From IMG/VR virus record IMGVR_UViG_3300005841_000939: a DNA stretch of 64,000 bases. One strand, given 5' to 3'. Positions 1 to 64,000 of the stretch are shown here, one piece after another. Under the pieces are notes generated by a model. That model was not told where the DNA came from. It saw only the letters and a list, made by a program, of their open reading frames with translations, and searched no databases. The stretch's first letter is position 1. Each line of letters begins with the position of its first letter. The translations under genes were made by a program, and so were the position numbers. The stretch comes from a virus (lineage: Duplodnaviria > Caudoviricetes).

Positions 1-1
1 T

Positions 2-1738
2 AACGCTTTGGATGAACATATTCGTGGTTTTGGTAATCAAATTGATATTACCTATAGTCAAAAAACTGGTTACATTACTATTCGTGATTACGGCCGTGGA
101 ATTCCCATTGACATGCATAAGGAAGCCAAAGTACCTATACCTCAAGTTGTTTTTACACAGTTGAAAAGTGGTTCAAATTTTGATGATTCCGATCGTGTGA
201 CTGTTGGCATGAATGGTGTTGGTGCTTCACTAGCAACAATTTTCAGTGAAAAACTCATGGTTCAGATTTGGCGAGACGGAAAAGCATATTCGCAATCTTT
301 CTCAAAAAATATGGAAAAAATCAGTGAGCCATTGGTTGAAAAAGATAAAACAACAAAAACAGGTACATTAGTCAAATTCAAACCAGACCAAAATATTTTC
401 TCAATTCAAATTCCTACTATTCTTTTTCATAAAAGATGCCTAGAATTGTCTTTTATGTATCCAAAATTGTCGCTGAATTTGACAATTGAAAGTGATACCG
501 ATGATTGCTTTGGATGTAATGATACGACAGCTTATGAAGGTAAGACTTGGGAATCTTTCATTAAGATGTTTGATGCCCCATATTCAATCTATGAAGACAA
601 TAAAGCCCAAATTAAAATGGCTATTGTCCATAACACACATACTGAACAATTTGAGCACTATTCAAATGTAAATGGTGCTGATACGTTCAGAGGTGGAACT
701 CATATTGATGCTTTACGTGATTTATTTTGCGAAGACATCAAAACAAAGATTAAGAAGGATGCAAAGCTTGAAGTAACAAATGGTGATGTTGCTAAAAATA
801 TGATCCTAGTTAACTTTCAAGTGTGGAATGCTCCACAATTTGAAGGTCAAAATAAAGAAAAATTCGTCAACGATAAAAATGAAGTAAAGAAAGTTTATGA
901 TGACATCTTTTCATCACGTCGTTTGACAATTATGGATGGTGAATGCCCTAATATCCGCACAGCAACCATTGATTTTGTCCTATTAAAGAATGAGAAGAAA
1001 GAGCTTTTAGACCTAAAGAAGACTCAAAAGAATATTGATAAAAAGAAAATTGCAAAACTTATAGACTGTTCTTCAAAAATTAGAAAAGCCTGTTCAATTT
1101 ATATTACAGAAGGTGATAGCGCCATTAGTAATTTGGCGACGGTCAGAGATTCAAAAACTATGGCAGGTTTACCATTACGTGGTAAGGTGTTGAATGTTTT
1201 TGAAGAATCTGCGCGTGATGTTGTTGAAAATAAAGAAATTCAAAGCGTCATGTCTGCAATTGGTCTAAAAATTGGCGAAAGTCCGCTATCAATTATTAAT
1301 GATGAAATTGCTAGTAGCGATTTGAGTTATGGCAAAATCATCTTAGCAACTGACCAAGATATGGATGGTTATTCAATTCGTTGCTTAATTATCAACTTCT
1401 TCTTTAAATTTTGGCCAGAAATCATTGAACATGGATGTGTTTATATTTTGGAAACTCCTTTATATGAAGTAGTTGAAAAGAAGACCGAAGAAATCAATTA
1501 TTTCTATACTAAGCAAGAATACGAAACATTTATTGAAGGTAAAAAAACTGAAAAGTATGATATTTCATACTTCAAGGGACTTGGTTCATGTGGCAAAGAA
1601 GCTTGGGATTACATGATCAACAAGAAACCTAATCTTGTTCAAGTTAAAATAGATGATCAAAAGAAAACTGCGGAAAAACTAAAAACTGTCTTTGGTCAAG
1701 ATACCGAAGCCAGAAAAAAGTGGATTATGGCTTCTTGA
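2..1738 (+). CDS. DNA topoisomerase II large subunit (GyrB/ParE-like; T4 gp39+gp60 equivalent), 5'-truncated by window
   Basis: Frame open from nt 2 (NALDE, GHKL N-box). Motifs DYGRGIP, GMNGVGASL, TOPRIM EGDSA, PLRGKVLNV, TDQDMDG. Confidence 0.95.
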   Translation, partial: NALDEHIRGFGNQIDITYSQKTGYITIRDYGRGIPIDMHKEAKVPIPQVVFTQLKSGSNFDDSDRVTVGMNGVGASLATIFSEKLMVQIWRDGKAYSQSFSKNMEKISEPLVEKDKTTKTGTLVKFKPDQNIFSIQIPTILFHKRCLELSFMYPKLSLNLTIESDTDDCFGCNDTTAYEGKTWESFIKMFDAPYSIYEDNKAQIKMAIVHNTHTEQFEHYSNVNGADTFRGGTHIDALRDLFCEDIKTKIKKDAKLEVTNGDVAKNMILVNFQVWNAPQFEGQNKEKFVNDKNEVKKVYDDIFSSRRLTIMDGECPNIRTATIDFVLLKNEKKELLDLKKTQKNIDKKKIAKLIDCSSKIRKACSIYITEGDSAISNLATVRDSKTMAGLPLRGKVLNVFEESARDVVENKEIQSVMSAIGLKIGESPLSIINDEIASSDLSYGKIILATDQDMDGYSIRCLIINFFFKFWPEIIEHGCVYILETPLYEVVEKKTEEINYFYTKQEYETFIEGKKTEKYDISYFKGLGSCGKEAWDYMINKKPNLVQVKIDDQKKTAEKLKTVFGQDTEARKKWIMAS

Positions 1739-1762
1739 TTCTGGAAAAATAGCATCTATAAT
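1735..1762 (+). promoter_or_regulatory. sigma70-like promoter TTGATT-N16-TATAAT
   Basis: In the gap before the clamp gene; GGAG RBS downstream. Confidence 0.55.
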
Positions 1763-1795
1763 TGTTAGTCTCAACTCAGTATGGAGATTAATTAA

Positions 1796-2536
1796 ATGGG
1801 CGCATCATTCAGTGGAACCTTTGAAACTAAAGAACAAGCAGATGATTTTGGTAATGTTGTAAAGTATATTATTCCTGTTCTTGCAGAAGGTGGGATCCTT
1901 CTAAAAGTTCAAAAAGATACGATGATCATTAACGTTTATCAAAAGAATATTTTGACACACGTTGTAAGTCGTGGAATTTATAATAAGTTCACTATGGTTG
2001 ATGATACAAAGATTGGTATTCTCAAGCCTGCTGACTTCGTAAAATATATCAACATGTTCGCTGAAAATAGTTCGGTTAGCTTTGAAGACAATGTTTTCAC
2101 AATTACCAATGGCGATTCTGACGTAAGCTTTAGAACTGCTGACGTTGACTTGATTAAAGAAGGTCCAGCAACATTCAAAGGCACAACATTCGTTGCTGAT
2201 GTAATGATTGATAGTCGTTTTGATCGTTTTGCAAAAGCCATGAGTGTTCTTGCAAATGAAGATACAGTTAATGTTAAGGGTGATAAGGCAACAGGTAAAG
2301 TGACATTCAAGATTGCAAATGCATCAATGGCTGTCAATACTTTCAAATTAGTTATTGATAAGATCGCAGTTGCTGATGATTTTGAGTTTAAATATTCCAA
2401 GGAAGATTTCCTGGCAATCTTGCAAACACCAATTCCAACAAAGAAAATGTCTTTCGCAGAAAAACTTCTTCGTTTAGAATGTACATCAGCAAACTTGGAT
2501 ATTACTTATTATATTCCAAAGAAGGCCGCTAAGTAA
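1796..2536 (+). CDS. DNA polymerase sliding clamp (gp45/PCNA-like)
   Basis: 246 aa, beta-rich, C-terminal ITYYIP-type strand; directly upstream of the clamp loader as in T4-like phages. Confidence 0.75.
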   Translation: MGASFSGTFETKEQADDFGNVVKYIIPVLAEGGILLKVQKDTMIINVYQKNILTHVVSRGIYNKFTMVDDTKIGILKPADFVKYINMFAENSSVSFEDNVFTITNGDSDVSFRTADVDLIKEGPATFKGTTFVADVMIDSRFDRFAKAMSVLANEDTVNVKGDKATGKVTFKIANASMAVNTFKLVIDKIAVADDFEFKYSKEDFLAILQTPIPTKKMSFAEKLLRLECTSANLDITYYIPKKAAK

Positions 2537-2551
2537 TAGGAATCTATAAAC

Positions 2552-3484
2552 ATGTCAGACGCATTTTATCCTTGGGTTGAAAAATATCGCCCACAGACAT
2601 TGGATGATGTAATTATTAATCCAGAATATCTGGCAAAGTTTAAAGAATTTGAAGCAACAAAGTCTTGCCAACATCTTCTATTTGAAGGTGGACCTGGTGT
2701 TGGCAAGACAACAATTGCAAAGATTCTAGCAAAAGCGATTGCAGGTGAAGATAATTATTTGTATATCAATGCTTCTGATAAAAATAATATTGATGCAATT
2801 AGAACAAACGTAATGGATTATTGTGGTTCAAGTGGATTTACAGATGATCTTAAAATTATTATTCTAGACGAATGTGATGGGTTGACGCCTGTTGCTCAAC
2901 GCGCTTTGCGTGCAGTCATGGAAGAATATGCAAAGAAAACACGTTTCATAATGACATGTAATTATGGAAATAAAATAATTGATGCATTGCGTTCACGTTG
3001 TGCTATTTTTGAATTTGAAGCAGCATCAAAGAATGATATTGCAAAACGTTGTTTCAAAATAATGCACAATGAAGGTGTAACAAACTTCAAAGAAGCAAAA
3101 GCAGATTTAGTTCAATTGGTAACTAAATATTATCCTGACATTAGAGCAGTGATCAATAATATCCAAAAGAATACAAAAGAAGGTATTTTCAAATTTAATC
3201 CAGAAACTGCAACATCAGATTACAATTCAACTTTTATTAAACTGTTGGCTGAGAAAAAGTTTAAAGAAATACGTTCAGAATTTCTTTCACCAACAACTGA
3301 TTATCAAAGTTTGTATAAAACCATTTTTGATAGTTTGCGTGGCGAAGAACTTACAAAGAATCCAACACAAAAAGGTGATATATACCTACTTGTTGCTGAT
3401 TATCAATACAAAAGTGCATTGGTCCTAGATCAAGAAATTAATTTTATAGCAATGATCGTTGCAATCATACGAAATTTGCAATAA
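2552..3484 (+). CDS. Clamp loader AAA+ subunit (gp44/RFC small subunit-like)
   Basis: PWVEKYRP, Walker A GGPGVGKT, Walker B IILDECD, ALRSRC (SRC motif). Confidence 0.95.
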   Translation: MSDAFYPWVEKYRPQTLDDVIINPEYLAKFKEFEATKSCQHLLFEGGPGVGKTTIAKILAKAIAGEDNYLYINASDKNNIDAIRTNVMDYCGSSGFTDDLKIIILDECDGLTPVAQRALRAVMEEYAKKTRFIMTCNYGNKIIDALRSRCAIFEFEAASKNDIAKRCFKIMHNEGVTNFKEAKADLVQLVTKYYPDIRAVINNIQKNTKEGIFKFNPETATSDYNSTFIKLLAEKKFKEIRSEFLSPTTDYQSLYKTIFDSLRGEELTKNPTQKGDIYLLVADYQYKSALVLDQEINFIAMIVAIIRNLQ

Positions 3485-3521
3485 AAATAAAATAAACACA
3501 TAGAATAATCATGGAGCAAAT

Positions 3522-3665
3522 ATGAATTACGAAGATAAGCAAAATGCAAAAAAGTTACGAAAGTTACTTGATGCTAAAGTTAAAAAGTCATACCGAAACA
3601 TAGCATTGAGTAATATCAATAAGAATGCCGAAAAATTGACCAAATTGTTAGAGAATGTTAAATAA
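3522..3665 (+). CDS. Small basic hypothetical protein (47 aa), not in ORF track
   Basis: GGAG RBS at 3513, ATG 3522, TAA 3663; MNYEDKQNAKKLRKLLDAK. Confidence 0.5.
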   Translation: MNYEDKQNAKKLRKLLDAKVKKSYRNIALSNINKNAEKLTKLLENVK

Positions 3666-3702
3666 GATAATAAAATTTTTTAAAAGAAAAAGAACCCCAC
3701 TA

Positions 3703-4482
3703 ATGAAACTATATCTCATTGTTATTGACACAACAGAAGCATTTACCCGAGCAAACTTGCCTTCTGGTATTTTAAATACTGTTGTTGTTATTGCCGAAGA
3801 TGCTGTACAAGCAAAAAACAACTTCCTTAATCAATATACTGGTGAAATGATCCGTAAATTGAATGAAGCCATTTATGTCTATGATCTAAATGAAATTTCA
3901 GTTAATTTGGAACAAATCCAAAAAGGTGGTGGACAACCACAATGGACGTTTATTCCACTTCGTGGAGGTAGACCACCTCGCCAAGTTGCATCAGCACCAA
4001 TTCAAATGACTTCAAATGGCAATCAAACATTGTCAGGTACAATCGCTCAACCACCTAGAACGGAAGGAGCGCCTCGACCATTGAATGTTTCAAATGTCAG
4101 CAATAGCCCCCGTTCACGGGAATTTCAACCTGAACAAGTTTCGCCACAAACTCAGCCTATTCAAGACCCTAATAAATTGGCTATGTTGAGAGATTTGGGT
4201 GTTCATACTGGCGGTGAATCTGCTGGTGAAGGATATAGTCCACGTCTCAATAGTTCAGTTGGAAGAAATGTTTCTATTGAACAGCCCCGTACAACTCATA
4301 GTGCTCCAGAAGGTATGAATGCTGAAAAGGCTGCGCTTTTGCGTGGTATTGGCGTAACACTTCCTGGTGGTTATCCAGTTCAAAGTACTGGCGAAGATGT
4401 TATTTCAGATGCTGCATTACTTGATCCAAGTCTTGCAGAAATTCCAAATGATGCACCACCCGTTATTGAAAGCGAAAAATGA
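3703..4482 (+). CDS. Hypothetical protein with long Pro/Gln/Ser-rich disordered tail
   Basis: Long ORF in operon; likely start MKLYLIVID; stop overlaps next start (ATGA). Confidence 0.75.
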   Translation: MKLYLIVIDTTEAFTRANLPSGILNTVVVIAEDAVQAKNNFLNQYTGEMIRKLNEAIYVYDLNEISVNLEQIQKGGGQPQWTFIPLRGGRPPRQVASAPIQMTSNGNQTLSGTIAQPPRTEGAPRPLNVSNVSNSPRSREFQPEQVSPQTQPIQDPNKLAMLRDLGVHTGGESAGEGYSPRLNSSVGRNVSIEQPRTTHSAPEGMNAEKAALLRGIGVTLPGGYPVQSTGEDVISDAALLDPSLAEIPNDAPPVIESEK

Positions 4483-4850
4483 GTAATAAAGGCTCTGCAA
4501 TGAAGAAGAAAGGTGGCAACGTTGTCACCAAAGCCATGATCGCAAAGCGCATGGAAGATGTTGCCCAATTATCAGTTGCACTTGAAGCAACATTGATGGA
4601 ATGGGAAATCTGGTATAAGATGCTCATGAATCAAAAGGGCTATCTAACCGCAGAAGAATTTGATAACTTCGTCAAAGAAGGTCCTATTTTCTCAGATATT
4701 CCTGGAAAAATCATGGCTAGTGTTCGTGCAGCAATGCCACAATTTGAACCAATTTCAAAAGAAGATGCCGTTAAACAAGATGCTGCTAAGCCAAAAATTC
4801 TTGGGGCAGATGGCTTGCCACCAGTGGAAAAGAAGAGTATAATCGTTTAA
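4479..4850 (+). CDS. Hypothetical protein
   Basis: Operonic ORF coupled to both neighbours. Confidence 0.7.
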   Translation: MSNKGSAMKKKGGNVVTKAMIAKRMEDVAQLSVALEATLMEWEIWYKMLMNQKGYLTAEEFDNFVKEGPIFSDIPGKIMASVRAAMPQFEPISKEDAVKQDAAKPKILGADGLPPVEKKSIIV

Positions 4851-4851
4851 T

Positions 4852-5469
4852 ATGGCACGCAAAAAAACTACTGGTCCTGAACAAGTTATAGATTTCTTCG
4901 CTTTAGCTCAAGGTAAAGAAATCTATAATGATGATCCAACGTGGTTTGCTGATTGTGAAGTAAAGAAAGTTTCAGTTTTTGATATTGTAAAAGATATTCA
5001 AAAACAAAAATCAGGAACTATGTTAGATAAAGAAGAAGGTGTAAAAGCTTTCAATTTATTCATGGTTATGAAATCTCTTTCTTCAAAAACCCATGATATA
5101 GTTGGATGGAAGCCTTATATAAACGAAGATGGCGAAGAAAAGAAAACACCAATATATAGCAAATATCCAGGGCACCAAGATATATTCATAGTAAATGAAA
5201 TAAATCAATTATGGCGTGAGTTTGATAATGTCAGTGCATATAATTTCTTTACAGTAGCAATTCCAGAATATGGTCCTAAAGAATATTATCCACTCATTTC
5301 AAAAATGAGAAGTGCAGCAGAATCAGAAATTTTAGCTAGAGTTTCACATTACTACGAATGTTCTTTGCAGACTGCCAAAGAATATGTTGATTTAAATGGT
5401 CCAGAATTTATTAAGATGATTAATGATAAATATGGTGACGTAGAAATGGTAAAGAAAGAAACTGTATGA
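4852..5469 (+). CDS. Clamp loader small subunit (gp62-like)
   Basis: FNLFMVMKSLS...NEINQ...YYECSLQTAKEYV pattern; immediately upstream of regA as in T4. Confidence 0.7.
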   Translation: MARKKTTGPEQVIDFFALAQGKEIYNDDPTWFADCEVKKVSVFDIVKDIQKQKSGTMLDKEEGVKAFNLFMVMKSLSSKTHDIVGWKPYINEDGEEKKTPIYSKYPGHQDIFIVNEINQLWREFDNVSAYNFFTVAIPEYGPKEYYPLISKMRSAAESEILARVSHYYECSLQTAKEYVDLNGPEFIKMINDKYGDVEMVKKETV

Positions 5470-5855
5470 AAGTTGGTATATCTGTTCGTTTAAAAGAAGA
5501 TTTTTCAGTAGTCCGAGAAACTTTAGAACGCATCGGTATTATTAATCAAAAGAAGAAGGAGTTTTTTCCTTCTTGCTATTGTATTGGTTCAACAACAGAT
5601 GGTGTGTATAAAATTGTCCATTTTAAAGAGCTATTCTTACTTGATGGAAAGACTGCCAATGTTGAACCATTGGATTATGCACGTCTTAAAACAATAGTCT
5701 ACTTGTTGAAAGATTGGAATTTGGTTGAATTGGTTGACCCAAAACAAGTAGATCAAATTCTCAGTGAAAAGATCACTGTTTTGAAACGCTCTGAGAAGAA
5801 GGATTATAATATAATCCACAAGTTCAAATTCTATAAAAAGATCATATCTGATTGA
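5466..5855 (+). CDS. regA: Translational repressor RegA
   Basis: DFSVVRETLERIGI, YKIVHFKELFLLDGK, LLKDWNLV. Confidence 0.92.
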   Translation: MKVGISVRLKEDFSVVRETLERIGIINQKKKEFFPSCYCIGSTTDGVYKIVHFKELFLLDGKTANVEPLDYARLKTIVYLLKDWNLVELVDPKQVDQILSEKITVLKRSEKKDYNIIHKFKFYKKIISD

Positions 5856-5885
5856 TTCTGTGATTTTTAGTTCTATACTAAATCA

Positions 5886-7064
5886 ATGGAAGTGCCACGT
5901 TTTTTAGTAGAAACAACATTTTCTGAAGTTATTAGATGTGGTCGTCGTAAGAGGTCAAACTCTGACAAATTGACCATGGAAGGAATATGCCCTTTCTGTG
6001 GTAATCCAAAAAGACCATCAAAGAAAAAATTCTATCTATATACCTCAAAAAGTGCATCATATAATGTTGAATGCAAGTCTTGTGGTTATGGTACTACTTT
6101 TACAAATTTTATAAAAGAAAATTATCCAGAAAAGTACGAATATATTAAAATTCAATGTTTTGATTCTATCAAGAATGGAAAAGCATTTGAGCATCCAAAA
6201 CAATCGGAAGTTATTTCAGTAAAACTTAAACCAGATGAAAAAATAGATCGGTTCTTGACAGCTTTTTTACATACTTGTTGCGTCAATCTATATAAACATC
6301 AAAAAGATCCAGAATTGGAATCTCGTAGAATTCACGCATTGACAAAGATGGAAAAAAGAAATATCTCAAAAGATATTCTTGAAGAATATTGGCTTTGTTA
6401 TAAAGGTAAATTTTCGGATCGTGTAATTATACCTTTCTTCAATGAATCAGGATTATTATATAATTTTCAAGCCAGAGACATTACAGATAATCCTGATGAA
6501 TATCGTAAAGGTACAAAATACTTGTTCGCTTTATTTGAAAAAATAGTTTTGCCCGACGACAAAATTTACAAAATGTATCTCGCAGATCCAAAGCAGACGG
6601 TATATATATGTGAAGGAATTCTTGATAGCGAGTTTATAGAAAATTCAGTTGGGTTATGTGGTGTTTCAATGAGTGAAGAGAAAATAGATTTAATGCGTGA
6701 ACGTTGGCCAAAGCGTGTTTTCTGTATTGATTCTCCTTGGACTGATGAAGCTGGTTATGATACAATTTTCGCTTTATTAAAAATGGGAGAACGCTGCTTT
6801 ATCATGCCAAAGGAACACAGTGATTGTAAAGATATAAATGATCTTGCTTTAAAACTAGGAGTATCTAAAATAAGTGAACAATTCTTGGAAGAAAATTGTT
6901 ACGAAGGTATACTTGGTATAGCAGCAGTCAAAGTGTTGTTGGCAACATCTATAACTGCTAAAGGGCGAACGATTAAAACATACGAACAAAGATTACAAGA
7001 ATTTAAAGAACAGGAAGCGAAAGAGACATGGGATTACCTCACCTCACAAACGAAAAAGCAATGA
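5886..7064 (+). CDS. DNA primase (gp61-like)
   Basis: N-terminal Zn ribbon CPFCG...CKSCG; RVIIPF..FQAR; TOPRIM ICEGILD. Confidence 0.88.
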   Translation: MEVPRFLVETTFSEVIRCGRRKRSNSDKLTMEGICPFCGNPKRPSKKKFYLYTSKSASYNVECKSCGYGTTFTNFIKENYPEKYEYIKIQCFDSIKNGKAFEHPKQSEVISVKLKPDEKIDRFLTAFLHTCCVNLYKHQKDPELESRRIHALTKMEKRNISKDILEEYWLCYKGKFSDRVIIPFFNESGLLYNFQARDITDNPDEYRKGTKYLFALFEKIVLPDDKIYKMYLADPKQTVYICEGILDSEFIENSVGLCGVSMSEEKIDLMRERWPKRVFCIDSPWTDEAGYDTIFALLKMGERCFIMPKEHSDCKDINDLALKLGVSKISEQFLEENCYEGILGIAAVKVLLATSITAKGRTIKTYEQRLQEFKEQEAKETWDYLTSQTKKQ

Positions 7065-7864
7065 AGAACTACTTCGGTCCACAAAGTGGTATCGGAGATA
7101 AGGCAGTATATTTAGCTGAAAAACCATTTGTAACCATTCAGGGTGAAGGTCCAAATGCTGGTAAGAATACAATTTTCATCAGATTTTTTGGTTGTAACCT
7201 AGCAAATAGTTGCGGTGTTGATTGGTGTGATTCGGGTCACTCATTCTATACTGACAACGAATTAAAGAAGGATCCTATAACTGGTAATCCAACAGAATAT
7301 CCACCAAAACCTGATCGTTTGACGTATGCATCGGTTGAAAAATTTTGTGAAGTTATTTTTGAATTGGATTCAATCGCCAAATTTAATAATATTGTATTTA
7401 CGGGTGGTGAACCTTTATTGTGGCAGATGACTATTGCAAAAATTCTTGGCTATCTCAAGAATCAATATAATAGAACAGTAACTGTTGAAATAGAAACAAA
7501 TGGAACTATTCAAATTGAACCAGAATTAACTGATTGGTTTAGAATGGTACATTTCAATATTTCTCCAAAAGTACACGTTGTTAAGAAGTTTCCACTTGTT
7601 GAACAACTATCAACAAAAACGTTTGATCATGACGATTGGATCATAAAATTCGTTTATGAAGATGATGAAACCGAAGATCAAATTGCAAGTTTTATTAAAA
7701 AGTATGACATTGAAAACCATAAGGTTTATATAATGCCAGAAGGTATTACTACCGAAGTTCAAATTAAAAAAATGCAACCTATAGCAGAATGGTGTATTAA
7801 CAAGGGTTATAATTTTAGTCCAAGACTTCACGTACTTATTTGGAATTTAGCTAAAGGCATCTGA
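7061..7864 (+). CDS. queE: 7-carboxy-7-deazaguanine synthase QueE-like radical SAM enzyme
   Basis: TIQGEG..G..TIFIRFFGCN, VFTGGEPLL, IETNGT, ISPK, C-terminal PRLHVLIW. Cys spacing is atypical (CX5CX4C). Confidence 0.8.
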   Translation: MKNYFGPQSGIGDKAVYLAEKPFVTIQGEGPNAGKNTIFIRFFGCNLANSCGVDWCDSGHSFYTDNELKKDPITGNPTEYPPKPDRLTYASVEKFCEVIFELDSIAKFNNIVFTGGEPLLWQMTIAKILGYLKNQYNRTVTVEIETNGTIQIEPELTDWFRMVHFNISPKVHVVKKFPLVEQLSTKTFDHDDWIIKFVYEDDETEDQIASFIKKYDIENHKVYIMPEGITTEVQIKKMQPIAEWCINKGYNFSPRLHVLIWNLAKGI

Positions 7865-9180
7865 TGAAAACTATCACAGTAAATAATTTACTAGATACGC
7901 AATATAAAGCGTTCTCATTTTATACCCTAGAATTTCGCGCATTACCATATCTATCAGATGGATTGAAACCAGTTGCACGTAGATCAATTTGGATTGCAAA
8001 TAAATTAGCAAAAGCTGAATATGTAAAGGTTGCTAAACTTGCTGGTGCAGTTTTATCAATTCATCCACATGGATCCACATCTGTTGAAGATTGTATTTCA
8101 GGTATGGCCCAAGATTTTTGTGGTGCAAATAATGTAAATTATTTTCATGGCAAAGGTGCATTTGGTTCAAAGATTGCTGGTCCAGGTAACGCTATTGGCG
8201 CGGCACGTTATGTTTCTGTCAAGTTATCAGAAAACTTTCACAAGATCATGGGACGTGATTTTGATTTGGTTAAAACAAAACCTGGATATGATGATTCAGA
8301 AGTTGAACCTGTAAGTTTCTTACCAATTGTTCCAACTGTTTTATTGAACCCATTGCAAGGTATCGCTGTTGGTTTTGCATGTACTATCCTTCCAAGAAAA
8401 TTGGAAGATGTTATTCATTGTCAATTGGCACATTTGTCTGGAAAGGGATTCAGAGAACCAGATGTACATTATGAAGGATTCAAAGGTACAGTAACAAAGA
8501 CTGGCGATAATTCTTGGGAAACCAGGGGCGTGTTCACTCGCACTGGTCGTAAGTTGACTATTACTGAATTGCCAATTGGTTACACTAGAGAGTCATACAT
8601 ACGTGTTCTTGATGCATTAGAAGAAAAAGAAATCATTTCATCATACACTGATGACTGTACATCAGACTTTTTGTTTAGCGTAAACATCAAAGCAGAATTA
8701 AAAACTGATGAAGAAATTTACGAAAAATTCAAGTTAATTGGATCCTTATCAGAAAATATTACTTTAATAGATTTTAATGGTAAAGTCAGAAAAATGACTG
8801 TTACAGAAATCATCAAAGAATTCACTGATGTTCGTTTCAAAATATATTTTGAACGATTCAAAAAAGAATTCATGGATAATAGGGATGAATTTGAATTTAA
8901 ACGTGATCTTCTTAAGGTAATAAAGAAGGGTTTATTTAAGAAGTTTCCAGACTTAAAGAAAAATGAAATTGCTGATTTGTTGATAGAGAATGAAATTAAA
9001 GAAAAGAACATTGCTAGAATAATCCAAACCCCAATTTATAGATTTGGTAAGGACGAAGTTGATCGTCTAGAAGAAGAGTTACAGAAGTTGAAGACCCTAA
9101 TTGAATATTTAGTAACTCTTTGCAAGGATGAAGAATTGCGAAAAGTTGAATATGTTAAGGAATTAAAAGAATTGAGATAA
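7864..9180 (+). CDS. DNA topoisomerase II small subunit (GyrA/ParC-like; gp52)
   Basis: RALP..DGLKPVARR, HPHG, GKGAFGS, AARY with catalytic Tyr, PTVLLNPLQGIAVGF. Confidence 0.95.
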   Translation: MKTITVNNLLDTQYKAFSFYTLEFRALPYLSDGLKPVARRSIWIANKLAKAEYVKVAKLAGAVLSIHPHGSTSVEDCISGMAQDFCGANNVNYFHGKGAFGSKIAGPGNAIGAARYVSVKLSENFHKIMGRDFDLVKTKPGYDDSEVEPVSFLPIVPTVLLNPLQGIAVGFACTILPRKLEDVIHCQLAHLSGKGFREPDVHYEGFKGTVTKTGDNSWETRGVFTRTGRKLTITELPIGYTRESYIRVLDALEEKEIISSYTDDCTSDFLFSVNIKAELKTDEEIYEKFKLIGSLSENITLIDFNGKVRKMTVTEIIKEFTDVRFKIYFERFKKEFMDNRDEFEFKRDLLKVIKKGLFKKFPDLKKNEIADLLIENEIKEKNIARIIQTPIYRFGKDEVDRLEEELQKLKTLIEYLVTLCKDEELRKVEYVKELKELR

Positions 9181-9211
9181 ACGTTAGAATAAGACAAGAT
9201 TGGAGTCGTTC

Positions 9212-10054
9212 ATGACCAATATTGTCTTTATTCAACCAATTTTTGCACCAGATGAGGGCATATCGGAGAGAAATGTAAATTCTCTTCAATCTATTAAAAA
9301 TTATATTGATGTGAATGGCCTAGATGGTTGCAATGTTCAGGTGATCATTGGTGGATGGGCTAGAACCGATGCATTGTGGCAAAAAATGGTAGCAAAATGT
9401 AAAGAAGTATTTGGTGCAACATACGAACCAATCCGATTTGATAAGAATTATGGTAAAGCAATAGTTGTTAATAAGCTTTATGAAGTTGCTCGCAAAAATG
9501 GTGTAAATCCTGATTTCTTGTTTACATGTGATTCAGATATTCTTTTTCAACCTGAACAAAAACATATGTTTTTGCGTTTAGTGGCAGCAGCTAATCATTT
9601 AACAGAAGTTAAAAAGATTCCATTTGGAATGATTTCATTAAATCAACTTTCTGGTAATTGTCATTGGCCAGTGTGCTATCAAAATCAGATTACATATACA
9701 ATGTCAGTTAATGCGACTGAAAAATTTGAAGAAAAAATGGTTTGGCCAAATACACCAAGTGGAATTGCTGGCGGCTGTCTCTTTTTAAGTCGCGCTTTTT
9801 GGGATACAGTTGGTGGATATAAAGTATTTGGCGTATATTCTGGTGATGATGCATATTTACTTTTAGAATGTGGAAAACGTGGTTGGTCATATCAAATGGC
9901 TGATACAATTTCAATTATCCATCCAAATGAAAATGATGCAGAATATTCAGCTTGGAAGCACAAAGTCTGTGGTCGTGATATGATGTCAGGATTTAAACAA
10001 AATATTGATAATATCATTCAAGAAGCAGATGCATTTTGGGATGCAAAGAAATGA
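9212..10054 (+). CDS. Glycosyltransferase, GT-A fold (GT2-like)
   Basis: NYGKA, DSD motif, IAGGCLFL...VGGY...YSGDD. Confidence 0.7.
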   Translation: MTNIVFIQPIFAPDEGISERNVNSLQSIKNYIDVNGLDGCNVQVIIGGWARTDALWQKMVAKCKEVFGATYEPIRFDKNYGKAIVVNKLYEVARKNGVNPDFLFTCDSDILFQPEQKHMFLRLVAAANHLTEVKKIPFGMISLNQLSGNCHWPVCYQNQITYTMSVNATEKFEEKMVWPNTPSGIAGGCLFLSRAFWDTVGGYKVFGVYSGDDAYLLLECGKRGWSYQMADTISIIHPNENDAEYSAWKHKVCGRDMMSGFKQNIDNIIQEADAFWDAKK

Positions 10055-10671
10055 AAATAGCAATCGTATGCAATGGATGGAAATGTCGTTTGAAAGAAAA
10101 TGGTACATTCATTGATTCATGTGATTATGTCATTCGCATGAATAGATTTAATTTAGAAGGATTTGAAAAATACGTTGGATCTAAAACAAGTGCAGTATCA
10201 CTAATGATAACTGGTGAAGGAACAACATCTGGAATTCTTGGACATGATCCTTTATTAAAATATGTACCAGACGCCAAACATATTTGGATTCCTGACAAAT
10301 ATCGTGCAGAGCATCAGCATCAAAGAAATAGGGCAGCGGATCATTATCGTAAATCATTAGATGATTTTTTATTTGTTGATGGCATAGTTTATGACAGACT
10401 TTATAATAAGATGCAATCATTATCTGAGGGTAAAGGTGTTAGACGAGAATGGTATTATCCTGATTCAGGGATGACTAATATAGAAACAGCTTTATATAGA
10501 TTTCCTAATTCACAAATATTTGTTTTTGGATTTGATCCTCATCGCAAACATCCATACAAATATTATTGGGACAACAGTGAAGATGGTTTTGCTGAAAATG
10601 AACATCCACAAGTAGCGGAATCAATTTTGTTTGATGAATATATAGAAAAGGGTTTAGTTCATGAGCTTTGA
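10051..10671 (+). CDS. GT29 (sialyltransferase)-like glycosyltransferase
   Basis: Sialylmotif-L-like IAIVCNG...IDSCDYVIRMN, motif-S-like PDSG...FVFGFD, motif-VS-like HPQVAE. Confidence 0.6.
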   Translation: MKIAIVCNGWKCRLKENGTFIDSCDYVIRMNRFNLEGFEKYVGSKTSAVSLMITGEGTTSGILGHDPLLKYVPDAKHIWIPDKYRAEHQHQRNRAADHYRKSLDDFLFVDGIVYDRLYNKMQSLSEGKGVRREWYYPDSGMTNIETALYRFPNSQIFVFGFDPHRKHPYKYYWDNSEDGFAENEHPQVAESILFDEYIEKGLVHEL

Positions 10672-11434
10672 TTTACGCCAAAGTACTTTCATAATTCCAT
10701 ATAAGTATGATACTCCTGAAAGACTTAGGAATATTAATGCTGTAGTGACCTATTTACAAAAGCATTTACAAACAAATATCATGGTTTGGGAAGAAGGTCC
10801 AAATTCAACGTACAAACCACATTCTGGCGTAGATTATACATACGTGCAGTCAACTGGTGAATTATTTCATCGTACTGCAATTCTTAATAAATTAACAAAG
10901 AAAACAGTCACCCCTGTTGTTTTTGTTTATGATACTGATGTTTTACTTGATCCTGCACAATATGTTGCTGCACAAGAAATAATTGTTTCTAGAGGGGCTG
11001 ATATGGTTTTTCCATATGATGGCCGTTTTTTAAATATTCATAATCCTGATATTATTAATTATGTAATACAAACCTTGTCAGTTGCGGGACTTAATAATGA
11101 AACGGATACATCAGTAAATCATCCTAATAGTGTTGGTGGAGCAATCGCTTTCAAGCGTGAATCATATTTTAGATTTGGTTTAGAGAATGAAAATTTTGTT
11201 AGCTGGGGCTGGGAAGATAATGAGAGAATAACACGAATTCAAAAGCTTGGTGGATCTATAATTCGCATTCGTGGTCCACTTTTCCACTTGAATCATCCAT
11301 CATCAACAAACAGTGCTAATACATCACATAAACCTTATTTTGATAATCAGCAAGAGTATATAAAAGTGGCAAACATGCCACCCGAACAATTACGGGCATA
11401 TATTAATTCATGGCCCTGGAGATTTGATGAATGA
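10661..11434 (+). CDS. GT7/GT2 (galactosyltransferase C-terminal-like) glycosyltransferase, paralog 1
   Basis: YDTD, SVGG, ENENFVSWGWED, LFHLNH. Confidence 0.8.
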   Translation: MSFDLRQSTFIIPYKYDTPERLRNINAVVTYLQKHLQTNIMVWEEGPNSTYKPHSGVDYTYVQSTGELFHRTAILNKLTKKTVTPVVFVYDTDVLLDPAQYVAAQEIIVSRGADMVFPYDGRFLNIHNPDIINYVIQTLSVAGLNNETDTSVNHPNSVGGAIAFKRESYFRFGLENENFVSWGWEDNERITRIQKLGGSIIRIRGPLFHLNHPSSTNSANTSHKPYFDNQQEYIKVANMPPEQLRAYINSWPWRFDE

Positions 11435-12207
11435 TTTCTTTAACTGATGTAACATTTACCATACCAGTTAAGTTTGATTCCAATGATAGAAAAAGGAATC
11501 TAGCAACTATAGTAGGGTATCTTCTTAAAAATTTCAATACAAATATAATAATTCTTGAAGATGGCCCTCATCATGCCGTTCAAGATGTATTGTCGGAGTA
11601 TAATAAAAAATATACTCACATATTTGTAAAAAAGACTAATAATGATTTGATGCATAGAACCATGTATTTAAATTTCATGGCAAAGGAAGCAAAGACACCA
11701 ATCATTGTTAATTATGATACTGATGTTTTATTGCCAATTGATCAATATGTTAAGTCGGTGGATTTAATTCGCAATGGAATAGCTGATGGTGTTTATCCTT
11801 ATGCTGGAAAATTTATCAATATAGAAGGTCAGCTTCAAGAGCTAGTTATAAAAAATAAATCTCTCATGGGCATCACGGAATCAAGTGGGCGCTGCTTGGC
11901 AGAAAATAGTTATGGTGGATGTGTTTTTTGGAATAAAGATAAATTCATACAAGGTGGAATGGAAAACGAAAACTTTATTTCTTGGGGACCTGAAGATTTG
12001 GAACGTTATATCAGATTTACAAAAATGGGATATAAGATTCAACGTATACCTGGTGTACTTTACCATTTGAATCATCAAAAGAGTTTAAATAGTGCAAATA
12101 TGCAGCACTCTGCATTTCAAAATAATGAAGCTGAATATCAAAAAGTTAAGAATATGCATCCTGAAGAGTTGAAAAATTATATAAAATCTTGGAAATGGAT
12201 GTCATGA
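11431..12207 (+). CDS. GT7/GT2 glycosyltransferase, paralog 2
   Basis: YDTD, GGCVF, GGMENENFISWGPED, LYHLNH. Confidence 0.8.
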   Translation: MISLTDVTFTIPVKFDSNDRKRNLATIVGYLLKNFNTNIIILEDGPHHAVQDVLSEYNKKYTHIFVKKTNNDLMHRTMYLNFMAKEAKTPIIVNYDTDVLLPIDQYVKSVDLIRNGIADGVYPYAGKFINIEGQLQELVIKNKSLMGITESSGRCLAENSYGGCVFWNKDKFIQGGMENENFISWGPEDLERYIRFTKMGYKIQRIPGVLYHLNHQKSLNSANMQHSAFQNNEAEYQKVKNMHPEELKNYIKSWKWMS

Positions 12208-13061
12208 ACGAAATACGATTAAGATTAATTGAATCTGATAATGGTGATTGGTCAACCCAATTTATTTCATGGAATGCTGGCAAAGATACTTATAAAAATA
12301 TAAAAATAGTAAATGATGATTCATACACACACTTGGCATTATTCAATGATGTGTACATGCAAACGAATATTCCCAAAGAAAATGTTGTTGGATTTGTAAC
12401 AGAGCCAAACTATTTTGAACGAATAAAAAAATATCAATCATTCGTTATAGAAAATATAAAAACATTTTATAGTTATAAATTGGATGAGCTGGATCCAATT
12501 CATTTCAAGTTTGGAATGTCATATTTGGGTCCAATAAAGCCACCAATTGATGCATCATTGCCACCAAAAACAAAAAAGATGTCTTTCCTAGCATCTAACA
12601 AGACATATTTTCCTGGTCATAGATTTCGGCACATATTAATTCATCATATTTTAAAAACCAATATGGATATTGACATTTATGGCCGTGGATTGGAAACATT
12701 GTACCATGATCCAAGAATTAAAGGTACATTAGGATATGACGAAAAGTCAAAAGCATACGATGATTATCAGTTTACTATTTCAATAGAGAATGATTTCCTA
12801 CCATATTGGGTTAGTGAAAAATATTGGGACCCTATTCTTTGTGGATGTATTCCACTATATTTGGGTGCTGAAAAAATTGATGAAATCTTTAGTGGACATA
12901 GTCACTATATCTTGAGAAAAGACACAGCATTTGACCAAATTGCTTGGATTTATAATAATTTTGACTCAATTAAAGATGATAAATCAGCAATTTTTAGTCA
13001 AAGTATCATCAAAAAAACACATAATATGCCTGAATTTATTTGGCAGCATTTTAACCATTAA
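12204..13061 (+). CDS. GT10 (alpha-1,3-fucosyltransferase)-like glycosyltransferase
   Basis: FTISIEN...YWVSEKYWDPILCGCIPLYLG fucosyltransferase motif. Confidence 0.7.
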   Translation: MNEIRLRLIESDNGDWSTQFISWNAGKDTYKNIKIVNDDSYTHLALFNDVYMQTNIPKENVVGFVTEPNYFERIKKYQSFVIENIKTFYSYKLDELDPIHFKFGMSYLGPIKPPIDASLPPKTKKMSFLASNKTYFPGHRFRHILIHHILKTNMDIDIYGRGLETLYHDPRIKGTLGYDEKSKAYDDYQFTISIENDFLPYWVSEKYWDPILCGCIPLYLGAEKIDEIFSGHSHYILRKDTAFDQIAWIYNNFDSIKDDKSAIFSQSIIKKTHNMPEFIWQHFNH

Positions 13062-13078
13062 TCATATAGAATACTTAC

Positions 13079-13972
13079 ATGGAAAATACATTCATTTGGA
13101 CTGAAATTTATAATTGCGGTAAGATTGCAAAAATTGCTTTGGAAAGTTTTTTCCATTGGCATCCTGATACACGTATTCATGTATATGGATCACAAGAAGA
13201 TTTTAAGTGGATCGCTGAATTTAAAGACAAAATAACTTTTTACGATATTCCAGAATTTATTAAAGAACGTTTTAGAACTGGACATTGGGGTACTGCATCA
13301 TTATGGGCTGCACTTATTCAAAGTCGTCCTGAAAGATGGTTCATACATTTTGATTCTGATGTTGTTTTCAGAAATGAATCACTTTCTGATTTGTATAAGG
13401 CTGTAGAAGAAGGACATAGTGTAGCTGGTCCAATTAGAAATTACAAACACAATCCAAATAATCGGGATGATTGCAGACATTTACCTGATCTATCACAAAC
13501 AGTATTTTTCGTTTTTGATAAAGAAAAAATCAAGAAATATGAATATGAAACATTTGCCAGAATGTGTCAAGGTACAAATAATCCATACAACCATCCAATG
13601 ATTGATTTCTTTGATCCAGTCATGTTTGACATCATTTATAATGGTGGAACTATTAAGCATTTGGAACATAATGACTACGGTGGATGCGATTATTTCGGTA
13701 AACGTATTACCAATAAATATGGTGAAATAAATCGTTGGATTGATTTTGGAGATAAATTAGCACATTTTAGTGCTGTAGGTTCTGGTATGAACTTTTATCA
13801 CCACGCAGACAAAATAGTCAATGTACCTATTGGTTATGTCAATTATGCAGTTGAACGTTATGCACTATATTGTAAAATATTTTACAACGAAGACTTGGGC
13901 ATACCAATTGATCAAGTAAAATATGGTCCATTTTTAAACTTGAGTCGCAATATGTGGTTTGGATTGGAATAA
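13079..13972 (+). CDS. Putative glycosyltransferase (GT-A, DSD motif), family unassigned
   Basis: IHFDSDVVF; located in the glycan island. Confidence 0.5.
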   Translation: MENTFIWTEIYNCGKIAKIALESFFHWHPDTRIHVYGSQEDFKWIAEFKDKITFYDIPEFIKERFRTGHWGTASLWAALIQSRPERWFIHFDSDVVFRNESLSDLYKAVEEGHSVAGPIRNYKHNPNNRDDCRHLPDLSQTVFFVFDKEKIKKYEYETFARMCQGTNNPYNHPMIDFFDPVMFDIIYNGGTIKHLEHNDYGGCDYFGKRITNKYGEINRWIDFGDKLAHFSAVGSGMNFYHHADKIVNVPIGYVNYAVERYALYCKIFYNEDLGIPIDQVKYGPFLNLSRNMWFGLE

Positions 13973-13975
13973 TAC

Positions 13976-14704
13976 ATGAGCGACTTAACTAATCCAAAAA
14001 TTCTCAATTTCCTATCAGTATTGAAATTCAATATAAGTAAAGAACCTTTTATTATTGATATTGGAACTGGACGTGGAGATTTTGTAAGTCACTGTCGTCA
14101 TGGTGGATTAGGTGTTCATGGTACAATTGGCCATTATGAAGTATTTGAACCAATTGATTATAACATTCATGATTTAGTAAAACGTTTCGCTAGTAATAAA
14201 GTTGTGGTAAATCCATTCGCAATTGATCTTGAAGATGGTGAAGGTACATTTCATCTTATAGGAAATAGAACACCAGAAGATGCAATGAGTAGTTTGCACA
14301 ATAGACCAGCATTTGCTAACTTTCCACGTCAAGAAATAACAGTAAAAAAGAAACGTATGGATACTTGGTGGTCTGAAAGATTTCCAAATGCTACCGCAGG
14401 AATTATTGATCTAATTAATATTGATACCGAGGGTAACGAACTCAGAGTATTGCAAAGTTTTGGTGCAATACTTGATGGCAATATTCATGCAAGAGCAATT
14501 CAATTCAAATATGGTTTATGTTGGAAAGATAGTGGAGCATCTATCAAAGATATGAAAGCTTTACTTGATAACAAAGGTTATGCTTTATTTGAACACCTTA
14601 CATTTGAAGGTGGCAGACCATTGAATATAATAGAAGACGATTACGAAACCAGAACACATGACGTATTTTTTGCTGTCAGCAAGAAACTTTGGAACATAAA
14701 ATGA
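13976..14704 (+). CDS. FkbM-family methyltransferase
   Basis: IIDIGTGRG, VFEP, SSL, IDLINIDTEGNELRVL, IQFKY. Confidence 0.8.
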   Translation: MSDLTNPKILNFLSVLKFNISKEPFIIDIGTGRGDFVSHCRHGGLGVHGTIGHYEVFEPIDYNIHDLVKRFASNKVVVNPFAIDLEDGEGTFHLIGNRTPEDAMSSLHNRPAFANFPRQEITVKKKRMDTWWSERFPNATAGIIDLINIDTEGNELRVLQSFGAILDGNIHARAIQFKYGLCWKDSGASIKDMKALLDNKGYALFEHLTFEGGRPLNIIEDDYETRTHDVFFAVSKKLWNIK

Positions 14705-15495
14705 TTGATCTAAAAGACTGTACACTCATAATTCCAGTAAGATTTGATGGCCCTGATCGCTTCAGAAATGTTGATATTGTATTGAATTACGTATCAAAAT
14801 TTTGTGATACAAATTTTCTTATCTGTGAACATGATGATGAAACGAAAATAAAACCAGAATACTTAGAAATTCCTAACGTTAAACATTTGTTTATTCCAAC
14901 AACCGATGCATTATTTTATAAAACAAAGTGCATAAATGATGCTGTTAAGCAAATTGAAACACCATTTTTTGCTATCTATGATGCTGATGTTATCATGCCG
15001 CCAGAGCAATATGAGCACACAATAAACGCTCTCCGTAATGCTCGCATGGACATTGTGTATCCATATGATGGCAATTTTTTAAATGTACCTATTTTCACGA
15101 TTGGAAAGATTCGTCGTGAACTTGATACTAGTTTTATCAATCAACATCACTGTAAGCCAGGATTTGGTATGCCTGAACTAAACACCAATAAAGGTTCAGT
15201 TGGTGGCTGTGTATTTTTCAATAAAGAAAGTTTTATTGAAGGTGGAATGATGAATGAAAACATGATTTCATATGGTCCAGAAGATGCAGAAGTATTTTGG
15301 AGATTTAGAGCATTAGATTATAAATTGCATCGTGTGAGTGGTCCATTGTATCATCTAACACATGCTCGCGGTCTAAATAGTGGAGAATCCCACCCAAATG
15401 CTGAAAAGAATCATGAAGAATTTCAACTTATCATGAGATTAGATAAAGAAGATTTGAAGGCATATGTAGCAACTTGGAAATGGACAAAAGAATGA
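14701..15495 (+). CDS. GT7/GT2 glycosyltransferase, paralog 3
   Basis: YDAD, SVGGCVF, GGMMNENMISYGPED, LYHLTH. Confidence 0.8.
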   Translation: MIDLKDCTLIIPVRFDGPDRFRNVDIVLNYVSKFCDTNFLICEHDDETKIKPEYLEIPNVKHLFIPTTDALFYKTKCINDAVKQIETPFFAIYDADVIMPPEQYEHTINALRNARMDIVYPYDGNFLNVPIFTIGKIRRELDTSFINQHHCKPGFGMPELNTNKGSVGGCVFFNKESFIEGGMMNENMISYGPEDAEVFWRFRALDYKLHRVSGPLYHLTHARGLNSGESHPNAEKNHEEFQLIMRLDKEDLKAYVATWKWTKE

Positions 15496-16283
15496 CTCAA
15501 GCAAAAATAAATCTAAAAGATTTAACTTTTACTATTCCTGTTAGATATGATACAGATGATAGAATCAGAAATCTGATAGCCCTTTTAAACTATTTGACGC
15601 ATTGGTTTGACACAAATATCATTGTTTGGGAAGAAGATAATGCACCTAAATTTCACACATTTCTTCAATCATACCCAAATGTAAAGTATGTTTTCAAACA
15701 AGCTGAAAATGATATTTTCTTTCGCACACGGATTTTAAATGATATGGCAAGAATGGCTGATACTCCATATATTGCTAATTATGATTGTGATTGTATTTTA
15801 TATCCTCAACAATATGTTGATGCAGTTAATCAATTAAGAAATAACACAAGTGATATTTGTACTGCATTTACATCTTTTACATTTGATGTTCCAAAACAAT
15901 TTCATTCTCGCATTATTCAAGAACGTAGTGTATTTTGGTTACATCCAAATCAATGCGTATGCGTAAATAGTACAGCAGTTGCAATGGGTGGTTGTGTTTT
16001 CTGGAATAAAGCAAAGTTCATTGAAGCTGGTATGGAAAATGAAAACTTTGTTTCTTGGGGTCCAGAAGATCAGGAACGTGTTCACCGCGCATTAAAATTG
16101 GGTATGCGTTATACCAGAGCACAAGGTATATTATTCCATTTGCAGCATGATCGTTTACAAAATAGTGGCGATGGTCATAGATTTATCACTCAAAACAATA
16201 AAGAGTTTGAGAAGATTAAACAAATGGATAGCGCACAATTGCGTTCTTATATTGCAACTTGGCCGTGGGTTTCGCGAAAGTAA
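15492..16283 (+). CDS. GT7/GT2 glycosyltransferase, paralog 4
   Basis: YDCD, GGCVF, AGMENENFVSWGPED, LFHLQH. Confidence 0.8.
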   Translation: MTQAKINLKDLTFTIPVRYDTDDRIRNLIALLNYLTHWFDTNIIVWEEDNAPKFHTFLQSYPNVKYVFKQAENDIFFRTRILNDMARMADTPYIANYDCDCILYPQQYVDAVNQLRNNTSDICTAFTSFTFDVPKQFHSRIIQERSVFWLHPNQCVCVNSTAVAMGGCVFWNKAKFIEAGMENENFVSWGPEDQERVHRALKLGMRYTRAQGILFHLQHDRLQNSGDGHRFITQNNKEFEKIKQMDSAQLRSYIATWPWVSRK

Positions 16284-17194
16284 GCAATAGTTTTATCTAA
16301 ACCAGAATCCAAATTTATTGTTGGGTTCCATTTAAGCTGGGCATTCGCTAATGTGATGTCCGGCTTTCTTTGTTTTGGATCATCCTTGGGGAGTGGTTCA
16401 AATACAATTTTTGATTGTGATCCAGTTTTTTGAATTATTTTTTCAGCCAATTCAAGCATTGTAAATTCACCTGGATTCCCAATATTGATTGGCCCATTTA
16501 CTTTTTTAGCCGATTGCATCATTTGAAATATACCTGCAATAGTATCATCAACGTAACCAAATGATCTTGTTTGTTGACCTTGACCATAGATGGTAATTGG
16601 CTTATTGTTTAATGCTTGCATGATGAAATTTGAAACAACTCTTCCATCATTTGCTGCCATTCTTGGGCCATATGTATTGAATAATCTAACGATTTTCCAT
16701 TCAAGTTTGTGCTTCTTACCAAATTCCATTATCATTGTTTCAGCAGCACGTTTACCTTCGTCATAACAACTACGCGGCCCTTGAGTATTTACATTACCCC
16801 AATATGTTTCGGGTTGAGGATGAATTGATGGATCACCATATACTTCGCTTGTTGATGTATATAAAAATTTAGCTCTATTGGTTTTGGCAATTTCTAATAT
16901 ATTTCTTGTACCTTTTACACATGTATCAAATGTGTAAAGTGGATCTTTCTGATACCAAATTGGACTTGCAGGGCACGCTAAATGATAAACTTGATCAATT
17001 GAACCAAAATCTATTGTATCGTTTACATCACCATTGATGAATATAAATTGTTTATTTCCTTCTAATTCTTTGATATTTTCATAACTACTGGAATAAAGAT
17101 TATCTAAACAAAGCACAGTATGTCCTTTGCTAATGAGTAATCTTGTTAAATTGCTGCCAAGAAAGCCAGCACCACCAGTAATTAGAATTCTCAT
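16247..17194 (-). CDS. uxs: UDP-glucuronate decarboxylase (UDP-xylose synthase)
   Basis: GGAGFLG, HLACPASP, STSEVYGDP, PQPETYWGNVN, RSCYDEGKRAAET, FNTYGPRM..DGRVVSNF, DDPKQRKPDI. Confidence 0.9.
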   Translation of the reverse strand: MRILITGGAGFLGSNLTRLLISKGHTVLCLDNLYSSSYENIKELEGNKQFIFINGDVNDTIDFGSIDQVYHLACPASPIWYQKDPLYTFDTCVKGTRNILEIAKTNRAKFLYTSTSEVYGDPSIHPQPETYWGNVNTQGPRSCYDEGKRAAETMIMEFGKKHKLEWKIVRLFNTYGPRMAANDGRVVSNFIMQALNNKPITIYGQGQQTRSFGYVDDTIAGIFQMMQSAKKVNGPINIGNPGEFTMLELAEKIIQKTGSQSKIVFEPLPKDDPKQRKPDITLANAQLKWNPTINLDSGLDKTIAYFRETHGQVAI

Positions 17195-18411
17195 GCCAAA
17201 ATAGCTTTCAATGTCTTGGCAAAGTATTTTATTTCTTCGTGGAGTACCAAGTGACTATTTCCAATGAAGAATCCACAACGATCAATTTCATCTGCAACAG
17301 ACATTGAACCAAATATTTCATGGTCCATGTACTTAATAACAGGATTTTTTGTAAAATTACCAGCAACAATAGGTCTACATTCAATTCCAGCGGCAACTAA
17401 CTTTGAAACGACCTCATCACGTTTTGATGATGATTTGCCAGTCAAAATTATTGAGAATCCAAAATAACTATGTGTTGATTCATTATGACTTAATTGAATT
17501 CTAATATCTTTAATATCATGGGTTTCACTCATAAATGATAAAGCATTGTTTTGGCGCTGTTCAATCAAACCATCTAATTTGTCTAATTGATGCAAGCCAA
17601 TAGCTGCATAGATTTCATTTGGACGAAGATTATATCCTGGCAATACGAATCTGAACAAATCATTAAACGGTACGCCATCTTTAACCCAAACATGGTTATT
17701 GACTGGCAATTCTCTTGTCCATCCGTGAGCACGAAGTGATAACATTATTTGATACAATTCTTCGTTGTTAGTGAGAGTTATACCACCTTCAACTGTGCAA
17801 ATGTGATGTGAGAAGAATGAAGAAAATGTTCCTAACAAACCATGTGCTCCACAATATGCATTTTCATAAGTTGCGCCCATTGATTCACAATTGTCCTCAA
17901 TAAGAATAAGATTATGAGCATCACAAAGCTTCTTTAAGCTTTTTAAATTGCATGGATTACCAAGCAAGTGAACAGCAAGAATAGCTTTTGTTTTTGATGT
18001 AATTGCAGCTTCAACTAAACCAGCATCCATATTCAAAGTTTTTGGATCAATATCAACAAATTTGAGCTTCAAATTATATTGTTGTAAAGGATAATATGTA
18101 GTACTCCAAGAAACTGCAGGGACGATAACTTCATCCCCTTCTTTTAATCCACCTTCTTTTTTGAACATCAATGCGCCAATAGCAAGAAGATTAGCAGATG
18201 ATCCACTATTGGACATGACTGCATATTTTGAACCAAATTTCTTAGCAAATTTCTCTTCAAACTGTTTTACGATTGGTCCCATGGTGCATCTACCAGACTT
18301 AATAACGTCAATAGCTGCATTTATTTCACGTTCATCCCATGATGAACTCGCCAATGGATAAACAGGGACACCTTTGTTTTTATCTTTAAAAATTAATTCT
18401 GTCTCAGACAT
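17191..18411 (-). CDS. colD: PLP-dependent GDP-4-keto-6-deoxymannose 3-dehydratase (ColD-type, DegT/DnrJ family)
   Basis: NSGSSANL, EDNCESMGA, and FSSFFSHHICTVEGG with His where aminotransferases have the PLP Lys. Confidence 0.82.
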   Translation of the reverse strand: MSETELIFKDKNKGVPVYPLASSSWDEREINAAIDVIKSGRCTMGPIVKQFEEKFAKKFGSKYAVMSNSGSSANLLAIGALMFKKEGGLKEGDEVIVPAVSWSTTYYPLQQYNLKLKFVDIDPKTLNMDAGLVEAAITSKTKAILAVHLLGNPCNLKSLKKLCDAHNLILIEDNCESMGATYENAYCGAHGLLGTFSSFFSHHICTVEGGITLTNNEELYQIMLSLRAHGWTRELPVNNHVWVKDGVPFNDLFRFVLPGYNLRPNEIYAAIGLHQLDKLDGLIEQRQNNALSFMSETHDIKDIRIQLSHNESTHSYFGFSIILTGKSSSKRDEVVSKLVAAGIECRPIVAGNFTKNPVIKYMDHEIFGSMSVADEIDRCGFFIGNSHLVLHEEIKYFAKTLKAILA

Positions 18412-18423
18412 ACCTTACTCCAT

Positions 18424-19218
18424 TTATGCCCATACGTATTTGAGCGGACCGTGACACATATTATAGACTATGCCATGATTTACTTCTGTTGATAATCTTC
18501 TATTCTTTAGGAATTCAGCATTCAAATAATCCAACGGATCAGTATTTGAGTGATGATTTCCATTTTCTGTTTGTACTTTGTTGTTTGTTGAACAAATACA
18601 TTTTTGATTTTCAAAGCAAATCATCAAGTTTTCACTTGGCATATTTCCACACATCCCACCTTCTAAACTGTTTGGTCCTCTAAAATTCATGTTATTGAGA
18701 TATGCCAAAGAAGCAGTTCTAAAGATTTGGAATGATGCGATTGATGGAGGATAGCCCCAATCACCAGATAAACCTTTCCAATTCCAACTTCTATCAGCAT
18801 TGAATTGTGGTTGTGGTTGTGATCTATTTTCTGTGAAACAAAAGTTTACATAAGGTGCTAAACGTGGGCTTACACAATAAATATCAGGATTTACTAAAAA
18901 AGCTCTTACTTCAGGTGAATCTAATGTGAAATGATTAATAAAAACGTCATCATCAACAATAAATGTTGTTAATGGTCTGCCACCATGACTATTATAAGCT
19001 GCAATGGTATCTTGCCTGAAATTTGTTTCAAAAATCCATTTAAATTCTGGATGTAAGGCTTTGCAACGTTCATAACCAATTCTGAAAAAATCATTACTAT
19101 ATTTGTAGATGATTGTATATTGTTGATCTTTCCAACCCATGAAATATTTTTTCAAAGTTGACAATGTCAAATCAAGTTGTGCTGCTCTATCTTTGGAAAA
19201 AATTATTACATTAATCAT
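18424..19218 (-). CDS. Putative GT-A glycosyltransferase
   Basis: IIFSKDRAAQL, FIVDDDVF; in the sugar operon. Confidence 0.6.
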   Translation of the reverse strand: MINVIIFSKDRAAQLDLTLSTLKKYFMGWKDQQYTIIYKYSNDFFRIGYERCKALHPEFKWIFETNFRQDTIAAYNSHGGRPLTTFIVDDDVFINHFTLDSPEVRAFLVNPDIYCVSPRLAPYVNFCFTENRSQPQPQFNADRSWNWKGLSGDWGYPPSIASFQIFRTASLAYLNNMNFRGPNSLEGGMCGNMPSENLMICFENQKCICSTNNKVQTENGNHHSNTDPLDYLNAEFLKNRRLSTEVNHGIVYNMCHGPLKYVWA

Positions 19219-19220
19219 TA

Positions 19221-19925
19221 TTAGATCCTCTCACCGATCATATAAAATTGGCCACCATATAAATGATCAATTTTCTTTATGGTAAATTTGACGCCAGGAA
19301 TTTGTAAATCTTTGAAATATGTTGTATTATCAATACCTTCAATTTCTTCTTGGAATGCAATCAAATACTTTTTAGCTTTAACTTTACTAAATACTTCATT
19401 TCTAAATGTTGCAGGACATTCAGAAATAGACCACATTGCTATAAACAAATCAACTTCTTTTTCAGGGATGCTAGTATTTAATAGTGTTGTATTATCAATA
19501 CCTTCCAAGTAATATTCTTGAATAAGATTTAAGGTTGGGAAGTCAAAAATAGTGTAATCGGCTGGTCCAATAACTTGATCAAAGACTTTTCTCAAACATC
19601 CATACCCACCACCAAATTCAAAAACACTTTTTACATCAGAATAATCTGATAATTGGCTCAAATGATATGCCTGATGAATTCCAGTATTTGATTGTTCTTT
19701 CAAGTTTGCAATAAATTTTGGTGGTAAAGCACCATATTCTAAGCCAATGTAATTATTAACTGTAATTTCCATTGTATCAGTCAAAGGAACCCATGACCTA
19801 AAATTTCTAATATCTCCATTGATAATTAAATTAAGAAGTTGAACTTGCTTCTCTTGCCAATATTGAATTGATTGTAAGTTAATTTCTTTCAGCAACTCTT
19901 GTGCTTTTTGTTTATAGTCGGTCAC
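19221..19925 (-). CDS. Putative sugar O-methyltransferase (SAM-dependent)
   Basis: VFEFGGGYG, IFDFP, DLFIAMWSISE; GTG start overlaps the fcl stop (GTGA). Confidence 0.7.
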   Translation of the reverse strand: MTDYKQKAQELLKEINLQSIQYWQEKQVQLLNLIINGDIRNFRSWVPLTDTMEITVNNYIGLEYGALPPKFIANLKEQSNTGIHQAYHLSQLSDYSDVKSVFEFGGGYGCLRKVFDQVIGPADYTIFDFPTLNLIQEYYLEGIDNTTLLNTSIPEKEVDLFIAMWSISECPATFRNEVFSKVKAKKYLIAFQEEIEGIDNTTYFKDLQIPGVKFTIKKIDHLYGGQFYMIGERI

Positions 19926-20851
19926 TTGATGTTTTCCTTGAACCAATTGTAAGTCTTAATAATACCATCTTCTAGAGAAATTTTTGATTTCCAGCCAAGA
20001 TTTGCGAGCTTTGTTACATCCATTATTTTTCTTGGCATGCCGTCTGGTCTGCTAGAATCCCAATGAATTTCGCCAGTGTATCCAACAATACGTTTTATTG
20101 TTTCTGATAACTCTTTGATTGTACAATCTGTACCAGAACCTACATTAATATGTTCTGAATTGTCATAATTGTGCATTAAAAATATGCAAGCATCAGCAAC
20201 ATCTTCAACGTGTAGGAATTCTCTACGGGCAGAGCCAGTTCCTAAACATTGTACAAATTCTTTTTTTTCAATTTTTGCTTCATGAAATTTTCTGATCAAT
20301 CCGCTCATAACATGTGATGTTTTTAGGTCAAAATTATCATTTTGACCATATAAATTGCATGGCATACATGAAATAAAATTGTCATTATATTGCTTTTTAT
20401 ATGCTGCACATAGCTTCAAACCAGCAATTTTAGCAAGCGCATACATTTCATTAGTTGGTTCAACTGGTCCTGTCAATAAATATTCTTCTTTCATTGGCTG
20501 AGGGCATTCTCTAGGATAAATACAAGAGCTTCCCATAAATAAAAGCTTTTTAACTTTCATTTCATGTGCCGATTGAATTACGTTATTCTGCATCATTAGA
20601 TTTTCATAGCCAAACACTGCTGGAGAACTGATGTTGGCCATAATACCACCAACTTTTGCAGCTAAAAAGAAAATGTGAGATGGTTCTATGGTTGCGAATA
20701 CTTCTCTAACTTCTTTCTGTTCCAACAAATTCAAATGAGAACTTCTTGGAGAATAAACATTTTCATAACCTTGACTTTTTAGTTTTGAAATAAGGGTTTT
20801 GCCAACCATTCCATTACCACCAAGAACTAGGATATTAGATGTTTTATGCAT
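19922..20851 (-). CDS. fcl: GDP-L-fucose synthase / GDP-colitose synthase (Fcl/WcaG/ColC family)
   Basis: GGNGMVG, AAKVGGI, GSSCIYP, YALAK, MPCNLYG, SHV, GTGSARREFLHVED, DGMPRK. Confidence 0.92.
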   Translation of the reverse strand: MHKTSNILVLGGNGMVGKTLISKLKSQGYENVYSPRSSHLNLLEQKEVREVFATIEPSHIFFLAAKVGGIMANISSPAVFGYENLMMQNNVIQSAHEMKVKKLLFMGSSCIYPRECPQPMKEEYLLTGPVEPTNEMYALAKIAGLKLCAAYKKQYNDNFISCMPCNLYGQNDNFDLKTSHVMSGLIRKFHEAKIEKKEFVQCLGTGSARREFLHVEDVADACIFLMHNYDNSEHINVGSGTDCTIKELSETIKRIVGYTGEIHWDSSRPDGMPRKIMDVTKLANLGWKSKISLEDGIIKTYNWFKENIK

Positions 20852-21900
20852 TAGATACCTGCTTTCGCTAAATCAGAATTTACCATATCAGCAACTAAAT
20901 CATCAAATGAAAATTCAGGTTGCCAGCCAAGAACAGTTTTGGCCTTTGTTGGATTTCCAAGTAAATAATCAACTTCAGATGGTCTATAATATTTAGGATT
21001 GACTTGTACGACAACTTCGCCATCTACAATACCTTTTTCAGAGTCTTTATGACCTTCCCATGCAATTGTTTTTCCAATATGCTTAAACGATTTCTCTATG
21101 AATTCTTTAACAGTATGTGTTTCACCAGTAGCAATCACATAATCATCTGGTTTATTTTGTTGAAGGATAAGCCATTGTGCTCTTACATAGTCTTTTGCAT
21201 GCCCCCAATCACGGTAAGCATCCATATTGCCTATTTGTAAAGCCTTTGTATTTTTTGGATCTTTGACCCATTTAGCAAGCCATAATGTTATTTTTCTTGT
21301 AACAAAGGTTTCACCACGTCTTGGGCCTTCATGATTAAAAAGGAGCCCATTACATCCAAAAATGTCATACGCTTCACGATAATTGCGTGTAATCCAATAT
21401 GCATAGATTTTTGCACAACCATAAGGTGAACGTGGATGAAATGGCGATGTTTCCACATATCCGCCTTCTGGCATATTATAAGCCATACCTCCAAACATTT
21501 CACTGGTACTGGCTTGATAAACTTTAGTGGTTGGTGAGAAGTTTTTTACTGCTTCTAAGATATAAAGTGACCCTAAACCATCAACCTGTGCTGTAAAGTT
21601 TGGAATATCAAAGCTTACCTTAACATGTGACTGTGCAGCTAAGTTATAAATTTCGTTAGGCTTTAGATCGTAAATGAGTTTTCCTATAATATTTGAGTCA
21701 ACCATATCCCCATAATGCAGGAAGAACGTCTTGCCAAAAATCTCAGAATCATTTATGATATGATCAATTCGGTCAGTATTAATTGTTGAGGCTCTACGTA
21801 TAATTCCATGGACTTCATATCCTTTACTCAAAAGAAGTTCAAGAAGATAGGAACCATCTTGTCCTGTTATGCCCGTTATCAAAGCGCGCTTAGTTGCCAT
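20851..21900 (-). CDS. gmd: GDP-mannose 4,6-dehydratase
   Basis: ITGITGQDGSYL, YNLAAQSHVKVSF, QASTSEMFG, FHPRSPYGCAK, FNHEGPRRGETFVTRKI, RDWGHAKDYV. Confidence 0.97.
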   Translation of the reverse strand: MATKRALITGITGQDGSYLLELLLSKGYEVHGIIRRASTINTDRIDHIINDSEIFGKTFFLHYGDMVDSNIIGKLIYDLKPNEIYNLAAQSHVKVSFDIPNFTAQVDGLGSLYILEAVKNFSPTTKVYQASTSEMFGGMAYNMPEGGYVETSPFHPRSPYGCAKIYAYWITRNYREAYDIFGCNGLLFNHEGPRRGETFVTRKITLWLAKWVKDPKNTKALQIGNMDAYRDWGHAKDYVRAQWLILQQNKPDDYVIATGETHTVKEFIEKSFKHIGKTIAWEGHKDSEKGIVDGEVVVQVNPKYYRPSEVDYLLGNPTKAKTVLGWQPEFSFDDLVADMVNSDLAKAGI

Positions 21901-21961
21901 AAAACCCTTTACATATGAATCGTTTTGCTAGAATAATTCTATTCATAATTAGGGGAAAATC

Positions 21962-22573
21962 ATGTTAGATGTAAAGCAAACACAAGCTGAACCAGATTCA
22001 TTTATAGATCCTATTAGTTTAACAGTTAAAATGGATGATAAAACTGTTGTAATTAATAATGCTTTGATTGAAAATTATTTAAATTTTTGTGATCGTTCGT
22101 TTTTTGTAGAATATGCTGTTGAAAATATCTTGAAAGAGAAATTTGGTATTGTTGAAAAGGATGCTGCGAAACAAGTGTCAGATTATTTTCTTTTCTTGGA
22201 ACGAACCAATAAAAATGAGAATTTTTTCAAGAAAATAGCAGAAGATATTACAAATAATCTTGCAATTAATAACACATTAATTATGAATTTATTGGAATCA
22301 AATGACCATACAAAAAATGTTAAGGTTGTTAATACTCCAAGATTTGTAGATCAGTATGGTGAAGAACATCAAACAAAATTCGCAGTTGCTAAAAATAGTG
22401 AAGTATCCGGGGATGACTTTATAAAAATTTCTCCTGAAAACTTTAATGTATTTAATAAACAATTTGTAAGTGGTGTACTTAATACAGTTTTAAACAACAA
22501 CATGAAATATGTTTATAAAATTGTTATTACCTTTGCAGATGGATTTTTTAAATTTGGTGTTTACGGTTGTTAA
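21962..22573 (+). CDS. Hypothetical protein
   Basis: 203-aa ORF with AGGGG RBS. Confidence 0.75.
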   Translation: MLDVKQTQAEPDSFIDPISLTVKMDDKTVVINNALIENYLNFCDRSFFVEYAVENILKEKFGIVEKDAAKQVSDYFLFLERTNKNENFFKKIAEDITNNLAINNTLIMNLLESNDHTKNVKVVNTPRFVDQYGEEHQTKFAVAKNSEVSGDDFIKISPENFNVFNKQFVSGVLNTVLNNNMKYVYKIVITFADGFFKFGVYGC

Positions 22574-22591
22574 TAAAAACTTAACAATACA

Positions 22592-22599
22592 TATAAATA
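22592..22599 (+). promoter_or_regulatory. T4-type late promoter consensus TATAAATA
   Basis: Exact match in an intergenic gap; the only copy I noticed; could arise by chance in AT-rich DNA. Confidence 0.35.
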
Positions 22600-22631
22600 A
22601 TATTACTAAAAGATTGTAGAAAGGTACAATT

Positions 22632-22778
22632 TTGTCTCAAACACAGCCTCAAATACAAGATTTCAGTAAACAAGAATTGAAGTTATTGAAGAATATGATT
22701 GAACAATATGCTGATACCAATCGTGCAATTGTCAAAAGCACCCTTGATAAAATAGAAGAAAAGATTAAGATTTCATAA
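22632..22778 (+). CDS. Small hypothetical protein (48 aa, TTG start), not in ORF track
   Basis: AAAGG RBS upstream; stop overlaps next ATG (TAATG). Confidence 0.5.
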   Translation: MSQTQPQIQDFSKQELKLLKNMIEQYADTNRAIVKSTLDKIEEKIKIS

Positions 22779-23164
22779 TGTCACAATACGAAGAAATAAA
22801 AGTTTATTTAGAAAAAACTGATAAAGAAGAAATAAAAGAATTTTTCAAAGCTTATACTAAAGAAGAACACAAAACTGTTGAACTTTTCAAAGTTATAACA
22901 GATGTTGATAGAGAAGTTCATCAAGCTGACTGGGTTTTCCGTTATTTTTATTATCGTGATTTGATCATTGAAAACAAATCAGACGATGATGTTGTTGGTT
23001 TCTTAAAAGAAATTATTGCACAAAATCAAAAGGTTTGGGATGATTATGTTGGCGGGAAAGATGGAGCCAGTGGCCGCTTTATAGGTGGTTTGGTTGGAAA
23101 ATACAAGGTACCTGCCGAGAAAGCTAAAGAAGTAGTTGAAAAAATGCGTATTTCTAAGGATTAA
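22778..23164 (+). CDS. Hypothetical protein with GatB/YqeY C-terminal-like segment
   Basis: EIIAQNQKVWDDYVGGKDGASGRFIGGLVGK resembles the GatB tail pattern. Confidence 0.45.
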   Translation: MSQYEEIKVYLEKTDKEEIKEFFKAYTKEEHKTVELFKVITDVDREVHQADWVFRYFYYRDLIIENKSDDDVVGFLKEIIAQNQKVWDDYVGGKDGASGRFIGGLVGKYKVPAEKAKEVVEKMRISKD

Positions 23165-23171
23165 ATTAATC

Positions 23172-23199
23172 TTTACAAATTAATTGGTGTCGCTAGTAT
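23172..23199 (+). promoter_or_regulatory. Promoter-like TTTACA-N16-TAGTAT
   Basis: Intergenic; AAGGA RBS downstream. Confidence 0.5.
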
Positions 23200-23218
23200 T
23201 CCACGCAAGGAATGACAC

Positions 23219-23776
23219 ATGTCCGATAAAATTCATCGCAATGTGGTTGTAAAGACCTGTGAAAACATCATCTTCAATGTCAAATGGGGATTGATGTTGT
23301 TTTATATCGGACTAATTGTGGTATTTGGCGTGTATGCTTATACCTTTATCCTTGATATAATTGGTATAATCCGTGGTACAAATCATACGATGGAAGGTAT
23401 GAAGATTATTATCCTGGATTTCATAGATGTAGTCATGGTTGCAAATCTGACTAAAATGATTATCGCAGGATCATATCACAGCTTTGTTTCTAAGGAACAT
23501 CAGCGCAAAAATGAGGAAGTTTCAAGTGGTGTCCTGAAAACCAAAATCAGTACATCAATTATTGTTCTCGCAATGATCAATATATTGAAAACCTTTATAG
23601 CAGCAAGTGAACATCACGTTGAAATGATTGTTGTCTATCAGCAATTAATGATGTTTGGTGCATTTTTAGTTGGTGCATGTGTGCTTGGTGCGTTAGAATA
23701 TCTCCATATCAAAGGTGAAAAGATTGAACATGATATTCACCATAATGACAAAAAGAAAGATGATTCCCATGAATAA
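23219..23776 (+). CDS. YqhA/UPF0114-family membrane protein
   Basis: IDVVMVANL..MII.GSY.SFVSK, LKTKISTSII; several transmembrane segments. Confidence 0.75.
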   Translation: MSDKIHRNVVVKTCENIIFNVKWGLMLFYIGLIVVFGVYAYTFILDIIGIIRGTNHTMEGMKIIILDFIDVVMVANLTKMIIAGSYHSFVSKEHQRKNEEVSSGVLKTKISTSIIVLAMINILKTFIAASEHHVEMIVVYQQLMMFGAFLVGACVLGALEYLHIKGEKIEHDIHHNDKKKDDSHE

Positions 23777-24353
23777 GACTCTCATATTCCTCGCAATTGT
23801 TTCCATGTTGCTCATCGTTGGATGTGGGCATGATAAGAAGGTCTCCCACCATCACAAGAAAGCAGTTGAAAAAGAAGTCGCACATAAAAATGTGGACAAG
23901 ATACACGAATATATTGTCCAACAACCAGACAATTCATTTCTGTATTGGTATTTAATTTATGGTAATAATTCCACTTATTACTATTCAAGTCCTAGACCAA
24001 CGGCAAATTTTTCAGGTGTACAGTTCTCATCAAGTCCAAATACATCTGTAAATGGTGTTGCTACGAGAAGTGTTCCTGTAGAAGTCAAAGAAGCAGTTGA
24101 AAAAGGTGTTGATAAAGGTGAGCTTGAAACTGAGGCTGAACAGGAACCTGAAATTGTTGATGAAACAGAAATTGCTGGAGTAGAAAATCCAGATGATGCA
24201 GCAGATAATCCTGCAACAGAAAGTTCCGAATCAGAAAGTGCATCTGAGAGTTCATCTGAATCCTCAAGTAGTGATTCCTCGTCAAGTTCAGGTAGTGGGG
24301 ATTCAAGTTCTTCATCATCAGGCGATTCTGGTGGAGGTGGTGGGGGCGATTAA
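23769..24353 (+). CDS. Predicted lipoprotein with acidic Ser/Gly-rich C-terminal tail
   Basis: Signal peptide with IVGC lipobox; tail SSESSSSDSSSSSGSGDSSSSSSGDSGGGGGGD. Confidence 0.7.
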   Translation: MNKTLIFLAIVSMLLIVGCGHDKKVSHHHKKAVEKEVAHKNVDKIHEYIVQQPDNSFLYWYLIYGNNSTYYYSSPRPTANFSGVQFSSSPNTSVNGVATRSVPVEVKEAVEKGVDKGELETEAEQEPEIVDETEIAGVENPDDAADNPATESSESESASESSSESSSSDSSSSSGSGDSSSSSSGDSGGGGGGD

Positions 24354-24356
24354 GTA

Positions 24357-24384
24357 TTGTCTTCACTGTGAAATAGTTTAAAAT
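24357..24384 (+). promoter_or_regulatory. Promoter-like TTGTCT-N16-TAAAAT
   Basis: Intergenic; close to the downstream ATG. Confidence 0.4.
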
Positions 24385-24391
24385 AATTGGC

Positions 24392-24604
24392 ATGCCATCG
24401 CCAATTATAAAATATTTTGAATATAGTCATTTATCTGCTAAACTACAAGTTGTTAGTAAACAATTATGTGATGTAGCAAAAGCATTAGATGCAAGCTTAC
24501 CTGATGGTCCAGAAAAGTCTGCTGGACTTCGTAAATTGCTTGAAGCAAAAGATTGTTTTGTTAGGGTTGCAGTGGATATTAAAATAGATGACAACCTTAC
24601 CTAA
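24392..24604 (+). CDS. Small conserved-type phage hypothetical protein
   Basis: FEYSHL...LPDGPEKSAGLRKLLEAKDCFVR. Confidence 0.75.
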   Translation: MPSPIIKYFEYSHLSAKLQVVSKQLCDVAKALDASLPDGPEKSAGLRKLLEAKDCFVRVAVDIKIDDNLT

Positions 24605-24881
24605 TAAGCCTTACATGTTCTACTACATAGTAGAAGAAGAATCTAAATCATTATTTGAAAGAATTTATAAAGATGTACTTGTTGGATTTTTAAGTCGCAT
24701 ATGTAACTCAGATAAAGAGGAATTGCATAAAAAATATTCAAGATTCAATAATCAACCAGATTTTTTTGAAAAAATAATGGAACGATCAATAAAATCTATT
24801 TCTGTACACAATAAAAATGATGAAATAATTAAAAGAGAAAAAATTAAAAAAGAACCAGGATTTTTGAGGTTTTATCCATGA
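24588..24881 (+). CDS. Hypothetical protein
   Basis: Operonic overlapping ORF. Confidence 0.55.
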   Translation: MTTLPNKPYMFYYIVEEESKSLFERIYKDVLVGFLSRICNSDKEELHKKYSRFNNQPDFFEKIMERSIKSISVHNKNDEIIKREKIKKEPGFLRFYP

Positions 24882-25219
24882 AAGTTATCATTGCAGGAAA
24901 AAGAGATTATTATAAATATGAAGCTGTCCAAGAAGCAGTTAAGGCGAGTGGATTTGTAATAACTGAAGAAGTTTCTGGTGCTGCATCTGGTGTTGATGCT
25001 TTGGGTGAAAAATGGGCCAAAGATAATAACGTCCCTATCAAACGTTTTCCTGCCGATTGGGGTAAGAATGGTAAAGCTGCTGGACCTATTCGTAATAAAC
25101 AAATGGCAGATTATGCGGAAGCATTAATTGCCCTTTGGGATGGTAATAGTAAGGGTACAGCTAACATGATTATGCAAGCAAGAAATGCTGGACTAAAAGT
25201 TTTCGTCTATAAAATATGA
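24878..25219 (+). CDS. SLOG-family protein (DUF2493/YspA-like)
   Basis: VIIAGKR, VSGAASGVD, ADW..NGKAAGPIRNKQM, WDGNSKGT. Confidence 0.85.
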   Translation: MKVIIAGKRDYYKYEAVQEAVKASGFVITEEVSGAASGVDALGEKWAKDNNVPIKRFPADWGKNGKAAGPIRNKQMADYAEALIALWDGNSKGTANMIMQARNAGLKVFVYKI

Positions 25220-25222
25220 CGC

Positions 25223-26089
25223 ATGCTATTTACCGAAGAGTCACTTTTCAATAAAATTGAAGAAAATCTATCAAAAAATTTAATATACGATAAACCTGAT
25301 TATAACATAAACGTTTTATATTCAGGAGGATGTGATAGCACATTGGTATTGTTTGATATTTTAGTAAGTCTAAAATCTAAAAATGATGGTAGAGATATTG
25401 ATGCATATTGTTTTACGCATGGCCAATTAGGTCATAAAGTTGTTATGGAGCGTAAAGCCCGTGACAGTTTTTTAAAGCATATGAAAGCAAACGGATACAT
25501 TAACAATGTGATTGTCCATGAAATTGAGCTTCCTAAAGAAGTTATCTATGCACAAAGATGTGGTCAACCTGCATTATGGATTTCAAATATTCTTCCATTG
25601 ATTAGAGATAAATCGTTGATTTATGCTGGGTATCATCAAGGTGATTGTTTTCTATCGTATGGAGTTCATAGAGATTGGTTAAAAGCTACAACTGGTTTAC
25701 TAAATCTTTATGGAAAATTTGATGTAGAAATAACATATCCCCTTCAAAATGCATCTAAGGAAGATATTCTAAGAAGATTGCGATATGAGAGAATTTATGA
25801 TTTTACATGGCATTGTGAAACTGTTTATGCTAGTACTGAAACTCCATGCGGAAACTGTGCACCTTGTAAATTACACAGAGCATCATTGCATTTAATTGAA
25901 TTGGATGAAGCTAAGCTGGCGGAAGAACGCGCCAAATATATCGTTTGTTCTACTGATAGAGATATTCCTATAACAAAAGATTTTAAATCAGAAGAATCCG
26001 TTCAAGAAACCAAAGATGTGTTAATTAAAGAATTGAGTTGTGAAATGATGAGTACTGATCACGATATTATAAAAGAATTTTCGCCATAA
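25223..26089 (+). CDS. QueC-like (7-cyano-7-deazaguanine synthase-like) PP-loop ATPase
   Basis: LYSGGCDST PP-loop, YPL...KEDI, TWHC...CGNCAPC Zn site. Confidence 0.65.
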   Translation: MLFTEESLFNKIEENLSKNLIYDKPDYNINVLYSGGCDSTLVLFDILVSLKSKNDGRDIDAYCFTHGQLGHKVVMERKARDSFLKHMKANGYINNVIVHEIELPKEVIYAQRCGQPALWISNILPLIRDKSLIYAGYHQGDCFLSYGVHRDWLKATTGLLNLYGKFDVEITYPLQNASKEDILRRLRYERIYDFTWHCETVYASTETPCGNCAPCKLHRASLHLIELDEAKLAEERAKYIVCSTDRDIPITKDFKSEESVQETKDVLIKELSCEMMSTDHDIIKEFSP

Positions 26090-26099
26090 GGTATATTAT

Positions 26100-26990
26100 A
26101 TGGGTTCATTTTCCGTTAGATGCTTATTTACAAATGTGCAAATAGATCATTATGATCACTGTGTAGCGATCCCGATATGTGCTGACAAATTTTCCAGAGA
26201 TACTTTTTCTGACATGATAACCCGTGTCGGTGATTATTGGCGCCCTGCTGGATTACCATTATATGGAAAATATAATGATTATGGGTCTATTGACTCTGAT
26301 ATGAGCAATATAACAAAATCAAATGAAGTTTTTAATAAAAAATTGTTTGATACTGACGAATTAGAGTTTAGACGTAAATGGTTAGTTAATATTGATTATT
26401 CTACAATAAAACTCATTGATGAACCTGAATATAATTCTGAGGAACACGCTAAACTATTAGAAAATCATTGTGATATTACTTGGGCATTTATCCATAAAGA
26501 TGTATGGGATGAAAAAATGAAAGGTGTTGATGAAGTTTTAAAAAATTTCACAAAATCAATTGATAAATTTGTAAAAAACTATACACCAGGTAAACACCAT
26601 GAAGAGTTTCCTGGGATGATAAAAGATAATTACTTAATGTCGTTAGATGATGATACAGAAACAAGACTTTTTTATTGGATGTTTGAAGAACAACAACGAT
26701 ATTATACATTTTTGAAGATGGAAATTTTTGAGATTTTTGGAAAATTCGTTTTAGATGTATATAAAAATATTAAAACTATTGATCAAATGCCAAATGAATT
26801 GATTGAATTTATAAAAATTCAGCAAATGCATGATGCCTTAGGAGGAATTGGAAAATTTTGGTTTGCAACTTCTGTATTAGGTGAACAATTTCCTTCTTCA
26901 GAATCTATGGATTATGAAATAAGAATGAATATGCTGGCAATTAAAATAATGCTTGATAAAATTCAAAGAAATAAAGAATTTGAAGAATAA
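26100..26990 (+). CDS. Hypothetical protein
   Basis: 296-aa ORF; MGSFSVRC...GLPLYGKYNDYG. Confidence 0.75.
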   Translation: MGSFSVRCLFTNVQIDHYDHCVAIPICADKFSRDTFSDMITRVGDYWRPAGLPLYGKYNDYGSIDSDMSNITKSNEVFNKKLFDTDELEFRRKWLVNIDYSTIKLIDEPEYNSEEHAKLLENHCDITWAFIHKDVWDEKMKGVDEVLKNFTKSIDKFVKNYTPGKHHEEFPGMIKDNYLMSLDDDTETRLFYWMFEEQQRYYTFLKMEIFEIFGKFVLDVYKNIKTIDQMPNELIEFIKIQQMHDALGGIGKFWFATSVLGEQFPSSESMDYEIRMNMLAIKIMLDKIQRNKEFEE

Positions 26991-26999
26991 AGAGAAATT

Positions 27000-27491
27000 A
27001 TGAGAAAAACTGATAAATATTATTTCTTTTATAAACATATTTTAGGCCAATGGCACAAGTTTGATTTTACTGTTGAAGGTATAACATTCAATTGCCCTGA
27101 ACAATGGATGATGTACCAAAAAGCAATTCTTTTTAATGATCAAGCTTCTGCTGACAAAATACTTTTAGAAAAACATTCATATCAACAGCAACAACTTGGT
27201 AGAACTGTTAAAGGTTACAAGCAAGATAAATGGGATGCTTACAAATTTGAAATTGTTAAACAAGGTAATTTACATCGTTTTAGAGCAGATGAAGAAGGTA
27301 GAAAAGTTCTTTTTTCTACCGCTCCACTGATTCTTGTTGAAGCTTCACCTGTAGATCGTGTTTGGGGTATTGGATTGGGTGAAGGAGATCCATTAGCTGA
27401 TGATGAAAATAATTGGCGTGGATCAAATCTTCTTGGTAAAGCATTGACTGAAGTTAGAACTATATTGATGAAAGAATATGGTGCAGTATGA
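27000..27491 (+). CDS. NADAR family protein (YbiA-like N-glycosidase)
   Basis: EQWMMYQKA.LF.D, LGR.VKGY, LVEASPVDRVWGIG, GSNLLGKALTEVR. Confidence 0.92.
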   Translation: MRKTDKYYFFYKHILGQWHKFDFTVEGITFNCPEQWMMYQKAILFNDQASADKILLEKHSYQQQQLGRTVKGYKQDKWDAYKFEIVKQGNLHRFRADEEGRKVLFSTAPLILVEASPVDRVWGIGLGEGDPLADDENNWRGSNLLGKALTEVRTILMKEYGAV

Positions 27492-27721
27492 GTGACGCAG
27501 ATGCAAAAATAAGAGAGATTGATTATTTTGTTAGACAGATTGGGGTAGATGAATGGCTGAAATTTGCCAAAGAATTTACTTGTGATAATAAAAAAATTGA
27601 AAAGTTTATTAAATCAGTTTCTCCACAAGATATTTCAAAGATATATGGCCCGGGATTTAAATCATCATATTCCTCAGGTTATCAAAATGGCTTTAATGAT
27701 GGTTTACACGCAGGAGAATAA
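27488..27721 (+). CDS. Hypothetical protein
   Basis: ATGA-coupled ORF. Confidence 0.6.
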   Translation: MSDADAKIREIDYFVRQIGVDEWLKFAKEFTCDNKKIEKFIKSVSPQDISKIYGPGFKSSYSSGYQNGFNDGLHAGE

Positions 27722-27723
27722 AT

Positions 27724-28158
27724 ATGATAAGTTATGTTTTAGGCTTTGCATTTTCAAGTAATGAAAATGATGTATTATTAATTCAGAAAATCAAACCAAA
27801 GTGGCAAAATGGTAAACTGAATGGAATTGGTGGCAAAGTTGAAGAAGGTGAAACTTCCAAATTTGCGATGGTTCGTGAATTCAACGAAGAAGTTGCATTA
27901 ACAACAACTGAAGATGATTGGAGTCACGAATTAACTATGCGTGGCGTTGAATCTGGCTTTAATGTTGATGTATTTTCAATGTTCAGCGATAATATTTACA
28001 ACTTTAAGCATGTTGAAGCTGAAATTCCTTTTATATTTTCAGTTGATGCGTTGGCGCAATCGGATAAAGTTCTTCTCAATTTGAAATGGTTGATTCCATT
28101 GATTCTTGATCATGAATGGAGCCGAATTGGTCATCGTCCAATTATTCCATATAGATAA
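27724..28158 (+). CDS. Nudix hydrolase (MutT-like)
   Basis: Nudix box GGKVEEGETSKFAMVREFNEE. Confidence 0.88.
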   Translation: MISYVLGFAFSSNENDVLLIQKIKPKWQNGKLNGIGGKVEEGETSKFAMVREFNEEVALTTTEDDWSHELTMRGVESGFNVDVFSMFSDNIYNFKHVEAEIPFIFSVDALAQSDKVLLNLKWLIPLILDHEWSRIGHRPIIPYR

Positions 28159-28160
28159 CC

Positions 28161-28188
28161 TTGACTTGTGTTTTATTTAATTTAGAGT
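28161..28188 (+). promoter_or_regulatory. Promoter-like TTGACT-N16-TAGAGT
   Basis: Intergenic; about 6 nt before ATG, suggesting a leaderless transcript. Confidence 0.55.
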
Positions 28189-28194
28189 TATAAG

Positions 28195-28965
28195 ATGGAG
28201 CTTCCACTACACCCAATCACTAAGCGTTTTTACGGCAACTGGACTGTTCATGGTCCTGATGGCGTATTTATGTTCAAATGTGATGCCAAAAAAGCAAAAT
28301 GGTATCTTAGTCGGAATTTAGCAGCCGATATGGGTGGCAATATTATTCAATTGAATTTTACTCCTAAGGGAAGTGGAAAAGTTGAGGCATGCCCATACTT
28401 CCAGGAATTTAGAGAAAATCAATGTGTAGTGTGCGGGGCTAAGGAAGACCTGACTCGCCATCACGTAGTTCCTAAAGCCTTCCGTTCACATATGCTGGAC
28501 CTAGCATCACATGATTCATATGATGTCTTGATGGTTTGTATCAATTGCCATGAAAAGGTGGAGCATACATACACTGATCAGAAAAAGATTTTGGCAAAGA
28601 GTATCAAGTGGGATCGTAAAAAGAAATCCGATGAAGATCGTAGAAAAGATCGGATTTCAAGCCTGATTGCTGGGTATCAGAAATACTCTTCGCAAATTCC
28701 TATGTACAAAAAAGCAGCGATGCTTGAGGAATTACATGCTTTGACTGGTGGGAAAATTGAATCCTTCAAAGATATTCTTGAAACAAAGAATGAAAAGTCA
28801 AGTTGGTATGATGATGACTTCCCTTACCAGGATATTTTAGCAGTTCAGCCTGATCGCAAACAATTTATTGTTATGTGGCGTAAGCTGTTTTTAGAAGCAG
28901 CAAAGCCTAAGTTTCTTAGTCAATCATGGATTGATTGTCACGAAACATATTTTATGGACTCTTGA
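28195..28965 (+). CDS. HNH-like Zn-binding nuclease-domain protein resembling the EXD2 C-terminal domain
   Basis: PDG..MF.CD.KKA.WYL, ENQCVVCG, HHVVP, HDSYDVLMVCINCH, WRKLFLEAAKPKFL. Confidence 0.7.
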   Translation: MELPLHPITKRFYGNWTVHGPDGVFMFKCDAKKAKWYLSRNLAADMGGNIIQLNFTPKGSGKVEACPYFQEFRENQCVVCGAKEDLTRHHVVPKAFRSHMLDLASHDSYDVLMVCINCHEKVEHTYTDQKKILAKSIKWDRKKKSDEDRRKDRISSLIAGYQKYSSQIPMYKKAAMLEELHALTGGKIESFKDILETKNEKSSWYDDDFPYQDILAVQPDRKQFIVMWRKLFLEAAKPKFLSQSWIDCHETYFMDS

Positions 28966-28989
28966 AATGAGCTAACGTTGCGATAGAAT
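28962..28989 (+). promoter_or_regulatory. Promoter-like TTGAAA-N16-TAGAAT
   Basis: Intergenic position. Confidence 0.5.
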
Positions 28990-28999
28990 CTGGCGCAAC

Positions 29000-29305
29000 A
29001 TGAAGTTTTCCATAAAAATACCATTAAATAATATAGGTTTAAGACAAATAGAAGTCGTTAATATTTTAGGTTATTATATAATCTTTAGAAGAAATTTCTT
29101 TGGCTTTTGGGTGTATGTAAGTGTCATTGATTTTGCAAAAATGGTATCATTTTTTGATGGTAATAATTTAGCAACAAAAGAAATATGCAGAGAAATGCAT
29201 CCTACGGAATGGGGTGCTTGGTTTTCTAGTGAAAAATCAGCAAGAACTACTGCAAGATACTGGATTAAATGGAAGCGCCTTACAAGAAAAGGAAAGAAAA
29301 AATGA
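29000..29305 (+). CDS. Hypothetical protein
   Basis: ORF coupled to next gene (ATGA). Confidence 0.6.
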   Translation: MKFSIKIPLNNIGLRQIEVVNILGYYIIFRRNFFGFWVYVSVIDFAKMVSFFDGNNLATKEICREMHPTEWGAWFSSEKSARTTARYWIKWKRLTRKGKKK

Positions 29306-29793
29306 ACAACACCATGATAGAAACAAAAGAAAATTCCCAAATACAACTTGGTAGAATAGAAAAACCAACAACAATTATTCAATTTACAACAGAAACACTT
29401 ACACCAAAATTTTTCCATTATGTAAAAGATGCAACTAGATTGCATGCATATGAATGTGTTAATACAAAGTGCTATTTGTGTGATAAAGCTAAAGAATTAA
29501 TTCGGTCGCAAAACTATATTGAACGTGATGAAGGTAAAATGCTTTTTAGAAAAGCAACAACCTACGCTGATGTAAAAATTGATGGCAAGTTGATTAAACT
29601 TCGCATACCTAATCCAATTGTTAGGCTGATTGATAAAACTTTAATCAGAAATGATTACAATAAGTTTAGAAAGACTTTATTGAATAAAAAGAAATTTGTT
29701 ATTCTTATGGATCGTTCTCATGGCCCATATCCTGAATATACTGGATATTTCTTAAACCGTGATGGTACTAGATTCAAAGGTCGTTCAGAATGA
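29302..29793 (+). CDS. Hypothetical protein, possibly gp32/SSB-like Zn-binding OB-fold fragment
   Basis: H...C....CYLC and G.YPEY pattern; weak resemblance only. Confidence 0.3.
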   Translation: MNNTMIETKENSQIQLGRIEKPTTIIQFTTETLTPKFFHYVKDATRLHAYECVNTKCYLCDKAKELIRSQNYIERDEGKMLFRKATTYADVKIDGKLIKLRIPNPIVRLIDKTLIRNDYNKFRKTLLNKKKFVILMDRSHGPYPEYTGYFLNRDGTRFKGRSE

Positions 29794-30188
29794 AACAAGT
29801 CTACATAGTTCGTAAAGATTTGAATATGCGCAAGGGAAAAATTGCTGCGCAATGTTCACATGCCGCAGAAAATGTTTTGACTAGTTCAATGACTATAACA
29901 ACTGATGAAAATGGTAATTCATTTTACATTCAGAAGATACCATTAAGTCCTCAACGTGTTGAATGGTCTAAAGATAATACCAAGAAAAAGATCACAGTTT
30001 CAGTAGATTCAGAAGCTGAAATGGATGCAATTCGTCAAAAGGCTGCTGATCTTGGTATGGAACATTATCAAGTTATTGATCACGGTTTGACTGAATTTCA
30101 TGGGGTTCATACCAAAACAGTCTTAGTAATTGGACCTTGGGATGATGCTGTTGTTGATACATTAACTGGACATTTACCTTTATTATGA
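29790..30188 (+). CDS. pth2: Peptidyl-tRNA hydrolase type 2 (PTH2)
   Basis: KQVYIVRKDLNMRKGKIAAQCSHA, KITV, VIDHGLTE, TVLVIGP, TGHLPLL. Confidence 0.92.
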   Translation: MKQVYIVRKDLNMRKGKIAAQCSHAAENVLTSSMTITTDENGNSFYIQKIPLSPQRVEWSKDNTKKKITVSVDSEAEMDAIRQKAADLGMEHYQVIDHGLTEFHGVHTKTVLVIGPWDDAVVDTLTGHLPLL

Positions 30189-30454
30189 ATAATATTGATT
30201 ACTCTAAATTAAAAAATGAACCTATATTAGCAGTTAAATGCGATATTTGTGGGCAGTTGCATGAAGCTGAAAGTAATAAATTCGTAACAATACATGGAAA
30301 TATTACTGTTGGGCTTGGTGGTGGTATTATTGGAAATAATTTTGATAAAGACGGGCATTTATTCAGACAATTTATTTTCTGTGATACAAGAGATTGCATG
30401 CAAAAATTTATTGATAAAATTAATTTATCAAAACACGATTTTGAAGATAATTAA
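30185..30454 (+). CDS. Hypothetical protein (CxxC, possible Zn ribbon)
   Basis: CDICG...FC....C; operonic. Confidence 0.6.
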   Translation: MNNIDYSKLKNEPILAVKCDICGQLHEAESNKFVTIHGNITVGLGGGIIGNNFDKDGHLFRQFIFCDTRDCMQKFIDKINLSKHDFEDN

Positions 30455-30940
30455 ATGAGAAAAGATTATAAAATTTATAGTGTGGATACTCAGAATAAAT
30501 GTACAAAATGCATTGATGATACATTCTTTCCTTATGATAACAGTGTTGTTTGTATTCATTGTAAAAATACTAGAATTGAACCTGTACATCCATTTAAATT
30601 TATAAGAGTTCAACATCACGGTAAAACGCTTGATGCGACTTTTGAAACATTTACTAACAATGATGATAAATTTTTAGTAAGATTTTCTGGTAATGATGGT
30701 ACACATTTGATTGGCAGTTATGCTGATTGGTTTTATTATGTCGGAGAGAATTCAGTTGAAATTCAAGGAATACGTTGGCGAGTAATAAAAGTTTTTGGTC
30801 AAACAACTGAGTTTAAATATCGCAGAAGACAACTTTTAAGGTCACGAATAGTAGAATTGGAACAAAAAATATCAGAAACATATAACGAATTGAGTTTTTT
30901 CAAAGATGCGTTTAACAGATTAGAAAAATCATTTAAATAA
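30455..30940 (+). CDS. Hypothetical protein (N-terminal CxxC...CxxC)
   Basis: Operonic ORF. Confidence 0.65.
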   Translation: MRKDYKIYSVDTQNKCTKCIDDTFFPYDNSVVCIHCKNTRIEPVHPFKFIRVQHHGKTLDATFETFTNNDDKFLVRFSGNDGTHLIGSYADWFYYVGENSVEIQGIRWRVIKVFGQTTEFKYRRRQLLRSRIVELEQKISETYNELSFFKDAFNRLEKSFK

Positions 30941-30948
30941 GAATACAC

Positions 30949-31194
30949 ATGATAAAAAAGATGTTAATAATTGAATGGCCCTATATTAAAAACACAGAGC
31001 TTAAAGAATTGATAAGCGAGCAATGCGAAGAATCATCTAATGGTAGTTTTCATAGACTATATTTTGATGATTCAAATGCCCAAATTGCAAATCTTTTAAA
31101 AGAAGAATATCCTGATCACGCTGATGCATTTCCAATAAGTGAAGAAGATCAGAAAGATGATGCATTAGAAGTTGCTGTTCATTTTTGGTGGTAA
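30949..31194 (+). CDS. Hypothetical protein
   Basis: Operonic ORF. Confidence 0.6.
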   Translation: MIKKMLIIEWPYIKNTELKELISEQCEESSNGSFHRLYFDDSNAQIANLLKEEYPDHADAFPISEEDQKDDALEVAVHFWW

Positions 31195-31446
31195 ATGATA
31201 ATTCAATTTAAACAAGAAGGAAAAAAGAATTCAGTTTCAATAAATTTTAAAACTTTACGTTGCAAATGGCACACTGATAATTTAAGATATGTTGCTGAAA
31301 CAAATGGTAATGTTTTAGGATTTGTTGACGATTTGCTTGATTTGATTGTCTCTGATTATAAACTGGAGTTCAATTTACCAGCAACAGATGAACAAATTGC
31401 TAAAATTCGTCAAGAAATAATAAATTTTTATAGTGAGAATATATGA
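31195..31446 (+). CDS. Hypothetical protein
   Basis: Abuts the previous stop. Confidence 0.6.
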   Translation: MIIQFKQEGKKNSVSINFKTLRCKWHTDNLRYVAETNGNVLGFVDDLLDLIVSDYKLEFNLPATDEQIAKIRQEIINFYSENI

Positions 31447-31817
31447 AAATAGGATATTTTAATTCAATTATTCGCTATTGCCCAACTGAAGGTAAAGAAA
31501 AAGAATTCATAGAAATTATGAATTCTGAATTTTTAATTATTGGAAACATGGCATCTTCCAGAAATTTTGCATTAGGTGATGAAATTTCTGAATTTTTATC
31601 AGAGCATGGACCGTTTGGTGATTATATATTGCAAGATGTTATAAAAAATAAAGATAAAGAAATTTATTTTAGTTTTTCAGGATCAATTGTATATGAAACT
31701 CATAGGACATGGGATGACATTTTAGAAGCAGAAATATATGTTGAAGACGACAAATATGAATTATTATCTGATAAAGAAACTCAAGACTTTTTGCATTTTT
31801 TAAATTCTGAGGGATAA
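31443..31817 (+). CDS. Hypothetical protein
   Basis: ATGA-coupled ORF. Confidence 0.65.
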   Translation: MKIGYFNSIIRYCPTEGKEKEFIEIMNSEFLIIGNMASSRNFALGDEISEFLSEHGPFGDYILQDVIKNKDKEIYFSFSGSIVYETHRTWDDILEAEIYVEDDKYELLSDKETQDFLHFLNSEG

Positions 31818-31829
31818 AACGAAAATTAG

Positions 31830-31857
31830 TTGTAGTGATAGTTTTTAATAATAAAAT
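31830..31857 (+). promoter_or_regulatory. Promoter-like TTGTAG-N16-TAAAAT
   Basis: Intergenic gap. Confidence 0.4.
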
Positions 31858-31889
31858 ATTATCATTAACCACTGTTATAAGAATTAAAA

Positions 31890-32267
31890 ATGACAAAAGT
31901 CACTAAAACAGCTAAACCCACAAGAAAATATCTAATCACGTATTCTGATAATTGGGCAGATGAAATGGATATAGAGGGATTTGGAATATGTGAATCGGAT
32001 TCCAAACTTAATATTGATGAATATCTCAGTGATTTTAAACACGGTTTCAAAATTGCTGGTAGTTTTATATATTGTATAGGAACTAATGAAGAAATTGAAT
32101 ATGATTCTTTTGAAGATTTTAAATCAAAGTTTACTATCAAAGAAATTACAGATGAACAGTATAAAGTTTTATATAAATTAAACATCCCAACGGGGTTCTT
32201 TCCTGAACCAAGGGATGAGTGGTATGATGATAATGAAAACCTACTTGATAAGTTGGAGGAATACTAA
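31890..32267 (+). CDS. Hypothetical protein, DNWADEM family paralog 1
   Basis: YLITYSDNWADEMDIEG...IGTNEEIEYDSFEDF. Confidence 0.8.
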   Translation: MTKVTKTAKPTRKYLITYSDNWADEMDIEGFGICESDSKLNIDEYLSDFKHGFKIAGSFIYCIGTNEEIEYDSFEDFKSKFTIKEITDEQYKVLYKLNIPTGFFPEPRDEWYDDNENLLDKLEEY

Positions 32268-32566
32268 TGTCAGACGAAACTAAATATTTAGTGATATATG
32301 CCGATAATTGGGCAGATGAAATGGATGTTGAAGGTTCTAGGATTTTTGAATCAAAAACTGAATTGGATAAATACTTTGATGAATTTAAAAAGCAAATAGA
32401 AGATGAAGGATATAGTTTTGGTATAGGTACAAATGAAGAAATTGAATATGATACATTTTCAGATTTTGAAAGGGCATTTTCTATTCATCCTATTACAGAT
32501 GAAGAAATTAAAGTGTTGGAAAAGTTTGGATTTGAATCAAGCGGACAGTTCCCTGAAGTATGGTAA
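32267..32566 (+). CDS. Hypothetical protein, DNWADEM family paralog 2
   Basis: YLVIYADNWADEMDVEG...IGTNEEIEYDTFSDF. Confidence 0.8.
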   Translation: MSDETKYLVIYADNWADEMDVEGSRIFESKTELDKYFDEFKKQIEDEGYSFGIGTNEEIEYDTFSDFERAFSIHPITDEEIKVLEKFGFESSGQFPEVW

Positions 32567-32922
32567 TTATGAATACATCATTTTTCTCAGTATTGTTAGA
32601 AGAACTTGAAAAATCAATTTTAGCTGATAGCTTTAATATGCAGTCAGAGATCCTAGTTACATCTAGTCCTGCAATTATTGCTGCATTTCAAACGTTAGAA
32701 TCATTTAAAATTTCAGATAATCCATATCCAATCAATGAAGATGATCCAAATTATTTTTATCCAATAATTGGCACTATTGGACAATTTATATTATCTAGGG
32801 ATAATATATCTCTTAAAAATTATATGGCATATTTAAAACAAGATGGAACACGACGAATTATTTTTGTTGATTGGAATTTTGATATTATGAACCCAACAGA
32901 TCCAAAGTTTACGTACCAATGA
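32560..32922 (+). CDS. Hypothetical protein
   Basis: Operonic ORF. Confidence 0.6.
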   Translation: MVIMNTSFFSVLLEELEKSILADSFNMQSEILVTSSPAIIAAFQTLESFKISDNPYPINEDDPNYFYPIIGTIGQFILSRDNISLKNYMAYLKQDGTRRIIFVDWNFDIMNPTDPKFTYQ

Positions 32923-33437
32923 AACCTATTATTTTTTTAGATATGGATGGCGTTGTTGCTGACTATGTAAGTGCTGCATTACTCGCTTTGAAATTAGACT
33001 TGAATACTCCAGTTACTACTATGGATATGGCTGAATGTTTGGGTATTACCAAAAAAGAATTTTATGAACCTCAAGTAGCTGATATTGATTTTTGGATAAA
33101 TATTAATCCTTATCCATGGACTCAAGAATTAGTAGCTTTAGCTCAAGAAGTTGGTGAAGTTTATATTTCTACTGCACCTAGTCGTCATCGTGGAGTTGGT
33201 GATAAAATTGAATGGTGTAGAAGACATTTGGGAAAATGGACTCAGGGAAGAGTCATGGTAGGTAAACCAAAATTCTTATTGGCTGGTCCAGGAAGAACAT
33301 TAGTTGATGATCATCCAGATAATTGCGAAGCATTCATTAAATGGGGCGGAAAATCAATTCTATTCCCTAGACCATGGAATGCTGATAAGAATCCAAATCC
33401 TGACTGGCGTTCGGCTATTAAAGATATTGGTGTTTAA
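32919..33437 (+). CDS. HAD-family 5'(3')-deoxyribonucleotidase (NT5C-like)
   Basis: FLDMDGVVAD, ISTAP, DKIEW, LVDD. Confidence 0.85.
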   Translation: MKPIIFLDMDGVVADYVSAALLALKLDLNTPVTTMDMAECLGITKKEFYEPQVADIDFWININPYPWTQELVALAQEVGEVYISTAPSRHRGVGDKIEWCRRHLGKWTQGRVMVGKPKFLLAGPGRTLVDDHPDNCEAFIKWGGKSILFPRPWNADKNPNPDWRSAIKDIGV

Positions 33438-33694
33438 TGGATAAAAAACTTATAAATTTTTATACCATTTTTGATGGAGGTATGGTATATAGTCTCGCAC
33501 AGTATGAGTTACCTAAATTTAGAATTGTAAAAATAAATGATAAAATATTTACACATAGGATTGAGGCAAGCGATTCATTTGGATTTAATCATATGTATCA
33601 TGGTTGGACAGATAAAAAATTAGCTAATAAATATATTAAAATTTTTCAAAAAGAAAAAGATAAGGAGTATGAACGTTTGTATGGGAAAGTGTAA
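33437..33694 (+). CDS. Hypothetical protein
   Basis: TAATG-coupled ORF. Confidence 0.6.
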   Translation: MDKKLINFYTIFDGGMVYSLAQYELPKFRIVKINDKIFTHRIEASDSFGFNHMYHGWTDKKLANKYIKIFQKEKDKEYERLYGKV

Positions 33695-33805
33695 TGGAGA
33701 GGTGCCAATATATCTTTGGAATTTAGCAAAGAACTTCCCCATGCGTTCAGATTAAACTCCTGGACAATATTTTAAAAGATTGGATAATATTAGAAGGAAA
33801 TTGCA

Positions 33806-34081
33806 ATGAATAAACAATTTAAATATAAAGGAAAATCATATCCAACTATTGAAGATATGATGTTTGCACAAATGAAAGATATTTGTAAACAAAAAGTTAA
33901 ACATGCTGATTCCATTATAATGAAAAAATTAAACATAACTGCGAATTCAATAAATCCTTTAGATACTAAATATTCTGTTGATTTTAATGGTCTAAATAAA
34001 CCATTAAATATAAAAAGCATCATACCTCAAAAGTTAATGACAACCAATTTAATAAATGAACATACAAAATTAATAAAATGA
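33806..34081 (+). CDS. Hypothetical protein
   Basis: AAGGA RBS; coupled to next gene. Confidence 0.6.
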   Translation: MNKQFKYKGKSYPTIEDMMFAQMKDICKQKVKHADSIIMKKLNITANSINPLDTKYSVDFNGLNKPLNIKSIIPQKLMTTNLINEHTKLIK

Positions 34082-34647
34082 TTCTCGGCTACCCATCAAT
34101 GATTTCTGAAGAAGAACTTGAAATAGACAACACAGGTTATTTAGTGCAACGGCCGAGTGCGACTAATTGCGCAGTTATATCCTTGTTTAATGCATTAATT
34201 TATTATAAAAAATTTGACTTACTAAATAGAAATAATATAGAAAAATATATTGCTGATAAATTCCCACCACTGGGAAATAATGGTGAATATACCACTCAAC
34301 AACTTTTTCTCATTGCTGATTATTTGGGATTGAAATTAAACACATATTGCAATGAAATAAAAATTACTATTGAAGATTTACGTATACCGTTGATAGTAAC
34401 AACAACATATACTTATCTGGATTATTTTAATGCTAAGAACATGATTAATCCATCATATTTAGTTAAACGAGAACTAACTACTATCTATTCACCTTTAGAA
34501 AAGAACCATCATTCATTTTTTGTAAGTTCTATAAAAAAACATAAAAAATCTACATTATGGCTTACTTCAAATTTTTTCCCAGGCACTGTATGGGTTAATA
34601 AAAATATTTGTAGAGGCATAACTTATTTCAAGGTTGATTTAAAATGA
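34078..34647 (+). CDS. Hypothetical protein, possible C39-like cysteine peptidase fold
   Basis: Q....NCAVISLFNAL and a downstream HH; weak. Confidence 0.35.
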   Translation: MILGYPSMISEEELEIDNTGYLVQRPSATNCAVISLFNALIYYKKFDLLNRNNIEKYIADKFPPLGNNGEYTTQQLFLIADYLGLKLNTYCNEIKITIEDLRIPLIVTTTYTYLDYFNAKNMINPSYLVKRELTTIYSPLEKNHHSFFVSSIKKHKKSTLWLTSNFFPGTVWVNKNICRGITYFKVDLK

Positions 34648-34714
34648 GCGTTTATGAAGAAATAAAAACTTTGGTAGCAGATATTAGTCAGGACGAAATG
34701 TGTGAGAGGTTAAT

Positions 34715-34880
34715 ATGTCAGTTAATTTATATGAATACATGAAGTGTCAGAATAAATTAATGATATTTCATTTAACTTATCCTGATATGGTGCATCCCTG
34801 CTGAGTATGATTTGTTAGATGTAATGGACGAACTTTTGAATAAATTGACTGAAGAAGAAATACAAAATGAAATTTACTAA
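34715..34880 (+). pseudogene. Small ORF broken by an apparent +1 C insertion (or assembly error)
   Basis: GAGAGG RBS and ATG 34715. Removing one C of CCC 34796-98 gives MSVNLYEY...HPAEYDLLDVMDELL...EIY. Confidence 0.35.
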
Positions 34881-34901
34881 TGATACCGAAAGAAAAATAT
34901 T

Positions 34902-35888
34902 ATGATTCCAGGCACAACAACCTTCCTATCAGAAGCAGAACAAAAGATAATTTCACAATATCGTAAAGAAAAGCAACATGAGGAATACAAATATCTTAAT
35001 CTTCTTGAAAAAATTCTAAATGAAGGTGTTGAAAAAGGTGATCGTACAGGAACTGGCACCAAGTCTATATATGGCACTCAACTCAAGTTTGATCTTTCAA
35101 AGTCATTCCCAATTCTTACCACAAAGAAAGTCTTTTGGAAAGGTGTTGTTGAAGAATTGTTATGGTTTATTCGTGGCGAAACTGATTCAAATCTTCTTGC
35201 TCAAAAAGGTGTAAAGATTTGGGAAGGTAATACTTCAAGAGAATTTTTAGACAAAAAGAATCTAAATTATCCTCAAGGTGAAATAGGACCAGGATACGGA
35301 TTTCAATGGCGCCATTGGGGGGCTGATTATGAAGGATCCAAATCATCACCAAAAGACAATCCAGAAAATTATTCTTGGCGTACATTAAAGTTGCAATTTG
35401 GTAATGGAATTGATCAGCTTCAACAAGTAGTCAATAAGATCATTTCAAATCCAACTGATAGACGTTTAATTGTTTCTGCTTGGAATGTAAAAGAAATTGA
35501 AAAAATGGCATTACCTCCATGCCATTTGCTTTTTCAATTTGATGTAACTGATGGGTATCTTAATTGCCAATGGTATCAAAGATCCTCGGATGTTTTTTTG
35601 GGAAGTCCATTTAATATTAGTAGTTATGCACTATTGACATATTTGATTTCCAAAATTACTAATTTGAAACCAGGAACATTAACGTATACAAGTGGTGATA
35701 CTCATTTGTATTTGAATCATATTGATCAAGCAAAAGAACAAATTAAACGTGAACCATACCCTTTCCCACAACTTAATATCAAGAAAGATATTAAATCTTT
35801 ACAAGATATTGAAGCATTAACACTTCAAGATTTAGAATTGGTTGGTTATCAGTCGCATGCAACTATTAAAGCAACCATGGCGGTCTAA
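34902..35888 (+). CDS. thyA: Thymidylate synthase
   Basis: DRTGTGT, ELLWFIRG, GPGYGFQWR, MALPPCH, YQRSSDVFLGSPFN (Asn typical of dUMP-specific enzymes). Confidence 0.97.
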   Translation: MIPGTTTFLSEAEQKIISQYRKEKQHEEYKYLNLLEKILNEGVEKGDRTGTGTKSIYGTQLKFDLSKSFPILTTKKVFWKGVVEELLWFIRGETDSNLLAQKGVKIWEGNTSREFLDKKNLNYPQGEIGPGYGFQWRHWGADYEGSKSSPKDNPENYSWRTLKLQFGNGIDQLQQVVNKIISNPTDRRLIVSAWNVKEIEKMALPPCHLLFQFDVTDGYLNCQWYQRSSDVFLGSPFNISSYALLTYLISKITNLKPGTLTYTSGDTHLYLNHIDQAKEQIKREPYPFPQLNIKKDIKSLQDIEALTLQDLELVGYQSHATIKATMAV

Positions 35889-36743
35889 ATGCTCAAAGTA
35901 ATTCCAGTTTTTTATACATCTAAAATGGTTTCTGATTCAGGATCATTTTCACCTAGTTCAGCAAAGCCAGCTAAAGTGGTTGAATCATGGAAAAATCAAT
36001 TTCCTATTCAAATTATAGAACCAACACCTGTAACTGTTGATGATTACTGCAAAGCCCATGATAGAGATTTCGTAGAAGGAATCCTATCTTGTAAAGAAAA
36101 TAATGGTTTTGGAAACAAATCTAAAGAAGTTGCTGCTGCTTTACCATATACGACAGGCTCAATGTTTTGTGCAGCGTTACATGCTTTAGTATCAAAGAAA
36201 ATTGCAGTTTCTCCTACTTCTGGCTTCCATCATGCAGAATATGAAAAAGCAGAAGGATTCTGTACATTCAATGGTTTAATGGTTACTGCTTTTAAGTTAA
36301 AAGAATTGGGATTGATCAACACGATTGGTATTCTTGATCTAGATATGCATTATGGTAATGGGACCAATGATATTATCAGAAAATTTGATTGTTCTAATTG
36401 GGTTACTCATTTTACGGGTGGGCGATATTTTACCCATGCTTCACAAGCTCCTATGCTTTTTAATCATTTGCCAAATGTATTAGATGAAATGTCTAGTTGC
36501 GATTTAGTGCTTTATCAAGCTGGCGCAGATCCGCATATTAATGATCCTCATGGTGGTTTATTAACTACTGAACAATTGCAGCGCCGTGATCGTATGGTAT
36601 TTCAAACTTTAACTGACAAAAAAGTTCCTATTGCATGGAATCTTGCTGGTGGTTATCAAATTGAAAAAGATGGATCAATTCCTAAAGTTTTAGAAATACA
36701 TGACAACACTATGAAGGAATGCGTAGCAGCATTTGCAAAATGA
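35889..36743 (+). CDS. Histone deacetylase-family (class I/II, AcuC/AphA-like) Zn deacetylase
   Basis: GFHHA, GFCTFN, DLDMHYGNG, QAGADP..NDP.GG, AGGY. Confidence 0.9.
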   Translation: MLKVIPVFYTSKMVSDSGSFSPSSAKPAKVVESWKNQFPIQIIEPTPVTVDDYCKAHDRDFVEGILSCKENNGFGNKSKEVAAALPYTTGSMFCAALHALVSKKIAVSPTSGFHHAEYEKAEGFCTFNGLMVTAFKLKELGLINTIGILDLDMHYGNGTNDIIRKFDCSNWVTHFTGGRYFTHASQAPMLFNHLPNVLDEMSSCDLVLYQAGADPHINDPHGGLLTTEQLQRRDRMVFQTLTDKKVPIAWNLAGGYQIEKDGSIPKVLEIHDNTMKECVAAFAK

Positions 36744-36802
36744 TACAAAATTATTAATCATAATTTAATCAAGTCTTAACAATATTTAGATAAATTGTAG
36801 TT

Positions 36803-37540
36803 ATGAAGACCCTATTCCTCTCTGATTTACACATTGGTACTGATAATTGCCAAACAGAGAAGATTCTTGATCTTCTCAAAACTTTTGGAACCGATACTGG
36901 TTATTCCTTAGATGCACTATATTTGGTTGGCGACATCATTGATTTCGTTGCTATGAGAAAACGAATTGGATGGAATAAACAACATACAACATTGGTACAA
37001 AAATTTCTTAGAATGAGTCGTAAAGGTGTAAAAATATTCTATATCATTGGAAATCATGATTATCATCTTGAATTCTTAGATGATAAAACGTTTGGCGATA
37101 TTCATATATTGGAACGTGATCAATATCAAGCATCATCAGGTGATACATTTTTGGTTCTACATGGTCATCAAGCTGACGGTTTTATTTTAAAGCATCCTTG
37201 GTTGTATTGGCTTGGCGATGGTGCTTATGAGATTTCAGTGTTCTTAAATAGAAATCTGAATCGTTTACGTTCTATATTTGGATTGGAATATTGGTCATTA
37301 TCTTTGTATTTAAAGTCAAAAGTCAAATCGGCATTATCATTTGTTAATAAAGTTGATGATTATCTCATTCGTTTAACTCAAGATTCCTATTGCCAAGGTG
37401 TAATATATGGGCATACTCATATGGCTAAAGATGAAGTAAAATATGGTTTCAGAATTATGAATACCGGATGTGGTACTGAATATGTCTCTTATATCCTTGA
37501 CGATGGCCAAGGAAATATAAAATTACATTACTGGAAATAA
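36803..37540 (+). CDS. Calcineurin-like metallophosphoesterase (UDP-2,3-diacylglucosamine hydrolase-like)
   Basis: SDLHIG, VGDIID, GNHD, LHG, GHTH. Confidence 0.85.
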   Translation: MKTLFLSDLHIGTDNCQTEKILDLLKTFGTDTGYSLDALYLVGDIIDFVAMRKRIGWNKQHTTLVQKFLRMSRKGVKIFYIIGNHDYHLEFLDDKTFGDIHILERDQYQASSGDTFLVLHGHQADGFILKHPWLYWLGDGAYEISVFLNRNLNRLRSIFGLEYWSLSLYLKSKVKSALSFVNKVDDYLIRLTQDSYCQGVIYGHTHMAKDEVKYGFRIMNTGCGTEYVSYILDDGQGNIKLHYWK

Positions 37541-37542
37541 TA

Positions 37543-37827
37543 ATGCCATCAACATATAAAGTAGCTCATATACAAAGTCCTGGAAGCAGTTTAATTATTG
37601 TTCCTTTTGATAACAACTTTCAATATCACAGTCCACAAGAGCAAAATAACACAATTAGAATTTTGCAAGATGCTGCAAATAAAAATGGAACAATAGGTAA
37701 AGTTGTTGCTGTTTGGGAAAATGAAGGTGCATTCAGATTTATGGCACCACCTGAATTCCATAAATTTTTAAAGGGGATTGACATGCGGTATGTGATGATT
37801 AACATAACCGGTACACTCCATATTTAA
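37543..37827 (+). CDS. Hypothetical protein
   Basis: Operonic ORF. Confidence 0.7.
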   Translation: MPSTYKVAHIQSPGSSLIIVPFDNNFQYHSPQEQNNTIRILQDAANKNGTIGKVVAVWENEGAFRFMAPPEFHKFLKGIDMRYVMINITGTLHI

Positions 37828-37847
37828 AACCTAAATAAGAGAATAGT

Positions 37848-38132
37848 ATGTTTGAATTGAACGAAAGTCTTCCTGGATTACCCAAAGATTCCGGCTATTA
37901 CTGGATGACCGTCAACGCAAATACAAAAATGGTTCCTGGTAAAGTACTCAAGGCTCATGAACCTGTATTGGTTCATTATGTACCTACAAATACAACAAAG
38001 CAGTTAGGGTCAAGAATATTAGTTGAGGGTATTTATTATCAACGTTTAGGTGATCCTAATTGTTATGATATTAGAAGAAATCCGCATCATGCTATCTTTT
38101 TCACAAAAATGGAATATACTGAAAAACTATGA
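37848..38132 (+). CDS. Hypothetical protein
   Basis: Coupled ORF. Confidence 0.6.
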   Translation: MFELNESLPGLPKDSGYYWMTVNANTKMVPGKVLKAHEPVLVHYVPTNTTKQLGSRILVEGIYYQRLGDPNCYDIRRNPHHAIFFTKMEYTEKL

Positions 38133-38557
38133 TGATTGATGATGTAGATAATTGTTATTATTGTGGAAACCCAAACAATACTAATTCTATTCCTGCTGGA
38201 AGAATTGGTGATGTTCATATCGCATGCTATGAAAAGAATAACTCTGTTATATCCGATAGTTTATTTACAGTAGATTTTTTGAAAAAAATTGGGTTTGCAG
38301 AAAAACTAAAAAATAAAACTGAAGAAGAAATAAAAAAATACAATGATATTTTCTTCTTTAAAAAGAATAAATCCATTAAACTGACACATACTGTAGGATT
38401 GAATAAAAGTTGGTGGCATTTGCATCATGATACTGTATTAAAAAATAAAATTACTATAGAATCAATACCAGAATTATTAGGTGGTATATACGACATCGGT
38501 ATTGCTATTGGAAAAATACGCAAGGCTGCAGAAATTAAAGATAAACTAGGTCTGTAA
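38129..38557 (+). CDS. Hypothetical protein
   Basis: C-terminal IGIAIGK motif shared with the next ORF. Confidence 0.65.
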   Translation: MMIDDVDNCYYCGNPNNTNSIPAGRIGDVHIACYEKNNSVISDSLFTVDFLKKIGFAEKLKNKTEEEIKKYNDIFFFKKNKSIKLTHTVGLNKSWWHLHHDTVLKNKITIESIPELLGGIYDIGIAIGKIRKAAEIKDKLGL

Positions 38558-38565
38558 ATTAACTA

Positions 38566-38593
38566 TTGTTTATTGGTAATCTCGGCATAAACT
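38566..38593 (+). promoter_or_regulatory. Promoter-like TTGTTT-N16-TAAACT
   Basis: Intergenic gap. Confidence 0.4.
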
Positions 38594-38602
38594 CGCGATT
38601 CC

Positions 38603-38893
38603 ATGCAAGCATCTGATCCAATTACCCTAGAACTTATAAAAGAACTAGGTTTTCATCGTATGTTTTTTGATGAATCCGAGACCTACGCTTATCAACGGTT
38701 CAACAATCATGCGTTAGAGCATATTGAAATCTCTTTTCATCCAACTGAAGGTCCAAGGATAGAACACCTTGAGTTGAGATTGACTAAAAATATAAAAAAT
38801 GTCAATGACTATATGAAAGCACTTATTGAAATTGGTATTGCTGTAGGGAAAAGAGACAAGATTGAAGAATTCAAAAGAGTGATGAGGATATAA
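38603..38893 (+). CDS. Hypothetical protein
   Basis: C-terminal IGIAVGK motif. Confidence 0.65.
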   Translation: MQASDPITLELIKELGFHRMFFDESETYAYQRFNNHALEHIEISFHPTEGPRIEHLELRLTKNIKNVNDYMKALIEIGIAVGKRDKIEEFKRVMRI

Positions 38894-39528
38894 TGCCTTG
38901 TCCAAACTGCGGTTCGGATAATACCTGGGATGATAATATGGCCTGGGGTTGCAATAAATGCGACTGGTCATCTTTAGCAGGATTGAATCCAACACGCACA
39001 CCTTCAGCACCTTATTCCATGGAACCTGATCCAACTGAAATCGCCAAACGCGCATCAGATTGGGCTAAAAAGGACGCAACTATGAATAATCAACTATTAT
39101 TTATTCCTAAAGGCATGGTTGCATTGACCGACGATGAAATAAACGATATGGATGCACCGTGGTCAAATTGTATTGATGACTGCATCAATGATTTGGAAAA
39201 TGTTGATGATTATGGTCCCTCATGTATTGTTAAATGCACACTCAAAGATTTGCATGTTGCTCAATACCGATCGTTTTGTAGTTCAGACGATTCATCAGAA
39301 ACATGTTTCAAATTTGCTTCTGAAAAATATCCTAATACTCAAGTTATTACTTGCATTCATGAAAATGATAAAACCACATCATCATGTTCCATTTTGATAA
39401 CTTCATTTGAACAAGGTGAGGATATTATGAATCTTATTCAACAAGGTGGCGGATCTTTGCGATTTGATAATGCTGGAACAACAAAAATAAAACCTGAAGG
39501 CGAATGGTTTTATTTTGAGAACGAATAA
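38893..39528 (+). CDS. Hypothetical protein: N-terminal Zn ribbon fused in frame to a second domain
   Basis: CPNCG...CNKC; internal AGGA plus ATG at 39082. Confidence 0.65.
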   Translation: MPCPNCGSDNTWDDNMAWGCNKCDWSSLAGLNPTRTPSAPYSMEPDPTEIAKRASDWAKKDATMNNQLLFIPKGMVALTDDEINDMDAPWSNCIDDCINDLENVDDYGPSCIVKCTLKDLHVAQYRSFCSSDDSSETCFKFASEKYPNTQVITCIHENDKTTSSCSILITSFEQGEDIMNLIQQGGGSLRFDNAGTTKIKPEGEWFYFENE

Positions 39529-39529
39529 C

Positions 39530-40150
39530 ATGAAAGAATATCCAACTATCCCTGGTGTTGCAAAATCACCTAAAGATTATTCGCTTGCCTTCTACAAATA
39601 TGATGGTTCAAACCTCAGATTTGAATGGAATAAAAAGGTTGGTTGGAATAAGTTTGGTACTCGTCACCGTCTTTTTGATAAAACCGATCCTGTTTTCTCA
39701 GAAGCAATTGACATTTTTCATGCAACAGTTCAACCAAAAATTGAACCAATTCTGATAAAAAATTACCGAGAAGCACAAGAATTTACTGCATATTGTGAAT
39801 TTTTTGGTGATGAATCATTCTCCGGACAACACAAATCAGATGATAAAACAAAACGTCTGGTGTTGTTTGATGTAAATGTTCATAAACGTGGATTCATAGG
39901 TCCCCGAGATTTCATCAAATTGTTTGGGCATTTGGATATTACAGCCAAATTAGTGTATGAAGGTAATATTTCAGAAGAATTTATTCAAATGGTACGTACC
40001 AACACCATCCCTGGAGTAATTTTGAATGAAGGAGTCATCTGCAAAGGTGGGACCAAGCATGATCGTTGGATGACAAAAATCAAAACAAATCAATATCTTG
40101 AAAAACTTAAAGCTGTCTATGCAGATGGATGGCAGGAGTATTGGGAATGA
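39530..40150 (+). CDS. RNA ligase-like nucleotidyltransferase (minimal Rnl2/ATP-grasp type)
   Basis: Motif I KYDGSN, YCEFFG, LVLFDV, EGVICK, TKIK. Confidence 0.75.
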   Translation: MKEYPTIPGVAKSPKDYSLAFYKYDGSNLRFEWNKKVGWNKFGTRHRLFDKTDPVFSEAIDIFHATVQPKIEPILIKNYREAQEFTAYCEFFGDESFSGQHKSDDKTKRLVLFDVNVHKRGFIGPRDFIKLFGHLDITAKLVYEGNISEEFIQMVRTNTIPGVILNEGVICKGGTKHDRWMTKIKTNQYLEKLKAVYADGWQEYWE

Positions 40151-40482
40151 CCAAGAAATTAGTTACCAAAGAGGAAGTAATTTCTCAACGTCTTTGCGGA
40201 TTGAAATATTTTGATATGGCCGTTGAGAACTCGTCAAAAGAAAAAATAATTGAAGATACGATTGCATTGTATAAACGGGGCGGGCATCAACAAGGACTAG
40301 GTTGGTGTTTCTCTTGGTCATGGATGGAACTTGCTAAAAGTGATAAATTTAAAAGATCGGGCTGCATCCCACATAGCTTCAATATGGATGAAGCCCTGAC
40401 TCAAGGTGAGATTCAAATTATCATTGACAGGCTTAAATTGCCACCTTATATTGCGAAATCAAAGAGAAAGAAATCACCATGA
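40147..40482 (+). CDS. Hypothetical protein
   Basis: ATGA-coupled ORF. Confidence 0.6.
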   Translation: MTKKLVTKEEVISQRLCGLKYFDMAVENSSKEKIIEDTIALYKRGGHQQGLGWCFSWSWMELAKSDKFKRSGCIPHSFNMDEALTQGEIQIIIDRLKLPPYIAKSKRKKSP

Positions 40483-41492
40483 AGGTTGCTGGCACCATCC
40501 CCAAGGAAATTATCTATGTCTCTCGCGATCCTGAATCCCTGATAACTAAATGGGACAATGCAGAAAGCGATGCAGACATCATCACCAAAGGGACGTACAA
40601 GCCTTCTTTCCCAGCAGATGCAAGCAATCCCAATACCGTGAAAACTGGTATGACCTGGGCAAGTGGTTATCGCAATAATAACAAAATTCCTACTTCCCTC
40701 ACACTTCCAAATGATCCAATCTCGGCCATTCGTTTGGTTGGGTTGGAAAAGCGTTCCGAAGGTGGCAGAGCATATAAGGTTGTTATCCACAAGGATATCC
40801 TGGTTGATCTTCGCGAGGATGTTCTCCTGGAATTGATGATTGAAGAAGGCATCCAGAAGAATGGCCTAATCAACGGTTCATATGTTTGGGGCCGTGTTGG
40901 ATCACAAATGAAATTGGTCCGTGTTGGTTCAATACTGCATGATGCATTAGTTGCCAATACGCAAATTGCAACGCAGCCAAAGTTGAAAGCATTGGAAATT
41001 GGTGGTGTGTATCGTGGAAAGTCACCAAAGAAATATGTGTATTTGGGTACTTTCAGTACGGTTGAAATGTCAAATGTACGTGTAAATAACAATACTAACT
41101 ATGCTCGGTCTGTTCCAGCAGCACAATATGAAATTCATTATAAAGAATTGAATGATATGATGGCATTTTTAGAAGTGCCATCATATTATGGCAAAAATGT
41201 TGATGAAATATTTGAAAGTACTGGAAAACATTTTTCATCAATTTCATACAATATACAATTCAAGAAATCACATACTATGGTTGAAAAGGTTGATCAGATG
41301 TCCGTGATTGATCTTGTAGCGTATGTAGAAAATTTGGCAGATGATAAAAAGTATCCTGCAAGAGAAATGAAGGAATACGCAAACTATCCTGTTGTCGTCA
41401 GTAAGTTGGCATGCATTCGTCAGTCAAAGACCCCATTCAAAGTCCCTGCAATATTTGATCAGTACATGATCAACTCGGTTAATATTTCATGA
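40479..41492 (+). CDS. Hypothetical protein (337 aa)
   Basis: Long ORF; RSEGGRAYKV..VDLREDVLL. Confidence 0.8.
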   Translation: MKVAGTIPKEIIYVSRDPESLITKWDNAESDADIITKGTYKPSFPADASNPNTVKTGMTWASGYRNNNKIPTSLTLPNDPISAIRLVGLEKRSEGGRAYKVVIHKDILVDLREDVLLELMIEEGIQKNGLINGSYVWGRVGSQMKLVRVGSILHDALVANTQIATQPKLKALEIGGVYRGKSPKKYVYLGTFSTVEMSNVRVNNNTNYARSVPAAQYEIHYKELNDMMAFLEVPSYYGKNVDEIFESTGKHFSSISYNIQFKKSHTMVEKVDQMSVIDLVAYVENLADDKKYPAREMKEYANYPVVVSKLACIRQSKTPFKVPAIFDQYMINSVNIS

Positions 41493-41668
41493 ACGATTGG
41501 AAATTGCATTGGGAAGAATTTCTAAAGAAAAAGTTTGGAGATTCCATTCCATCATCTTTCACTTTGGATCTTGGTGAAATTGAGTTTTATATTCCACCGT
41601 TGCTCGCTAAAACCTCAGAAGGTTTTAAGGCAATCCAAAAGCACAACGCTAAATATAGAGTCTTCTAA
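41489..41668 (+). CDS. Small hypothetical protein (59 aa), not in ORF track
   Basis: ATGA overlap with previous stop; MNDWKLHWEEF. Confidence 0.55.
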   Translation: MNDWKLHWEEFLKKKFGDSIPSSFTLDLGEIEFYIPPLLAKTSEGFKAIQKHNAKYRVF

Positions 41669-41715
41669 TTGTAATTTCTCAAGAATGTGGTAGAAATTAC
41701 TATATCGGAGAAGTT

Positions 41716-41997
41716 ATGGCAAAATGGAATATTACATATGCAGAATATAAAAAAGTTTTAGAAAGTGATTTACATTCTTTAAATGATATGTTGATGGAGG
41801 CTAAAAACTTTGATGAATTGGTAAATGAGTTTTTAGATCCAGCAAATGTTCCAGATGATCAAGTTTTACCAAGTATCAGCGAAGCAGCGCACGTTGCTTT
41901 AAGTAATGGTGATGTGGTTGGATATATTGAATTGAATGCATTTCTTGGGGCATTAAAAAAGATCAATACAGCAAAGAAAAAGAAAAGAAGAAAGTAA
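41716..41997 (+). CDS. Hypothetical protein
   Basis: GGAG RBS; basic C-terminus. Confidence 0.75.
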   Translation: MAKWNITYAEYKKVLESDLHSLNDMLMEAKNFDELVNEFLDPANVPDDQVLPSISEAAHVALSNGDVVGYIELNAFLGALKKINTAKKKKRRK

Positions 41998-42200
41998 TGT
42001 CAGATAGAGTTGCAAATCATACAATGGTCTGCTTTGCATGCAGAGAATCTGTCCGCGTAGCTTGCACGACTAGTTATGATTCACATCCTCCATGTAGATT
42101 CTGTAAAACTCCGATGCAAAAATTAAATTATACGTTACGAATTCCACCAAAGAAAGATATTAAAGGTTGGAAGAAGTTGAGGGAATTGGTAATAAAATGA
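41997..42200 (+). CDS. Small Zn-ribbon protein
   Basis: CFAC...CRFC. Confidence 0.65.
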   Translation: MSDRVANHTMVCFACRESVRVACTTSYDSHPPCRFCKTPMQKLNYTLRIPPKKDIKGWKKLRELVIK

Positions 42201-42685
42201 AAGTTGGGGATATTGATTTTAAGTTTGAATCTACAGGAATTTTAAGATTTAATCCAGGCTTTGGAACTAAGCATTATGAGCCATTTTGGTGCATCATGAT
42301 GTTGGATGAAGAAATATACAAATACTATTCTTGGTTCATGAATACAGATGGTGAGCCAATTCTAAAACCAAATACGCTTTGGGGATTTCATTCATCAGTT
42401 ATTAAAAGTGAAGAACCAACTAAAAATAATGAATATTGGGCAAAATTTGAGGGTGAAATAATACCTTTTCATTACAGTAATTACATAAATTTTTCTAATG
42501 GTAGGCATTGTTGGATGGATTTATATAGTCCAAGATTAGCAGAGATTAGGGATTATTATGGATTGTATACGAATGGTGGGAAGCTAAAATATCACATGAC
42601 TCTTGGAAGACTAAAAAATCCAACTGTGCCAGAACCTAAAACAGCAACACATTTATTTAAAACTGGTGAATTACATTCAATATGA
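42197..42685 (+). CDS. 2H phosphoesterase-family protein
   Basis: Two HxS/T motifs (FHSSV, YHMTLG). Confidence 0.65.
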   Translation: MKVGDIDFKFESTGILRFNPGFGTKHYEPFWCIMMLDEEIYKYYSWFMNTDGEPILKPNTLWGFHSSVIKSEEPTKNNEYWAKFEGEIIPFHYSNYINFSNGRHCWMDLYSPRLAEIRDYYGLYTNGGKLKYHMTLGRLKNPTVPEPKTATHLFKTGELHSI

Positions 42686-43104
42686 ACAGAAAACCTATGA
42701 GTAAAAATCCTCTATTAAATAAAAGAATTTATAGAATTAGACATGCTGTAACTGGACTTTATAAGAAGGCAGGCCAATTCAATTCTTGGGGTAAACAAGG
42801 GAAAGTTTGGGTAGGATCTGGTCCACTTAAATCGCATATGAATCAATATGCGACAACTGATTATAAGACAGGTCAAGTTTTCTTTCCTGCTGATGTACAT
42901 AATTGGATTATTGAAGAGATAGAAATAAAAGAAGAAGTCATAACTGTCAAACCTGCACTTGAAATTTTCCAAGAAAAAGCAAAAGAAATGCGTGAAAAAG
43001 CTGAAAAGGCTCAACGATTAAAAGAAGAAGAAATACGTAAAAAGAACGAAGCACTTGCAAAATTGACTGATGCTGATAGAAAAGCTTTAGGATTAAAGCC
43101 ATGA
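42682..43104 (+). CDS. Hypothetical protein
   Basis: Operonic; C-terminal coiled coil. Confidence 0.7.
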   Translation: MNRKPMSKNPLLNKRIYRIRHAVTGLYKKAGQFNSWGKQGKVWVGSGPLKSHMNQYATTDYKTGQVFFPADVHNWIIEEIEIKEEVITVKPALEIFQEKAKEMREKAEKAQRLKEEEIRKKNEALAKLTDADRKALGLKP

Positions 43105-43727
43105 CACTTGATTTAAACCTCATGTATGCAAATATGATAGGTAGCCCTGACAACGATAATACAGAATTGCGTAAAATTATTGCTGAGGTAAAAGAAATTA
43201 TTGAGAAGAAAATAAATCCTTGTGAAGGTACATTCCCTTCTATTAGATTTTGTAAAGTTCCAAGATCAGCATTGAATCCTTTTAAAAAATGGATTGCAAT
43301 TGAAATTCAAGAAAGAATTAAGCTATCATTGATTGCAACTGAACGAGATTTACAAAATTTAGAACCTGGCAATGTTGATAATATGCTGATATTTCAAATT
43401 GAATTTGGTGATATGTTTGTTGAATATTTTTCGTTAAGTGAATTTGGATTTGTTAATGTAAAAAGTATACGGTATGATGAAAATGTAATTGATAATATGA
43501 TTTCAATGTGTTTTGATCAAGCTGCTAAACAATATAAAAAATATAATAAATATGAATTTAGAGATTTCTGCAACTTATCTAGGAATTTTGTCACTAATAA
43601 AGTTTCGGCTAAATGGAAAATAAAAGAATATGAGGAAAGAATAATTAAAGAGTTACCTAAATCTTACAAGAGAATTTTTATGCAAGATTTAGGTGGATTC
43701 AATACTGATTTGGATGAAGAAAACTAA
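43101..43727 (+). CDS. Hypothetical protein
   Basis: Operonic ORF. Confidence 0.7.
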   Translation: MTLDLNLMYANMIGSPDNDNTELRKIIAEVKEIIEKKINPCEGTFPSIRFCKVPRSALNPFKKWIAIEIQERIKLSLIATERDLQNLEPGNVDNMLIFQIEFGDMFVEYFSLSEFGFVNVKSIRYDENVIDNMISMCFDQAAKQYKKYNKYEFRDFCNLSRNFVTNKVSAKWKIKEYEERIIKELPKSYKRIFMQDLGGFNTDLDEEN

Positions 43728-44254
43728 TGATATACTTTACATCTGATATACATTTTGGACATGAAAATATCATAAAATATTGTAATAGACCATTTTCATC
43801 TGTTGATGAAATGGATGATACACTTATAAAAAATTGGAATTCAAAAGTAAAACCAAATGATGAAATTTATGTCATTGGTGATTTTTCTTTCCAAGCGCCA
43901 AGCAAATATCTTCCATTATTAAATGGTAAGAAATATTTAGTACTAGGTAATCATGATGATAGAAAAGTCATGGAACAAACGAATTCATGGGTTTGGATTC
44001 GCGATTATTATGAATTAAAGTTGCAAGTTAATGGGCAAAAACAAATGATTGCATTATTCCATTTTGCAATGCGAACATGGAATAAACAACATCATGGATC
44101 ATGGCATTTGTTCGGTCATTCTCATGGTGGTATGCCTCCACATGGCAAATCGTTTGATATTGGTGTTGATTGTTGGAATTATTTCCCGTTATCATTGGAT
44201 GAAGTTACTGCCGAAATGGATAAGTTAGAAATAGTTAAAGGTATATACGAATAA
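43727..44254 (+). CDS. Calcineurin-like metallophosphoesterase
   Basis: TSDIHFGH, IGDF, GNHD, HLFGHSH, DIGVD. Confidence 0.88.
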   Translation: MIYFTSDIHFGHENIIKYCNRPFSSVDEMDDTLIKNWNSKVKPNDEIYVIGDFSFQAPSKYLPLLNGKKYLVLGNHDDRKVMEQTNSWVWIRDYYELKLQVNGQKQMIALFHFAMRTWNKQHHGSWHLFGHSHGGMPPHGKSFDIGVDCWNYFPLSLDEVTAEMDKLEIVKGIYE

Positions 44255-44255
44255 T

Positions 44256-45266
44256 ATGAGTCAAACTGCTTGTTGGATGTTCAATACCTTAGACCAATGC
44301 GCCTGGGTAGGTTTTGGTTATGGGAGTCGTTTTGATACGTCTTCATATTGGATTTCCTACGCTGGGTTGATGCATTTGGCAAAGTTTCATGATTTAAATT
44401 CATTGTTACATTTTGCTAGTTTCAATGATGATGACCGTCTTAAACCATATACCATTGAAGAAATGTTCTCTTGGGACATTGAATATCTTCATGAAAAATC
44501 TTCAATATATATCAAAATTCAAGGTGACAATAAAGAATTAAGCAATAAATGGTTTAAAGATTTCATCTATTTGGTGAAAAAGTATCATGACCAAGGTGGA
44601 TCGCAATGGTCAATGGGCCATCCTGCATGGTTTTATTATCATCAATGGGAACGTCCTAAGTATTTTGGGTCAGATTGGGAACCAATTTACAGGATGGAAC
44701 AAATGTATGATCAAGCCAGAGATTCATTATGGTGCCGAAAAAAGTCAAAAGGTATAAATTGGCTTGGAACTTCTGCGCCAAAATCTGATGTTCCAGAAGA
44801 AAAAGAACCTGATCCATATGGCAGATTATCATGGGAAGATATAGCGGATAATGATTTCTTAAATGACAAACCAAAAGAAAAAGAACCAGAAATAACGGAA
44901 GATTTTTCTGTAATAAATGAATGGTCTGGCGAAGAAGAAGTTTATTTGATTAGTCATTGGTCTACTGATGTTAGAGAAAATGATTGGAAATGGGAATTAA
45001 TTAGTTGGGATGATCCGTCTGCTTCATATTCTCATGAAATTAGAAGAGAATGGGACGTATTGCCGCAATCAATCCAATGGAAAGCAACTATACCTCATAA
45101 CTGGTATATATTTGGTGGTGATCCTAGTAATCAATCACCTGATCATTGGACCTCTCGTTCATGTCCAACACAAGGTTCAGATCACCTAATATTTGGTGGT
45201 CCTACTAAGAAAATTCAATTTTATAAAATTTCAGATCCTAACGCATTAAATCGCTATTACAAATAA
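44256..45266 (+). CDS. Hypothetical Trp-rich protein
   Basis: 336-aa ORF with acidic linker. Confidence 0.75.
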   Translation: MSQTACWMFNTLDQCAWVGFGYGSRFDTSSYWISYAGLMHLAKFHDLNSLLHFASFNDDDRLKPYTIEEMFSWDIEYLHEKSSIYIKIQGDNKELSNKWFKDFIYLVKKYHDQGGSQWSMGHPAWFYYHQWERPKYFGSDWEPIYRMEQMYDQARDSLWCRKKSKGINWLGTSAPKSDVPEEKEPDPYGRLSWEDIADNDFLNDKPKEKEPEITEDFSVINEWSGEEEVYLISHWSTDVRENDWKWELISWDDPSASYSHEIRREWDVLPQSIQWKATIPHNWYIFGGDPSNQSPDHWTSRSCPTQGSDHLIFGGPTKKIQFYKISDPNALNRYYK

Positions 45267-45321
45267 CTGTAGGATTTGTCGCGTTTGTCTGTATTATTCA
45301 GAACAATTACATAGGAACATC

Positions 45322-46518
45322 ATGTCAACATTTCTCGTTTCTGTAGAAGTCATAGATAAGGTTTGGGCGCACCCAAACGCAGATAAATTGGACCTCGCTT
45401 CGGTTGAAGGTATCTTGGGGCAATTCGTTGTTCGTAAGGATTCTTTCAAACCTGGCGATGCTGTCGTTTATTTTCCAGTAGATGCAATTCTACCTGACAA
45501 TCTTATTAAAGAATTGGGTATGGAAGGTAAATTTTCTGGCAATGGAAAAAACCGAGTAAAAACAATCAAGTTGAGAAAAGAAATTTCTCAAGGATATGTT
45601 GAACTTCTATCAAGTCCAGTTTTCTTCCCTTATCTACAGAAAGCCGGAATAAAAAATGTTATGGTTCCTGTTGGATTGGACCTAACTGCGGTACTTGGAG
45701 TTGAAAAATACGATTACGAGGAAGCACAAAAGAAAACCAATTCAAAAGCAAGTCATAAAGGTCCAAAGCATTTGACTTCACATCCTGTTGGTGTGAAAAC
45801 TTATGATTTGGAAGGATATAATCGTCACAAAGGCGTCTTTGATTACATGCGTTCAAAGCGTGTTGCTATTTTTGAAAAGATAGAAGGTACAAACTGGTAC
45901 CTCACATCAGATGCTACAGGAAAAATTATCCATGGCCAGAAGAACTTCGCTATCAAGGATTGGGATGATCGTACAAAATGGGAGAAGGTTGTTGATTGGT
46001 TCAAGTATAAGAACCCGTTCCGCAAAGGTAAGCCGTGGGTTTCACCTGAACTCATTGATTCAGATTTCGGTCACAAAGCAACATCAAAGAAACTTAATCT
46101 TCCCGATAAGTTGAAATTTATCAAGAAAACATATTTCACTGAAACGTCTAATGTGACTTTCCGTGGGGAACTCATCGGGCCAACTATTCAGCAAAATATT
46201 TACAAAGTAACCGAACAAGACATTTATATGTTTGATATTTTGGTTGATGGGCAATATCTGACACCAGATAAGTTCATTTCAATTTGTGCATCATCTGGCA
46301 TAAAAACAGTTCCATTGATTGCAATGGATGTAGTTCTTGATGAGTGGCTTGCTGGCCGTGATCCATTGGTTGCTATCAATGGTAAGAGTGCAGTTGTTGA
46401 CCATCTTCGTGAAGGACTTGTCTTCAAGCCAATGGTTGAAGAATATCATCCTAAGTTGAATGGTCGTTTGGTTCTCAAACATCGTGATGCAGAATACCTA
46501 GATAAGACTGGACTATAA
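45322..46518 (+). CDS. RNA ligase, DRB0094/Rnl5-like (N-terminal OB domain)
   Basis: HPNADKLD, FPVD..LP, RVKTIKLR..ISQG, EKIEGTN, REGLVFK, LVLK. Confidence 0.88.
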   Translation: MSTFLVSVEVIDKVWAHPNADKLDLASVEGILGQFVVRKDSFKPGDAVVYFPVDAILPDNLIKELGMEGKFSGNGKNRVKTIKLRKEISQGYVELLSSPVFFPYLQKAGIKNVMVPVGLDLTAVLGVEKYDYEEAQKKTNSKASHKGPKHLTSHPVGVKTYDLEGYNRHKGVFDYMRSKRVAIFEKIEGTNWYLTSDATGKIIHGQKNFAIKDWDDRTKWEKVVDWFKYKNPFRKGKPWVSPELIDSDFGHKATSKKLNLPDKLKFIKKTYFTETSNVTFRGELIGPTIQQNIYKVTEQDIYMFDILVDGQYLTPDKFISICASSGIKTVPLIAMDVVLDEWLAGRDPLVAINGKSAVVDHLREGLVFKPMVEEYHPKLNGRLVLKHRDAEYLDKTGL

Positions 46519-46519
46519 T

Positions 46520-47488
46520 ATGGAAACGCCAGAAACACAAAAAGAATCAGAAATCATCATCAGTAAAACCAAAGAAAATACATTCATTTTTGAATGTGAT
46601 ACTAGGTATACTGTAAAAAAGTTTAAGATTGATGATGAATATATCGTATCAAAAGGCTATTCTAATGATAGATTTACATTAGCGAATGAACCTAAAAAGA
46701 TTCAAGAAGTAGAAGAAATTAAATTTGTTTCGGGCTATTTCAATGTTGAAAATGAATCTGAAATAATGTCTTTGGAACAATATGATAAGGAAAGATTAAA
46801 ACTTTTAGAAGGGGTAACGTATTCAAATGATGGCGAGGGTAGAACAATATATCCAAGCCTTGAATGTGAATTTGCAGTGAGATTGTTTGGTAGAAAATGG
46901 CAACCTATTAATAAAACAAAGATAATTTTAATTGATAGGTCATTTATAATTCAAAATTTATTATATTCTGAATATCCAGAAATAAAACTTTCTAGAACTG
47001 TTGGTGAAGTTCCTATTAACAGCGTACATGCTGAATATAGTAGTAGATTAGTTTCTTGGGCAGAAGAAATATGCAAAAAATTTGGAATTAAAGTATTAGA
47101 AGAAGGTGATGCAATTCCAAAAGATGGAACTCACTATTGGGAAAATTCAACACATTCAGCTATTCATTTTGCTAAGATTGATGGCGATTATTTCTTAACA
47201 TCAAAGGGTAAGAAATATGAGAAAGATAGATATTTCAGCGATTCATATGCGCAATGTGTAGCTGCAAGAAATTCGGATTATAATGAAGTTGAAGAAGAAA
47301 TAAGAAAATTTCTTGTTTTAAAACAACAAAAAAGATTAGATGCTTCTGAACGTCAGGGAATTTTCAAAGAATTGACAACAATCAGAGAAAATGTTTATAA
47401 TTTAGATGTAAAGACAAAATCTGATAGAGAACACCGACTTGTTCTTACGAAGATTGATAATTTAATTAAAACATTGACTATAAAGTAA
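46520..47488 (+). CDS. Hypothetical protein
   Basis: 322-aa ORF. Confidence 0.75.
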   Translation: METPETQKESEIIISKTKENTFIFECDTRYTVKKFKIDDEYIVSKGYSNDRFTLANEPKKIQEVEEIKFVSGYFNVENESEIMSLEQYDKERLKLLEGVTYSNDGEGRTIYPSLECEFAVRLFGRKWQPINKTKIILIDRSFIIQNLLYSEYPEIKLSRTVGEVPINSVHAEYSSRLVSWAEEICKKFGIKVLEEGDAIPKDGTHYWENSTHSAIHFAKIDGDYFLTSKGKKYEKDRYFSDSYAQCVAARNSDYNEVEEEIRKFLVLKQQKRLDASERQGIFKELTTIRENVYNLDVKTKSDREHRLVLTKIDNLIKTLTIK

Positions 47489-47492
47489 ACTC

Positions 47493-48065
47493 ATGGACCA
47501 AAAAGACACATTCCTGCTTGATCAAACAATGGACTTCGTGATGAAAGCTCATCGTGGTCAAGTCCGTAAATCTGTTCCTATTCCATATGCATCACATGTA
47601 TTTGAAGTTTATAAAGAATTATATAATAGGGGTATTAGATCAATATCTCTTCTTCAAGCTGCACTACTTCACGATACAGTTGAAGATTGCGGTATTACAT
47701 ATACTGAATTAAAACAAAAATTTGGTGTTGACGTTGCTGATTATGTAAAAGAAATGACTATTTTGAAGAAGGATAAATCTGATAAACTTGGATATTTCAC
47801 CAAGTTTAAAGATAAATCAAATGGTGCATTACTACTGAAATTGGTTGATCGTTTTGTAAATGCAAAGGATTGGGCAAGAGACGGTCGCCCAAATTATGCA
47901 GGACAATATGGATTTGAAGTAGCACCTCTGTTCTACTATTTCAAAGAAAGATCAAGATCAATTCAAATTGATTTTGGTGATGAAGCTGAAAAAGGCATGC
48001 GTAAATTAATTAGTGAATTATTTGAACTGTATATGAACAGCTTTGATGTTGTTGATACGAAATAA
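47493..48065 (+). CDS. HD-domain (p)ppGpp hydrolase-like protein (Mesh1/SAH type)
   Basis: AHRGQVRK..IPYASH, AALLHDTVED, FG..VA..V.EMT, KLVDR..N. Confidence 0.85.
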   Translation: MDQKDTFLLDQTMDFVMKAHRGQVRKSVPIPYASHVFEVYKELYNRGIRSISLLQAALLHDTVEDCGITYTELKQKFGVDVADYVKEMTILKKDKSDKLGYFTKFKDKSNGALLLKLVDRFVNAKDWARDGRPNYAGQYGFEVAPLFYYFKERSRSIQIDFGDEAEKGMRKLISELFELYMNSFDVVDTK

Positions 48066-49973
48066 TTATCTATAAAGAATGTGTATCAAATCTGGATTGA
48101 GCATTACTGCAAAATCTGGAAAGTTAGATACGCCTGATAATAAATAATAGCACTTGGAAAGGAGCCAGCAATCTAAAATGGCTTCTTCACCTAATTTATA
48201 CTTACTGTAATCAGTATGGTATTGGAGGCCAATTTTATGATCTTTTGGCTTTCGCAAGCAATCTGTGAATTTGATGATGTCTTTATATTTATTTGAGAAG
48301 AATTCCAGAGCTTCAATGGTATCAGTGCAGACAAATAAACATTCTATATTTAAATCTTTAACAAGCTTTTCAAGATATGCATCATAATCTAAAATATCAT
48401 AGATGTGAGTTTCTTTAACTTTATCTAATGATCTATAATGTAGGCCAAGACACCTCTTTCCCGCCATATTATTTGTATAAAAATCTTCAATCTTATCGTT
48501 TACTTCTTTTTTAAGTTTGAACGTTTCTTTAATTATTGGATTAAATCTTTTTCTAAATGTGTTTCTAAAATCACTTGGTGGAAATACACTTTCTCCGCTT
48601 GTAGTTGTATTTGTACTGTATTTTGGATATTCTTGTTGTTCAAAATAATAATTAAATACGTTTGGGCCAACATCTTTATCCAAATATGCAGATTCGGGCA
48701 CGTTAATGTAAAACTTTTGTCCTTTAACTATACTTTTTTCAGCACACACCAAAATTATTTTAAACAAACTAAATAAACCAGAATAGCCATTACGTATGTT
48801 ATAAAAGTTTGGATTATCTGAATATTGGAATATTTTTATTGGCATTTTTTCATGAACTAGCCATTTTCCATGGTACTCATTTATTTCTTGGTTGAAAACA
48901 CATTTACAAGTAATTTCGCCATATTCATTAGTAACAACAATATCACTACCTTCAAGATACCATTGACGTTCTCTTCCTGCTTGCCCTTCTGTTATAAACC
49001 CATTTTCGCCAAATGTCATTTCCCGTTGATCATAACCCACCCGTTCATATATCCATCTATTCTTTGTCACATGATCTTTAACGTTTGATGGCTCTGACAT
49101 AAATACTTTTTCCAACTTATTTTTATATTCAAAACATTTATCTTCATTGATATAACCATTTGTTTTATTATTTACAAATAACCTAAACTTATCATGAACT
49201 CTATGTTGAAAAATTAATGCATTTTCGTCAAAATGTCCAATTCCATGAGGCCACCCTCTACCGCTTAAATTTTGATAATATTTCTTTTTGTTGAATTCCC
49301 ATGCAATATGAAATGTATCTTTATCGCCATGAACTTTTTTGTACCAAAATTCAGAAGTCTCATTTAACCACATTGTTAAATTTATTTCGGCCCAATTTTT
49401 CTTTTTATTAATATATATTATACCTGAATCAAATTCTCTCTGTTCATTGAATTTTTCTATTTTTAATATATTTGATAAATCTTTTGATGCATAATGCGCC
49501 CAAGTATGATCACTAAAAAATATAGTACCAGTCTCTTTATAATCAGTCGTTTCAAATAGTGTTTCTGGATTTATTGCAGGAACTATATCAGCATCCATGT
49601 ATAAAACTTCTTCAAAGTCTGAATGTAATATGCTAAATGGTTTAATACAATAACCAGCAACCTTTTTAGAATTTATTGTTTTGTTTATCCCATCAGCGTT
49701 TTTTAATGTTATATTCAACTCTTCTATAAATGGTTTATGCCAATCATATATTTCACCATCAAGATGCCATAATTCTATTGGTAAATTGCATCCCAAGTCA
49801 CGCAACAGACGAATTAAACAATAACCACCAATGAAATACCCCCTTCCAGCAGGTATAACAATACCTCTTCCATTGAACTTATTTTCTGGATATTCAATAG
49901 TAGAATAAAAAGATTGAGCATTCGCTAAACATTCAAATGCATTTTCATTTGTAATTTGCTGATAAAGATCCAT
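48066..49973 (-). CDS. Two-domain glycosyltransferase: GT71 (Mnn2-like mannosyltransferase) plus NodZ/GT23-like fucosyltransferase
   Basis: GRGIV, LPIE, IKPFSIL.S.FEEVLYMDAD, DSG, HGDKDTF; C-terminal GLHYRSLDK, FVCTD, DCWLLSKC. GAGGA RBS. Confidence 0.7.
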   Translation of the reverse strand: MDLYQQITNENAFECLANAQSFYSTIEYPENKFNGRGIVIPAGRGYFIGGYCLIRLLRDLGCNLPIELWHLDGEIYDWHKPFIEELNITLKNADGINKTINSKKVAGYCIKPFSILHSDFEEVLYMDADIVPAINPETLFETTDYKETGTIFFSDHTWAHYASKDLSNILKIEKFNEQREFDSGIIYINKKKNWAEINLTMWLNETSEFWYKKVHGDKDTFHIAWEFNKKKYYQNLSGRGWPHGIGHFDENALIFQHRVHDKFRLFVNNKTNGYINEDKCFEYKNKLEKVFMSEPSNVKDHVTKNRWIYERVGYDQREMTFGENGFITEGQAGRERQWYLEGSDIVVTNEYGEITCKCVFNQEINEYHGKWLVHEKMPIKIFQYSDNPNFYNIRNGYSGLFSLFKIILVCAEKSIVKGQKFYINVPESAYLDKDVGPNVFNYYFEQQEYPKYSTNTTTSGESVFPPSDFRNTFRKRFNPIIKETFKLKKEVNDKIEDFYTNNMAGKRCLGLHYRSLDKVKETHIYDILDYDAYLEKLVKDLNIECLFVCTDTIEALEFFSNKYKDIIKFTDCLRKPKDHKIGLQYHTDYSKYKLGEEAILDCWLLSKCYYLLSGVSNFPDFAVMLNPDLIHILYR

Positions 49974-50048
49974 GTCCTCATTTTACAATTTATTTCATTA
50001 TTATTAATTTACCCCTTGATTTTCTATATTCAACACTATACTGGCGAC

Positions 50049-50681
50049 ATGCCTAAAGAAAAACTGTCCTTGAGAACTCAATTCAGACGCTGGCGCAAGA
50101 GTTTTTTCAGCCAAATCAAATGGTATGGTATTTTTGGAGCCATTTGGAAGGAAATTGATAACCTTCCTGGATTCAGACATGCTAATCAGTTTTACTGGTG
50201 GATTAAATATACGATCAAGTCATACAATGTGGTTAAGATCAAAACTTTGACCCATTCCTGGCATGACAGGGATGAAGTCATACTGCATGCCAATTTCCAA
50301 ATCCTTGTTGATTTCATTGAAAAAGAAAAACCCTTTGAGGTTACTGTTTGGGATGAAAATCAGGACGATGCGAACAAGGCGCAGACTCTCAAAAATCTGT
50401 ATCACTGGTGGACAGTTATTCGTCCTAATCGCGTTGATTCTTATGACATCAAGGAGATGAAAGAGACTGAAAATAAAGAAGATTTTGATTTGGATACCAT
50501 GTTTGAGGTCAATGGTACTGATGAAGATGGTGATCCAGCCTCGTACTTGTGGAAAAATAACGATACTGATGAACGCAAAGCTGCTAGAAAGATTGCTGAC
50601 AAAGTTGAAGAAGGATATGAATCTGAAGATACGCAAATGCTGCATATGTTGATTGACATCCGTAAATATATGTGGACCTGA
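50049..50681 (+). CDS. Hypothetical protein
   Basis: WHDRDEVILHANFQILVDFIEKE; likely start MPKEK. Confidence 0.75.
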   Translation: MPKEKLSLRTQFRRWRKSFFSQIKWYGIFGAIWKEIDNLPGFRHANQFYWWIKYTIKSYNVVKIKTLTHSWHDRDEVILHANFQILVDFIEKEKPFEVTVWDENQDDANKAQTLKNLYHWWTVIRPNRVDSYDIKEMKETENKEDFDLDTMFEVNGTDEDGDPASYLWKNNDTDERKAARKIADKVEEGYESEDTQMLHMLIDIRKYMWT

Positions 50682-50682
50682 T

Positions 50683-51603
50683 ATGCATTATCTTGGATAT
50701 TGTTGCATAAACGAAATTCTCAGAGTTTCGGATGTATATACTGGCCGACATATGATTCGTCGGACATTTGACAGAAAAATTGCGGCAGAACTTGGTTTAA
50801 AAAATTGCAAAGATTTGCTGACCATTTTGAAATGGAATGTTGAAAATGGTATTAAAGTATTTCGCATTGGTAGTGAAATTCTTCCAAGACAAAATGATCC
50901 ACAAGTTGGATATAAAATAAAAGACCTGCATTTAGAAAAAGAAATTTTAGAAGCATTGAAAATTGTTGGAAAATATGCTTATGAAAATTCATTACTTCTT
51001 TCTTTTCATCCTGGTGCATTCGTTTGCTTGGGGTCGCCTGATCCATTAGTTCAACAAATTTCATTGAATACGATTGAATGTGAAAACGAAATTGCTGATG
51101 CAATTTGTGCAGAAGCACCTTTAGATATACCAATCAATTTTCATGTTGGTGGATCTTATGGAAAAGAATGGCATAAAACTGCCAATCGTTTTTCTGGTTC
51201 ATATAATTTACTTTCTGCTACAGCCAAGAAACGTGTTGTCATAGAAAATGATGACAAAGCGGCATGTTGGTCAATAAAAAAGCTATATGATTATGTTCAT
51301 AACTTGACTGGCGTGCCTATTACGTTAGATATTCATCATTCTTCTTTTAGTAAAGAACCTGATTTATCATTAGAAGATGAATTTCGTATTGCCAGATCAA
51401 CTTGGAATGGCAGAAATATGCAGATTCACTATTCACAGTCTGCTGACCCAAATAAAAATATTCCTGCGCATTCAGATTATTATACAAAGCCAATTCCTGC
51501 ATTTCTCAAAGATATGACTAATATTCATATTCATTTGGAATGCAAAAAGAAGGAATTGGCGCTTAAAAAATATTTGGATGACTTTCCACAAATATTTGGA
51601 TAA
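50683..51603 (+). CDS. uvsE: UV DNA damage endonuclease (UvsE/UvdE)
   Basis: LGYCCIN, FRIGS, SFHPG.F, IENDDK, LDIHH, HYS, HSD, ECKKKE. Confidence 0.9.
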   Translation: MHYLGYCCINEILRVSDVYTGRHMIRRTFDRKIAAELGLKNCKDLLTILKWNVENGIKVFRIGSEILPRQNDPQVGYKIKDLHLEKEILEALKIVGKYAYENSLLLSFHPGAFVCLGSPDPLVQQISLNTIECENEIADAICAEAPLDIPINFHVGGSYGKEWHKTANRFSGSYNLLSATAKKRVVIENDDKAACWSIKKLYDYVHNLTGVPITLDIHHSSFSKEPDLSLEDEFRIARSTWNGRNMQIHYSQSADPNKNIPAHSDYYTKPIPAFLKDMTNIHIHLECKKKELALKKYLDDFPQIFG

Positions 51604-51612
51604 TACAGAAGT

Positions 51613-51804
51613 ATGAGCGAAAACTCTAAAAACCGATATATTGAATTGGCTATAAAATGGGCTGATTGTGCGCAGACCGATGACGATGAATGGATGAGTG
51701 ATGAATTGGATATGATTTGGGATAACCAATTGACAGATCAAGAACGTGACGATATAACTTTTGGCTGGAATAATAACACATGGGACAAGACAAAACAACG
51801 CTAG
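51613..51804 (+). CDS. Small acidic hypothetical protein (ends in TAG)
   Basis: 63-aa ORF. Confidence 0.55.
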   Translation: MSENSKNRYIELAIKWADCAQTDDDEWMSDELDMIWDNQLTDQERDDITFGWNNNTWDKTKQR

Positions 51805-52547
51805 GTGATCGTATGAAGGCATATGAATATGCTTCTTCTACACACTTAATGCAAGGTACACCAAAAATAATTAGATTGGATGGTAAGGCATTCCATACCT
51901 TTTTGAAAAATTGTCAAAAGCCATACGACATAAAACCAATGGAAGCAATGATTGCCGGTGCAATTGAAGTTATGAAAGAAATTGGCGGAAGTGCCAGGCT
52001 TGCATATATTCAATCCGATGAATGCTCTATTGTTTTGAATGATAGCATTTCAAGGGAGTTTTCACCTTGGTTCAGCAACAATATTCAAAAAGTTGTTTCT
52101 GTTTCATCAGCTATTTTCACCGCAGCATTCAATAAAAAATATAATCGCGCTGATGGAAAAATGGGATTATTTGATGCCAGATTCTTCCAAGTTCCACACG
52201 AAGAAGAAATGATCAACAATTTGATTTGGCGTCAATCTGATGCAACTCGTAACAGTGTAAGTCAGTATGCTAGAAGTTTCTTTTCACAAAAAGAACTGAC
52301 TGGCATGAACATATCCGAGATGCAGGATATGATGATGACCAAGGGTTTCAACTGGAACAATGCTGATACCTGGACAAAGCGCGGAATCGTGATAAACAGA
52401 AACTTCACAGGAGTAGGCGATCAGCAATGGGATGTTGACATGCAATGTCCCATTTTCAAGGATGGTAAAGACTATCTCAGAAAACGCTATCACCCAATAC
52501 CAGATGCGACAGCAACGCCTCAAAATGTTCATAGTGCTCAGGGGTGA
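51780..52547 (+). CDS. thg1: tRNA-His guanylyltransferase / Thg1-like 3'-5' polymerase
   Basis: LGDRMK.YE, RLDGKAFH, QSDE, QKVVS, FDAR, WRQSDATRNS. Confidence 0.92.
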   Translation: MGQDKTTLGDRMKAYEYASSTHLMQGTPKIIRLDGKAFHTFLKNCQKPYDIKPMEAMIAGAIEVMKEIGGSARLAYIQSDECSIVLNDSISREFSPWFSNNIQKVVSVSSAIFTAAFNKKYNRADGKMGLFDARFFQVPHEEEMINNLIWRQSDATRNSVSQYARSFFSQKELTGMNISEMQDMMMTKGFNWNNADTWTKRGIVINRNFTGVGDQQWDVDMQCPIFKDGKDYLRKRYHPIPDATATPQNVHSAQG

Positions 52548-52827
52548 CATTTCCCCTGAAGCTGCTGTAGTTGCAGCAAGTCATGCCTCTTTGGGTACTT
52601 ACCTAAATTGGAAAGATGATCCTGTTATGCAGGAATGGGAGAAAACATCTTTTGTCAAGATTTTGAAAAAATCTCTTCATAAAGATCATTTCAATTACAT
52701 CAAGTCTTTAGGTGAACATCGGGTTTTCACAGAAAGTACATTAGGTAATTCAGAAGTTTCTTTGGGTTTTAGGGTTGTAATCAATCCTAATCCATTACTT
52801 CTTGAAATTCCATTGTGGTCATTGTGA
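52504..52827 (+). CDS. PTH2-like protein (divergent)
   Basis: KMFIVLRGD...AVVAASHA, W...SFVKI, TE. Start at 52504 or 52525. Confidence 0.6.
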   Translation: MRQQRLKMFIVLRGDISPEAAVVAASHASLGTYLNWKDDPVMQEWEKTSFVKILKKSLHKDHFNYIKSLGEHRVFTESTLGNSEVSLGFRVVINPNPLLLEIPLWSL

Positions 52828-52840
52828 TTATGCATAGAAT
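52813..52840 (+). promoter_or_regulatory. Promoter-like TTGTGG-N16-TAGAAT
   Basis: Spans gene end and gap. Confidence 0.4.
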
Positions 52841-52849
52841 TATTTCACT

Positions 52850-53077
52850 ATGTATAGCAACTGTGATTATAATCCTGGTTCAGACCAAATGTTTATTGTT
52901 GATTATGTTGTTATTAGGTTTAACAAACGTTTCAGTAGAACTCTTTTAACCTTTGCACCTAACAGAGAAATAGCTCAGCGCAAAGTGTACAGCCAAGAAA
53001 AATCCGACAAAGTAATCCTCATCAAAACATGGGGATGTTTTCCATGGGAAATGCATGATGATTCGTGTCCTAATTAG
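52850..53077 (+). CDS. Small hypothetical protein (ends in TAG)
   Basis: 75-aa ORF. Confidence 0.5.
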   Translation: MYSNCDYNPGSDQMFIVDYVVIRFNKRFSRTLLTFAPNREIAQRKVYSQEKSDKVILIKTWGCFPWEMHDDSCPN

Positions 53078-53354
53078 TCTTCTCTTCTGTGCTTTTCTTC
53101 ATGGCGCAGATGAAATTTATATGCTGACTCTCCAGGTGAAAGATTCATCTTGGTCATTGAGCATTTCAGAACATATAAAAAACAAAATGAACGCTGTTAA
53201 GTTTGATATTCAAACAACAAAAGAATATTACGATCAATGTGTAATTGGTCAAACATTAACATCAGATTTTAAAACTGGATCATTTATTTATCGTGGTGCA
53301 ATCAAATCAACCAAGGTTACAATCTTGGATAAGAAAATTCTGAAACCAGAATGA
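53055..53354 (+). CDS. Hypothetical secreted/periplasmic protein
   Basis: Signal-peptide-like N-terminus. Confidence 0.7.
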   Translation: MMIRVLISLLFCAFLHGADEIYMLTLQVKDSSWSLSISEHIKNKMNAVKFDIQTTKEYYDQCVIGQTLTSDFKTGSFIYRGAIKSTKVTILDKKILKPE

Positions 53355-53548
53355 GTCAAGATCCTTACATTGAACCAGAATGTATACCTGCCGAAGAACA
53401 GGTTGATGTACCTATTATTATTGATGGGCATCTTCTTATTACGTTAACTCTTGCTGCACATGCGCAGGGAATTACACTTAATGAGTTGTGTATTCGTATC
53501 TTACGTGAAGAGATAGAAAAAGATAAAGAAGGTAAAGCCAAGGATTGA
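53351..53548 (+). CDS. Small ribbon-helix-helix/HicB-C-like protein
   Basis: LAAHAQGITLNELC pattern. Confidence 0.45.
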   Translation: MSQDPYIEPECIPAEEQVDVPIIIDGHLLITLTLAAHAQGITLNELCIRILREEIEKDKEGKAKD

Positions 53549-53572
53549 CAAGGGATATGTAGATGGTATCGT
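53545..53572 (+). promoter_or_regulatory. Promoter-like TTGACA-N16-TATCGT of the pncB-nadE unit
   Basis: Perfect -35 hexamer; GAGG RBS and ATG 53593 downstream. Confidence 0.6.
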
Positions 53573-53592
53573 CTCAACAACGAGGGCGTACC

Positions 53593-54759
53593 ATGTTCAC
53601 TAGCTTCCTGGATCAAGACAAATACAAGCTGGATATGGCTTTTGCCATTCTCATGCTTTTTCCAGGAACGGAAGTTGTATCAAGTTTCATTAATCGGCGC
53701 GCTGATGATACGTTTGATGACCGTTTCTTGGCGATACTCCAAGATGAATTGGCTCGCATCAAAACTATCACTCTCAACAATGAAGAATATAAGTGGTTGG
53801 TTGAACGTAAGGATCTTCACTATAATCCGATGTTTTATGAATGGTTGAAAAATTATCGTTTCAATCCGAGTGGCGAAGTTTACATATACATTGAAGAAGG
53901 ACAACTCAAAATAATCATCAAGGGGTTGTGGGAGAGAACGATTTTTTGGGAAATCATTCTCATGGAAACCATTTCGGAAATTTATTTCAAACTCAAAGGT
54001 GTCAAGTTTGATGGGATGGAGTATTACAAAAATACTCTGAGGAAGAAACAAATTCTCAGCATCAATAAATGCTATTTCAGTGAATTCGGTAGTCGTCGTC
54101 GTTTTTCGTCGGAAGCGCATGAAATCGTTATTCAAGCTCTTTCGGCAAAAACTGATGAATATGAAAATACTTTTGTCGGTACCAGTAATATGCACTTTGC
54201 TCGGATGTATGGTCTGAAACCGATCGGAACGAAAGCACACGAATTTACCATGGGGATTTCGGCCCTATGTGGGTTGATGTATGCAAATCGTTTTGATTTG
54301 GAGTACTGGCAAAAGGTCTACCCCGGTACAAACAGTATCGCACTGACTGATACGTTTGGCACTGATGCTTTTTTCAAAGACTTCACCCTCTATCATGCAA
54401 AACTGTATGATGGTTTGCGTCATGATTCAGGTAGCCCATATGAATTCGCTGATAAGGTCGTTGCTCATTATGAAAAATTGGGCATTGATCCGAAGCGAAA
54501 GATCATCGTATTCAGTGATGGATTAAATCCCGATGAATGCGTAAAAATCAGAAAACATGTCGGTGATCGCATCGCATGTTCATTTGGCATCGGAACCAAT
54601 TTCACCAACGATGTTCCTGGCAATCGTGCTTTGAACATGGTCATCAAACTCCGTCAAGTGAACGGAGTTGAAGTAGTGAAGATTTCGGACAATCCAAGTA
54701 AAGCAACTGGCGATCAAAGTGCGCTAGATATTGCTTTCAAAACTTTCGGTATCAAGTAA
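53593..54759 (+). CDS. pncB: Nicotinate phosphoribosyltransferase
   Basis: DQDKYK, EFGSRRRFS, GTSN, GTKAHE, LTDTFG, RHDSG, FSDGL, FGIGTN, VKISD.P.K. Confidence 0.93.
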   Translation: MFTSFLDQDKYKLDMAFAILMLFPGTEVVSSFINRRADDTFDDRFLAILQDELARIKTITLNNEEYKWLVERKDLHYNPMFYEWLKNYRFNPSGEVYIYIEEGQLKIIIKGLWERTIFWEIILMETISEIYFKLKGVKFDGMEYYKNTLRKKQILSINKCYFSEFGSRRRFSSEAHEIVIQALSAKTDEYENTFVGTSNMHFARMYGLKPIGTKAHEFTMGISALCGLMYANRFDLEYWQKVYPGTNSIALTDTFGTDAFFKDFTLYHAKLYDGLRHDSGSPYEFADKVVAHYEKLGIDPKRKIIVFSDGLNPDECVKIRKHVGDRIACSFGIGTNFTNDVPGNRALNMVIKLRQVNGVEVVKISDNPSKATGDQSALDIAFKTFGIK

Positions 54760-54767
54760 GGACTATC

Positions 54768-56549
54768 ATGCTCAACGTCGCTCTCTGCCAGATCAATACT
54801 ACGCCAAATCGGTTCAAGCAGAATTTTGAATTGATTGTGCAGTGTTTGAAAATTGCCAACGAACACTCAAATGATATTCCTGTTGATTTGGTTGTGTTCC
54901 CTGAACTGACCATTCCTGGGTACTTGAGCAAAGATTTAGTGTATACCGAAGATTACATCAGAAATAACAAAAAATATCTCAATCTGATTATTGAAGAAAT
55001 TGATAACAATTTTAGAGATTTGTACGATTCAAGAATTGTAGTTGGATATTTTGACATCAATCCTGAAGGTATTGGCAAACCTTTTACCAATCGTCTTGCT
55101 GTCATTCATCGTGGAATCATTGAAGCAACTTACACCAAACATCTTCTTCCGTTTTATGATGTGTTTGATGAAGCACGGTATTGTGAACCAGGTAAAGATC
55201 ATTTGGTGATCAATATTGATGGTCATAAAGTCGGCTTCACTATATGCGAAGATTTGTGGAATGACAAATTGGTTGATAATTATGCATATGCTGACAACCC
55301 AATTGAATATTATCGCAATGTTGGTTGTGATACTATCGTCAATATCAGCAGCAGTCCTTTCGTTCAAGAGAAACCAAACTTTCGTCAGCATATGATTGAA
55401 GAAATCAGCAAAGACAAAAAACTGACCATCATTTATTGCAATCAACAGGGTGGTCAGGATGATTTGTATTTTGATGGCCGTAGCACCATTGTCATGAATG
55501 GTATGACTCATTTGATTATGGATCCAACCGCAAATGATATTGAGGTTGAATTTCATACTACTGATAAAAACAATTGGGGACACTTCATATCAAACATTCG
55601 CATTAAAGATGAAATGGAATATTTATTTAACGTCATCGTTAATTCATTGAGGGACTATATTCACAAAAGCGGATTTAAAAGCATCGTTTTGGGTAGCTCA
55701 GGTGGAATAGATAGCGCATTGGTTGCTGCTTTGGCAAAACATGCAATTGGTGGTGAAAATGTTCACTGTATAATGATGCCTTCAAAATATAGCAGTGATG
55801 GAAGCGTAAATGATGCGAAAGAATTGCATCGGAATATTGGATGTAATGAATATGAAATGCGTATTGATCCTGCTGATTTTTATGTTAAATTCAAACAAGG
55901 TTATGATAATGGCATCCTCACCAAAGCTGACATTTTTGGAACTAAAGAATATACGAAGCATCATCCAAGTGCTGATGAAAATCTTCAAGCGCGCATGCGT
56001 GCTCTGAATGTAATGTATTTCAGTAATGGATTTGGTGCATTAGCACTGACTACTGGTAACAAAACAGAATTGGCCACAGGGTATTTCACGCTGTATGGAG
56101 ATTCGTGTGGTGGATATGCACCATTGAAAGATTTGTATAAGATGCAAATCTTTGAAATGGCCAAATGGATTAATAAAAAGTTTGGTCCGACTATTCCCGA
56201 AAATATTATCAATAAGGCACCGAGTGCTGAATTGGCTCCGGATCAAACCGATGAAGAGAGTTTGTTGCCATATCCGATTCTTGACAGAATCGTAAAATAT
56301 TTTATTGAATATTATGTGACTACTCCTGAAGGATTTAAGCGCACGGTTGTTCTTGATGATGAACATAGCATTGATGCGAATTATCAAGCAGCAATTGCTT
56401 GGATGAAAACTGATAGTTGGAAAGCTGAATACAAGCGGATCATTGATTTGATCAACCGTAATGAATTCAAACGTCAGCAAGCAGCGCCAGGAATCAAATT
56501 GAGCAAGGTATCGTTTGGTTCGGGTCGTCGCGTTCCGATTGTGAAATAA
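54768..56549 (+). CDS. nadE: Glutamine-dependent NAD+ synthetase (nitrilase domain plus synthetase domain)
   Basis: FPEL, K..LP.Y.VFDE.RY, ICEDLW; SGGIDSA, ENLQARMR, TGNKTE...GYFTLYGD, PSAEL. Confidence 0.95.
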   Translation: MLNVALCQINTTPNRFKQNFELIVQCLKIANEHSNDIPVDLVVFPELTIPGYLSKDLVYTEDYIRNNKKYLNLIIEEIDNNFRDLYDSRIVVGYFDINPEGIGKPFTNRLAVIHRGIIEATYTKHLLPFYDVFDEARYCEPGKDHLVINIDGHKVGFTICEDLWNDKLVDNYAYADNPIEYYRNVGCDTIVNISSSPFVQEKPNFRQHMIEEISKDKKLTIIYCNQQGGQDDLYFDGRSTIVMNGMTHLIMDPTANDIEVEFHTTDKNNWGHFISNIRIKDEMEYLFNVIVNSLRDYIHKSGFKSIVLGSSGGIDSALVAALAKHAIGGENVHCIMMPSKYSSDGSVNDAKELHRNIGCNEYEMRIDPADFYVKFKQGYDNGILTKADIFGTKEYTKHHPSADENLQARMRALNVMYFSNGFGALALTTGNKTELATGYFTLYGDSCGGYAPLKDLYKMQIFEMAKWINKKFGPTIPENIINKAPSAELAPDQTDEESLLPYPILDRIVKYFIEYYVTTPEGFKRTVVLDDEHSIDANYQAAIAWMKTDSWKAEYKRIIDLINRNEFKRQQAAPGIKLSKVSFGSGRRVPIVK

Positions 56550-56553
56550 TCAA

Positions 56554-56649
56554 ATGATTACCACCATTGTAATCATTGACATCATCATTATAGTATGTAC
56601 TCCGTACATTCTTAAAGTTTGTGCAGATGCATTCACCAAAGGTTTATAA
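56554..56649 (+). CDS. Tiny hydrophobic ORF (31 aa), not in ORF track
   Basis: MITTIVIIDIIIIVCTPYILK; TAATG-coupled to the next gene. It overlaps a promoter-like element, so it may be spurious. Confidence 0.3.
   Translation: MITTIVIIDIIIIVCTPYILKVCADAFTKGL
56567..56594 (+). promoter_or_regulatory. Promoter-like TTGTAA-N16-TATAGT
   Basis: Between nadE and the Nudix gene. Confidence 0.45.
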
Positions 56650-57398
56650 TGTACGATATTGACGCAATTACGATCCGTAAAGCTGCTGAAAAAGCCTGTG
56701 GTGAAGGGACTCAAGTTTCTCATCCAATCTATGTTGCGGATGATCATGTTCTTGTAAACGTGACACCAAAGCAAAGCAGAAGTTTTCGAGGCAAGTTTTA
56801 TTTTAAGCTTGGCTCATTTGATCACAAAGAAATACCTGTCCAGGAAACAACCATGTCTGAACTCCCTGATAATGCTGAAATCCTCTATCATGGCAAATGG
56901 TTGCTACTTGGCAAAATTGGTCATTATGAATTCATGCATCGTCATCGCAAGCCAAAGGCAGTGATGATCGTTGCAATTACGACTGACAACCATCTGATCC
57001 TGACTGTTCAGAAGCGGGTTCCCCATAAACTTCCAGTGGTTGAAATTCCTGCTGGCTTGGTTGATGATGGTGAGACATATGAAGATACTGCGGCAAGAGA
57101 ATTGCTTGAGGAGTGTGGATACAAAGGTAATAATCCAATCATCACCCGCGAAATTAGTACAACTCCTGGCATTTGCACAGAGACAATTCCCTTCGCTATC
57201 ATCACTGATTGCGTAAAAGTTGGCGAAGGTGGCGGTTTGGAAGAAGAAGGTGAAAACATCACCACTGAACTATTGAATATTGAAGAAAGCCCATTCTATC
57301 CAATGAACGACTTGGGAAGAAGATTTCCGAGTGATAAGTTTTTGCTGGATATGAAACTTTATGCTGGGCTTTTCGTCGCATATATTCACAAAAAATGA
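56649..57398 (+). CDS. ADP-ribose pyrophosphatase-type Nudix hydrolase with 68-aa N-terminal extension
   Basis: AVMIVA, Q.R.P, VEIPAGLVDDGETYEDTAARELLEECGY, GGG..EEGENI. Confidence 0.85.
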   Translation: MYDIDAITIRKAAEKACGEGTQVSHPIYVADDHVLVNVTPKQSRSFRGKFYFKLGSFDHKEIPVQETTMSELPDNAEILYHGKWLLLGKIGHYEFMHRHRKPKAVMIVAITTDNHLILTVQKRVPHKLPVVEIPAGLVDDGETYEDTAARELLEECGYKGNNPIITREISTTPGICTETIPFAIITDCVKVGEGGGLEEEGENITTELLNIEESPFYPMNDLGRRFPSDKFLLDMKLYAGLFVAYIHKK

Positions 57399-57399
57399 C

Positions 57400-57879
57400 A
57401 TGAATTATCATAACGATCTTTGTAAATTCCATGGAAAATTTACAGAGTTGATTCCTGCAGGTTGGAAGTTTCAAAAACTTTTTGCTAGCAATTATAGACA
57501 ATATTCTTTTGAGGTAACTCCGTACGAATATATCCGAGTTTGGCAAGCACATGGAGGATATATTGAAATTCGTGATTTCTATAGTGCAACTAAACAAATT
57601 GTTGAAGCTGTACTATTAAACAACTTTCAATGGCATACTTACGCTGGTCTAGATTCATATGGTTTCACAATTGATCGTGAAACTGGAAAAATTATTCCTC
57701 AATTACCAGAACATGATGCTATGCATGTCGTTTGGACTGCTGAAAAGGCCGGAAAATCAGCAGATGAAATAGGAACTCTGGTGGATGCAACTTATAAGAA
57801 ATATAGCAAGGCACGAATTGATGGTAATATGATTAATGCTATCAAAGACTTAGCAAATAGAGGTTGGATAAAAGTTTGA
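57400..57879 (+). CDS. Hypothetical protein
   Basis: GWKFQKLFASNY. Confidence 0.7.
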   Translation: MNYHNDLCKFHGKFTELIPAGWKFQKLFASNYRQYSFEVTPYEYIRVWQAHGGYIEIRDFYSATKQIVEAVLLNNFQWHTYAGLDSYGFTIDRETGKIIPQLPEHDAMHVVWTAEKAGKSADEIGTLVDATYKKYSKARIDGNMINAIKDLANRGWIKV

Positions 57880-57903
57880 TTTAAATTGGTTTTGTAATAA
57901 GAT
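57876..57903 (+). promoter_or_regulatory. Promoter-like TTGATT-N16-TAAGAT
   Basis: Gap before the arginase gene. Confidence 0.45.
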
Positions 57904-57917
57904 AAATATATACACCA

Positions 57918-58736
57918 ATGAAAATAATCGGCGCTGACTACGAATGTGGACAAAAGATAAAAGGCGTTGGTGAGGCTTTCAATAAGCTACGATCTTATTT
58001 GTTAACTAGAACTTCCAATTTGCATTTACTTGAGAAAGATCCTGATCAAACATCAGGATCTTTTTTATTATCCTTGCATAACTTGATAAAAGATAATCTG
58101 AATGATTTTGTATTAAACATTGGCGGCGATCACACTATTGGTTGTGCAACTGCGTCAGCAACCAAGCGCATTTACCCGAAGACATCATTGATTTGGATTG
58201 ATGCTCATGGCGACTTCAACAATTTTAAATCGTCATTAACTAAAAGTATGCATGGAATGCCATTGAATGCTTTGCGTTTTGGTTCAGCAACATTTGCAGA
58301 AGAAAAAGATTTTGATTGGCTAGGATACGGTTTATATAGTAGCCCTGAAATATGCATAATTGGATTAAGAGACGTTGATCCTGAAGAATTAGAAATGCTT
58401 AAAACTTTTGGCATTGCATATTTTGGAATGTTTGAAATAAAATCATTAGGAATAGAAAAAATTGCGCAAATGGCCCTTGAAGCGGTAGATCCCTGGAACA
58501 CGGGAACATACCATATTTCATGTGATGTTGATTCCATGTCATGGGACGAATTTCCTGCAACTGGTTGCATTACTCCTGGAGGTCTAACAGTGAGCGAATT
58601 CAAGCAACTCATAAGTCTTTTCCAGAAAACAGGTAAGGTTAAAGCTATAGATTTAGTAGAATATAACCCTATGCTGGATAAAGAAAACACTTGCTATGAA
58701 AAAATGTGTAACATAATCGCCACCATCACCCAATGA
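57918..58736 (+). CDS. Arginase-family ureohydrolase
   Basis: GGDHT, WIDAHGD, HGMPL, IGLRDVD, DVD, PGGL, DLVEYNP; Mn ligands intact. Confidence 0.92.
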   Translation: MKIIGADYECGQKIKGVGEAFNKLRSYLLTRTSNLHLLEKDPDQTSGSFLLSLHNLIKDNLNDFVLNIGGDHTIGCATASATKRIYPKTSLIWIDAHGDFNNFKSSLTKSMHGMPLNALRFGSATFAEEKDFDWLGYGLYSSPEICIIGLRDVDPEELEMLKTFGIAYFGMFEIKSLGIEKIAQMALEAVDPWNTGTYHISCDVDSMSWDEFPATGCITPGGLTVSEFKQLISLFQKTGKVKAIDLVEYNPMLDKENTCYEKMCNIIATITQ

Positions 58737-58749
58737 TGGAGACCTTATT

Positions 58750-59172
58750 ATGAGCAGCAACCACGGTGCTGACACTGCCCGCGTTATGGATGACATGCGT
58801 CGTCAAACCAAGAAGAAGCAAGCCAAGAAGACCGTGATCGCCGGCAAGGCTGAATTGGAAGATGTCCGTCTTCCTACGACTCTCAATGCCAAGTTCGGCG
58901 GTGCGACTGCTGCAAGCATCGCTGAATTCTTCAAGGAAAATCCTTCCCAAATGATCACGACGGACGATATCCGTCAACGTTTCGTGAAGGGTGAAACCAT
59001 CTACGTCGAAGGTACCGACGACTTCCTGCCAACTCTCAAGGGTACGGTCATCGCTATCACCAAGGATGGCATCGATTCTCCTCTCACTCTCTACCAGGTC
59101 AACGTCTGGCTTGGTGGTGGTTTCGGTCTGATCTTCAACAAGGATCGGTACGGAAAAGTCTACATCTACTAA
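58750..59172 (+). CDS. Hypothetical protein with strongly biased (C-ending) codons
   Basis: GGAG RBS; basic N-terminus and beta-rich C-terminus. Confidence 0.8.
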   Translation: MSSNHGADTARVMDDMRRQTKKKQAKKTVIAGKAELEDVRLPTTLNAKFGGATAASIAEFFKENPSQMITTDDIRQRFVKGETIYVEGTDDFLPTLKGTVIAITKDGIDSPLTLYQVNVWLGGGFGLIFNKDRYGKVYIY

Positions 59173-59177
59173 GGAAT

Positions 59178-59253
59178 GCCCTCGTAGCTTAGCGGTCTAA
59201 AGCTCCGGATTCTAAACCCGGCATCGTGGGTTCGACTCCCACCGAGGGCACCA
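59178..59253 (+). tRNA. tRNA with CUA anticodon (amber suppressor-like), CCA encoded
   Basis: Acceptor GCCCTCG/CGAGGGC+A+CCA; D stem GCTT/AAGC; anticodon arm CCGGA-TTCTAAA-CCCGG (one A.C mismatch); T arm GTGGG-TTCGACT-CCCAC; 76 nt. Confidence 0.88.
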
Positions 59254-59274
59254 TATTTGCATAAATATGCTTAT

Positions 59275-60135
59275 ATGGTCTACAACATTCTTTCATTGAA
59301 CGGTGGTGGGACATCAGGTCTCATCACCGCTGTTATTTTATCACATCTTGAAGAAGAAACTGGTAAAAAATCTTCGGAACTATTTGACTTGATTGCGGGT
59401 ATATCAACTGGATCAATTATTGGCGGTTGTATTTCGCATGGAATGTCAGGCAAAGATGTTGTTGACATGTATAAAGAAATGATTCCAAAAATATTTGTCA
59501 AACCAGCTTATGCTTGGCAAATTTGGAAGCCAAAATATAATGCCGAAGTATTTGAAGATATTTTGATGCAATATTTGGATTATCCACTAAATCAAACAAG
59601 AACAAAATTTATGGCACATGCTGTGCAAATAAATGGTGAAAAGATTGCTACAAAGTTTTGGAAAAGTTGGCAAGATGATAATATCCGTACATGGCGAGTA
59701 GTGAGAGCATCTGCCGCAGCACCAACATATTTTGAGCCTGCTTGTATTGATGGAGACTATTATGTTGATGGTGCAGTTTGTGCAAATAACCCATCAACAT
59801 GCGCTTTGGCAGAAGCCGTTAAAATGGGACAAACTTTTGATAACACATATATTTTAAATTTAGCATGTACATCAAGTCCAGGTTATCAAGATGCTTCAAA
59901 GATAAAAGGTCTATGGCAATGGGGATTGCGCATTGCAACTATTTGGGTCAACACTTCTGATCCGTTAGTTGATTATCAATGCCAAGAATTCCTTGGTGAT
60001 AATTTCTATTCAGTTAATCCAAATTCCGCAAAAGCGGTAGACTTTCCTGATATTAATATCCTTATTGCTCTTGGCGATAAGCTATGGGCGCAGCATAAGA
60101 AAAATATCTTGAAAAACATTCAACATAAGCTATAA
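59275..60135 (+). CDS. Patatin-like phospholipase
   Basis: LSLNGGG..G, GISTG nucleophile elbow, ASAAAPTYF, DG...ANNP. Confidence 0.88.
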   Translation: MVYNILSLNGGGTSGLITAVILSHLEEETGKKSSELFDLIAGISTGSIIGGCISHGMSGKDVVDMYKEMIPKIFVKPAYAWQIWKPKYNAEVFEDILMQYLDYPLNQTRTKFMAHAVQINGEKIATKFWKSWQDDNIRTWRVVRASAAAPTYFEPACIDGDYYVDGAVCANNPSTCALAEAVKMGQTFDNTYILNLACTSSPGYQDASKIKGLWQWGLRIATIWVNTSDPLVDYQCQEFLGDNFYSVNPNSAKAVDFPDINILIALGDKLWAQHKKNILKNIQHKL

Positions 60136-60136
60136 T
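60109..60136 (+). promoter_or_regulatory. Promoter-like TTGAAA-N16-TATAAT
   Basis: Perfect -10 hexamer ahead of a long leader. Confidence 0.6.
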
Positions 60137-60151
60137 CACGGTATGAAGTAG

Positions 60152-60255
60152 ATCCATCAATATGAATATGGGTAGGTGCAAGCCCGAGCACCACCTTGTA
60201 TGAATGACACTTCACAGTTTCATTCACCCAACATACAAGGAAAATCCCATGGATT
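60152..60255 (+). promoter_or_regulatory. Structured 5' leader with RBS-sequestering stem
   Basis: CCTTGTATG (60194-202) pairs with CATACAAGG (60232-240), which contains the AAGG of the RBS; hairpin GGTAGGTGC/GCACCACC. Confidence 0.45.
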
Positions 60256-60689
60256 ACAACATCAATTACAAGGAAGCTATTCGCTTCCTCAAGAAGCTTC
60301 TTAAAAACGATGCCGACATCGTTCGTGAAGCAAACAAGACCATTCAAAAGAATCAACGTATCCTTTCAGCCTGCATAAAGGCAGATCCTGAAAAGGCCAA
60401 GAAAGAACCTTTCTCTGCATATAAATCTGCGGAAGAAAAGTTTATAAAATTTGACAAGACGTGCGAGGTTTACACGTTCTTTAGTTATTGGGACTGTTCA
60501 CATCCTCATTCTGGTTTGACAATTGCGCATGTGCTTTATAATCAGTTAAGAAATAAAAAGGCACATACACACGATGATCAAATTATCATTGCTACCTCGG
60601 CTTATCAAAAACTTGTGGACGGATTGGAAAAACTCTTCCCGGTACTGGAAGATAATTCTGAGTCAGCCAACACCAGTTGCCCCACCTAA
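60249..60689 (+). CDS. Hypothetical protein
   Basis: AAGGA RBS; likely start MDYNINYKE. Confidence 0.7.
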   Translation: MDYNINYKEAIRFLKKLLKNDADIVREANKTIQKNQRILSACIKADPEKAKKEPFSAYKSAEEKFIKFDKTCEVYTFFSYWDCSHPHSGLTIAHVLYNQLRNKKAHTHDDQIIIATSAYQKLVDGLEKLFPVLEDNSESANTSCPT

Positions 60690-60705
60690 CGAAGATAATA
60701 CGAAC

Positions 60706-61032
60706 ATGCTTAAATGTTTTGTTATTATCCGTAAGGATATCCTATCAGCGGTTCAATGTGGTGTGCAAGGTGCACACGCATTGGCCGAACTGGTGTCAAT
60801 CAAAGATGAAATTCCTGCTGTAGATGATTGGGTCAAGCATCACAAGACCCTGATTTTCTTGGCAGGTACTGATGAAGATTTTGCAAATGCAAAAGTGCTT
60901 TATCATCGGCATGGATTAAAGTATGCTGATTTCCTTGAGCCCGATCTTGGAAATATTATCACAGCAACGGCTTTTGAGCCGATTGATCGTGAACTCGGCA
61001 AGAAAATCTTCGGACATTTGAAGCTCATATGA
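60706..61032 (+). CDS. PTH2-like protein (divergent)
   Basis: CFVIIRKDI...VQGAHALAE, W...HKTLI, FLEPDL...TATAFEP, FGHLKLI. Confidence 0.7.
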   Translation: MLKCFVIIRKDILSAVQCGVQGAHALAELVSIKDEIPAVDDWVKHHKTLIFLAGTDEDFANAKVLYHRHGLKYADFLEPDLGNIITATAFEPIDRELGKKIFGHLKLI

Positions 61033-61391
61033 GTTTCCTATGGTTCTTGTTCCTGGGAGTATTCTATTGGGTACTCTCAGGAACGTTTGTATTTTTTATT
61101 CATCATTATTTGTATTTTAGGGGAATGCGAAATAACATTCACCTATACATGGTAAGTAAAAATGAAGGACGAGAAAAAATTGCAATAACCTTAATGAAGT
61201 TGCTTGAAATTTCAACCATTGAACAGTTATACGATAAGAAAACCTCTATGGCCTCAGCAGAGGTTGTTTTCCTGAGTATAGCATTGATCTTTGGACCCTT
61301 TAAAATTATTGACTTTGCACAAGATGTGATATTCTTTTCGTTTAAGTGGAGACCTACAGATGATACCAGCAATAGAAATCAAGAAAATTGA
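61029..61391 (+). CDS. Hypothetical membrane protein
   Basis: Hydrophobic N-terminal and internal segments. Confidence 0.6.
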   Translation: MSFLWFLFLGVFYWVLSGTFVFFIHHYLYFRGMRNNIHLYMVSKNEGREKIAITLMKLLEISTIEQLYDKKTSMASAEVVFLSIALIFGPFKIIDFAQDVIFFSFKWRPTDDTSNRNQEN

Positions 61392-63282
61392 AGGTAAACT
61401 TGATGATGCGTTGGCACTCTATACGAATTTTGGTGACAGCGGAATAAGTGACGCAGAATATGACAGTCTTATTGATAGACTTCGTGTTTTAGATCCGAAG
61501 AATAAACGTCTCAAATCAGTTGGTGCTGATGTACCAGATGATTCCAAATGGGAAAAATACATTCATGCTGAATATCCTTTGGGTTCTCAGAGCAAAGTCG
61601 TCAATTTTCCTGATTTGAAGGCGTGGTCACAAAAGTTTCCTGGAAGTGAATATGCGATAGAACATAAATTGGATGGTTCATCGCTCAAGATGATTTACGA
61701 AAATGGAAAATTTACAAAAGGTATAACGCGTGGCAAAAATAAAATTGGTGAAGACATTACAAGAAATGTCCTCAAAATGCAAGGTGTCCCTAAAACGATC
61801 AGCGAAAAACGCAGGGTCATCGTTCGTTCGGAAACTCTCCTCTATAAATCCAAACTGGATAAGGTAGGCGGAAAGAATACCCGAAATACTTCGGTAGGAA
61901 CTGCCAAGCGTCATGATGGTGTAGGATGCAATCATTTAAATGTGGTTGCATACAATATCATGAATTGGAAAGAGCTTGGAATAAAAACCCATGCTGAAAT
62001 GGTAAAGACCCTAAAAGATTGGGGATTCACGACTGTATCATTTCAAGGTCCGTTTAAAACAATTGAAGAAGTTGAAAAGGTCAAAATTGAATGGGAAACC
62101 AATACCCGTAAAAATCTTGATTGGGATATTGACGGATTAGTGATTGTGGTTAATGCCCTGGCAGATGATGCGTGGGATTATCCAACCAGGGCAATTGCTT
62201 ATAAATTTGCATCTGAGGAAGCTGTAACAAAACTACTCGCAGTTGAATGGCGTGATACTGGCGGCAGAATTGCACCAAGGGCAATTCTTGAACCTGTCAA
62301 TATTGGTGGTGTTACTGTCACGCATGCCACCCTCAATAATGTTGATTTCATTAAAGAGAAGGGTGTGAAAATTAATGACCTCGTTATTGTCAGTAGACGT
62401 AATGACGTTATTCCTGCCGTTGAAGGCGTATCAATTGCTGCTGACGATGGAATTGAAATTAAAGCTCCAACAAAAGATGCTGACGGGTTCCCAATCGTCT
62501 TTGAAACGAACGTTGATGGTGAACAACTCGTATACCTGATCAGCACAAATCCAAATAGCAAATCCAAGAAGATCAGGAAAATCCTCGCTTGGTATCGTGA
62601 ACATGACACCAAAGGACTCGCTGGTGAAACGATTGAGGCTATTCTTGAAGCAAAGTGCGCAGATGATCTTCCTTCGTTCTATGACGTGGGAATTAATGGC
62701 CATGACAACCTGATGAATGTTGATGGCTTTGGTGCTGGCAAGTACAAAGTATTGCAAAAAGCGACTCTTCTGACCAGCCATACAGATATTATCAGATTCT
62801 TTGGTGGATTAGATATTCAGGGATTTGGGTCACGTCGGTTTGAATCCATCCTCAATCATCTGAATAGAAAAATTACTGCTAAAGAATTCAAGGAAGTCTG
62901 TCTTGATGTTGCAACAATTGCATCAATTCCGAAGTTCGGAGATAATACTGCACGTACTTTGGCGCAGGGCATTAATGAAAATGATAAAATCATAACTGCA
63001 ATGTTGTCAAGGGTTAAGTGTGATGATTGGGAGCCCGCTAAAGTTGCAGCAGGTTCTAAAGTTGCAGGAAAGACATTCTGTTTTACTGGTTCACATTCAA
63101 TGGATCGGGATGAGCTTGAGAAGCTTGTTAAAAAACATGGTGGACTTATTGCTGGAGTTAGTAAGAATCTAGATTATCTTGTTTCACCAGACGGCTGGAC
63201 CAGCGGAAAAGTTGATAAAGCAAAAAAGCTGGGAACTGAGATAATAAACGAAGAAACGTTTCTAAATATACTTGGAGGGTGA
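61360..63282 (+). CDS. ligA: NAD-dependent DNA ligase
   Basis: ISDAEYD, EHKLDG, TRG..IGEDIT, DIDGLVI, AIAYKF, ATLNN, RRNDVIP, HhH repeats, C-terminal BRCT (FCFTGS...GVSKNLDYLV). Confidence 0.95.
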   Translation: MIPAIEIKKIEGKLDDALALYTNFGDSGISDAEYDSLIDRLRVLDPKNKRLKSVGADVPDDSKWEKYIHAEYPLGSQSKVVNFPDLKAWSQKFPGSEYAIEHKLDGSSLKMIYENGKFTKGITRGKNKIGEDITRNVLKMQGVPKTISEKRRVIVRSETLLYKSKLDKVGGKNTRNTSVGTAKRHDGVGCNHLNVVAYNIMNWKELGIKTHAEMVKTLKDWGFTTVSFQGPFKTIEEVEKVKIEWETNTRKNLDWDIDGLVIVVNALADDAWDYPTRAIAYKFASEEAVTKLLAVEWRDTGGRIAPRAILEPVNIGGVTVTHATLNNVDFIKEKGVKINDLVIVSRRNDVIPAVEGVSIAADDGIEIKAPTKDADGFPIVFETNVDGEQLVYLISTNPNSKSKKIRKILAWYREHDTKGLAGETIEAILEAKCADDLPSFYDVGINGHDNLMNVDGFGAGKYKVLQKATLLTSHTDIIRFFGGLDIQGFGSRRFESILNHLNRKITAKEFKEVCLDVATIASIPKFGDNTARTLAQGINENDKIITAMLSRVKCDDWEPAKVAAGSKVAGKTFCFTGSHSMDRDELEKLVKKHGGLIAGVSKNLDYLVSPDGWTSGKVDKAKKLGTEIINEETFLNILGG

Positions 63283-63288
63283 ATAAAA

Positions 63289-63585
63289 ATGTCCAGAACA
63301 AAGAAAACCGTGTCCCCATCGATTCCAAAAAAGTTGATTGCGGAAGAACCAGTCAGTAAAAGTATTGACACTCTCCACAAATACTTAGAATCATGTCCAT
63401 CGCGCAAAGATACTTTCAACTTTGATAATTCAAATGATGCGTATGCTTTCGGTAAGAAGTTACGTGCAATTGCAGTCAAAGAAGAAGGTGTTCAGCATGA
63501 AGAACAATTGGAAAAGTTTGACGTTGAAATCAACTATACAATCGTTCGTCTCAAGTTCAAAGTGATTGAATTAGCCACTGTTTGA
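63289..63585 (+). CDS. Hypothetical protein
   Basis: GGAGG RBS. Confidence 0.7.
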   Translation: MSRTKKTVSPSIPKKLIAEEPVSKSIDTLHKYLESCPSRKDTFNFDNSNDAYAFGKKLRAIAVKEEGVQHEEQLEKFDVEINYTIVRLKFKVIELATV

Positions 63586-63640
63586 ATCTTGATTTTATTT
63601 CTGCTAATTCAAAACCTTATATTAAAATAAGGCGGTAGTT

Positions 63641-64000
63641 ATGTCGTCGTCAGTTTTCGTCAAAAAAGTGTCAGCAAAAGATGTCATCCAGAAAAAGGGT
63701 GACGGTTACATCAAAGAAAAGCGTGAAGCAATTGATGTTCTCGCAATTCTTGCAATTCCATATCCAGTCAATGGTGCGGATTATGCAATTCAGCTTCTCC
63801 ATCGGCATCTGAATCACAACTGTTTCATTACGGTTGTGGATCGTGTCTTCAAAGAAGATGATCAAGAGGTTGCGTATATCACTCTTGAAAAAGAGAAAAA
63901 GATTTTGGATGACAACAATCCAAGAATTGAAAAGTGGGAAGAAGTATACCAGATCAACATCCGCACTGGTAAGATTGCAAGAGTTAATTCGGCTTCCTGA
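63641..64000 (+). CDS. Hypothetical protein
   Basis: Complete ORF ending at the window edge. Confidence 0.7.
   Translation: MSSSVFVKKVSAKDVIQKKGDGYIKEKREAIDVLAILAIPYPVNGADYAIQLLHRHLNHNCFITVVDRVFKEDDQEVAYITLEKEKKILDDNNPRIEKWEEVYQINIRTGKIARVNSAS

What the first reader, a model, noticed from the sequence alone, without database searches (positions are those of the whole stretch)
9212..21900. 12.7-kb phage glycan-building island: nine GT-like genes, two methyltransferases and its own nucleotide-sugar supply
Seen: a plus-strand GT array continuing from the replication operon (GT2-like, GT29-like, four GT7-like, GT10-like, an unassigned GT, FkbM MTase), converging on a minus-strand operon (gmd, fcl/colC, O-MTase, GT, colD, uxs). 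Knowledge: these supply GDP-fucose/GDP-colitose and UDP-xylose. LPS-type clusters are known in some cyanophages, and giant viruses glycosylate their own capsids and fibres. Inference: autonomous synthesis of a complex methylated oligosaccharide on virion proteins, the host envelope or modified DNA. No flippase, polymerase or initiating transferase is visible, which argues against a standard O-antigen pathway.
Basis: partly seen in the sequence, partly recalled or inferred. Interest (0 to 1): 0.8.

Follow-up and report, generated by a model that had tools for sequence, protein, structure and literature searches.

The report
Jumbo-phage sugar-chain assembly island
A giant uncultured soil phage carries a conserved 12.7-kb block of 15 genes that make rare activated sugars (fucose, probably colitose, xylose) and join them, with methylation, into a complex sugar chain; the chain most likely coats the phage particle or repaints the host surface, and similar untested blocks are already known from marine cyanophages.

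Summary
Window 9212-21900 contains 15 tightly packed genes in two convergent operons. Nine are glycosyltransferase (GT)-like: one GT2-like, one GT29-like, four GT7C-type paralogs, one GT10-like, one GT8-like GT-A, and one GT74-like fucosyltransferase-type. Two are methyltransferases. Four are nucleotide-sugar enzymes: Gmd, an Fcl-type synthase, ColD with its catalytic His, and UDP-xylose synthase.

It is not a host fragment. GC and GC3 match the flanking T4-like replication genes. Eight or more related metagenomic phages, some on contigs of 0.37-0.42 Mb, carry the same core right after the topoisomerase II medium-subunit gene. The island occurs there in both orientations.

The "own sugar supply" covers only late steps. 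No GDP-mannose, UDP-glucuronate or CMP-sugar synthesis gene lies in the 89 kb I could read.

All 15 proteins look soluble, and there is no initiating transferase, flippase or polymerase.

Ranking of the target:
- Glycosylation of phage (virion) proteins in the cytoplasm: about 0.42.
- Remodelling of host envelope glycan: about 0.33.
- DNA glycosylation: unlikely.

Homologous, functionally untested clusters exist in T4-like cyanophages such as S-SCSM1. This is therefore a new variant of a known kind. Its novel parts are the ColD (colitose) branch, UXS, and the GT74- and GT29-like enzymes. Other first-stage notes on overlapping windows flagged the same stretch.

The parts
9212..10054 (+). g01, GT2-like GT-A glycosyltransferase (DxD = CDSD)
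   Evidence: No Pfam hit. The Atlas model matches GT2 clusters at TM 0.67-0.73 and the protein starts at the ATG at 9212. Orthologs of 40-47% identity lie in L052, L053 and L077.
10051..10671 (+). g02, GT29 (sialyltransferase-like) glycosyltransferase without a membrane anchor
   Evidence: Pfam PF00777, 54.7 bits. Sialylmotif regions align to ST3Gal-I. A 52% identical ortholog sits in L052. No transmembrane segment.
10661..11434 (+). g03, GT-A glycosyltransferase with a Glyco_transf_7C-type C-terminal region (paralog 1)
   Evidence: PF02709, 28.3 bits. Paralog alignment. The profile hits chondroitin synthase and B4GalT7/1.
11431..12207 (+). g04, GT7C-type GT-A (paralog 2)
   Evidence: PF02709 30.6 bits and PF10111 29.2 bits. 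It is 54% identical to L005:9188-10000 and 36-38% to the cyanophage genes in P-TIM68, S-SCSM1 and S-CAM7.
12204..13061 (+). g05, GT10-like (alpha-1,3-fucosyltransferase family) transferase
   Evidence: PF00852, 35 bits. It aligns to core alpha-1,3-FucT A, PDB 9s6a. It is conserved at 36-45% identity in L005, L043, L044, L050, L052 and L054.
13079..13972 (+). g06, GT-A glycosyltransferase of an unnamed family; GT8-like, possibly a xylosyltransferase
   Evidence: At least 283 homologs, none with a Pfam domain. Invariant H-x-D-x-D motif. AF2 pLDDT 95.7. Top fold hits are XXYLT1, LARGE1, GXYLT1 and LgtC, at TM only 0.45-0.50.
13976..14704 (+). g07, FkbM-family SAM methyltransferase
   Evidence: PF05050, 38.6 bits; TIGR01444, 39.1 bits against a cut-off of 37.7. 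FkbM genes also lie in the islands of L043 and L044.
14701..15495 (+). g08, GT7C-type GT-A (paralog 3)
   Evidence: PF02709, 25.8 bits; alignment.
15492..16283 (+). g09, GT7C-type GT-A (paralog 4); its 3' end overlaps uxs by 37 bp
   Evidence: PF02709, 25.9 bits; alignment; sequence.
16247..17194 (-). uxs, UDP-glucuronate decarboxylase (UDP-xylose synthase)
   Evidence: 331 bits (E 6e-98) to human UXS1, while the next family scores 128 bits. It follows colD in L043 and L044 at 49-51% identity.
17191..18411 (-). colD, GDP-4-keto-6-deoxy-D-mannose 3-dehydratase (PMP-dependent)
   Evidence: 429 bits to E. coli ColD over the full length. The catalytic His of the SHH motif is kept where aminotransferases have Lys. 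Relatives are 54-69% identical.
18424..19218 (-). g12, GT74-like GT-A transferase; predicted GDP-fucose/GDP-colitose-dependent alpha-1,2-fucosyl-type transferase
   Evidence: AF2 pLDDT 95.4. TM 0.88 and E 7e-20 to PgtA residues 470-769, against 0.52 or less for everything else. That PgtA domain is GT74. The gene always lies between fcl and colD. About 30% of 80 viral loci with a g12 relative have gmd or fcl within 10 kb.
19221..19946 (-). g13, class-I SAM methyltransferase, sugar-O-methyltransferase-like (start TTG 19946 or GTG 19925)
   Evidence: TIGR04371 NanM-like, 32 bits, below its cut-off of 44. The Atlas model has a methyltransferase fold and neighbours a sugar O-methyltransferase cluster.
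19922..20851 (-). fcl, GDP-L-fucose synthase type 3,5-epimerase/4-reductase (possibly also reduces the ColD product)
   Evidence: NF047922, 437 bits against a cut-off of 500. 317 bits to E. coli Fcl structures. 48% identical to E. coli Fcl and 39% to O55 ColC.
20851..21900 (-). gmd, GDP-mannose 4,6-dehydratase
   Evidence: TIGR01472, 500.6 bits against a cut-off of 415. PF16363, 442 bits. Relatives are 57-68% identical.
7864..9180 (+). Anchor gene: T4-type topoisomerase II medium subunit (gp52-like), the conserved left neighbour of the island
   Evidence: PF00521, 250 bits. tblastn hits T4-like phages. The island follows this gene in L043, L044, L052 and L077.

Best explanation
This is a resident two-operon glycan assembly line of a roughly 380-kb T4-like rhizosphere phage.

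Shown by sequence:
- The minus-strand operon takes host GDP-mannose through Gmd to GDP-4-keto-6-deoxymannose. That intermediate goes to GDP-L-fucose via the Fcl-type enzyme, or via ColD to GDP-4-keto-3,6-dideoxymannose.
- UXS turns host UDP-glucuronate into UDP-xylose.

Inferred:
- The same Fcl-type enzyme reduces the ColD product to GDP-colitose.
- Nine soluble glycosyltransferases add sugars one at a time in the cytoplasm, and two SAM methyltransferases cap them. The fucosyl-type enzymes are the GT74-like transferase encoded inside the donor operon and the GT10-like one. The GT8-like enzyme is a possible xylosyltransferase. The rest are four GT7C-type paralogs, one GT2-like and one GT29-like enzyme.
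- No lipid-carrier initiation, flipping or polymerisation step is encoded, so the acceptor is most likely a phage protein. The result would be a virion surface glycan, as in chloroviruses and mycobacteriophages.
For: Enzyme identities rest.

The island is phage-resident and selected:
- GC is 0.30-0.37 and GC3 is 0.17-0.24, as in the adjacent replication genes.
- The same core (gmd, fcl, g12, colD, usually uxs, GT10, GT7C) lies directly after topo II-M in L043, L044 and L052, and after primase in L005, L050 and L053.
- The gene order inside each operon is kept, and both island orientations occur. The window and L077 differ from the rest.
- ColD and g12 homologs sit on contigs of 365-415 kb.

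Support for a cytoplasmic, carrier-independent mode:
- No island protein has a hydrophobic 19-mer above 1.33 on the Kyte-Doolittle scale, and none matches a Wzx, Wzy or phosphoglycosyl-transferase family.
- The nearest structural relative of g12 is the GT74 domain of PgtA, which fucosylates the cytoplasmic protein Skp1.

Precedent:
- PBCV-1 glycosylates its capsid in the cytoplasm with soluble, early-expressed viral GTs plus viral GMD/GMER. That glycan contains fucose, xylose and a dimethylated sugar.
- Virion glycoproteins were detected in the 385-kb jumbo phage XacN1.
- Mycobacteriophage capsid and tail glycosylation is cited.
Against: - No acceptor was identified. The structural genes of this phage lie outside the 89 kb I could read, so no Ser/Thr/Asn-rich virion protein could be linked to the island.
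- The island lies in the replication region, not in a late or structural operon. No T4-type late promoter is nearby.
- Colitose is otherwise known from O-antigens (established knowledge; E. coli O55 cluster).
- GT10-, GT7C/GT2- and GT8-like enzymes are typical LPS/LOS enzymes.
- Authors of the homologous cyanophage clusters read them as cell-wall/LPS genes.
- The Fcl-type enzyme is not a ColC ortholog, so colitose output is inferred only.
Confidence: 0.42

Rival explanations
1. The island remodels the host envelope. The soluble phage GTs decorate host lipid-linked intermediates (lipid A-core or undecaprenyl-PP-glycans) on the cytoplasmic face. Host MsbA/Wzx/ABC exporters and ligase then display a fucose/colitose/xylose-bearing, methylated epitope. 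That epitope would block superinfection or stop progeny being lost on debris during the long infection of a jumbo phage.
For: - The GT families and colitose are typical of O-antigen and LOS synthesis. The E. coli O55 cluster holds colC, colD, an alpha-1,2-FucT-like enzyme and GT2.
- A g12 homolog lies in a bacterial (Planctomycetota MAG) glycan cluster with GT2, GT4 and FkbM.
- The island continues the early/middle replication operon.
- Homologous cyanophage clusters are interpreted this way in the literature.
- GT content varies among relatives the way O-antigen loci vary.
Against: - No initiating transferase, flippase, polymerase, ligase or any membrane protein is in the island or its relatives. 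The phage enzymes would have to fit host-specific acceptors.
- The host is unknown, so the presence of LPS is not established.
- The cyanophage interpretation is itself untested.
Confidence: 0.33
2. The island makes another product: a free or secreted oligosaccharide, a glycolipid, or glycosylation of a non-virion phage or host cytoplasmic protein (Skp1-like regulatory glycosylation).
For: - The enzymes are soluble and no acceptor is known.
- The g12 fold twin, PgtA, modifies a regulatory cytoplasmic protein.
- NodZ-like and FkbM genes in relatives recall Nod-factor-type decoration in rhizosphere bacteria.
Against: No chitin-oligomer synthase, exporter or acyltransferase is present. Nine transferases is a large number for a regulatory mark. 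Nothing in the data points specifically to this reading.
Confidence: 0.15
3. The glycan is attached to phage DNA as a base hypermodification that protects against restriction.
For: - T4-like phages glycosylate modified cytosines, sometimes with chains of sugars.
- A ThyA homolog lies 13 kb downstream (34902-35888), and ThyA homologs can be 5-hydroxy-dCMP synthases.
- The phage clearly invests in DNA modification, with 7-deazaguanine genes.
Against: - All characterised DNA glycosyltransferases are GT-B enzymes that use UDP-sugars and are clustered with the base-modifying enzyme, a nucleotide kinase and a dCTPase.
- The island has GT-A, GT10 and GT29 types and GDP-sugar donors, and no such neighbours.
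- The ThyA homolog scores above the thymidylate-synthase equivalog cut-off, 348.7 against 327.
- The better DNA-GT candidates are the two GT4-like genes beside folE and the dpdA-like gene, upstream of the window.
Confidence: 0.05
4. The block is a host fragment joined to phage DNA by mis-assembly, or a recent host-derived insertion (IMG/VR labels the record 'provirus').
For: - The record is classed as provirus with 42% completeness.
- The genes resemble bacterial O-antigen genes.
- One ENA contig ends about 170 bp after g12.
Against: - GC and GC3 are uniform with the flanks.
- A Logan contig bridges the right border (18456-25000) without any difference. A third study's run holds identical short contigs from island and flanks at like depth.
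- At least eight related phage contigs carry the island at the same locus between T4-type replication genes.
- The identical proteins occur on a 379,560-bp contig.
- The 'provirus' label is most simply an artefact of trimming a jumbo-phage contig.
Confidence: 0.02

Closest known systems
'LPS / cell-wall synthesis and modification' gene clusters of T4-like cyanophages, e.g. Synechococcus phage S-SCSM1 ORF113-135 (PMC9602691); also P-TIM68, S-CAM7, S-B05, S-H68 and S-T4
   Same: A block of about 13 kb in a T4-like myovirus with gmd and fcl, several soluble GTs including fucosyltransferase types, and methyltransferases. The GT7C-type GT-A genes are true homologs at 32-38% identity, Gmd is 59% and Fcl 51% identical. 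The soil relatives L043 and L044 even share the AsnB-like, methyltransferase and NodZ-like genes. The function is untested in both.
   Different: S-SCSM1 has a GDP-mannose 3,5-epimerase and a mannose-6-P isomerase. It has no ColD, UXS, or GT74-like g12 (no tblastn hit in L047). No phage in the 50,697-record collection has a ColD above 35% identity. The soil island is two convergent operons at a fixed site behind topo II-M, a gene absent from that cyanophage region. The host and habitat (rhizosphere) also differ.
Chlorovirus PBCV-1 capsid (Vp54) glycosylation machinery: GMD, GMER, A064R, A111/114R, A075L (PMC5408694, PMC7826918)
   Same: A virus-encoded GDP-fucose pathway plus soluble, cytoplasmic GTs and a methyltransferase activity. 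The glycan contains fucose, xylose and methylated sugar. The genes are expressed early although the target is a late protein.
   Different: PBCV-1 is a eukaryotic virus whose genes are dispersed rather than in one island. It has no ColD or UXS. No sequence-level orthology of the GTs was shown here. The acceptor is proven there and unknown here.
GDP-colitose pathway of Gram-negative O-antigens (E. coli O55/O111 gmd, colD/wbdK, colC)
   Same: Gmd and ColD are clear orthologs. ColD is about 58% identical and keeps the catalytic His. A fucosyltransferase-like transferase is encoded beside them.
   Different: The phage reductase is Fcl-type, not ColC-type. There is no manB/manC, wzx, wzy or wzz. 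The phage adds UXS and nine GTs.
Dictyostelium/Toxoplasma PgtA GT74 domain (Skp1 alpha-1,2-fucosyltransferase)
   Same: The fold of g12 matches at TM 0.88 and 21% identity, a GT-A fucosyltransferase type, and both are cytoplasmic and soluble.
   Different: g12 is a single-domain protein. No Skp1, prolyl hydroxylase or Gnt1 partner was found, and there is no 2OG-oxygenase in the 89 kb. The donor may be colitose rather than fucose. Activity is untested.
Mycobacteriophage virion O-glycosylation (Che8, Corndog, Myrna; Freeman et al. 2023, known here only through its citation in PMC12619734)
   Same: Phage-encoded GTs proposed or shown to put glycans on capsid and tail proteins.
   Different: Those phages have two to four GTs located near structural genes, no nucleotide-sugar pathway and actinobacterial hosts. 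The paper itself could not be read.

Membership tests
GDP-L-fucose de novo pathway | GDP-mannose 4,6-dehydratase (Gmd) | tested here: met
   TIGR01472, 500.6 bits, above the equivalog cut-off of 415.
GDP-L-fucose de novo pathway | GDP-4-keto-6-deoxymannose 3,5-epimerase/4-reductase (Fcl/WcaG) | tested here: met
   317 bits to E. coli Fcl structures and 48% identity over the full length. The NCBIfam score of 437 is just under the strict cut-off of 500.
GDP-L-colitose pathway | ColD: a PMP-dependent 3-dehydratase with an active-site His in place of the aminotransferase Lys | tested here: met
   429 bits to E. coli ColD. The alignment shows SSFFSHHICTVEGG against SSFYSHHIATMEGG, and the H188N mutant entry differs exactly at that position.
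GDP-L-colitose pathway | A dedicated ColC-type GDP-colitose synthase | tested here: not met
   The only epimerase/reductase is closer to Fcl (48%, 311 bits) than to O55 ColC (39%, 216 bits). Whether it accepts the 3-deoxy substrate cannot be tested here.
UDP-xylose synthesis | UDP-glucuronate decarboxylase (UXS) | tested here: met
   331 bits to human UXS1, against 128 bits for the next SDR family.
UDP-xylose synthesis | UDP-glucose 6-dehydrogenase to supply UDP-glucuronate | tested here: not met
   PF03721 is absent from the 89-kb record. About 290 kb of the genome was not available.
Wzx/Wzy- or ABC-dependent O-antigen/capsule locus | Initiating phosphoglycosyl transferase, flippase or ABC exporter, and polymerase | tested here: not met
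   None of the 15 island proteins hits such a family or has a transmembrane-like segment. The islands of L043 and L044 also lack them.
CAZy GT74 (alpha-1,2-fucosyltransferase, PgtA type) | GT-A fold specifically like the PgtA fucosyltransferase domain | tested here: met
   TM 0.88 and E 7e-20 to PgtA 470-769; all other hits are at TM 0.52 or less. Domain identity comes from PMC6939170.
CAZy GT74 (alpha-1,2-fucosyltransferase, PgtA type) | GDP-fucose-dependent alpha-1,2 transfer | not testable with these tools
   Only association is available. The gene sits inside the GDP-sugar operon, and gmd or fcl lies within 10 kb in about 30% of 80 viral loci.
CAZy GT29 | Sialyltransferase-family domain with sialylmotifs | tested here: met
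   PF00777, 54.7 bits against a cut-off of 23, covering profile positions 58-260 of 272. The L and S motif regions align. The donor (a CMP-ulosonic acid) is untested, and no CMP-sugar synthetase is in the 89 kb.
CAZy GT10 | Fucosyltransferase C-terminal catalytic region | tested here: met
   PF00852, 35 bits against a cut-off of 23.9; alignment to 9s6a.
Phage DNA glycosylation systems (T4 / RB69 / DLP3 type) | GT-B DNA glycosyltransferases clustered with a modified-pyrimidine synthase, a nucleotide kinase and a dCTPase | tested here: not met
   The island GTs are GT-A, GT10 and GT29 types with GDP-sugar supply. ThyA at 34902-35888 passes the thymidylate-synthase cut-off.
Virus-encoded virion glycosylation (chlorovirus / mycobacteriophage type) | A glycosylated virion protein that depends on the viral GTs | not testable with these tools
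   The structural genes of this phage lie outside the readable 89 kb. No virions or proteomics exist for this uncultured phage.

The most novel reading that the evidence does not exclude
A clade of roughly 0.2-0.4-Mb T4-like soil phages runs a chlorovirus-style, host-independent cytoplasmic protein-glycosylation factory. It coats its virions with a branched, methylated glycan containing fucose, the O-antigen sugar colitose, and xylose. This would be the first bacterial-virus counterpart of giant-virus capsid glycosylation and the first colitose found outside LPS.
Probability: 0.35. Interest if true: 0.8.

Novelty: new variant of a known kind. Interest (0 to 1): 0.6.

Why it matters
Large sugar-gene islands are among the biggest unexplained investments in big phage genomes. 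For cyanophages they have been labelled 'LPS genes' for twenty years without a test.

This soil clade offers a well-defined conserved core: Gmd, Fcl, a GT74-like transferase, ColD, UXS, GT10 and GT7C-type GTs. It sits at a fixed locus and the enzymes are predicted soluble, which makes the question directly testable with recombinant enzymes and with cultured cyanophage homologs.

If the glycan sits on virions, phage particles in soil carry bacterial-type rare sugars. That would affect adsorption, stability, grazing and immune recognition, and it would parallel giant viruses. If it sits on the host, it is a large-scale, phage-driven serotype conversion during lytic infection.

Tried and rejected
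- Megablast of the island against 50,697 phage records found no match.
- Sigma-70-like promoter and terminator scans were not enriched over shuffles. The T4 late motif TATAAATA occurs twice in the window, neither copy heading an island operon, and is under-represented. Expression timing could therefore not be inferred.
- The look-up of sequencing runs listed no RNA holder.
- Read laying on Logan contigs gave fragmentary cover. The left border was not bridged by any listed contig, and parts without cover are not evidence.
- A look-up of the phage's own g12 protein returned a contig without DNA, so the rest of the roughly 380-kb genome, including the structural genes, could not be read.
- I followed an earlier first-reader lead about GT9-like genes beside a Ser-rich fibre. 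PF01075 is absent from relatives G001 and G002, with only a sub-threshold hit in G003. The lead remains untested in this genome.
- A Skp1-like pathway was considered. No 2OG-Fe(II) oxygenase or prolyl hydroxylase is in the 89 kb.
- The first MAFFT alignment suggested that g06 lacks a DxD motif. The family alignment showed an invariant H-x-D-x-D, so that idea was dropped.
- The ColC assignment was rejected after comparison with E. coli O55 ColC and Fcl.
- The Freeman et al. 2023 paper is not held.
- A full-text search for 'colitose' plus 'phage' found no report of a phage-encoded colitose pathway among 23 papers.
- The host could not be inferred. The nearest cellular ColD homologs (57-61% identity) are scattered over Armatimonadota, Methylophilus and Rhodoglobus.

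Full report
**Context.** The window is the last 64 kb of an 89,295-bp IMG/VR record labelled 'provirus', with a CheckV completeness estimate of 42%. The surrounding genes form a T4-type replication and nucleotide module. Upstream of the window lie SbcCD, family-B DNA polymerase, UvsX and a DnaB-like helicase. Inside the window lie topoisomerase II large and medium subunits, clamp loader, primase, thymidylate synthase, RNA ligase, NAD synthesis genes and an NAD-dependent ligase. The polymerase and topoisomerase are only 31-35% identical to any cultured phage. Proteins encoded in the island occur letter for letter on a 379,560-bp contig. Earlier notes of this scan describe the genome as a roughly 380-kb T4-like rhizosphere phage. 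The DNA is found in rhizosphere metagenomes.

**Observation.** Between 9212 and 21900 there are fifteen genes and little else.
- Nine lie on the + strand directly after the topo II medium-subunit gene, with a 31-nt gap.
- Six lie on the - strand, starting from a 61-bp divergent spacer at 21901-21961.
- Junctions are mostly 1-11-nt overlaps, many of the ATGA type, or gaps of 2-17 nt.
- The two operons converge and their last genes overlap by 37 bp.

**Donor operon.**
- Gmd passes its equivalog cut-off.
- The next gene is a GDP-fucose-synthase-type enzyme.
- ColD is about 58% identical to the crystallised E. coli enzyme. It keeps the His that distinguishes 3-dehydratases from aminotransferases.
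- The last gene is a clear UDP-xylose synthase, 331 bits to human UXS1 against 128 for the next family.
- Between fcl and colD lie a class-I SAM methyltransferase resembling sugar O-methyltransferases and g12.

I compared the Fcl-type protein with both paralogs of E. coli O55:H7. It is 48% identical to Fcl and 39% to ColC, and those two are 39% identical to each other. GDP-fucose synthesis is therefore well supported. GDP-colitose synthesis requires that this enzyme also reduces the ColD product. That is an inference, although ColD would otherwise have no use.

**Transferases.**
- Pfam places g02 in GT29 (54.7 bits) and g05 in GT10. It places g03, g04, g08 and g09 in the Glyco_transf_7C/GT2 group.
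- The four GT7C-type genes are paralogs, 33-42% identical, with a conserved DxD. Their profile finds chondroitin synthase and beta-4-galactosyltransferases.
- g01 is a GT2-like GT-A by the Atlas model.
- g06 had no family. Its alignment shows an invariant H-x-D-x-D. A confident AF2 model (pLDDT 95.7) is a GT-A fold whose best, though modest, matches are GT8-type xylosyltransferases: XXYLT1, LARGE1 and GXYLT1. This fits the UDP-xylose supply but is only a lead.
- g12 (pLDDT 95.4) matches the C-terminal domain of Dictyostelium PgtA at TM 0.88 and E 7e-20, far above all other hits. That domain is the founding GT74 alpha-1,2-fucosyltransferase, which acts on the cytoplasmic protein Skp1.
- Among 80 viral loci with a g12 relative, 24-27 have gmd or fcl within 10 kb. 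This supports a GDP-6-deoxyhexose donor.
- g07 is an FkbM-family methyltransferase.

The count of nine GT-like genes, two methyltransferases and four nucleotide-sugar enzymes is therefore correct.

**Limits of 'its own supply'.** The 89-kb record has no UDP-glucose dehydrogenase, no NDP-sugar pyrophosphorylase and no CMP-sugar synthetase. The phage converts host GDP-mannose and UDP-glucuronate, and it relies on the host for every other donor. About 290 kb of the genome was not available to me.

**Not a host fragment.**
- GC (0.30-0.37) and GC3 (0.17-0.24) of the island genes equal those of the neighbouring replication genes.
- A contig of an independent run bridges the right border without a difference. 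A third study's run contains identical pieces of island and flanks at similar depth. The left border was not bridged.
- Conservation is the stronger evidence. In L043, L044 and L052, where topo II-M is 48-53% identical, the order is topo II-M, gmd, fcl, (methyltransferase), g12, colD, uxs. A convergent GT array follows.
- L005, L050, L053 and L054 have the same core after primase.
- In L052 the GT operon reads g01, GT29, GT7C, GT7C, GT10, which is exactly the window's order.
- The window and L077 (topo II-M 63% identical) have the GT operon next to topo II-M instead. The whole island therefore exists in two orientations.
- ColD homologs of 61-69% identity lie on contigs of 365,913 to 415,091 bp.
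- The 'provirus' label is best explained as over-trimming of a jumbo-phage contig.

**What it does.** All fifteen proteins lack transmembrane-like segments. Neither this island nor those of L043 and L044 encodes an initiating phosphoglycosyl transferase, flippase, ABC exporter, polymerase or ligase. The glycan is therefore built stepwise in the cytoplasm on a pre-existing acceptor. Two acceptors are plausible.

1. Phage proteins, which I favour slightly. Chlorovirus PBCV-1 glycosylates its capsid in the cytoplasm with soluble, early-expressed viral GTs and viral GMD/GMER, producing a glycan with fucose, xylose and dimethylated sugar. Glycoproteins were detected in virions of the 385-kb phage XacN1. 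Mycobacteriophages glycosylate capsid and tail (cited). The closest fold relative of g12 is a protein-glycan fucosyltransferase. An unverified first-reader note reports a Ser-rich fibre with adjacent GTs elsewhere in this genome, and I could not test it.

2. Host lipid-linked intermediates, with export by host machinery. Colitose and the GT10, GT2/7 and GT8 families are typical of O-antigen and LOS. A g12 homolog sits in a bacterial glycan cluster. The island continues an early/middle operon. The homologous cyanophage clusters are read as LPS or cell-wall genes, without a test.

DNA glycosylation is unlikely. The characterised systems use GT-B enzymes and UDP-sugars, clustered with a ThyA-like base-modifying enzyme, a kinase and a dCTPase. 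The window's ThyA passes the thymidylate-synthase cut-off. The phage's evident DNA modification is 7-deazaguanine.

**Comparison with the known.** The nearest described thing is the roughly 13-kb sugar cluster of T4-like cyanophages. S-SCSM1 ORF113-135 holds gmd, fcl, GDP-mannose 3,5-epimerase, alpha-1,2- and NodZ-type fucosyltransferases, GTs, an AsnB-like gene and methyltransferases. The GT7C-type GTs are homologous at 32-38% identity. The soil relatives L043 and L044 share the AsnB-like, methyltransferase and NodZ-like genes.

What is new here:
- The ColD branch. No ColD above 35% identity exists in 50,697 phage records, and no paper on a phage colitose pathway turned up among 23 hits.
- UXS, and the GT74-like and GT29-like enzymes.
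- The fixed locus with two orientations.
- The setting in 0.2-0.4-Mb soil phages.

I therefore class it as a new variant of a known, functionally unresolved kind.

**Verdict.** That this is a real, conserved phage glycan factory has a confidence of about 0.95. For the target, my estimates are virion or phage protein 0.42, host envelope 0.33, other product 0.15, DNA 0.05 and artefact 0.02.

Noticed in passing
L003:8664-10593 (upstream of the window); window 7028-7864 and 25223-26089: A likely 7-deazaguanine DNA-modification set. It comprises GTP cyclohydrolase I (169 bits), a DpdA-like TGT-family protein, a QueE-like radical-SAM protein and a QueC-like protein, dispersed through the replication region.
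   Followed up: partly
L003:6150-7178 and L003:7238-8623: Two GT-B (GT4-like, Glycos_transf_1) genes sit immediately before folE and the dpdA-like gene. Known phage DNA glycosyltransferases are GT-B. These genes, rather than the island, would be the candidates for any sugar on DNA. A glycosylated deazaguanine would be new.
   Followed up: no
window 48066-49973 (-): A solitary 635-aa gene on the opposite strand has a strong GT71 alpha-mannosyltransferase domain (Mannosyl_trans3, 124 bits). It is a tenth GT-A-type gene outside the island and brings the record to at least 12 GT genes in 89 kb.
   Followed up: partly
window 16247-16283: The last genes of the two convergent operons (g09 and uxs) overlap by 37 bp at their 3' ends with no terminator between them. 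Transcription from either side must run into the other operon.
   Followed up: no
window 21901-21961: The 61-bp divergent spacer between gmd and the next + strand gene contains the perfect palindrome TAGAATAATTCTA. It offers a TAGAAT -10-like hexamer on both strands and could be a shared divergent promoter or operator.
   Followed up: no
L045:1-20840 (364,522-bp JGI contig): Another huge-phage contig has a g12 homolog inside a different sugar island. That island holds an RpiB-cytidylyltransferase fusion, a PfkB kinase, a class II aldolase, a transaldolase, cupins, FkbM and SDRs, which suggests synthesis of another rare activated sugar.
   Followed up: no
L005:12252-16637: Next to the smaller island of a related 80-kb contig lies an ORF of more than 1462 aa with an internal cytidylyltransferase-like domain (phrog_395). 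It may be a multi-domain sugar-activating and transferring protein.
   Followed up: no
whole record (G000) and G001: IMG/VR classes this 89-kb piece and the 214-kb relative as 'provirus', although they are T4-like lytic-type genomes and the same genes lie on a 379,560-bp contig. This is probably CheckV host-region trimming triggered by bacterial-like gene blocks in jumbo phages.
   Followed up: partly
window 35889-36743; L043:617-1510; L044:1-697: A histone-deacetylase-family (PF00850) gene is conserved in this phage clade. In the relatives it lies right after the topo II large-subunit gene.
   Followed up: no

Follow-up and report, generated by a model that had tools for sequence, protein, structure and literature searches.

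A conserved pncB-nadE-Nudix gene block in a T4-like jumbo phage, a probable auxiliary module for the NAD pool

Genes for a nicotinate phosphoribosyltransferase (pncB), a glutamine-dependent NAD+ synthetase (nadE) and a Nudix hydrolase of the ADP-ribose pyrophosphatase type lie side by side in the genome of a T4-like rhizosphere phage, in a block that is real, phage-borne and conserved in related phages. The trio probably serves as an auxiliary NAD-pool module of this jumbo phage. This is of interest for the study of bacterial anti-phage defence, of which NAD+ depletion is among the commonest outcomes; three phage routes for rebuilding NAD+ have been proven experimentally, none of them via nicotinate. 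The gene set and the counter-defence idea have been published before, and the locus adds another example, clean and conserved, from T4-like soil jumbo phages. Since the idea is already in print, the locus opens no new question.

Gene content and genomic setting

The window, that is, the whole stretch of 64,000 nucleotides that was analysed, carries pncB, nadE, the Nudix gene and a gene for an NAD-dependent DNA ligase, all on the plus strand. The ligase (640 aa; 61360..63282, plus strand) is an NAD consumer located 4 kb downstream of the trio, and the earlier note was right to credit the phage with such an enzyme. The block is situated within the replication and repair region of the phage, and genes for a T4-type topoisomerase, clamp loader, primase and thymidylate synthase are found in the same window. 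Its upstream neighbours encode RNA ligases, Thg1 and UvdE, and the phage-type LigA follows downstream. A second assembly from an independent sample was 99.99% identical across 15 kb. The record, 89,295 bases in length, is the readable part of a larger contig (about 380 kb; 379,560 bases).

Identity of the enzymes

The product of pncB (398 aa; 53563..54759, plus strand) scored above two curated NCBIfam cut-offs, NF003704 (418.9 bits, cut-off 379) and TIGR01514 (388.5 bits, cut-off 269.55), and contained the Pfam domains NAPRTase_N and NAPRTase. Its best solved relatives were all NAPRTases (1yir, 2im5, 3os4 and 1vlp). The histidine motif GT-x-AHE was retained ('igtkaHeftm' aligned to 'lgtmaHewlm' of 1yir), and we take its histidine to be the ATP-dependent phosphorylation site, as in Salmonella PncB. 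None of the NCBIfam Nampt models matched at an E-value of 0.001, and the score against the phage Nampt PHROG was 60 bits. The curated profile scores thus settle the choice between PncB and Nampt as the earlier note had made it, with a preference for nicotinate predicted from the sequence. An alternative start at Met11 (ATG 53593), which is preceded by GAGGG and would give a protein of 388 aa, is compatible with the N-termini of ten homologues.

The nadE gene (593 aa; 54768..56549, plus strand) begins 8 bases past the pncB stop codon. The protein passed the cut-off of NF010588 (504.5 bits, cut-off 479), matched phrog_36784 with 361 bits and consists of two domains according to Pfam, CN_hydrolase and NAD_synthase. 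When aligned to 5kha, the glutaminase motifs FPE(L), K-H-L-P (KHLLP) and CED(LW) were recovered with the Glu-Lys-Cys triad intact, as was the ATP-pyrophosphatase loop (S)SGGIDS. With both domains and their catalytic motifs in place, its description as a glutamine-dependent NadE holds.

The Nudix gene (249 aa; 56649..57398, plus strand) was previously taken to start at TTG 56619, which we have replaced by ATG 56649, the start used in the database copy P0001 and in the relatives. The protein matched Pfam NUDIX with 45 bits and has a complete Nudix box of the form GX5EX7REUXEEXGU, GLVDDGETYEDTAARELLEECGY (G-x5-E-x7-REllEEcGy), of which the Gly, Glu, Arg-Glu and Glu-Glu positions did not vary across 27 relatives. 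A proline is located at +15 after the box, matching the position in the Bacillus ADPRase 8wv3; a proline some 15-16 residues after the box is said to be an ADPRase signature. The best solved relatives by sequence were ADP-ribose and ADP-sugar pyrophosphatases, and so were all of the top 50 Foldseek matches to an AF2 model with pLDDT >87 across residues 70-249 (TM by target 0.65-0.86), among them NUDT5, Ndx4, Mt-ADPRase and NudF. About 70 residues at the N-terminus form a lineage-specific extension, in place of which the relatives have DUF6794 or nothing. The scores were below all curated NCBIfam subfamily cut-offs, with 34.3 against 79.55 for TIGR00052 (YffH/AdpP), 45.5 against 169 for NF008736 (NudE) and 20 against 248 for NF008003, and the substrate is therefore one that we infer. 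Motifs, solved relatives and a predicted ADPRase-like fold, N-terminal strand domain included, agree with the earlier assignment of the protein to the ADPR type, outside those curated subfamilies.

Conservation and gene linkage in other phages

The backbone Thg1-PncB-NadE-Nudix is kept in two relatives at about 48-50% identity. The backbone proteins of an ENA scaffold (L031) were 32-48% identical, with LigA after them at 45% identity, and a JGI contig of 365,913 bases showed the order Thg1-PncB-NadE-Nudix with no ligase in the listed stretch.

To survey gene linkage, we inspected up to 10 kb around PncB in 26 other viral records from IMG/VR that carry this gene. NadE was located within this distance in 23 of the 26 records, a NadD-like gene in 13, a Nudix gene in 12 and a PncA-like gene in 10. 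The core that recurs across phages is thus pncB with nadE almost always, while an ADPRase-type Nudix gene, nadD or pncA each accompanies it in roughly half of the records. In a complete record of 205 kb (G024), pncB, nadE, nadD and nudix are contiguous, and complete phages without nadD exist: a complete relative of 341 kb (G001) carries pncB, nadE and pncA and has a PF01467 gene nowhere. Only 5 of these 26 records also had an NAD-dependent ligase, so a supply of NAD to that enzyme cannot be what generally explains the module, and a rule to that effect is weakened. The linkage pattern can guide which gene sets to clone for tests of counter-defence by the nicotinate route.

Steps of the pathway outside the block

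The absence of PncA, Prs and NadD from the window, as remarked in the earlier note, was confirmed and extends to the entire record of 89,295 bases, in which neither PncC nor a match to PF01467, the NadD family, was found. When the NadD of a lineage relative (G004) was searched against proteins, none of the 26 matches lay on a contig of 379,560 bases, and among 23 loci found in viral contigs by means of a NadD alignment, this phage could not be recognised. The route is incomplete in the readable DNA because there is no NadD, and since NadD, PncA, Prs and PncC are all missing from the 89 kb it cannot run on these genes alone. We also considered whether ORF172 (57361-57879) might encode an overlooked enzyme of the pathway, such as a substitute for NadD. 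It had no Pfam, PHROG or Atlas match, its confident model (pLDDT 93) had no meaningful match in the PDB (Foldseek E >0.5, best VIA Z 5.1), its family was missing at the other 28 PncB loci, and a homologue was located amid unrelated phage orphan genes; the candidate was rejected.

Comparison with known systems

The earlier note regarded the block as a different route to NAD+. The deamidated route is indeed distinct from NARP1, NARP2 and NARP3, the pathways characterised by experiment (PMC13464706); a preprint (bioRxiv 10.1101/2024.02.11.579819) makes no mention of pncB or nadE. But the nicotinate route in phages had already been described: pncB-nadD-nadE clusters in jumbo phages were reported in Microbiome in 2024 and were suggested there to compensate for NAD depletion caused by defence systems (PMC11662467). 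The same suggestion was made for a cultured Xanthomonas phage (PMC13384950).

The closest likeness is with the 'NAD-jumbo phages' (e.g. Kuafu_71, PMC11662467), jumbo phages with clustered pncB and nadE and with NAD consumers such as an NAD-dependent ligase in the genome, for which counter-defence was proposed. They were obtained from animal guts, whereas the present phage is a T4-like phage from the rhizosphere; here nadD is found neither in the cluster nor anywhere in the readable 89 kb, and nadE is followed by an ADPRase-type Nudix gene. The class is defined by a complete pathway in which PncB, NadD and NadE are all phage-encoded (PMC11662467); in the 89,295 bases read of the contig of about 380 kb, we found PncB and NadE and no PF01467 gene. 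A further counterpart is the Agrobacterium phage Atu_ph07 (MF403008; PMC6102473), a T4-like jumbo phage that has been cultured. Its annotation includes a nicotinate phosphoribosyltransferase, with an 'ADP-ribose pyrophosphatase' gene 3 kb from it, and an NAD synthetase. Its PncB is, however, only 29% identical, its nadE is not adjacent to pncB but 89 kb distant, and it has NadR and PnuC besides, unlike the present record.

NARP2, as in the NadV and NatV proteins of Vibrio phage KVP40 (Nampt and a bifunctional NMNAT-Nudix), likewise occurs in a T4-like phage, salvages a pyridine base and PRPP with two enzymes and has a Nudix ADP-ribose pyrophosphatase attached. It starts from nicotinamide, proceeds through amidated intermediates (NMN) and can do without NadE, whereas here the transferase is of the nicotinate type, NAD synthetase is required as a separate enzyme, the Nudix gene stands alone and the record holds no PF01467 gene that could represent Nmnat. 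NARP1 (Adps and Namat) and NARP3 (PnuC and a NadR-like protein) share the proposed outcome, restored NAD+, and differ in chemistry. For NARP1, no Pribosyltran_N match was found in the record, the only PF04095-family gene being pncB; for NARP3, the record had neither an NMN_transporter nor a PF01467 match, and a lone match to AAA_28 (15.8 bits over 20 profile positions in a frame of 314 aa) was far below the family cut-off. The families and motifs are the same as in the bacterial Preiss-Handler pathway and pyridine nucleotide cycle (PncA, PncB, NadD, NadE and a NudF-type ADPRase), but the present genes are virus-encoded, have no more than 53% identity to any database homologue and cover, in the readable DNA, just steps 1 and 3 of the route together with the ADPRase.

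Proposed function and alternative explanations

As an auxiliary NAD-pool module, the trio would act as follows; the substrates, the flux, the timing and a possible influence on defence are what we infer from the genes. PncB would convert nicotinate and PRPP to NaMN, with ATP coupled through the conserved histidine. NaMN would be converted to NaAD by NadD, either the essential enzyme of the host or a distant phage copy, and NadE would form NAD+ from NaAD with ammonia that its own glutaminase domain delivers through a channel. Free ADP-ribose would be split by the Nudix enzyme into AMP and ribose-5-phosphate, which would clear away a reactive product of NAD breakdown and return carbon towards PRPP. 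The net result would be a raised or better buffered NAD+ level in the infected cell, which would serve the NAD users of the phage, such as the adjacent ligase, and may soften NAD depletion by NADase defences of the host as a side benefit or second purpose.

A general NAD supply for the NAD users of the phage is at least as likely as counter-defence. That the trio, with PncA and NadD supplied from elsewhere in the phage or by the host, is a dedicated fourth reconstitution pathway, deamidated and selected for protection against NADase effectors, is possible but doubtful. It would lead from nicotinamide over nicotinate, NaMN and NaAD to NAD+, with ADP-ribose recycled via ribose-5-phosphate, and its targets would be Thoeris ThsA, DSR, SIR2-HerA and SEFIR. 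The locus has no defence-specific feature, PncA and NadD are missing from the readable DNA, and a four-step route is costly in ATP. On the other hand, 12 of the 26 phage records have the gene for an ADPR-splitting enzyme among or next to pncB and nadE, and PncA-like genes are beside pncB in 10, which fits a recycling of both NADase products. Such defences are countered by the other phage routes NARP1, NARP2 and NARP3, and the hypothesis has been voiced twice (PMC11662467, PMC13384950), but we found no experimental test of the nicotinate route in the literature, and most hosts have the same enzymes while NADase defences work anyway. Because it needs only a pyridine base and PRPP, such a fourth pathway, if real, would also counter defences that leave cleavage products of no use to NARP1, such as the ADPR-1-phosphate formed by aRES.

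It is unlikely that the main substrate of the Nudix enzyme is another one, such as NAD-capped RNA, NADH, NaAD or ADP-ribose-derived immune signals, in which case the gene would be tied only loosely to NAD rebuilding. The scores under all curated subfamily cut-offs and the lineage-specific extension would agree with this, as would the promiscuity of phage Nudix enzymes, T4 NudE acting on ADPR, FAD and Ap3A (PMC9503650), and the existence of phage enzymes that degrade ADPR-based signals (PMC13232231). However, the nearest solved relatives in both sequence and fold are all ADPR or ADP-sugar pyrophosphatases, the proline at +15 is of the ADPRase type, and the linkage to pncB, nadE and nadD is repeated in phages.

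Still less probable is a NadE that acts on NaMN as an NMN synthetase, with NadD bypassed and a NadM/NadR-type NMN adenylyltransferase completing the synthesis. The Francisella NadE reportedly amidates NaMN, and the lack of NadD in 89 kb and the complete relative with pncB, nadE and pncA in which any PF01467 gene is absent would both suit this reading. But the enzyme here is of the two-domain glutamine type and closest to 5kha, 3n05 and 4f4h, the single-domain Francisella protein 3fiu being a far weaker match (74 versus 306 bits), and an NMN adenylyltransferase would also belong to PF01467, of which none is present.

That the block is host chromosome wrongly joined to the record, as the IMG/VR label 'provirus', a rise in G+C from about 0.33 to about 0.38-0.40 across the last 14 kb and a pncB GC3 value 2 sd above the window mean might suggest, is contradicted by the phage genes on either side and by synteny, since further contigs of jumbo phages show this order at about 48% identity, and was rejected. 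The closest PncB homologue is only 53% identical, arguing against a recent capture, and the contig of the phage itself is 379,560 bases long, which makes it probable that the 'provirus' boundary is artefactual.

Promoter-like sites

The T4-type late promoter TATAAATA occurred in two copies in the window, none of them near the block, which is below chance. The promoter that the earlier note placed before PncB does exist as a sigma-70-like consensus match (TTGACA-16-TATCGT with TG; 53545..53572, plus strand; 10/12, by consensus only). This match overlaps the last codon and stop of an upstream 65-codon ORF as well as ATG 53563 of pncB, and would be usable only if PncB begins at Met11. The region contained 60 promoter-like sites, compared with 44 +/- 6 in shuffled sequences, which makes the match weak evidence for a promoter. 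A second such match (TTGTAA-16-TATAGT; 56567..56594, plus strand; 9/12, likewise by consensus only) is located within the 99 bases that separate nadE from the Nudix gene.

Assignment of the three enzymes

The first gene of the block, pncB (53563-54759, + strand), encodes a protein of 398 amino acids with the NAPRTase_N and NAPRTase domains. Comparison with the NCBIfam profiles gave 418.9 bits against NF003704 (cut-off 379) and 388.5 bits against TIGR01514 (cut-off 269.55), whereas no match to a Nampt model passed E 0.001, with only 60 bits for the phage Nampt PHROG. Because two curated nicotinate models are passed and the Nampt matches are weak or absent, the enzyme is assigned, as in the earlier note, to the nicotinate phosphoribosyltransferases (PncB) and not to Nampt. 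The closest solved structures (1yir, 2im5, 3os4 and 1vlp) are all NAPRTases, and the GT-x-AHE motif retains its histidine. Eight bases past the pncB stop begins nadE (54768-56549, + strand), the product of which (593 amino acids) contains CN-hydrolase and NAD-synthase domains and scored 504.5 bits against NF010588 (cut-off 479). Its glutaminase Glu, Lys and Cys motifs and its SGGIDS loop can be aligned with those of 5kha, a glutamine-dependent enzyme (E 5e-90), in agreement with the glutamine-dependent NAD synthetase that had been proposed.

The third gene, separated from nadE by a gap of 99 bases, encodes a Nudix hydrolase of 249 amino acids (56649-57398, + strand). An alternative start at TTG 56619 was rejected since the database copy and the relatives at 62-64% identity begin at ATG 56649. 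The Nudix box is perfect and is followed after 15 residues by a proline, which occupies the same position in 8wv3, an ADP-ribose pyrophosphatase from Bacillus. An AlphaFold model based on 27 sequences had pLDDT values >87 from residue 70 onward, and its top 50 Foldseek matches were all ADP-ribose or ADP-sugar pyrophosphatases, including NUDT5, Thermus Ndx4, Mycobacterium ADPRase and Bdellovibrio NudF. Box, proline and fold thus uphold the ADP-ribose type suggested earlier, but the protein falls under all curated Nudix subfamily cut-offs in NCBIfam, so that we infer the probable substrate, ADP-ribose, from motif and fold. The N-terminal extension (residues 1-70; 56649-56860, + strand) is poorly modelled (pLDDT 34-57). 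An extension of this kind, about 70 residues long, is present only in the closest clade, which comprises the four relatives with 62-64% identity, while more distant relatives have DUF6794 or nothing at this position. A second, shorter Nudix gene (27724-28158, + strand; 32 bits at 53055-53201 of the full 89,295-base record) is unlinked to the NAD genes.

A promoter had also been noted ahead of pncB. The pattern TTGACA-16-TATCGT with TG does exist (53545-53572, + strand), but it overlaps the first ATG and could drive pncB only with a translation start at Met11 (ATG 53593, preceded by GAGGG). Since the N-termini of the ten closest homologues lie 2-4 residues ahead of Met11, this is no worse a start than Met1. 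Another match, TTGTAA-16-TATAGT (56567-56594, + strand), is located in the gap between nadE and the Nudix gene. The region contains 60 promoter-like matches as compared to 44 +/- 6 in shuffled sequences, and with such a slight excess neither site counts as functional evidence.

Genomic setting

The window corresponds to positions 25296-89295 of the full IMG/VR record (G000), which is labelled a provirus with an estimated completeness of 42%. Topoisomerase II subunits of the T4 type, clamp loader, primase and thymidylate synthase are encoded in the window; genes for an RNA ligase, an HD protein, UvdE and Thg1 are located upstream of the NAD block, and the NAD-dependent DNA ligase reported earlier is found downstream (61360-63282). 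The Nudix protein of this phage is also listed for a contig 379,560 bases long. Given this contig and the gene content of a T4-like jumbo phage, the provirus label and its boundaries are most likely a cutting artefact of host-region trimming. The assembly of a second sample is 99.99% identical to the window across 15 kb. The GC3 values of pncB, nadE and the Nudix gene are somewhat above the window mean (z +1 to +2). Even so, these genes are not a recent capture, since a search of 5.8 billion proteins gave no PncB homologue closer than 53% identity.

The absence of PncA, Prs and NadD, previously noted for the window, extends to the entire 89-kb record, in which we found no gene of the NadD/NMNAT family, no isochorismatase-type PncA and no Prs, nor PnuC, a NadR-type kinase or PncC.

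Conservation in related phages

Of the PncB homologues whose gene neighbourhood could be read, we compared the two closest, one on an ENA scaffold (L031) and one on a JGI contig of 365,913 bases. Both share the gene order Thg1-PncB-NadE-Nudix with the window. On the scaffold, a small ORF separates Thg1 from PncB, NadE is of the glutamine type, the Nudix protein has 173 amino acids, and next come the NAD-dependent ligase and an opposed HATPase gene. PncB and NadE of the scaffold are each 48% identical to their counterparts in the window, Nudix 32% and LigA 45%. The JGI contig has one small ORF between Thg1 and PncB and another between its NadE, also of the glutamine type, and a Nudix protein of 175 amino acids; the ligase is not in the listed stretch of this contig.

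To quantify the partners of pncB, we surveyed 26 IMG/VR records with PncB homologues of 30-49% identity, some of them duplicate entries for a single species. In 23 of the 26 records, nadE (ammonia- and glutamine-type taken together) was located no more than 10 kb from pncB; for the same distance, 13 records had a NadD-like gene (PF01467), 12 a Nudix gene and 10 a PncA-like gene (PF00857). Just 5 of the 26 records carried an NAD-dependent ligase at all. The distance between pncB and nadE was at most 5.1 kb in all seven records of at least 200 kb that had both genes. The order is pncB-nadE-nadD-nudix without interruption in a complete 205-kb genome (G024) and Thg1-pncB-nadE-nadD-nudix in a relative of the lineage (G004), and one fragment (G002) contains nadD, pncB, nudix, nadE and pncA inside 13 kb. 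The complete 341-kb phage IMGVR_UViG_3300005512_000001, with direct terminal repeats, has contiguous pncB, nadE (315 amino acids) and pncA genes at 75.6-78.4 kb (locus L003) and no PF01467 (NadD/NMNAT) gene anywhere in its genome; adenylylation in this phage would be performed either by the host enzyme or by an unrecognised one.

Proposed function and relation to known systems

PncB and NadE would catalyse the opening and the final step of the nicotinate route, both ATP-driven and expected to set the flux, with adenylylation supplied by the essential NadD of the host or by a phage copy located far from the block. The Nudix enzyme would clear free ADP-ribose and give back ribose-5-phosphate. 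We consider it probable that the block raises or buffers the NAD+ pool for the NAD users of the phage, possibly with protection once a host NADase becomes active. We are rather doubtful of the more specific claim that counter-defence is a genuine function which can be measured; the two readings do not exclude each other.

The phage routes tested so far are NARP1 (Adps and Namat), NARP2 (Nampt and Nmnat) and NARP3 (PnuC and a NadR-like protein, PMC13464706), and the defining genes of all three are absent from the 89-kb record. A 2022 survey of viral NAD-ADPr systems covers only NadV, NadM and NadR. The term NAD-jumbo phages was defined in a study that named a pncB-nadD-nadE cluster in Kuafu_71 and proposed that such genes compensate NAD depletion (PMC11662467, Microbiome 2024); the same was proposed for Xanthomonas phage X1 (PMC13384950). 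In Atu_ph07, genes for PncB, an ADP-ribose pyrophosphatase and an NAD synthetase are annotated. Phage versions of the nicotinate route have therefore already been put on paper, and this block is not the first; our literature search retrieved no papers testing the route. The observation in the earlier note is correct and its enzymes are well assigned. Its interpretation, a separate nicotinate route with possible counter-defence, is reasonable, but the hypothesis had already been published and the route is incomplete within the 89 kb. What is new is the conserved Thg1-pncB-nadE-Nudix backbone in a lineage of soil phages, with the ligase next in L031, and the statistics on the genes that accompany pncB in phages.

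Genes between the Nudix gene and the ligase

Compared to L031, the window contains an insertion that separates the Nudix gene from the ligase and consists of ORF172, an arginase-family gene, a GC-rich ORF, a tRNA, a patatin gene and PTH2. ORF172 (57361-57879, + strand) shares 38 bases with the end of the Nudix gene, and its true start is probably near codon 17-20. Its family, made up of proteins of about 160 amino acids in at least 122 clusters, has no match in Pfam or PHROG and no link to NAD genes elsewhere. AlphaFold modelled ORF172 with very high confidence (pLDDT 93, pTM 0.84); the model yielded no meaningful match in PDB (Foldseek E >0.5, best VIA Z 5.1) and a single unnamed cluster as partner in AFDB.

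In the arginase-family protein (57918-58736, + strand; 272 amino acids), the GGDH, DAHGD, DVDS and E-x-NP motifs for metal and substrate are conserved. Among solved structures, the best matches are eukaryotic arginases (Plasmodium, Leishmania and human). The phage protein lacks about 30 residues at the N-terminus and scores 174 against TIGR01229, below the cut-off of 227.6. The gene is missing from the related PncB loci. The GC-rich ORF of 140 codons (58750-59172, + strand; G+C 0.51) has a GC3 of 0.62, which is 4.5 sd over the other genes in the window. It has no family or Atlas match and a poor Atlas model, and is either a recent acquisition or no real gene. Two ORFs resembling peptidyl-tRNA hydrolase 2 (PTH2), one weak (52432-52827, + strand; 19.7 bits) and one exceeding the cut-off (60574-61032, + strand; 24.7 bits), flank the NAD block close to Thg1, patatin and a suppressor tRNA.

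Follow-up and report, generated by a model that had tools for sequence, protein, structure and literature searches.

A conserved CUA tRNA as a candidate UAG-decoding suppressor in a standard-code T4-like jumbo phage with few TAG stops

Introduction

Why should a phage encode a tRNA whose anticodon matches a stop codon, and what would such a tRNA be used for? The question is raised by a single tRNA gene in IMG/VR virus record IMGVR_UViG_3300005841_000939, from which a stretch of 64,000 nucleotides (the window) was analysed. A preliminary description, made from the letters alone, had proposed that this gene encodes a suppressor-type tRNA of uncertain amino-acid identity, with an anticodon arm resembling that of tRNA-Gln and with amber readthrough or partial recoding elsewhere in the genome as its possible purpose. 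Here we examine the tRNA itself, its neighbourhood and relatives, the amino acid it is likely to carry and the stop codons of the phage that encodes it.

The tRNA and its fold

Two features define the locus:

59178..59253, + strand: tRNA of 76 nt with a CUA anticodon (amber suppressor type) and an encoded CCA, supported by ARAGORN, by Rfam RF00005 and by syntenic CUA tRNAs in three related contigs (L006, L007 and L008)
59212..59214, + strand: anticodon CTA within the loop TT-CTA-AA, a loop invariant across four related phages

The canonical 76-nt cloverleaf first described, with CTA at 59212-14, U33 and a purine at 37, is borne out by all three ways of looking at it. ARAGORN calls a tRNA at 59178-59253 on the + strand, with anticodon cta at position 35, as the sole tRNA of the 64-kb window; Rfam RF00005 matches with 64.4 bits against a gathering score of 29 (E=1.1e-11) and is covered over the full model; and direct reading of the sequence agrees. 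The acceptor stem has 7 bp (GCCCTCG/CGAGGGC, with pairs G1-C72, C2-G71, C3-G70 and C4-G69) and the 3' end consists of discriminator A73 followed by the encoded CCA. The D stem has 4 bp and a D loop AGCGGTCTA, the variable loop has 4 nt and the T loop, TTCGACT, is canonical. The nucleotides needed for tertiary interactions are all present (U8, A14, G18G19, T54-A58, C56 and G53-C61). In the anticodon arm a 7-nt loop (T32 T33 C34 T35 A36 A37 A38, with U33 and a purine at 37) is carried on the stem CCGGA/CCCGG, in which the closing pair 31-39 is an A.C mismatch that might weaken the stem.

Two other assignments of this tRNA were considered and rejected. A register shifted so as to give Arg(UCU), which the preliminary description had named among the outcomes that would speak against it, has no supporting alternative stem pairing: the covariance model and ARAGORN both put CUA in the canonical register, and in the relative L008 the identical loop is closed by five perfect stem pairs. 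The second assignment is tRNA-Pyl, the label printed by ARAGORN. tRNA-Pyl has a short D loop without G18G19, a 3-nt variable loop, a 6-bp anticodon stem and no T54-psi55-C56. The window tRNA has ordinary D and T loops and an anticodon stem of five positions, and the label reflects only the CUA anticodon.

The same CTA tRNA occurs in L003, an assembly made independently (Logan) from a public rhizosphere run, in which 14.9 kb match at 99.993% identity; this shows that the anticodon is not an assembly slip, and reads or contigs of three rhizosphere runs confirm the sequence. Searches of IMG/VR and JGI metagenomes with exact and anticodon-masked patterns of the tRNA, the phage's own records being excluded, gave 0 matches, and blastn of the tRNA against E. 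coli genomes gave no match.

The phage and the genes around the tRNA

The IMG/VR record is 89,295 nt long with 33.7% GC; it is labelled as a 'provirus' cut, with a completeness of 42% by CheckV. Among contigs that encode the window's own proteins, the longest measures 379,560 nt, and the record appears to be a cut from a ~380-kb T4-like jumbo phage contig, the 'provirus' label being probably a boundary-calling artefact. Its gp43-type DNA polymerase is only ~31% identical to T4-like cyanophage gp43, marking the phage as a deep-branching T4-like virus, and a megablast search with 4 kb found no nucleotide-level relative in the GenBank phage collection. The sequence was found in runs of rhizosphere metagenomes, and in no RNA run. 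The readable 89 kb contain genes for replication, glycan, NAD and RNA repair, and no virion genes.

The order of genes on the + strand is NUDIX, arginase-family, a 140-aa protein, the tRNA, a patatin-like lipase, an unknown gene, a PTH2-like gene, a further unknown gene and an NAD-dependent DNA ligase. Those of most concern here are:

58750..59172, + strand: gene for the 140-aa protein, with a TAA stop 5 nt upstream of the tRNA; the orthologues of three relatives have TAG stops
59275..60135, + strand: patatin-like phospholipase gene (Pfam PF01734, E=5e-24), beginning 21 nt after the tRNA and in frame with the 140-aa gene
60706..61032, + strand: PTH2-like peptidyl-tRNA hydrolase gene, 1.45 kb downstream of the tRNA on the same strand (Pfam PF01981, 24.7 bits with a cut-off of 23; phrog_3668 hydrolase)

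The 140-aa protein has no Pfam or PHROG match, and its AlphaFold model, built on a 5-sequence alignment, is unusable (pLDDT 51). IMG/VR scans with this protein and the arginase-family protein singly, and with a profile of the 140-aa family, returned no relatives; the profile scan of metagenomes returned only two distant contigs. In two distant metagenome contigs, family members (L009 3290-3697 and L010 10001-10090) lie ~2 kb from tRNA arrays. The family has ~20 distant homologues and no known domain, and none of the distant homologues lies next to a suppressor tRNA. Its N-terminus (58750-58840 in the window) is highly conserved, with the motif MSS(N/Y)HGADTA(K/R)VM(D/N)DMRRQTK.

Two genes separate the tRNA from the PTH2-like gene at 60706, which is one of three such genes in the window (starts 29790, 52525 and 60706). 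A CUA tRNA with a PTH2-like gene nearby is found in L007 also, and in two unrelated jumbo-phage contigs, L304 (a 415-kb JGI contig from a lineage of ~40% GC; loci 7144-7600 and 10001-10363) and L305 (7299-7762 and 10001-10363). In these two, the PTH2-like homologue is 52% identical to that of the window and has the CUA tRNA 2.4 kb upstream, with dispersed tRNA genes around. Gating of the PTH2-like genes by TAG was considered as a use for the tRNA and rejected, there being no in-frame TAG in the genes at 29790, 52525 or 60706 or in that at L007 2030, when their starts were read directly, nor in the L304 and L305 orthologues.

One further observation concerns the T4 late-promoter octamer TATAAATA, which occurs only twice in the 64-kb window (22592-22599 and 24911-24918) where 8.4 occurrences are expected. 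In L006 and L008 the interval from the tRNA to the patatin gene contains an exact TATAAATA, at which place CATAAATA is found in the window and in L007.

Conservation in relatives

Three homologues of the 140-aa flanking protein, with 54-58% identity, were found on short metagenome contigs (L006 and L007 from JGI, L008 from ENA). All three share the synteny of the window: an arginase gene, a 139-aa gene, a 135-nt gap and a patatin gene, with a tRNA(cta) called by ARAGORN in each gap. The window tRNA is 71-78% identical to these three. Across the four tRNAs the loop TTCTAAA, the pairs from G1-C72 to C4-G69 and A73 with CCA are invariant, whilst 7 of the 20 consensus pairs have changed on both strands with pairing preserved, these compensatory changes lying in the acceptor, D and T stems. 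An invariant loop combined with compensatory stem changes in diverged relatives implies that the tRNA is under selection. Judged by this pattern of substitution, the CUA tRNA is a functional RNA in which the anticodon itself is conserved.

Could the gene nonetheless be a decaying or neutral copy of a former tRNA-Arg or tRNA-Lys gene, its anticodon having drifted to CUA? The anticodon stems give some grounds for the idea, with A.C at 31-39 in both the window tRNA and L007 and U.C at 30-40 in L006 (L008 has no mismatch), as does the finding, described below, that the readable 89 kb holds no target for the tRNA. Drift would nevertheless have had to leave the gene at the same locus, with compensated stems and an unchanged loop, in lineages whose neighbouring protein is only ~55% identical, and it would leave the strong and TAG-specific depletion of stop codons described below without explanation. 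We regard decay as very improbable.

The T loop of the three relatives is unusual. It reads ATCGTTC, with A54 and U58 in place of T54-A58, and the same loop or ATCGTAG is found in phage tRNAs of several isotypes, including tRNA-Ile in L214, L223 and L234, tRNA-Val in L275 and tRNA-Pro in L010 (7869-7945). The tRNA-Ile(GAT) of L223 is nearly identical to the L007 suppressor in its acceptor, D and T arms. Departures from the canonical form are also seen in the tRNA-Arg(CCT) of several phage contigs of 110-205 kb (L011, L014 and L019-L022, from IMG/VR sample 3300045988 and others): its acceptor stem (GCCCTTG / CTTGGGT) contains two T.T mismatches, and ACTA follows in place of ACCA.

The tRNA body and the likely amino acid

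E. coli supE is a tRNA-Gln with a CUA anticodon, built on the glnV scaffold. The resemblance to tRNA-Gln noted at the outset is real in the anticodon arm, where arm and variable region are identical to E. coli glnV at 18/22 positions, but does not extend to the scaffold: the whole tRNA is 63% identical to glnV, a value equalled by E. coli elongator tRNA-Met, and Gln comes near the bottom when isotypes are ranked by similarity. The acceptor end was said to lack the Gln identity elements, and here the reading of G1-C72, C2-G71, C3-G70, A73 and A38 leads to the same view, since the bacterial GlnRS identity set comprises a weak 1-72 pair, G2-C71, G3-C70, G73 and U38 (PMC9976931), none of which the window tRNA has.

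To what kind of tRNA, then, does the body belong? The four suppressors were combined into an IUPAC pattern that allowed any anticodon, and this was searched for in IMG/VR and GTDB genomes, where it matched 12 IMG/VR and at least 120 GTDB genome contigs. Among the matches listed, 132/132 were tRNA-Arg, with the anticodon CCT in 127, TCT in 3 and CCG in 2. When the anticodon arm was freed as well, the matches in IMG/VR were mostly Arg (83/121), followed by Thr (15), Lys (7), Val (4) and Ile (3), together with two further CUA tRNAs. Best identities to 1,060 ARAGORN-labelled tRNAs were 0.78-0.81 for Arg, 0.73-0.76 for Thr, 0.73-0.76 for Lys and 0.61-0.66 for Gln, a ranking that is supportive rather than decisive because the collection is by its making enriched in Arg.

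The suppressors depart from this Arg background at two positions. A20, directly after G19, is present in 132/132 of the matching Arg tRNAs listed; all four suppressors have U20 and U35. A20 and C35 are the main bacterial ArgRS determinants (PMC9976931), and with both absent arginylation is unlikely. From the sequence comparisons, the body is that of a tRNA-Arg-like molecule, closest to tRNA-Arg (CCU/UCU), with its Arg identity apparently erased and its likeness to tRNA-Gln confined to one arm. A suppressor made by removing A20 and C35 from an Arg-type body would have arisen through the loss of one identity, without mutation of a tRNA for Gln or Trp.

In CUA suppressors, U35 leads to the insertion of Lys, to which A73 contributes, and changing A73 to G73 shifts insertion toward Gln (PMC9976931). 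Suppressors that insert Gln typically have a weakened 1-72 pair (PMC9976931), and the 31-39 pair influences whether LysRS or GlnRS prevails (PMC1483225). By these E. coli identity rules, A73, U35 and the stable G1-C72 pair would make Lys the likeliest charge and Gln the second guess. No release-factor, GlnRS/GluRS or class IIb synthetase domain was found in the readable 89 kb. The default assumption that TAG means Gln should not be applied automatically.

A body nearest to tRNA-Arg and yet lacking A20 and C35 might also be expected of an RNA that does not decode at all, serving instead as a decoy or competitor for the tRNA-cleaving defences of the host or as a processing signal within the operon. 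The RNA-repair genes and the three PTH2-like genes do suggest a conflict over tRNAs. A decoy, however, need not keep CUA, and here the 7-nt loop is invariant in four diverged phages in which every stem has changed; moreover, nothing required for use on the ribosome is missing (G18G19, the encoded CCA, A36-A37-A38 and, in the window copy, T54-A58 are all there). A non-decoding role thus seems to us quite improbable.

Genetic code and stop codon usage

If UAG were a sense codon in this phage, genes interrupted by TAG should be apparent. A greedy set of open reading frames (ORFs) was drawn up over 89 of the ~380 kb, with TAG read either as stop or as sense. Under code 11, 122 ORFs cover 95.7% of the 89 kb and reading TAG as sense gains nothing, so that the partial recoding initially put forward receives no support from coding density in this part of the genome. 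We also screened every frame of at least 80 codons bounded by TAA or TGA that holds a TAG, and found no in-frame TAG in a real gene anywhere in the 89 kb. In frames not overlapped by real genes, the TAGs lie a few codons upstream of start codons; the genome is AT-rich, and chance upstream extensions that are open except for TAG do occur; instances precede the genes with starts at 10661 and 21962. Across these 89 of ~380 kb, the phage does not look like a TAG-recoded (code 15) phage.

What does stand out is the choice of stop codon. The 122 ORFs end in TAA (69), TGA (50) or TAG (3), and among those that reach 100 aa TAG is never the stop (0/100). By the same method, 100 kb of the T4-like phage P-SSM2 (35-36% GC) has TAG at the end of 24/147 ORFs and of 16/102 of those of at least 100 aa, and the difference from the window phage is significant by Fisher's test (p = 1.4e-4 for all ORFs, 1.6e-5 for those of at least 100 aa). 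The trinucleotide TAG shows no general avoidance, being present 909 times where 1038 are expected, and inside genes it is often met out of frame. Only TAG, and only as a stop, is depleted; TGA remains common, and since it is not depleted, a low GC content cannot by itself account for TAG having been lost. Such a depletion is what would be expected if UAG were read through during infection.

The three ORFs that do end in TAG are small (58, 63 and 75 aa); no family match was found for any of them, and coding scores are ordinary for two. Two of them have a backup stop close behind:

51613..51804, + strand: 63-aa ORF ending in TAG, with a backup TGA 3 codons later; called as a gene in the independent assembly L003
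52850..53077, + strand: 75-aa ORF ending in TAG, with a weak coding score and a backup TGA 11 codons later

The purge of TAG is therefore not absolute: two or three small ORFs, together with the gene next to the tRNA in the relatives, end in this codon.

A change of code confined to the part of the genome that was not read would fit some of these results. In such a scheme late genes (structural and lysis) would hold many in-frame TAGs and the tRNA would act as a switch. Recoded phages keep their replication and early genes in the standard code and recode late genes (Borges et al.; bioRxiv 10.1101/2021.08.26.457843), the readable 89 kb contains replication, glycan, NAD and RNA-repair genes with no virion genes, and TAG stops are nearly absent. 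TGA, however, is not depleted (50/122 stops), unlike the general loss of G-containing stops described for the precursors of recoding, and we consider a hidden code change improbable.

The tRNA might alternatively be a weapon. Readthrough of UAG stops in the host, in co-infecting phages or in plasmids would damage their proteomes and spare a TAG-poor phage. A TAG-poor genome, a conserved suppressor and no own target detected in 89 kb are all in keeping with this, and UAG suppression is reported to be harmful to bacteria (PMC11848022). The proposal is pure inference, though, and a phage simply shielding itself from a tRNA retained for other reasons would show the same pattern; furthermore, the relatives keep a TAG stop right beside the tRNA. 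An offensive or competitive use of this kind is unlikely, though not negligible.

A TAG stop immediately before the tRNA

The relatives' TAG stop deserves separate attention. The 139-aa gene before the tRNA ends in TAG in L006 (2012-2014), L007 (469-471) and L008 (1220-1222), and in TAA in the window (59170-59172). The same arrangement recurs further afield: in L304 and L305 a HAD-like gene ends in TAG 3 nt before the CUA tRNA, and in phage contig L220 a TAG-ending gene again directly precedes a CUA tRNA. Where an ORF ends within 60 nt upstream of the tRNA, the stop is TAG in 6/10 contigs for CUA tRNAs compared with 67/298 for other tRNAs. Counted by independent lineage the pattern is found in 3/6, which is not significant but suggestive.

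In the window, L006, L007 and L008 the patatin gene shares the frame of the upstream gene, and in 4/4 of these genomes this frame alone meets no TAA or TGA on its way through the spacer and the tRNA; this is not so in L305. A hairpin lies between the TAG and the tRNA in L006 (2015-2055), L007 (472-511) and L008 (1223-1263), with arms that differ and yet are complementary. In L006 it is followed by TTTTT and resembles an intrinsic terminator. The window has only 5 nt in this place.

These arrangements could reflect a self-referential translational circuit that recurs in jumbo phages, in which a UAG-reading tRNA lies behind a UAG-ending gene with a PTH2-like gene nearby. When the suppressor is abundant, ribosomes would pass the UAG into the tRNA precursor and, in the window's clade, could go on to reach the following gene in the one frame that lacks TAA and TGA. 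The outcome would be either feedback on the tRNA's own maturation or products that depend on suppression, and the window's phage would represent a variant in which the cis-UAG has turned to UAA. We think this decidedly unlikely as an account of the locus.

Discussion

Taken together, the evidence favours an active UAG-decoding suppressor in a standard-code jumbo phage with purged TAG stops, as in the Xanthomonas phage XacN1 considered below. We put the probability of this reading at about 60%. On this account, a functional elongator tRNA would decode UAG, and selection would maintain it within a small clade of T4-like jumbo phages of the rhizosphere, all uncultured. The tRNA would be transcribed within the co-oriented row of genes and cut from the transcript, and it would probably be charged by a host synthetase that relies on U35 and the discriminator and is not ArgRS, with Lys the most likely amino acid and Gln the next. 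We propose that TAG has been nearly eliminated as a stop because the phage's own tRNA would read through UAG. Use of the tRNA would be narrow rather than genome-wide: it may serve to translate a few UAG-bearing genes elsewhere in the genome or, alternatively, to bring about deliberate readthrough of UAG stops in the host or competitors, with the phage itself immune. That the gene encodes a genuine CUA tRNA, as the preliminary description supposed, is confirmed by ARAGORN and RF00005; we infer its expression, its charging, the amino acid inserted and its targets from sequence.

The closest published parallel is XacN1 (AP018399), a jumbo phage with two CUA tRNAs and 18 amber stops in 592 genes, for which no target has been identified (Yoshikawa et al. 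2018; PMC5852040). The likeness lies in a jumbo myovirus with a large tRNA complement, the standard code, few amber stops and CUA tRNAs without an identified target, and it extends to the tRNA itself: XacN1 provides the best blastn match to the window tRNA in the phage collection (75% over 79 nt), and the D loop AGCGGTC and a mismatch at 31-39 are common to both. There are also differences. XacN1, which infects Xanthomonas, carries two tandem copies in a tRNA array of its terminal repeats, whereas here one copy lies between metabolic genes; the window phage is a deep-branching T4-like virus, and the likeness of the tRNAs does not establish common descent. The window tRNA joins a known class of phage suppressor tRNAs.

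Laboratory amber suppressors such as supE and engineered tRNA-Arg(CUA) likewise place CUA on an ordinary type I tRNA. The window tRNA shares with supE the glnV-like anticodon arm (18/22) but differs from it in the acceptor stem and discriminator, which are unlike those of tRNA-Gln, and in its Arg-like body without A20. It differs from laboratory suppressors as a group in being a natural conserved gene and not a point mutant.

The phages that use code 15 (crAss-like, Lak and the 'Jade/Sapphire/Topaz' clades) resemble the window phage in their phage-encoded CUA tRNA, low GC and lack of gene ends in TAG. They differ in that here there is no in-frame TAG and coding density under code 11 is full over 89 kb; the window phage comes from soil and not from the gut, and its readable 89 kb contains no RF2 gene. 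In the path to recoding outlined by Borges et al., a stop codon is lost, a suppressor tRNA is gained and in-frame stops then appear, and the same authors describe a possible precursor, a single Agate phage that uses the standard code and carries a TGA suppressor (bioRxiv 10.1101/2021.08.26.457843).

A suppressor tRNA in a phage is usually read as a sign that the genetic code has changed. Here a suppressor tRNA is maintained alongside 89 kb without recoding, and the sole genomic signature is that TAG stops have been almost wholly removed while TGA stays common. The locus may represent either a stage of recoding at which the codon has been freed and the tRNA acquired but the codon not yet reassigned, or a form of suppression that is unrelated to the phage's own code.
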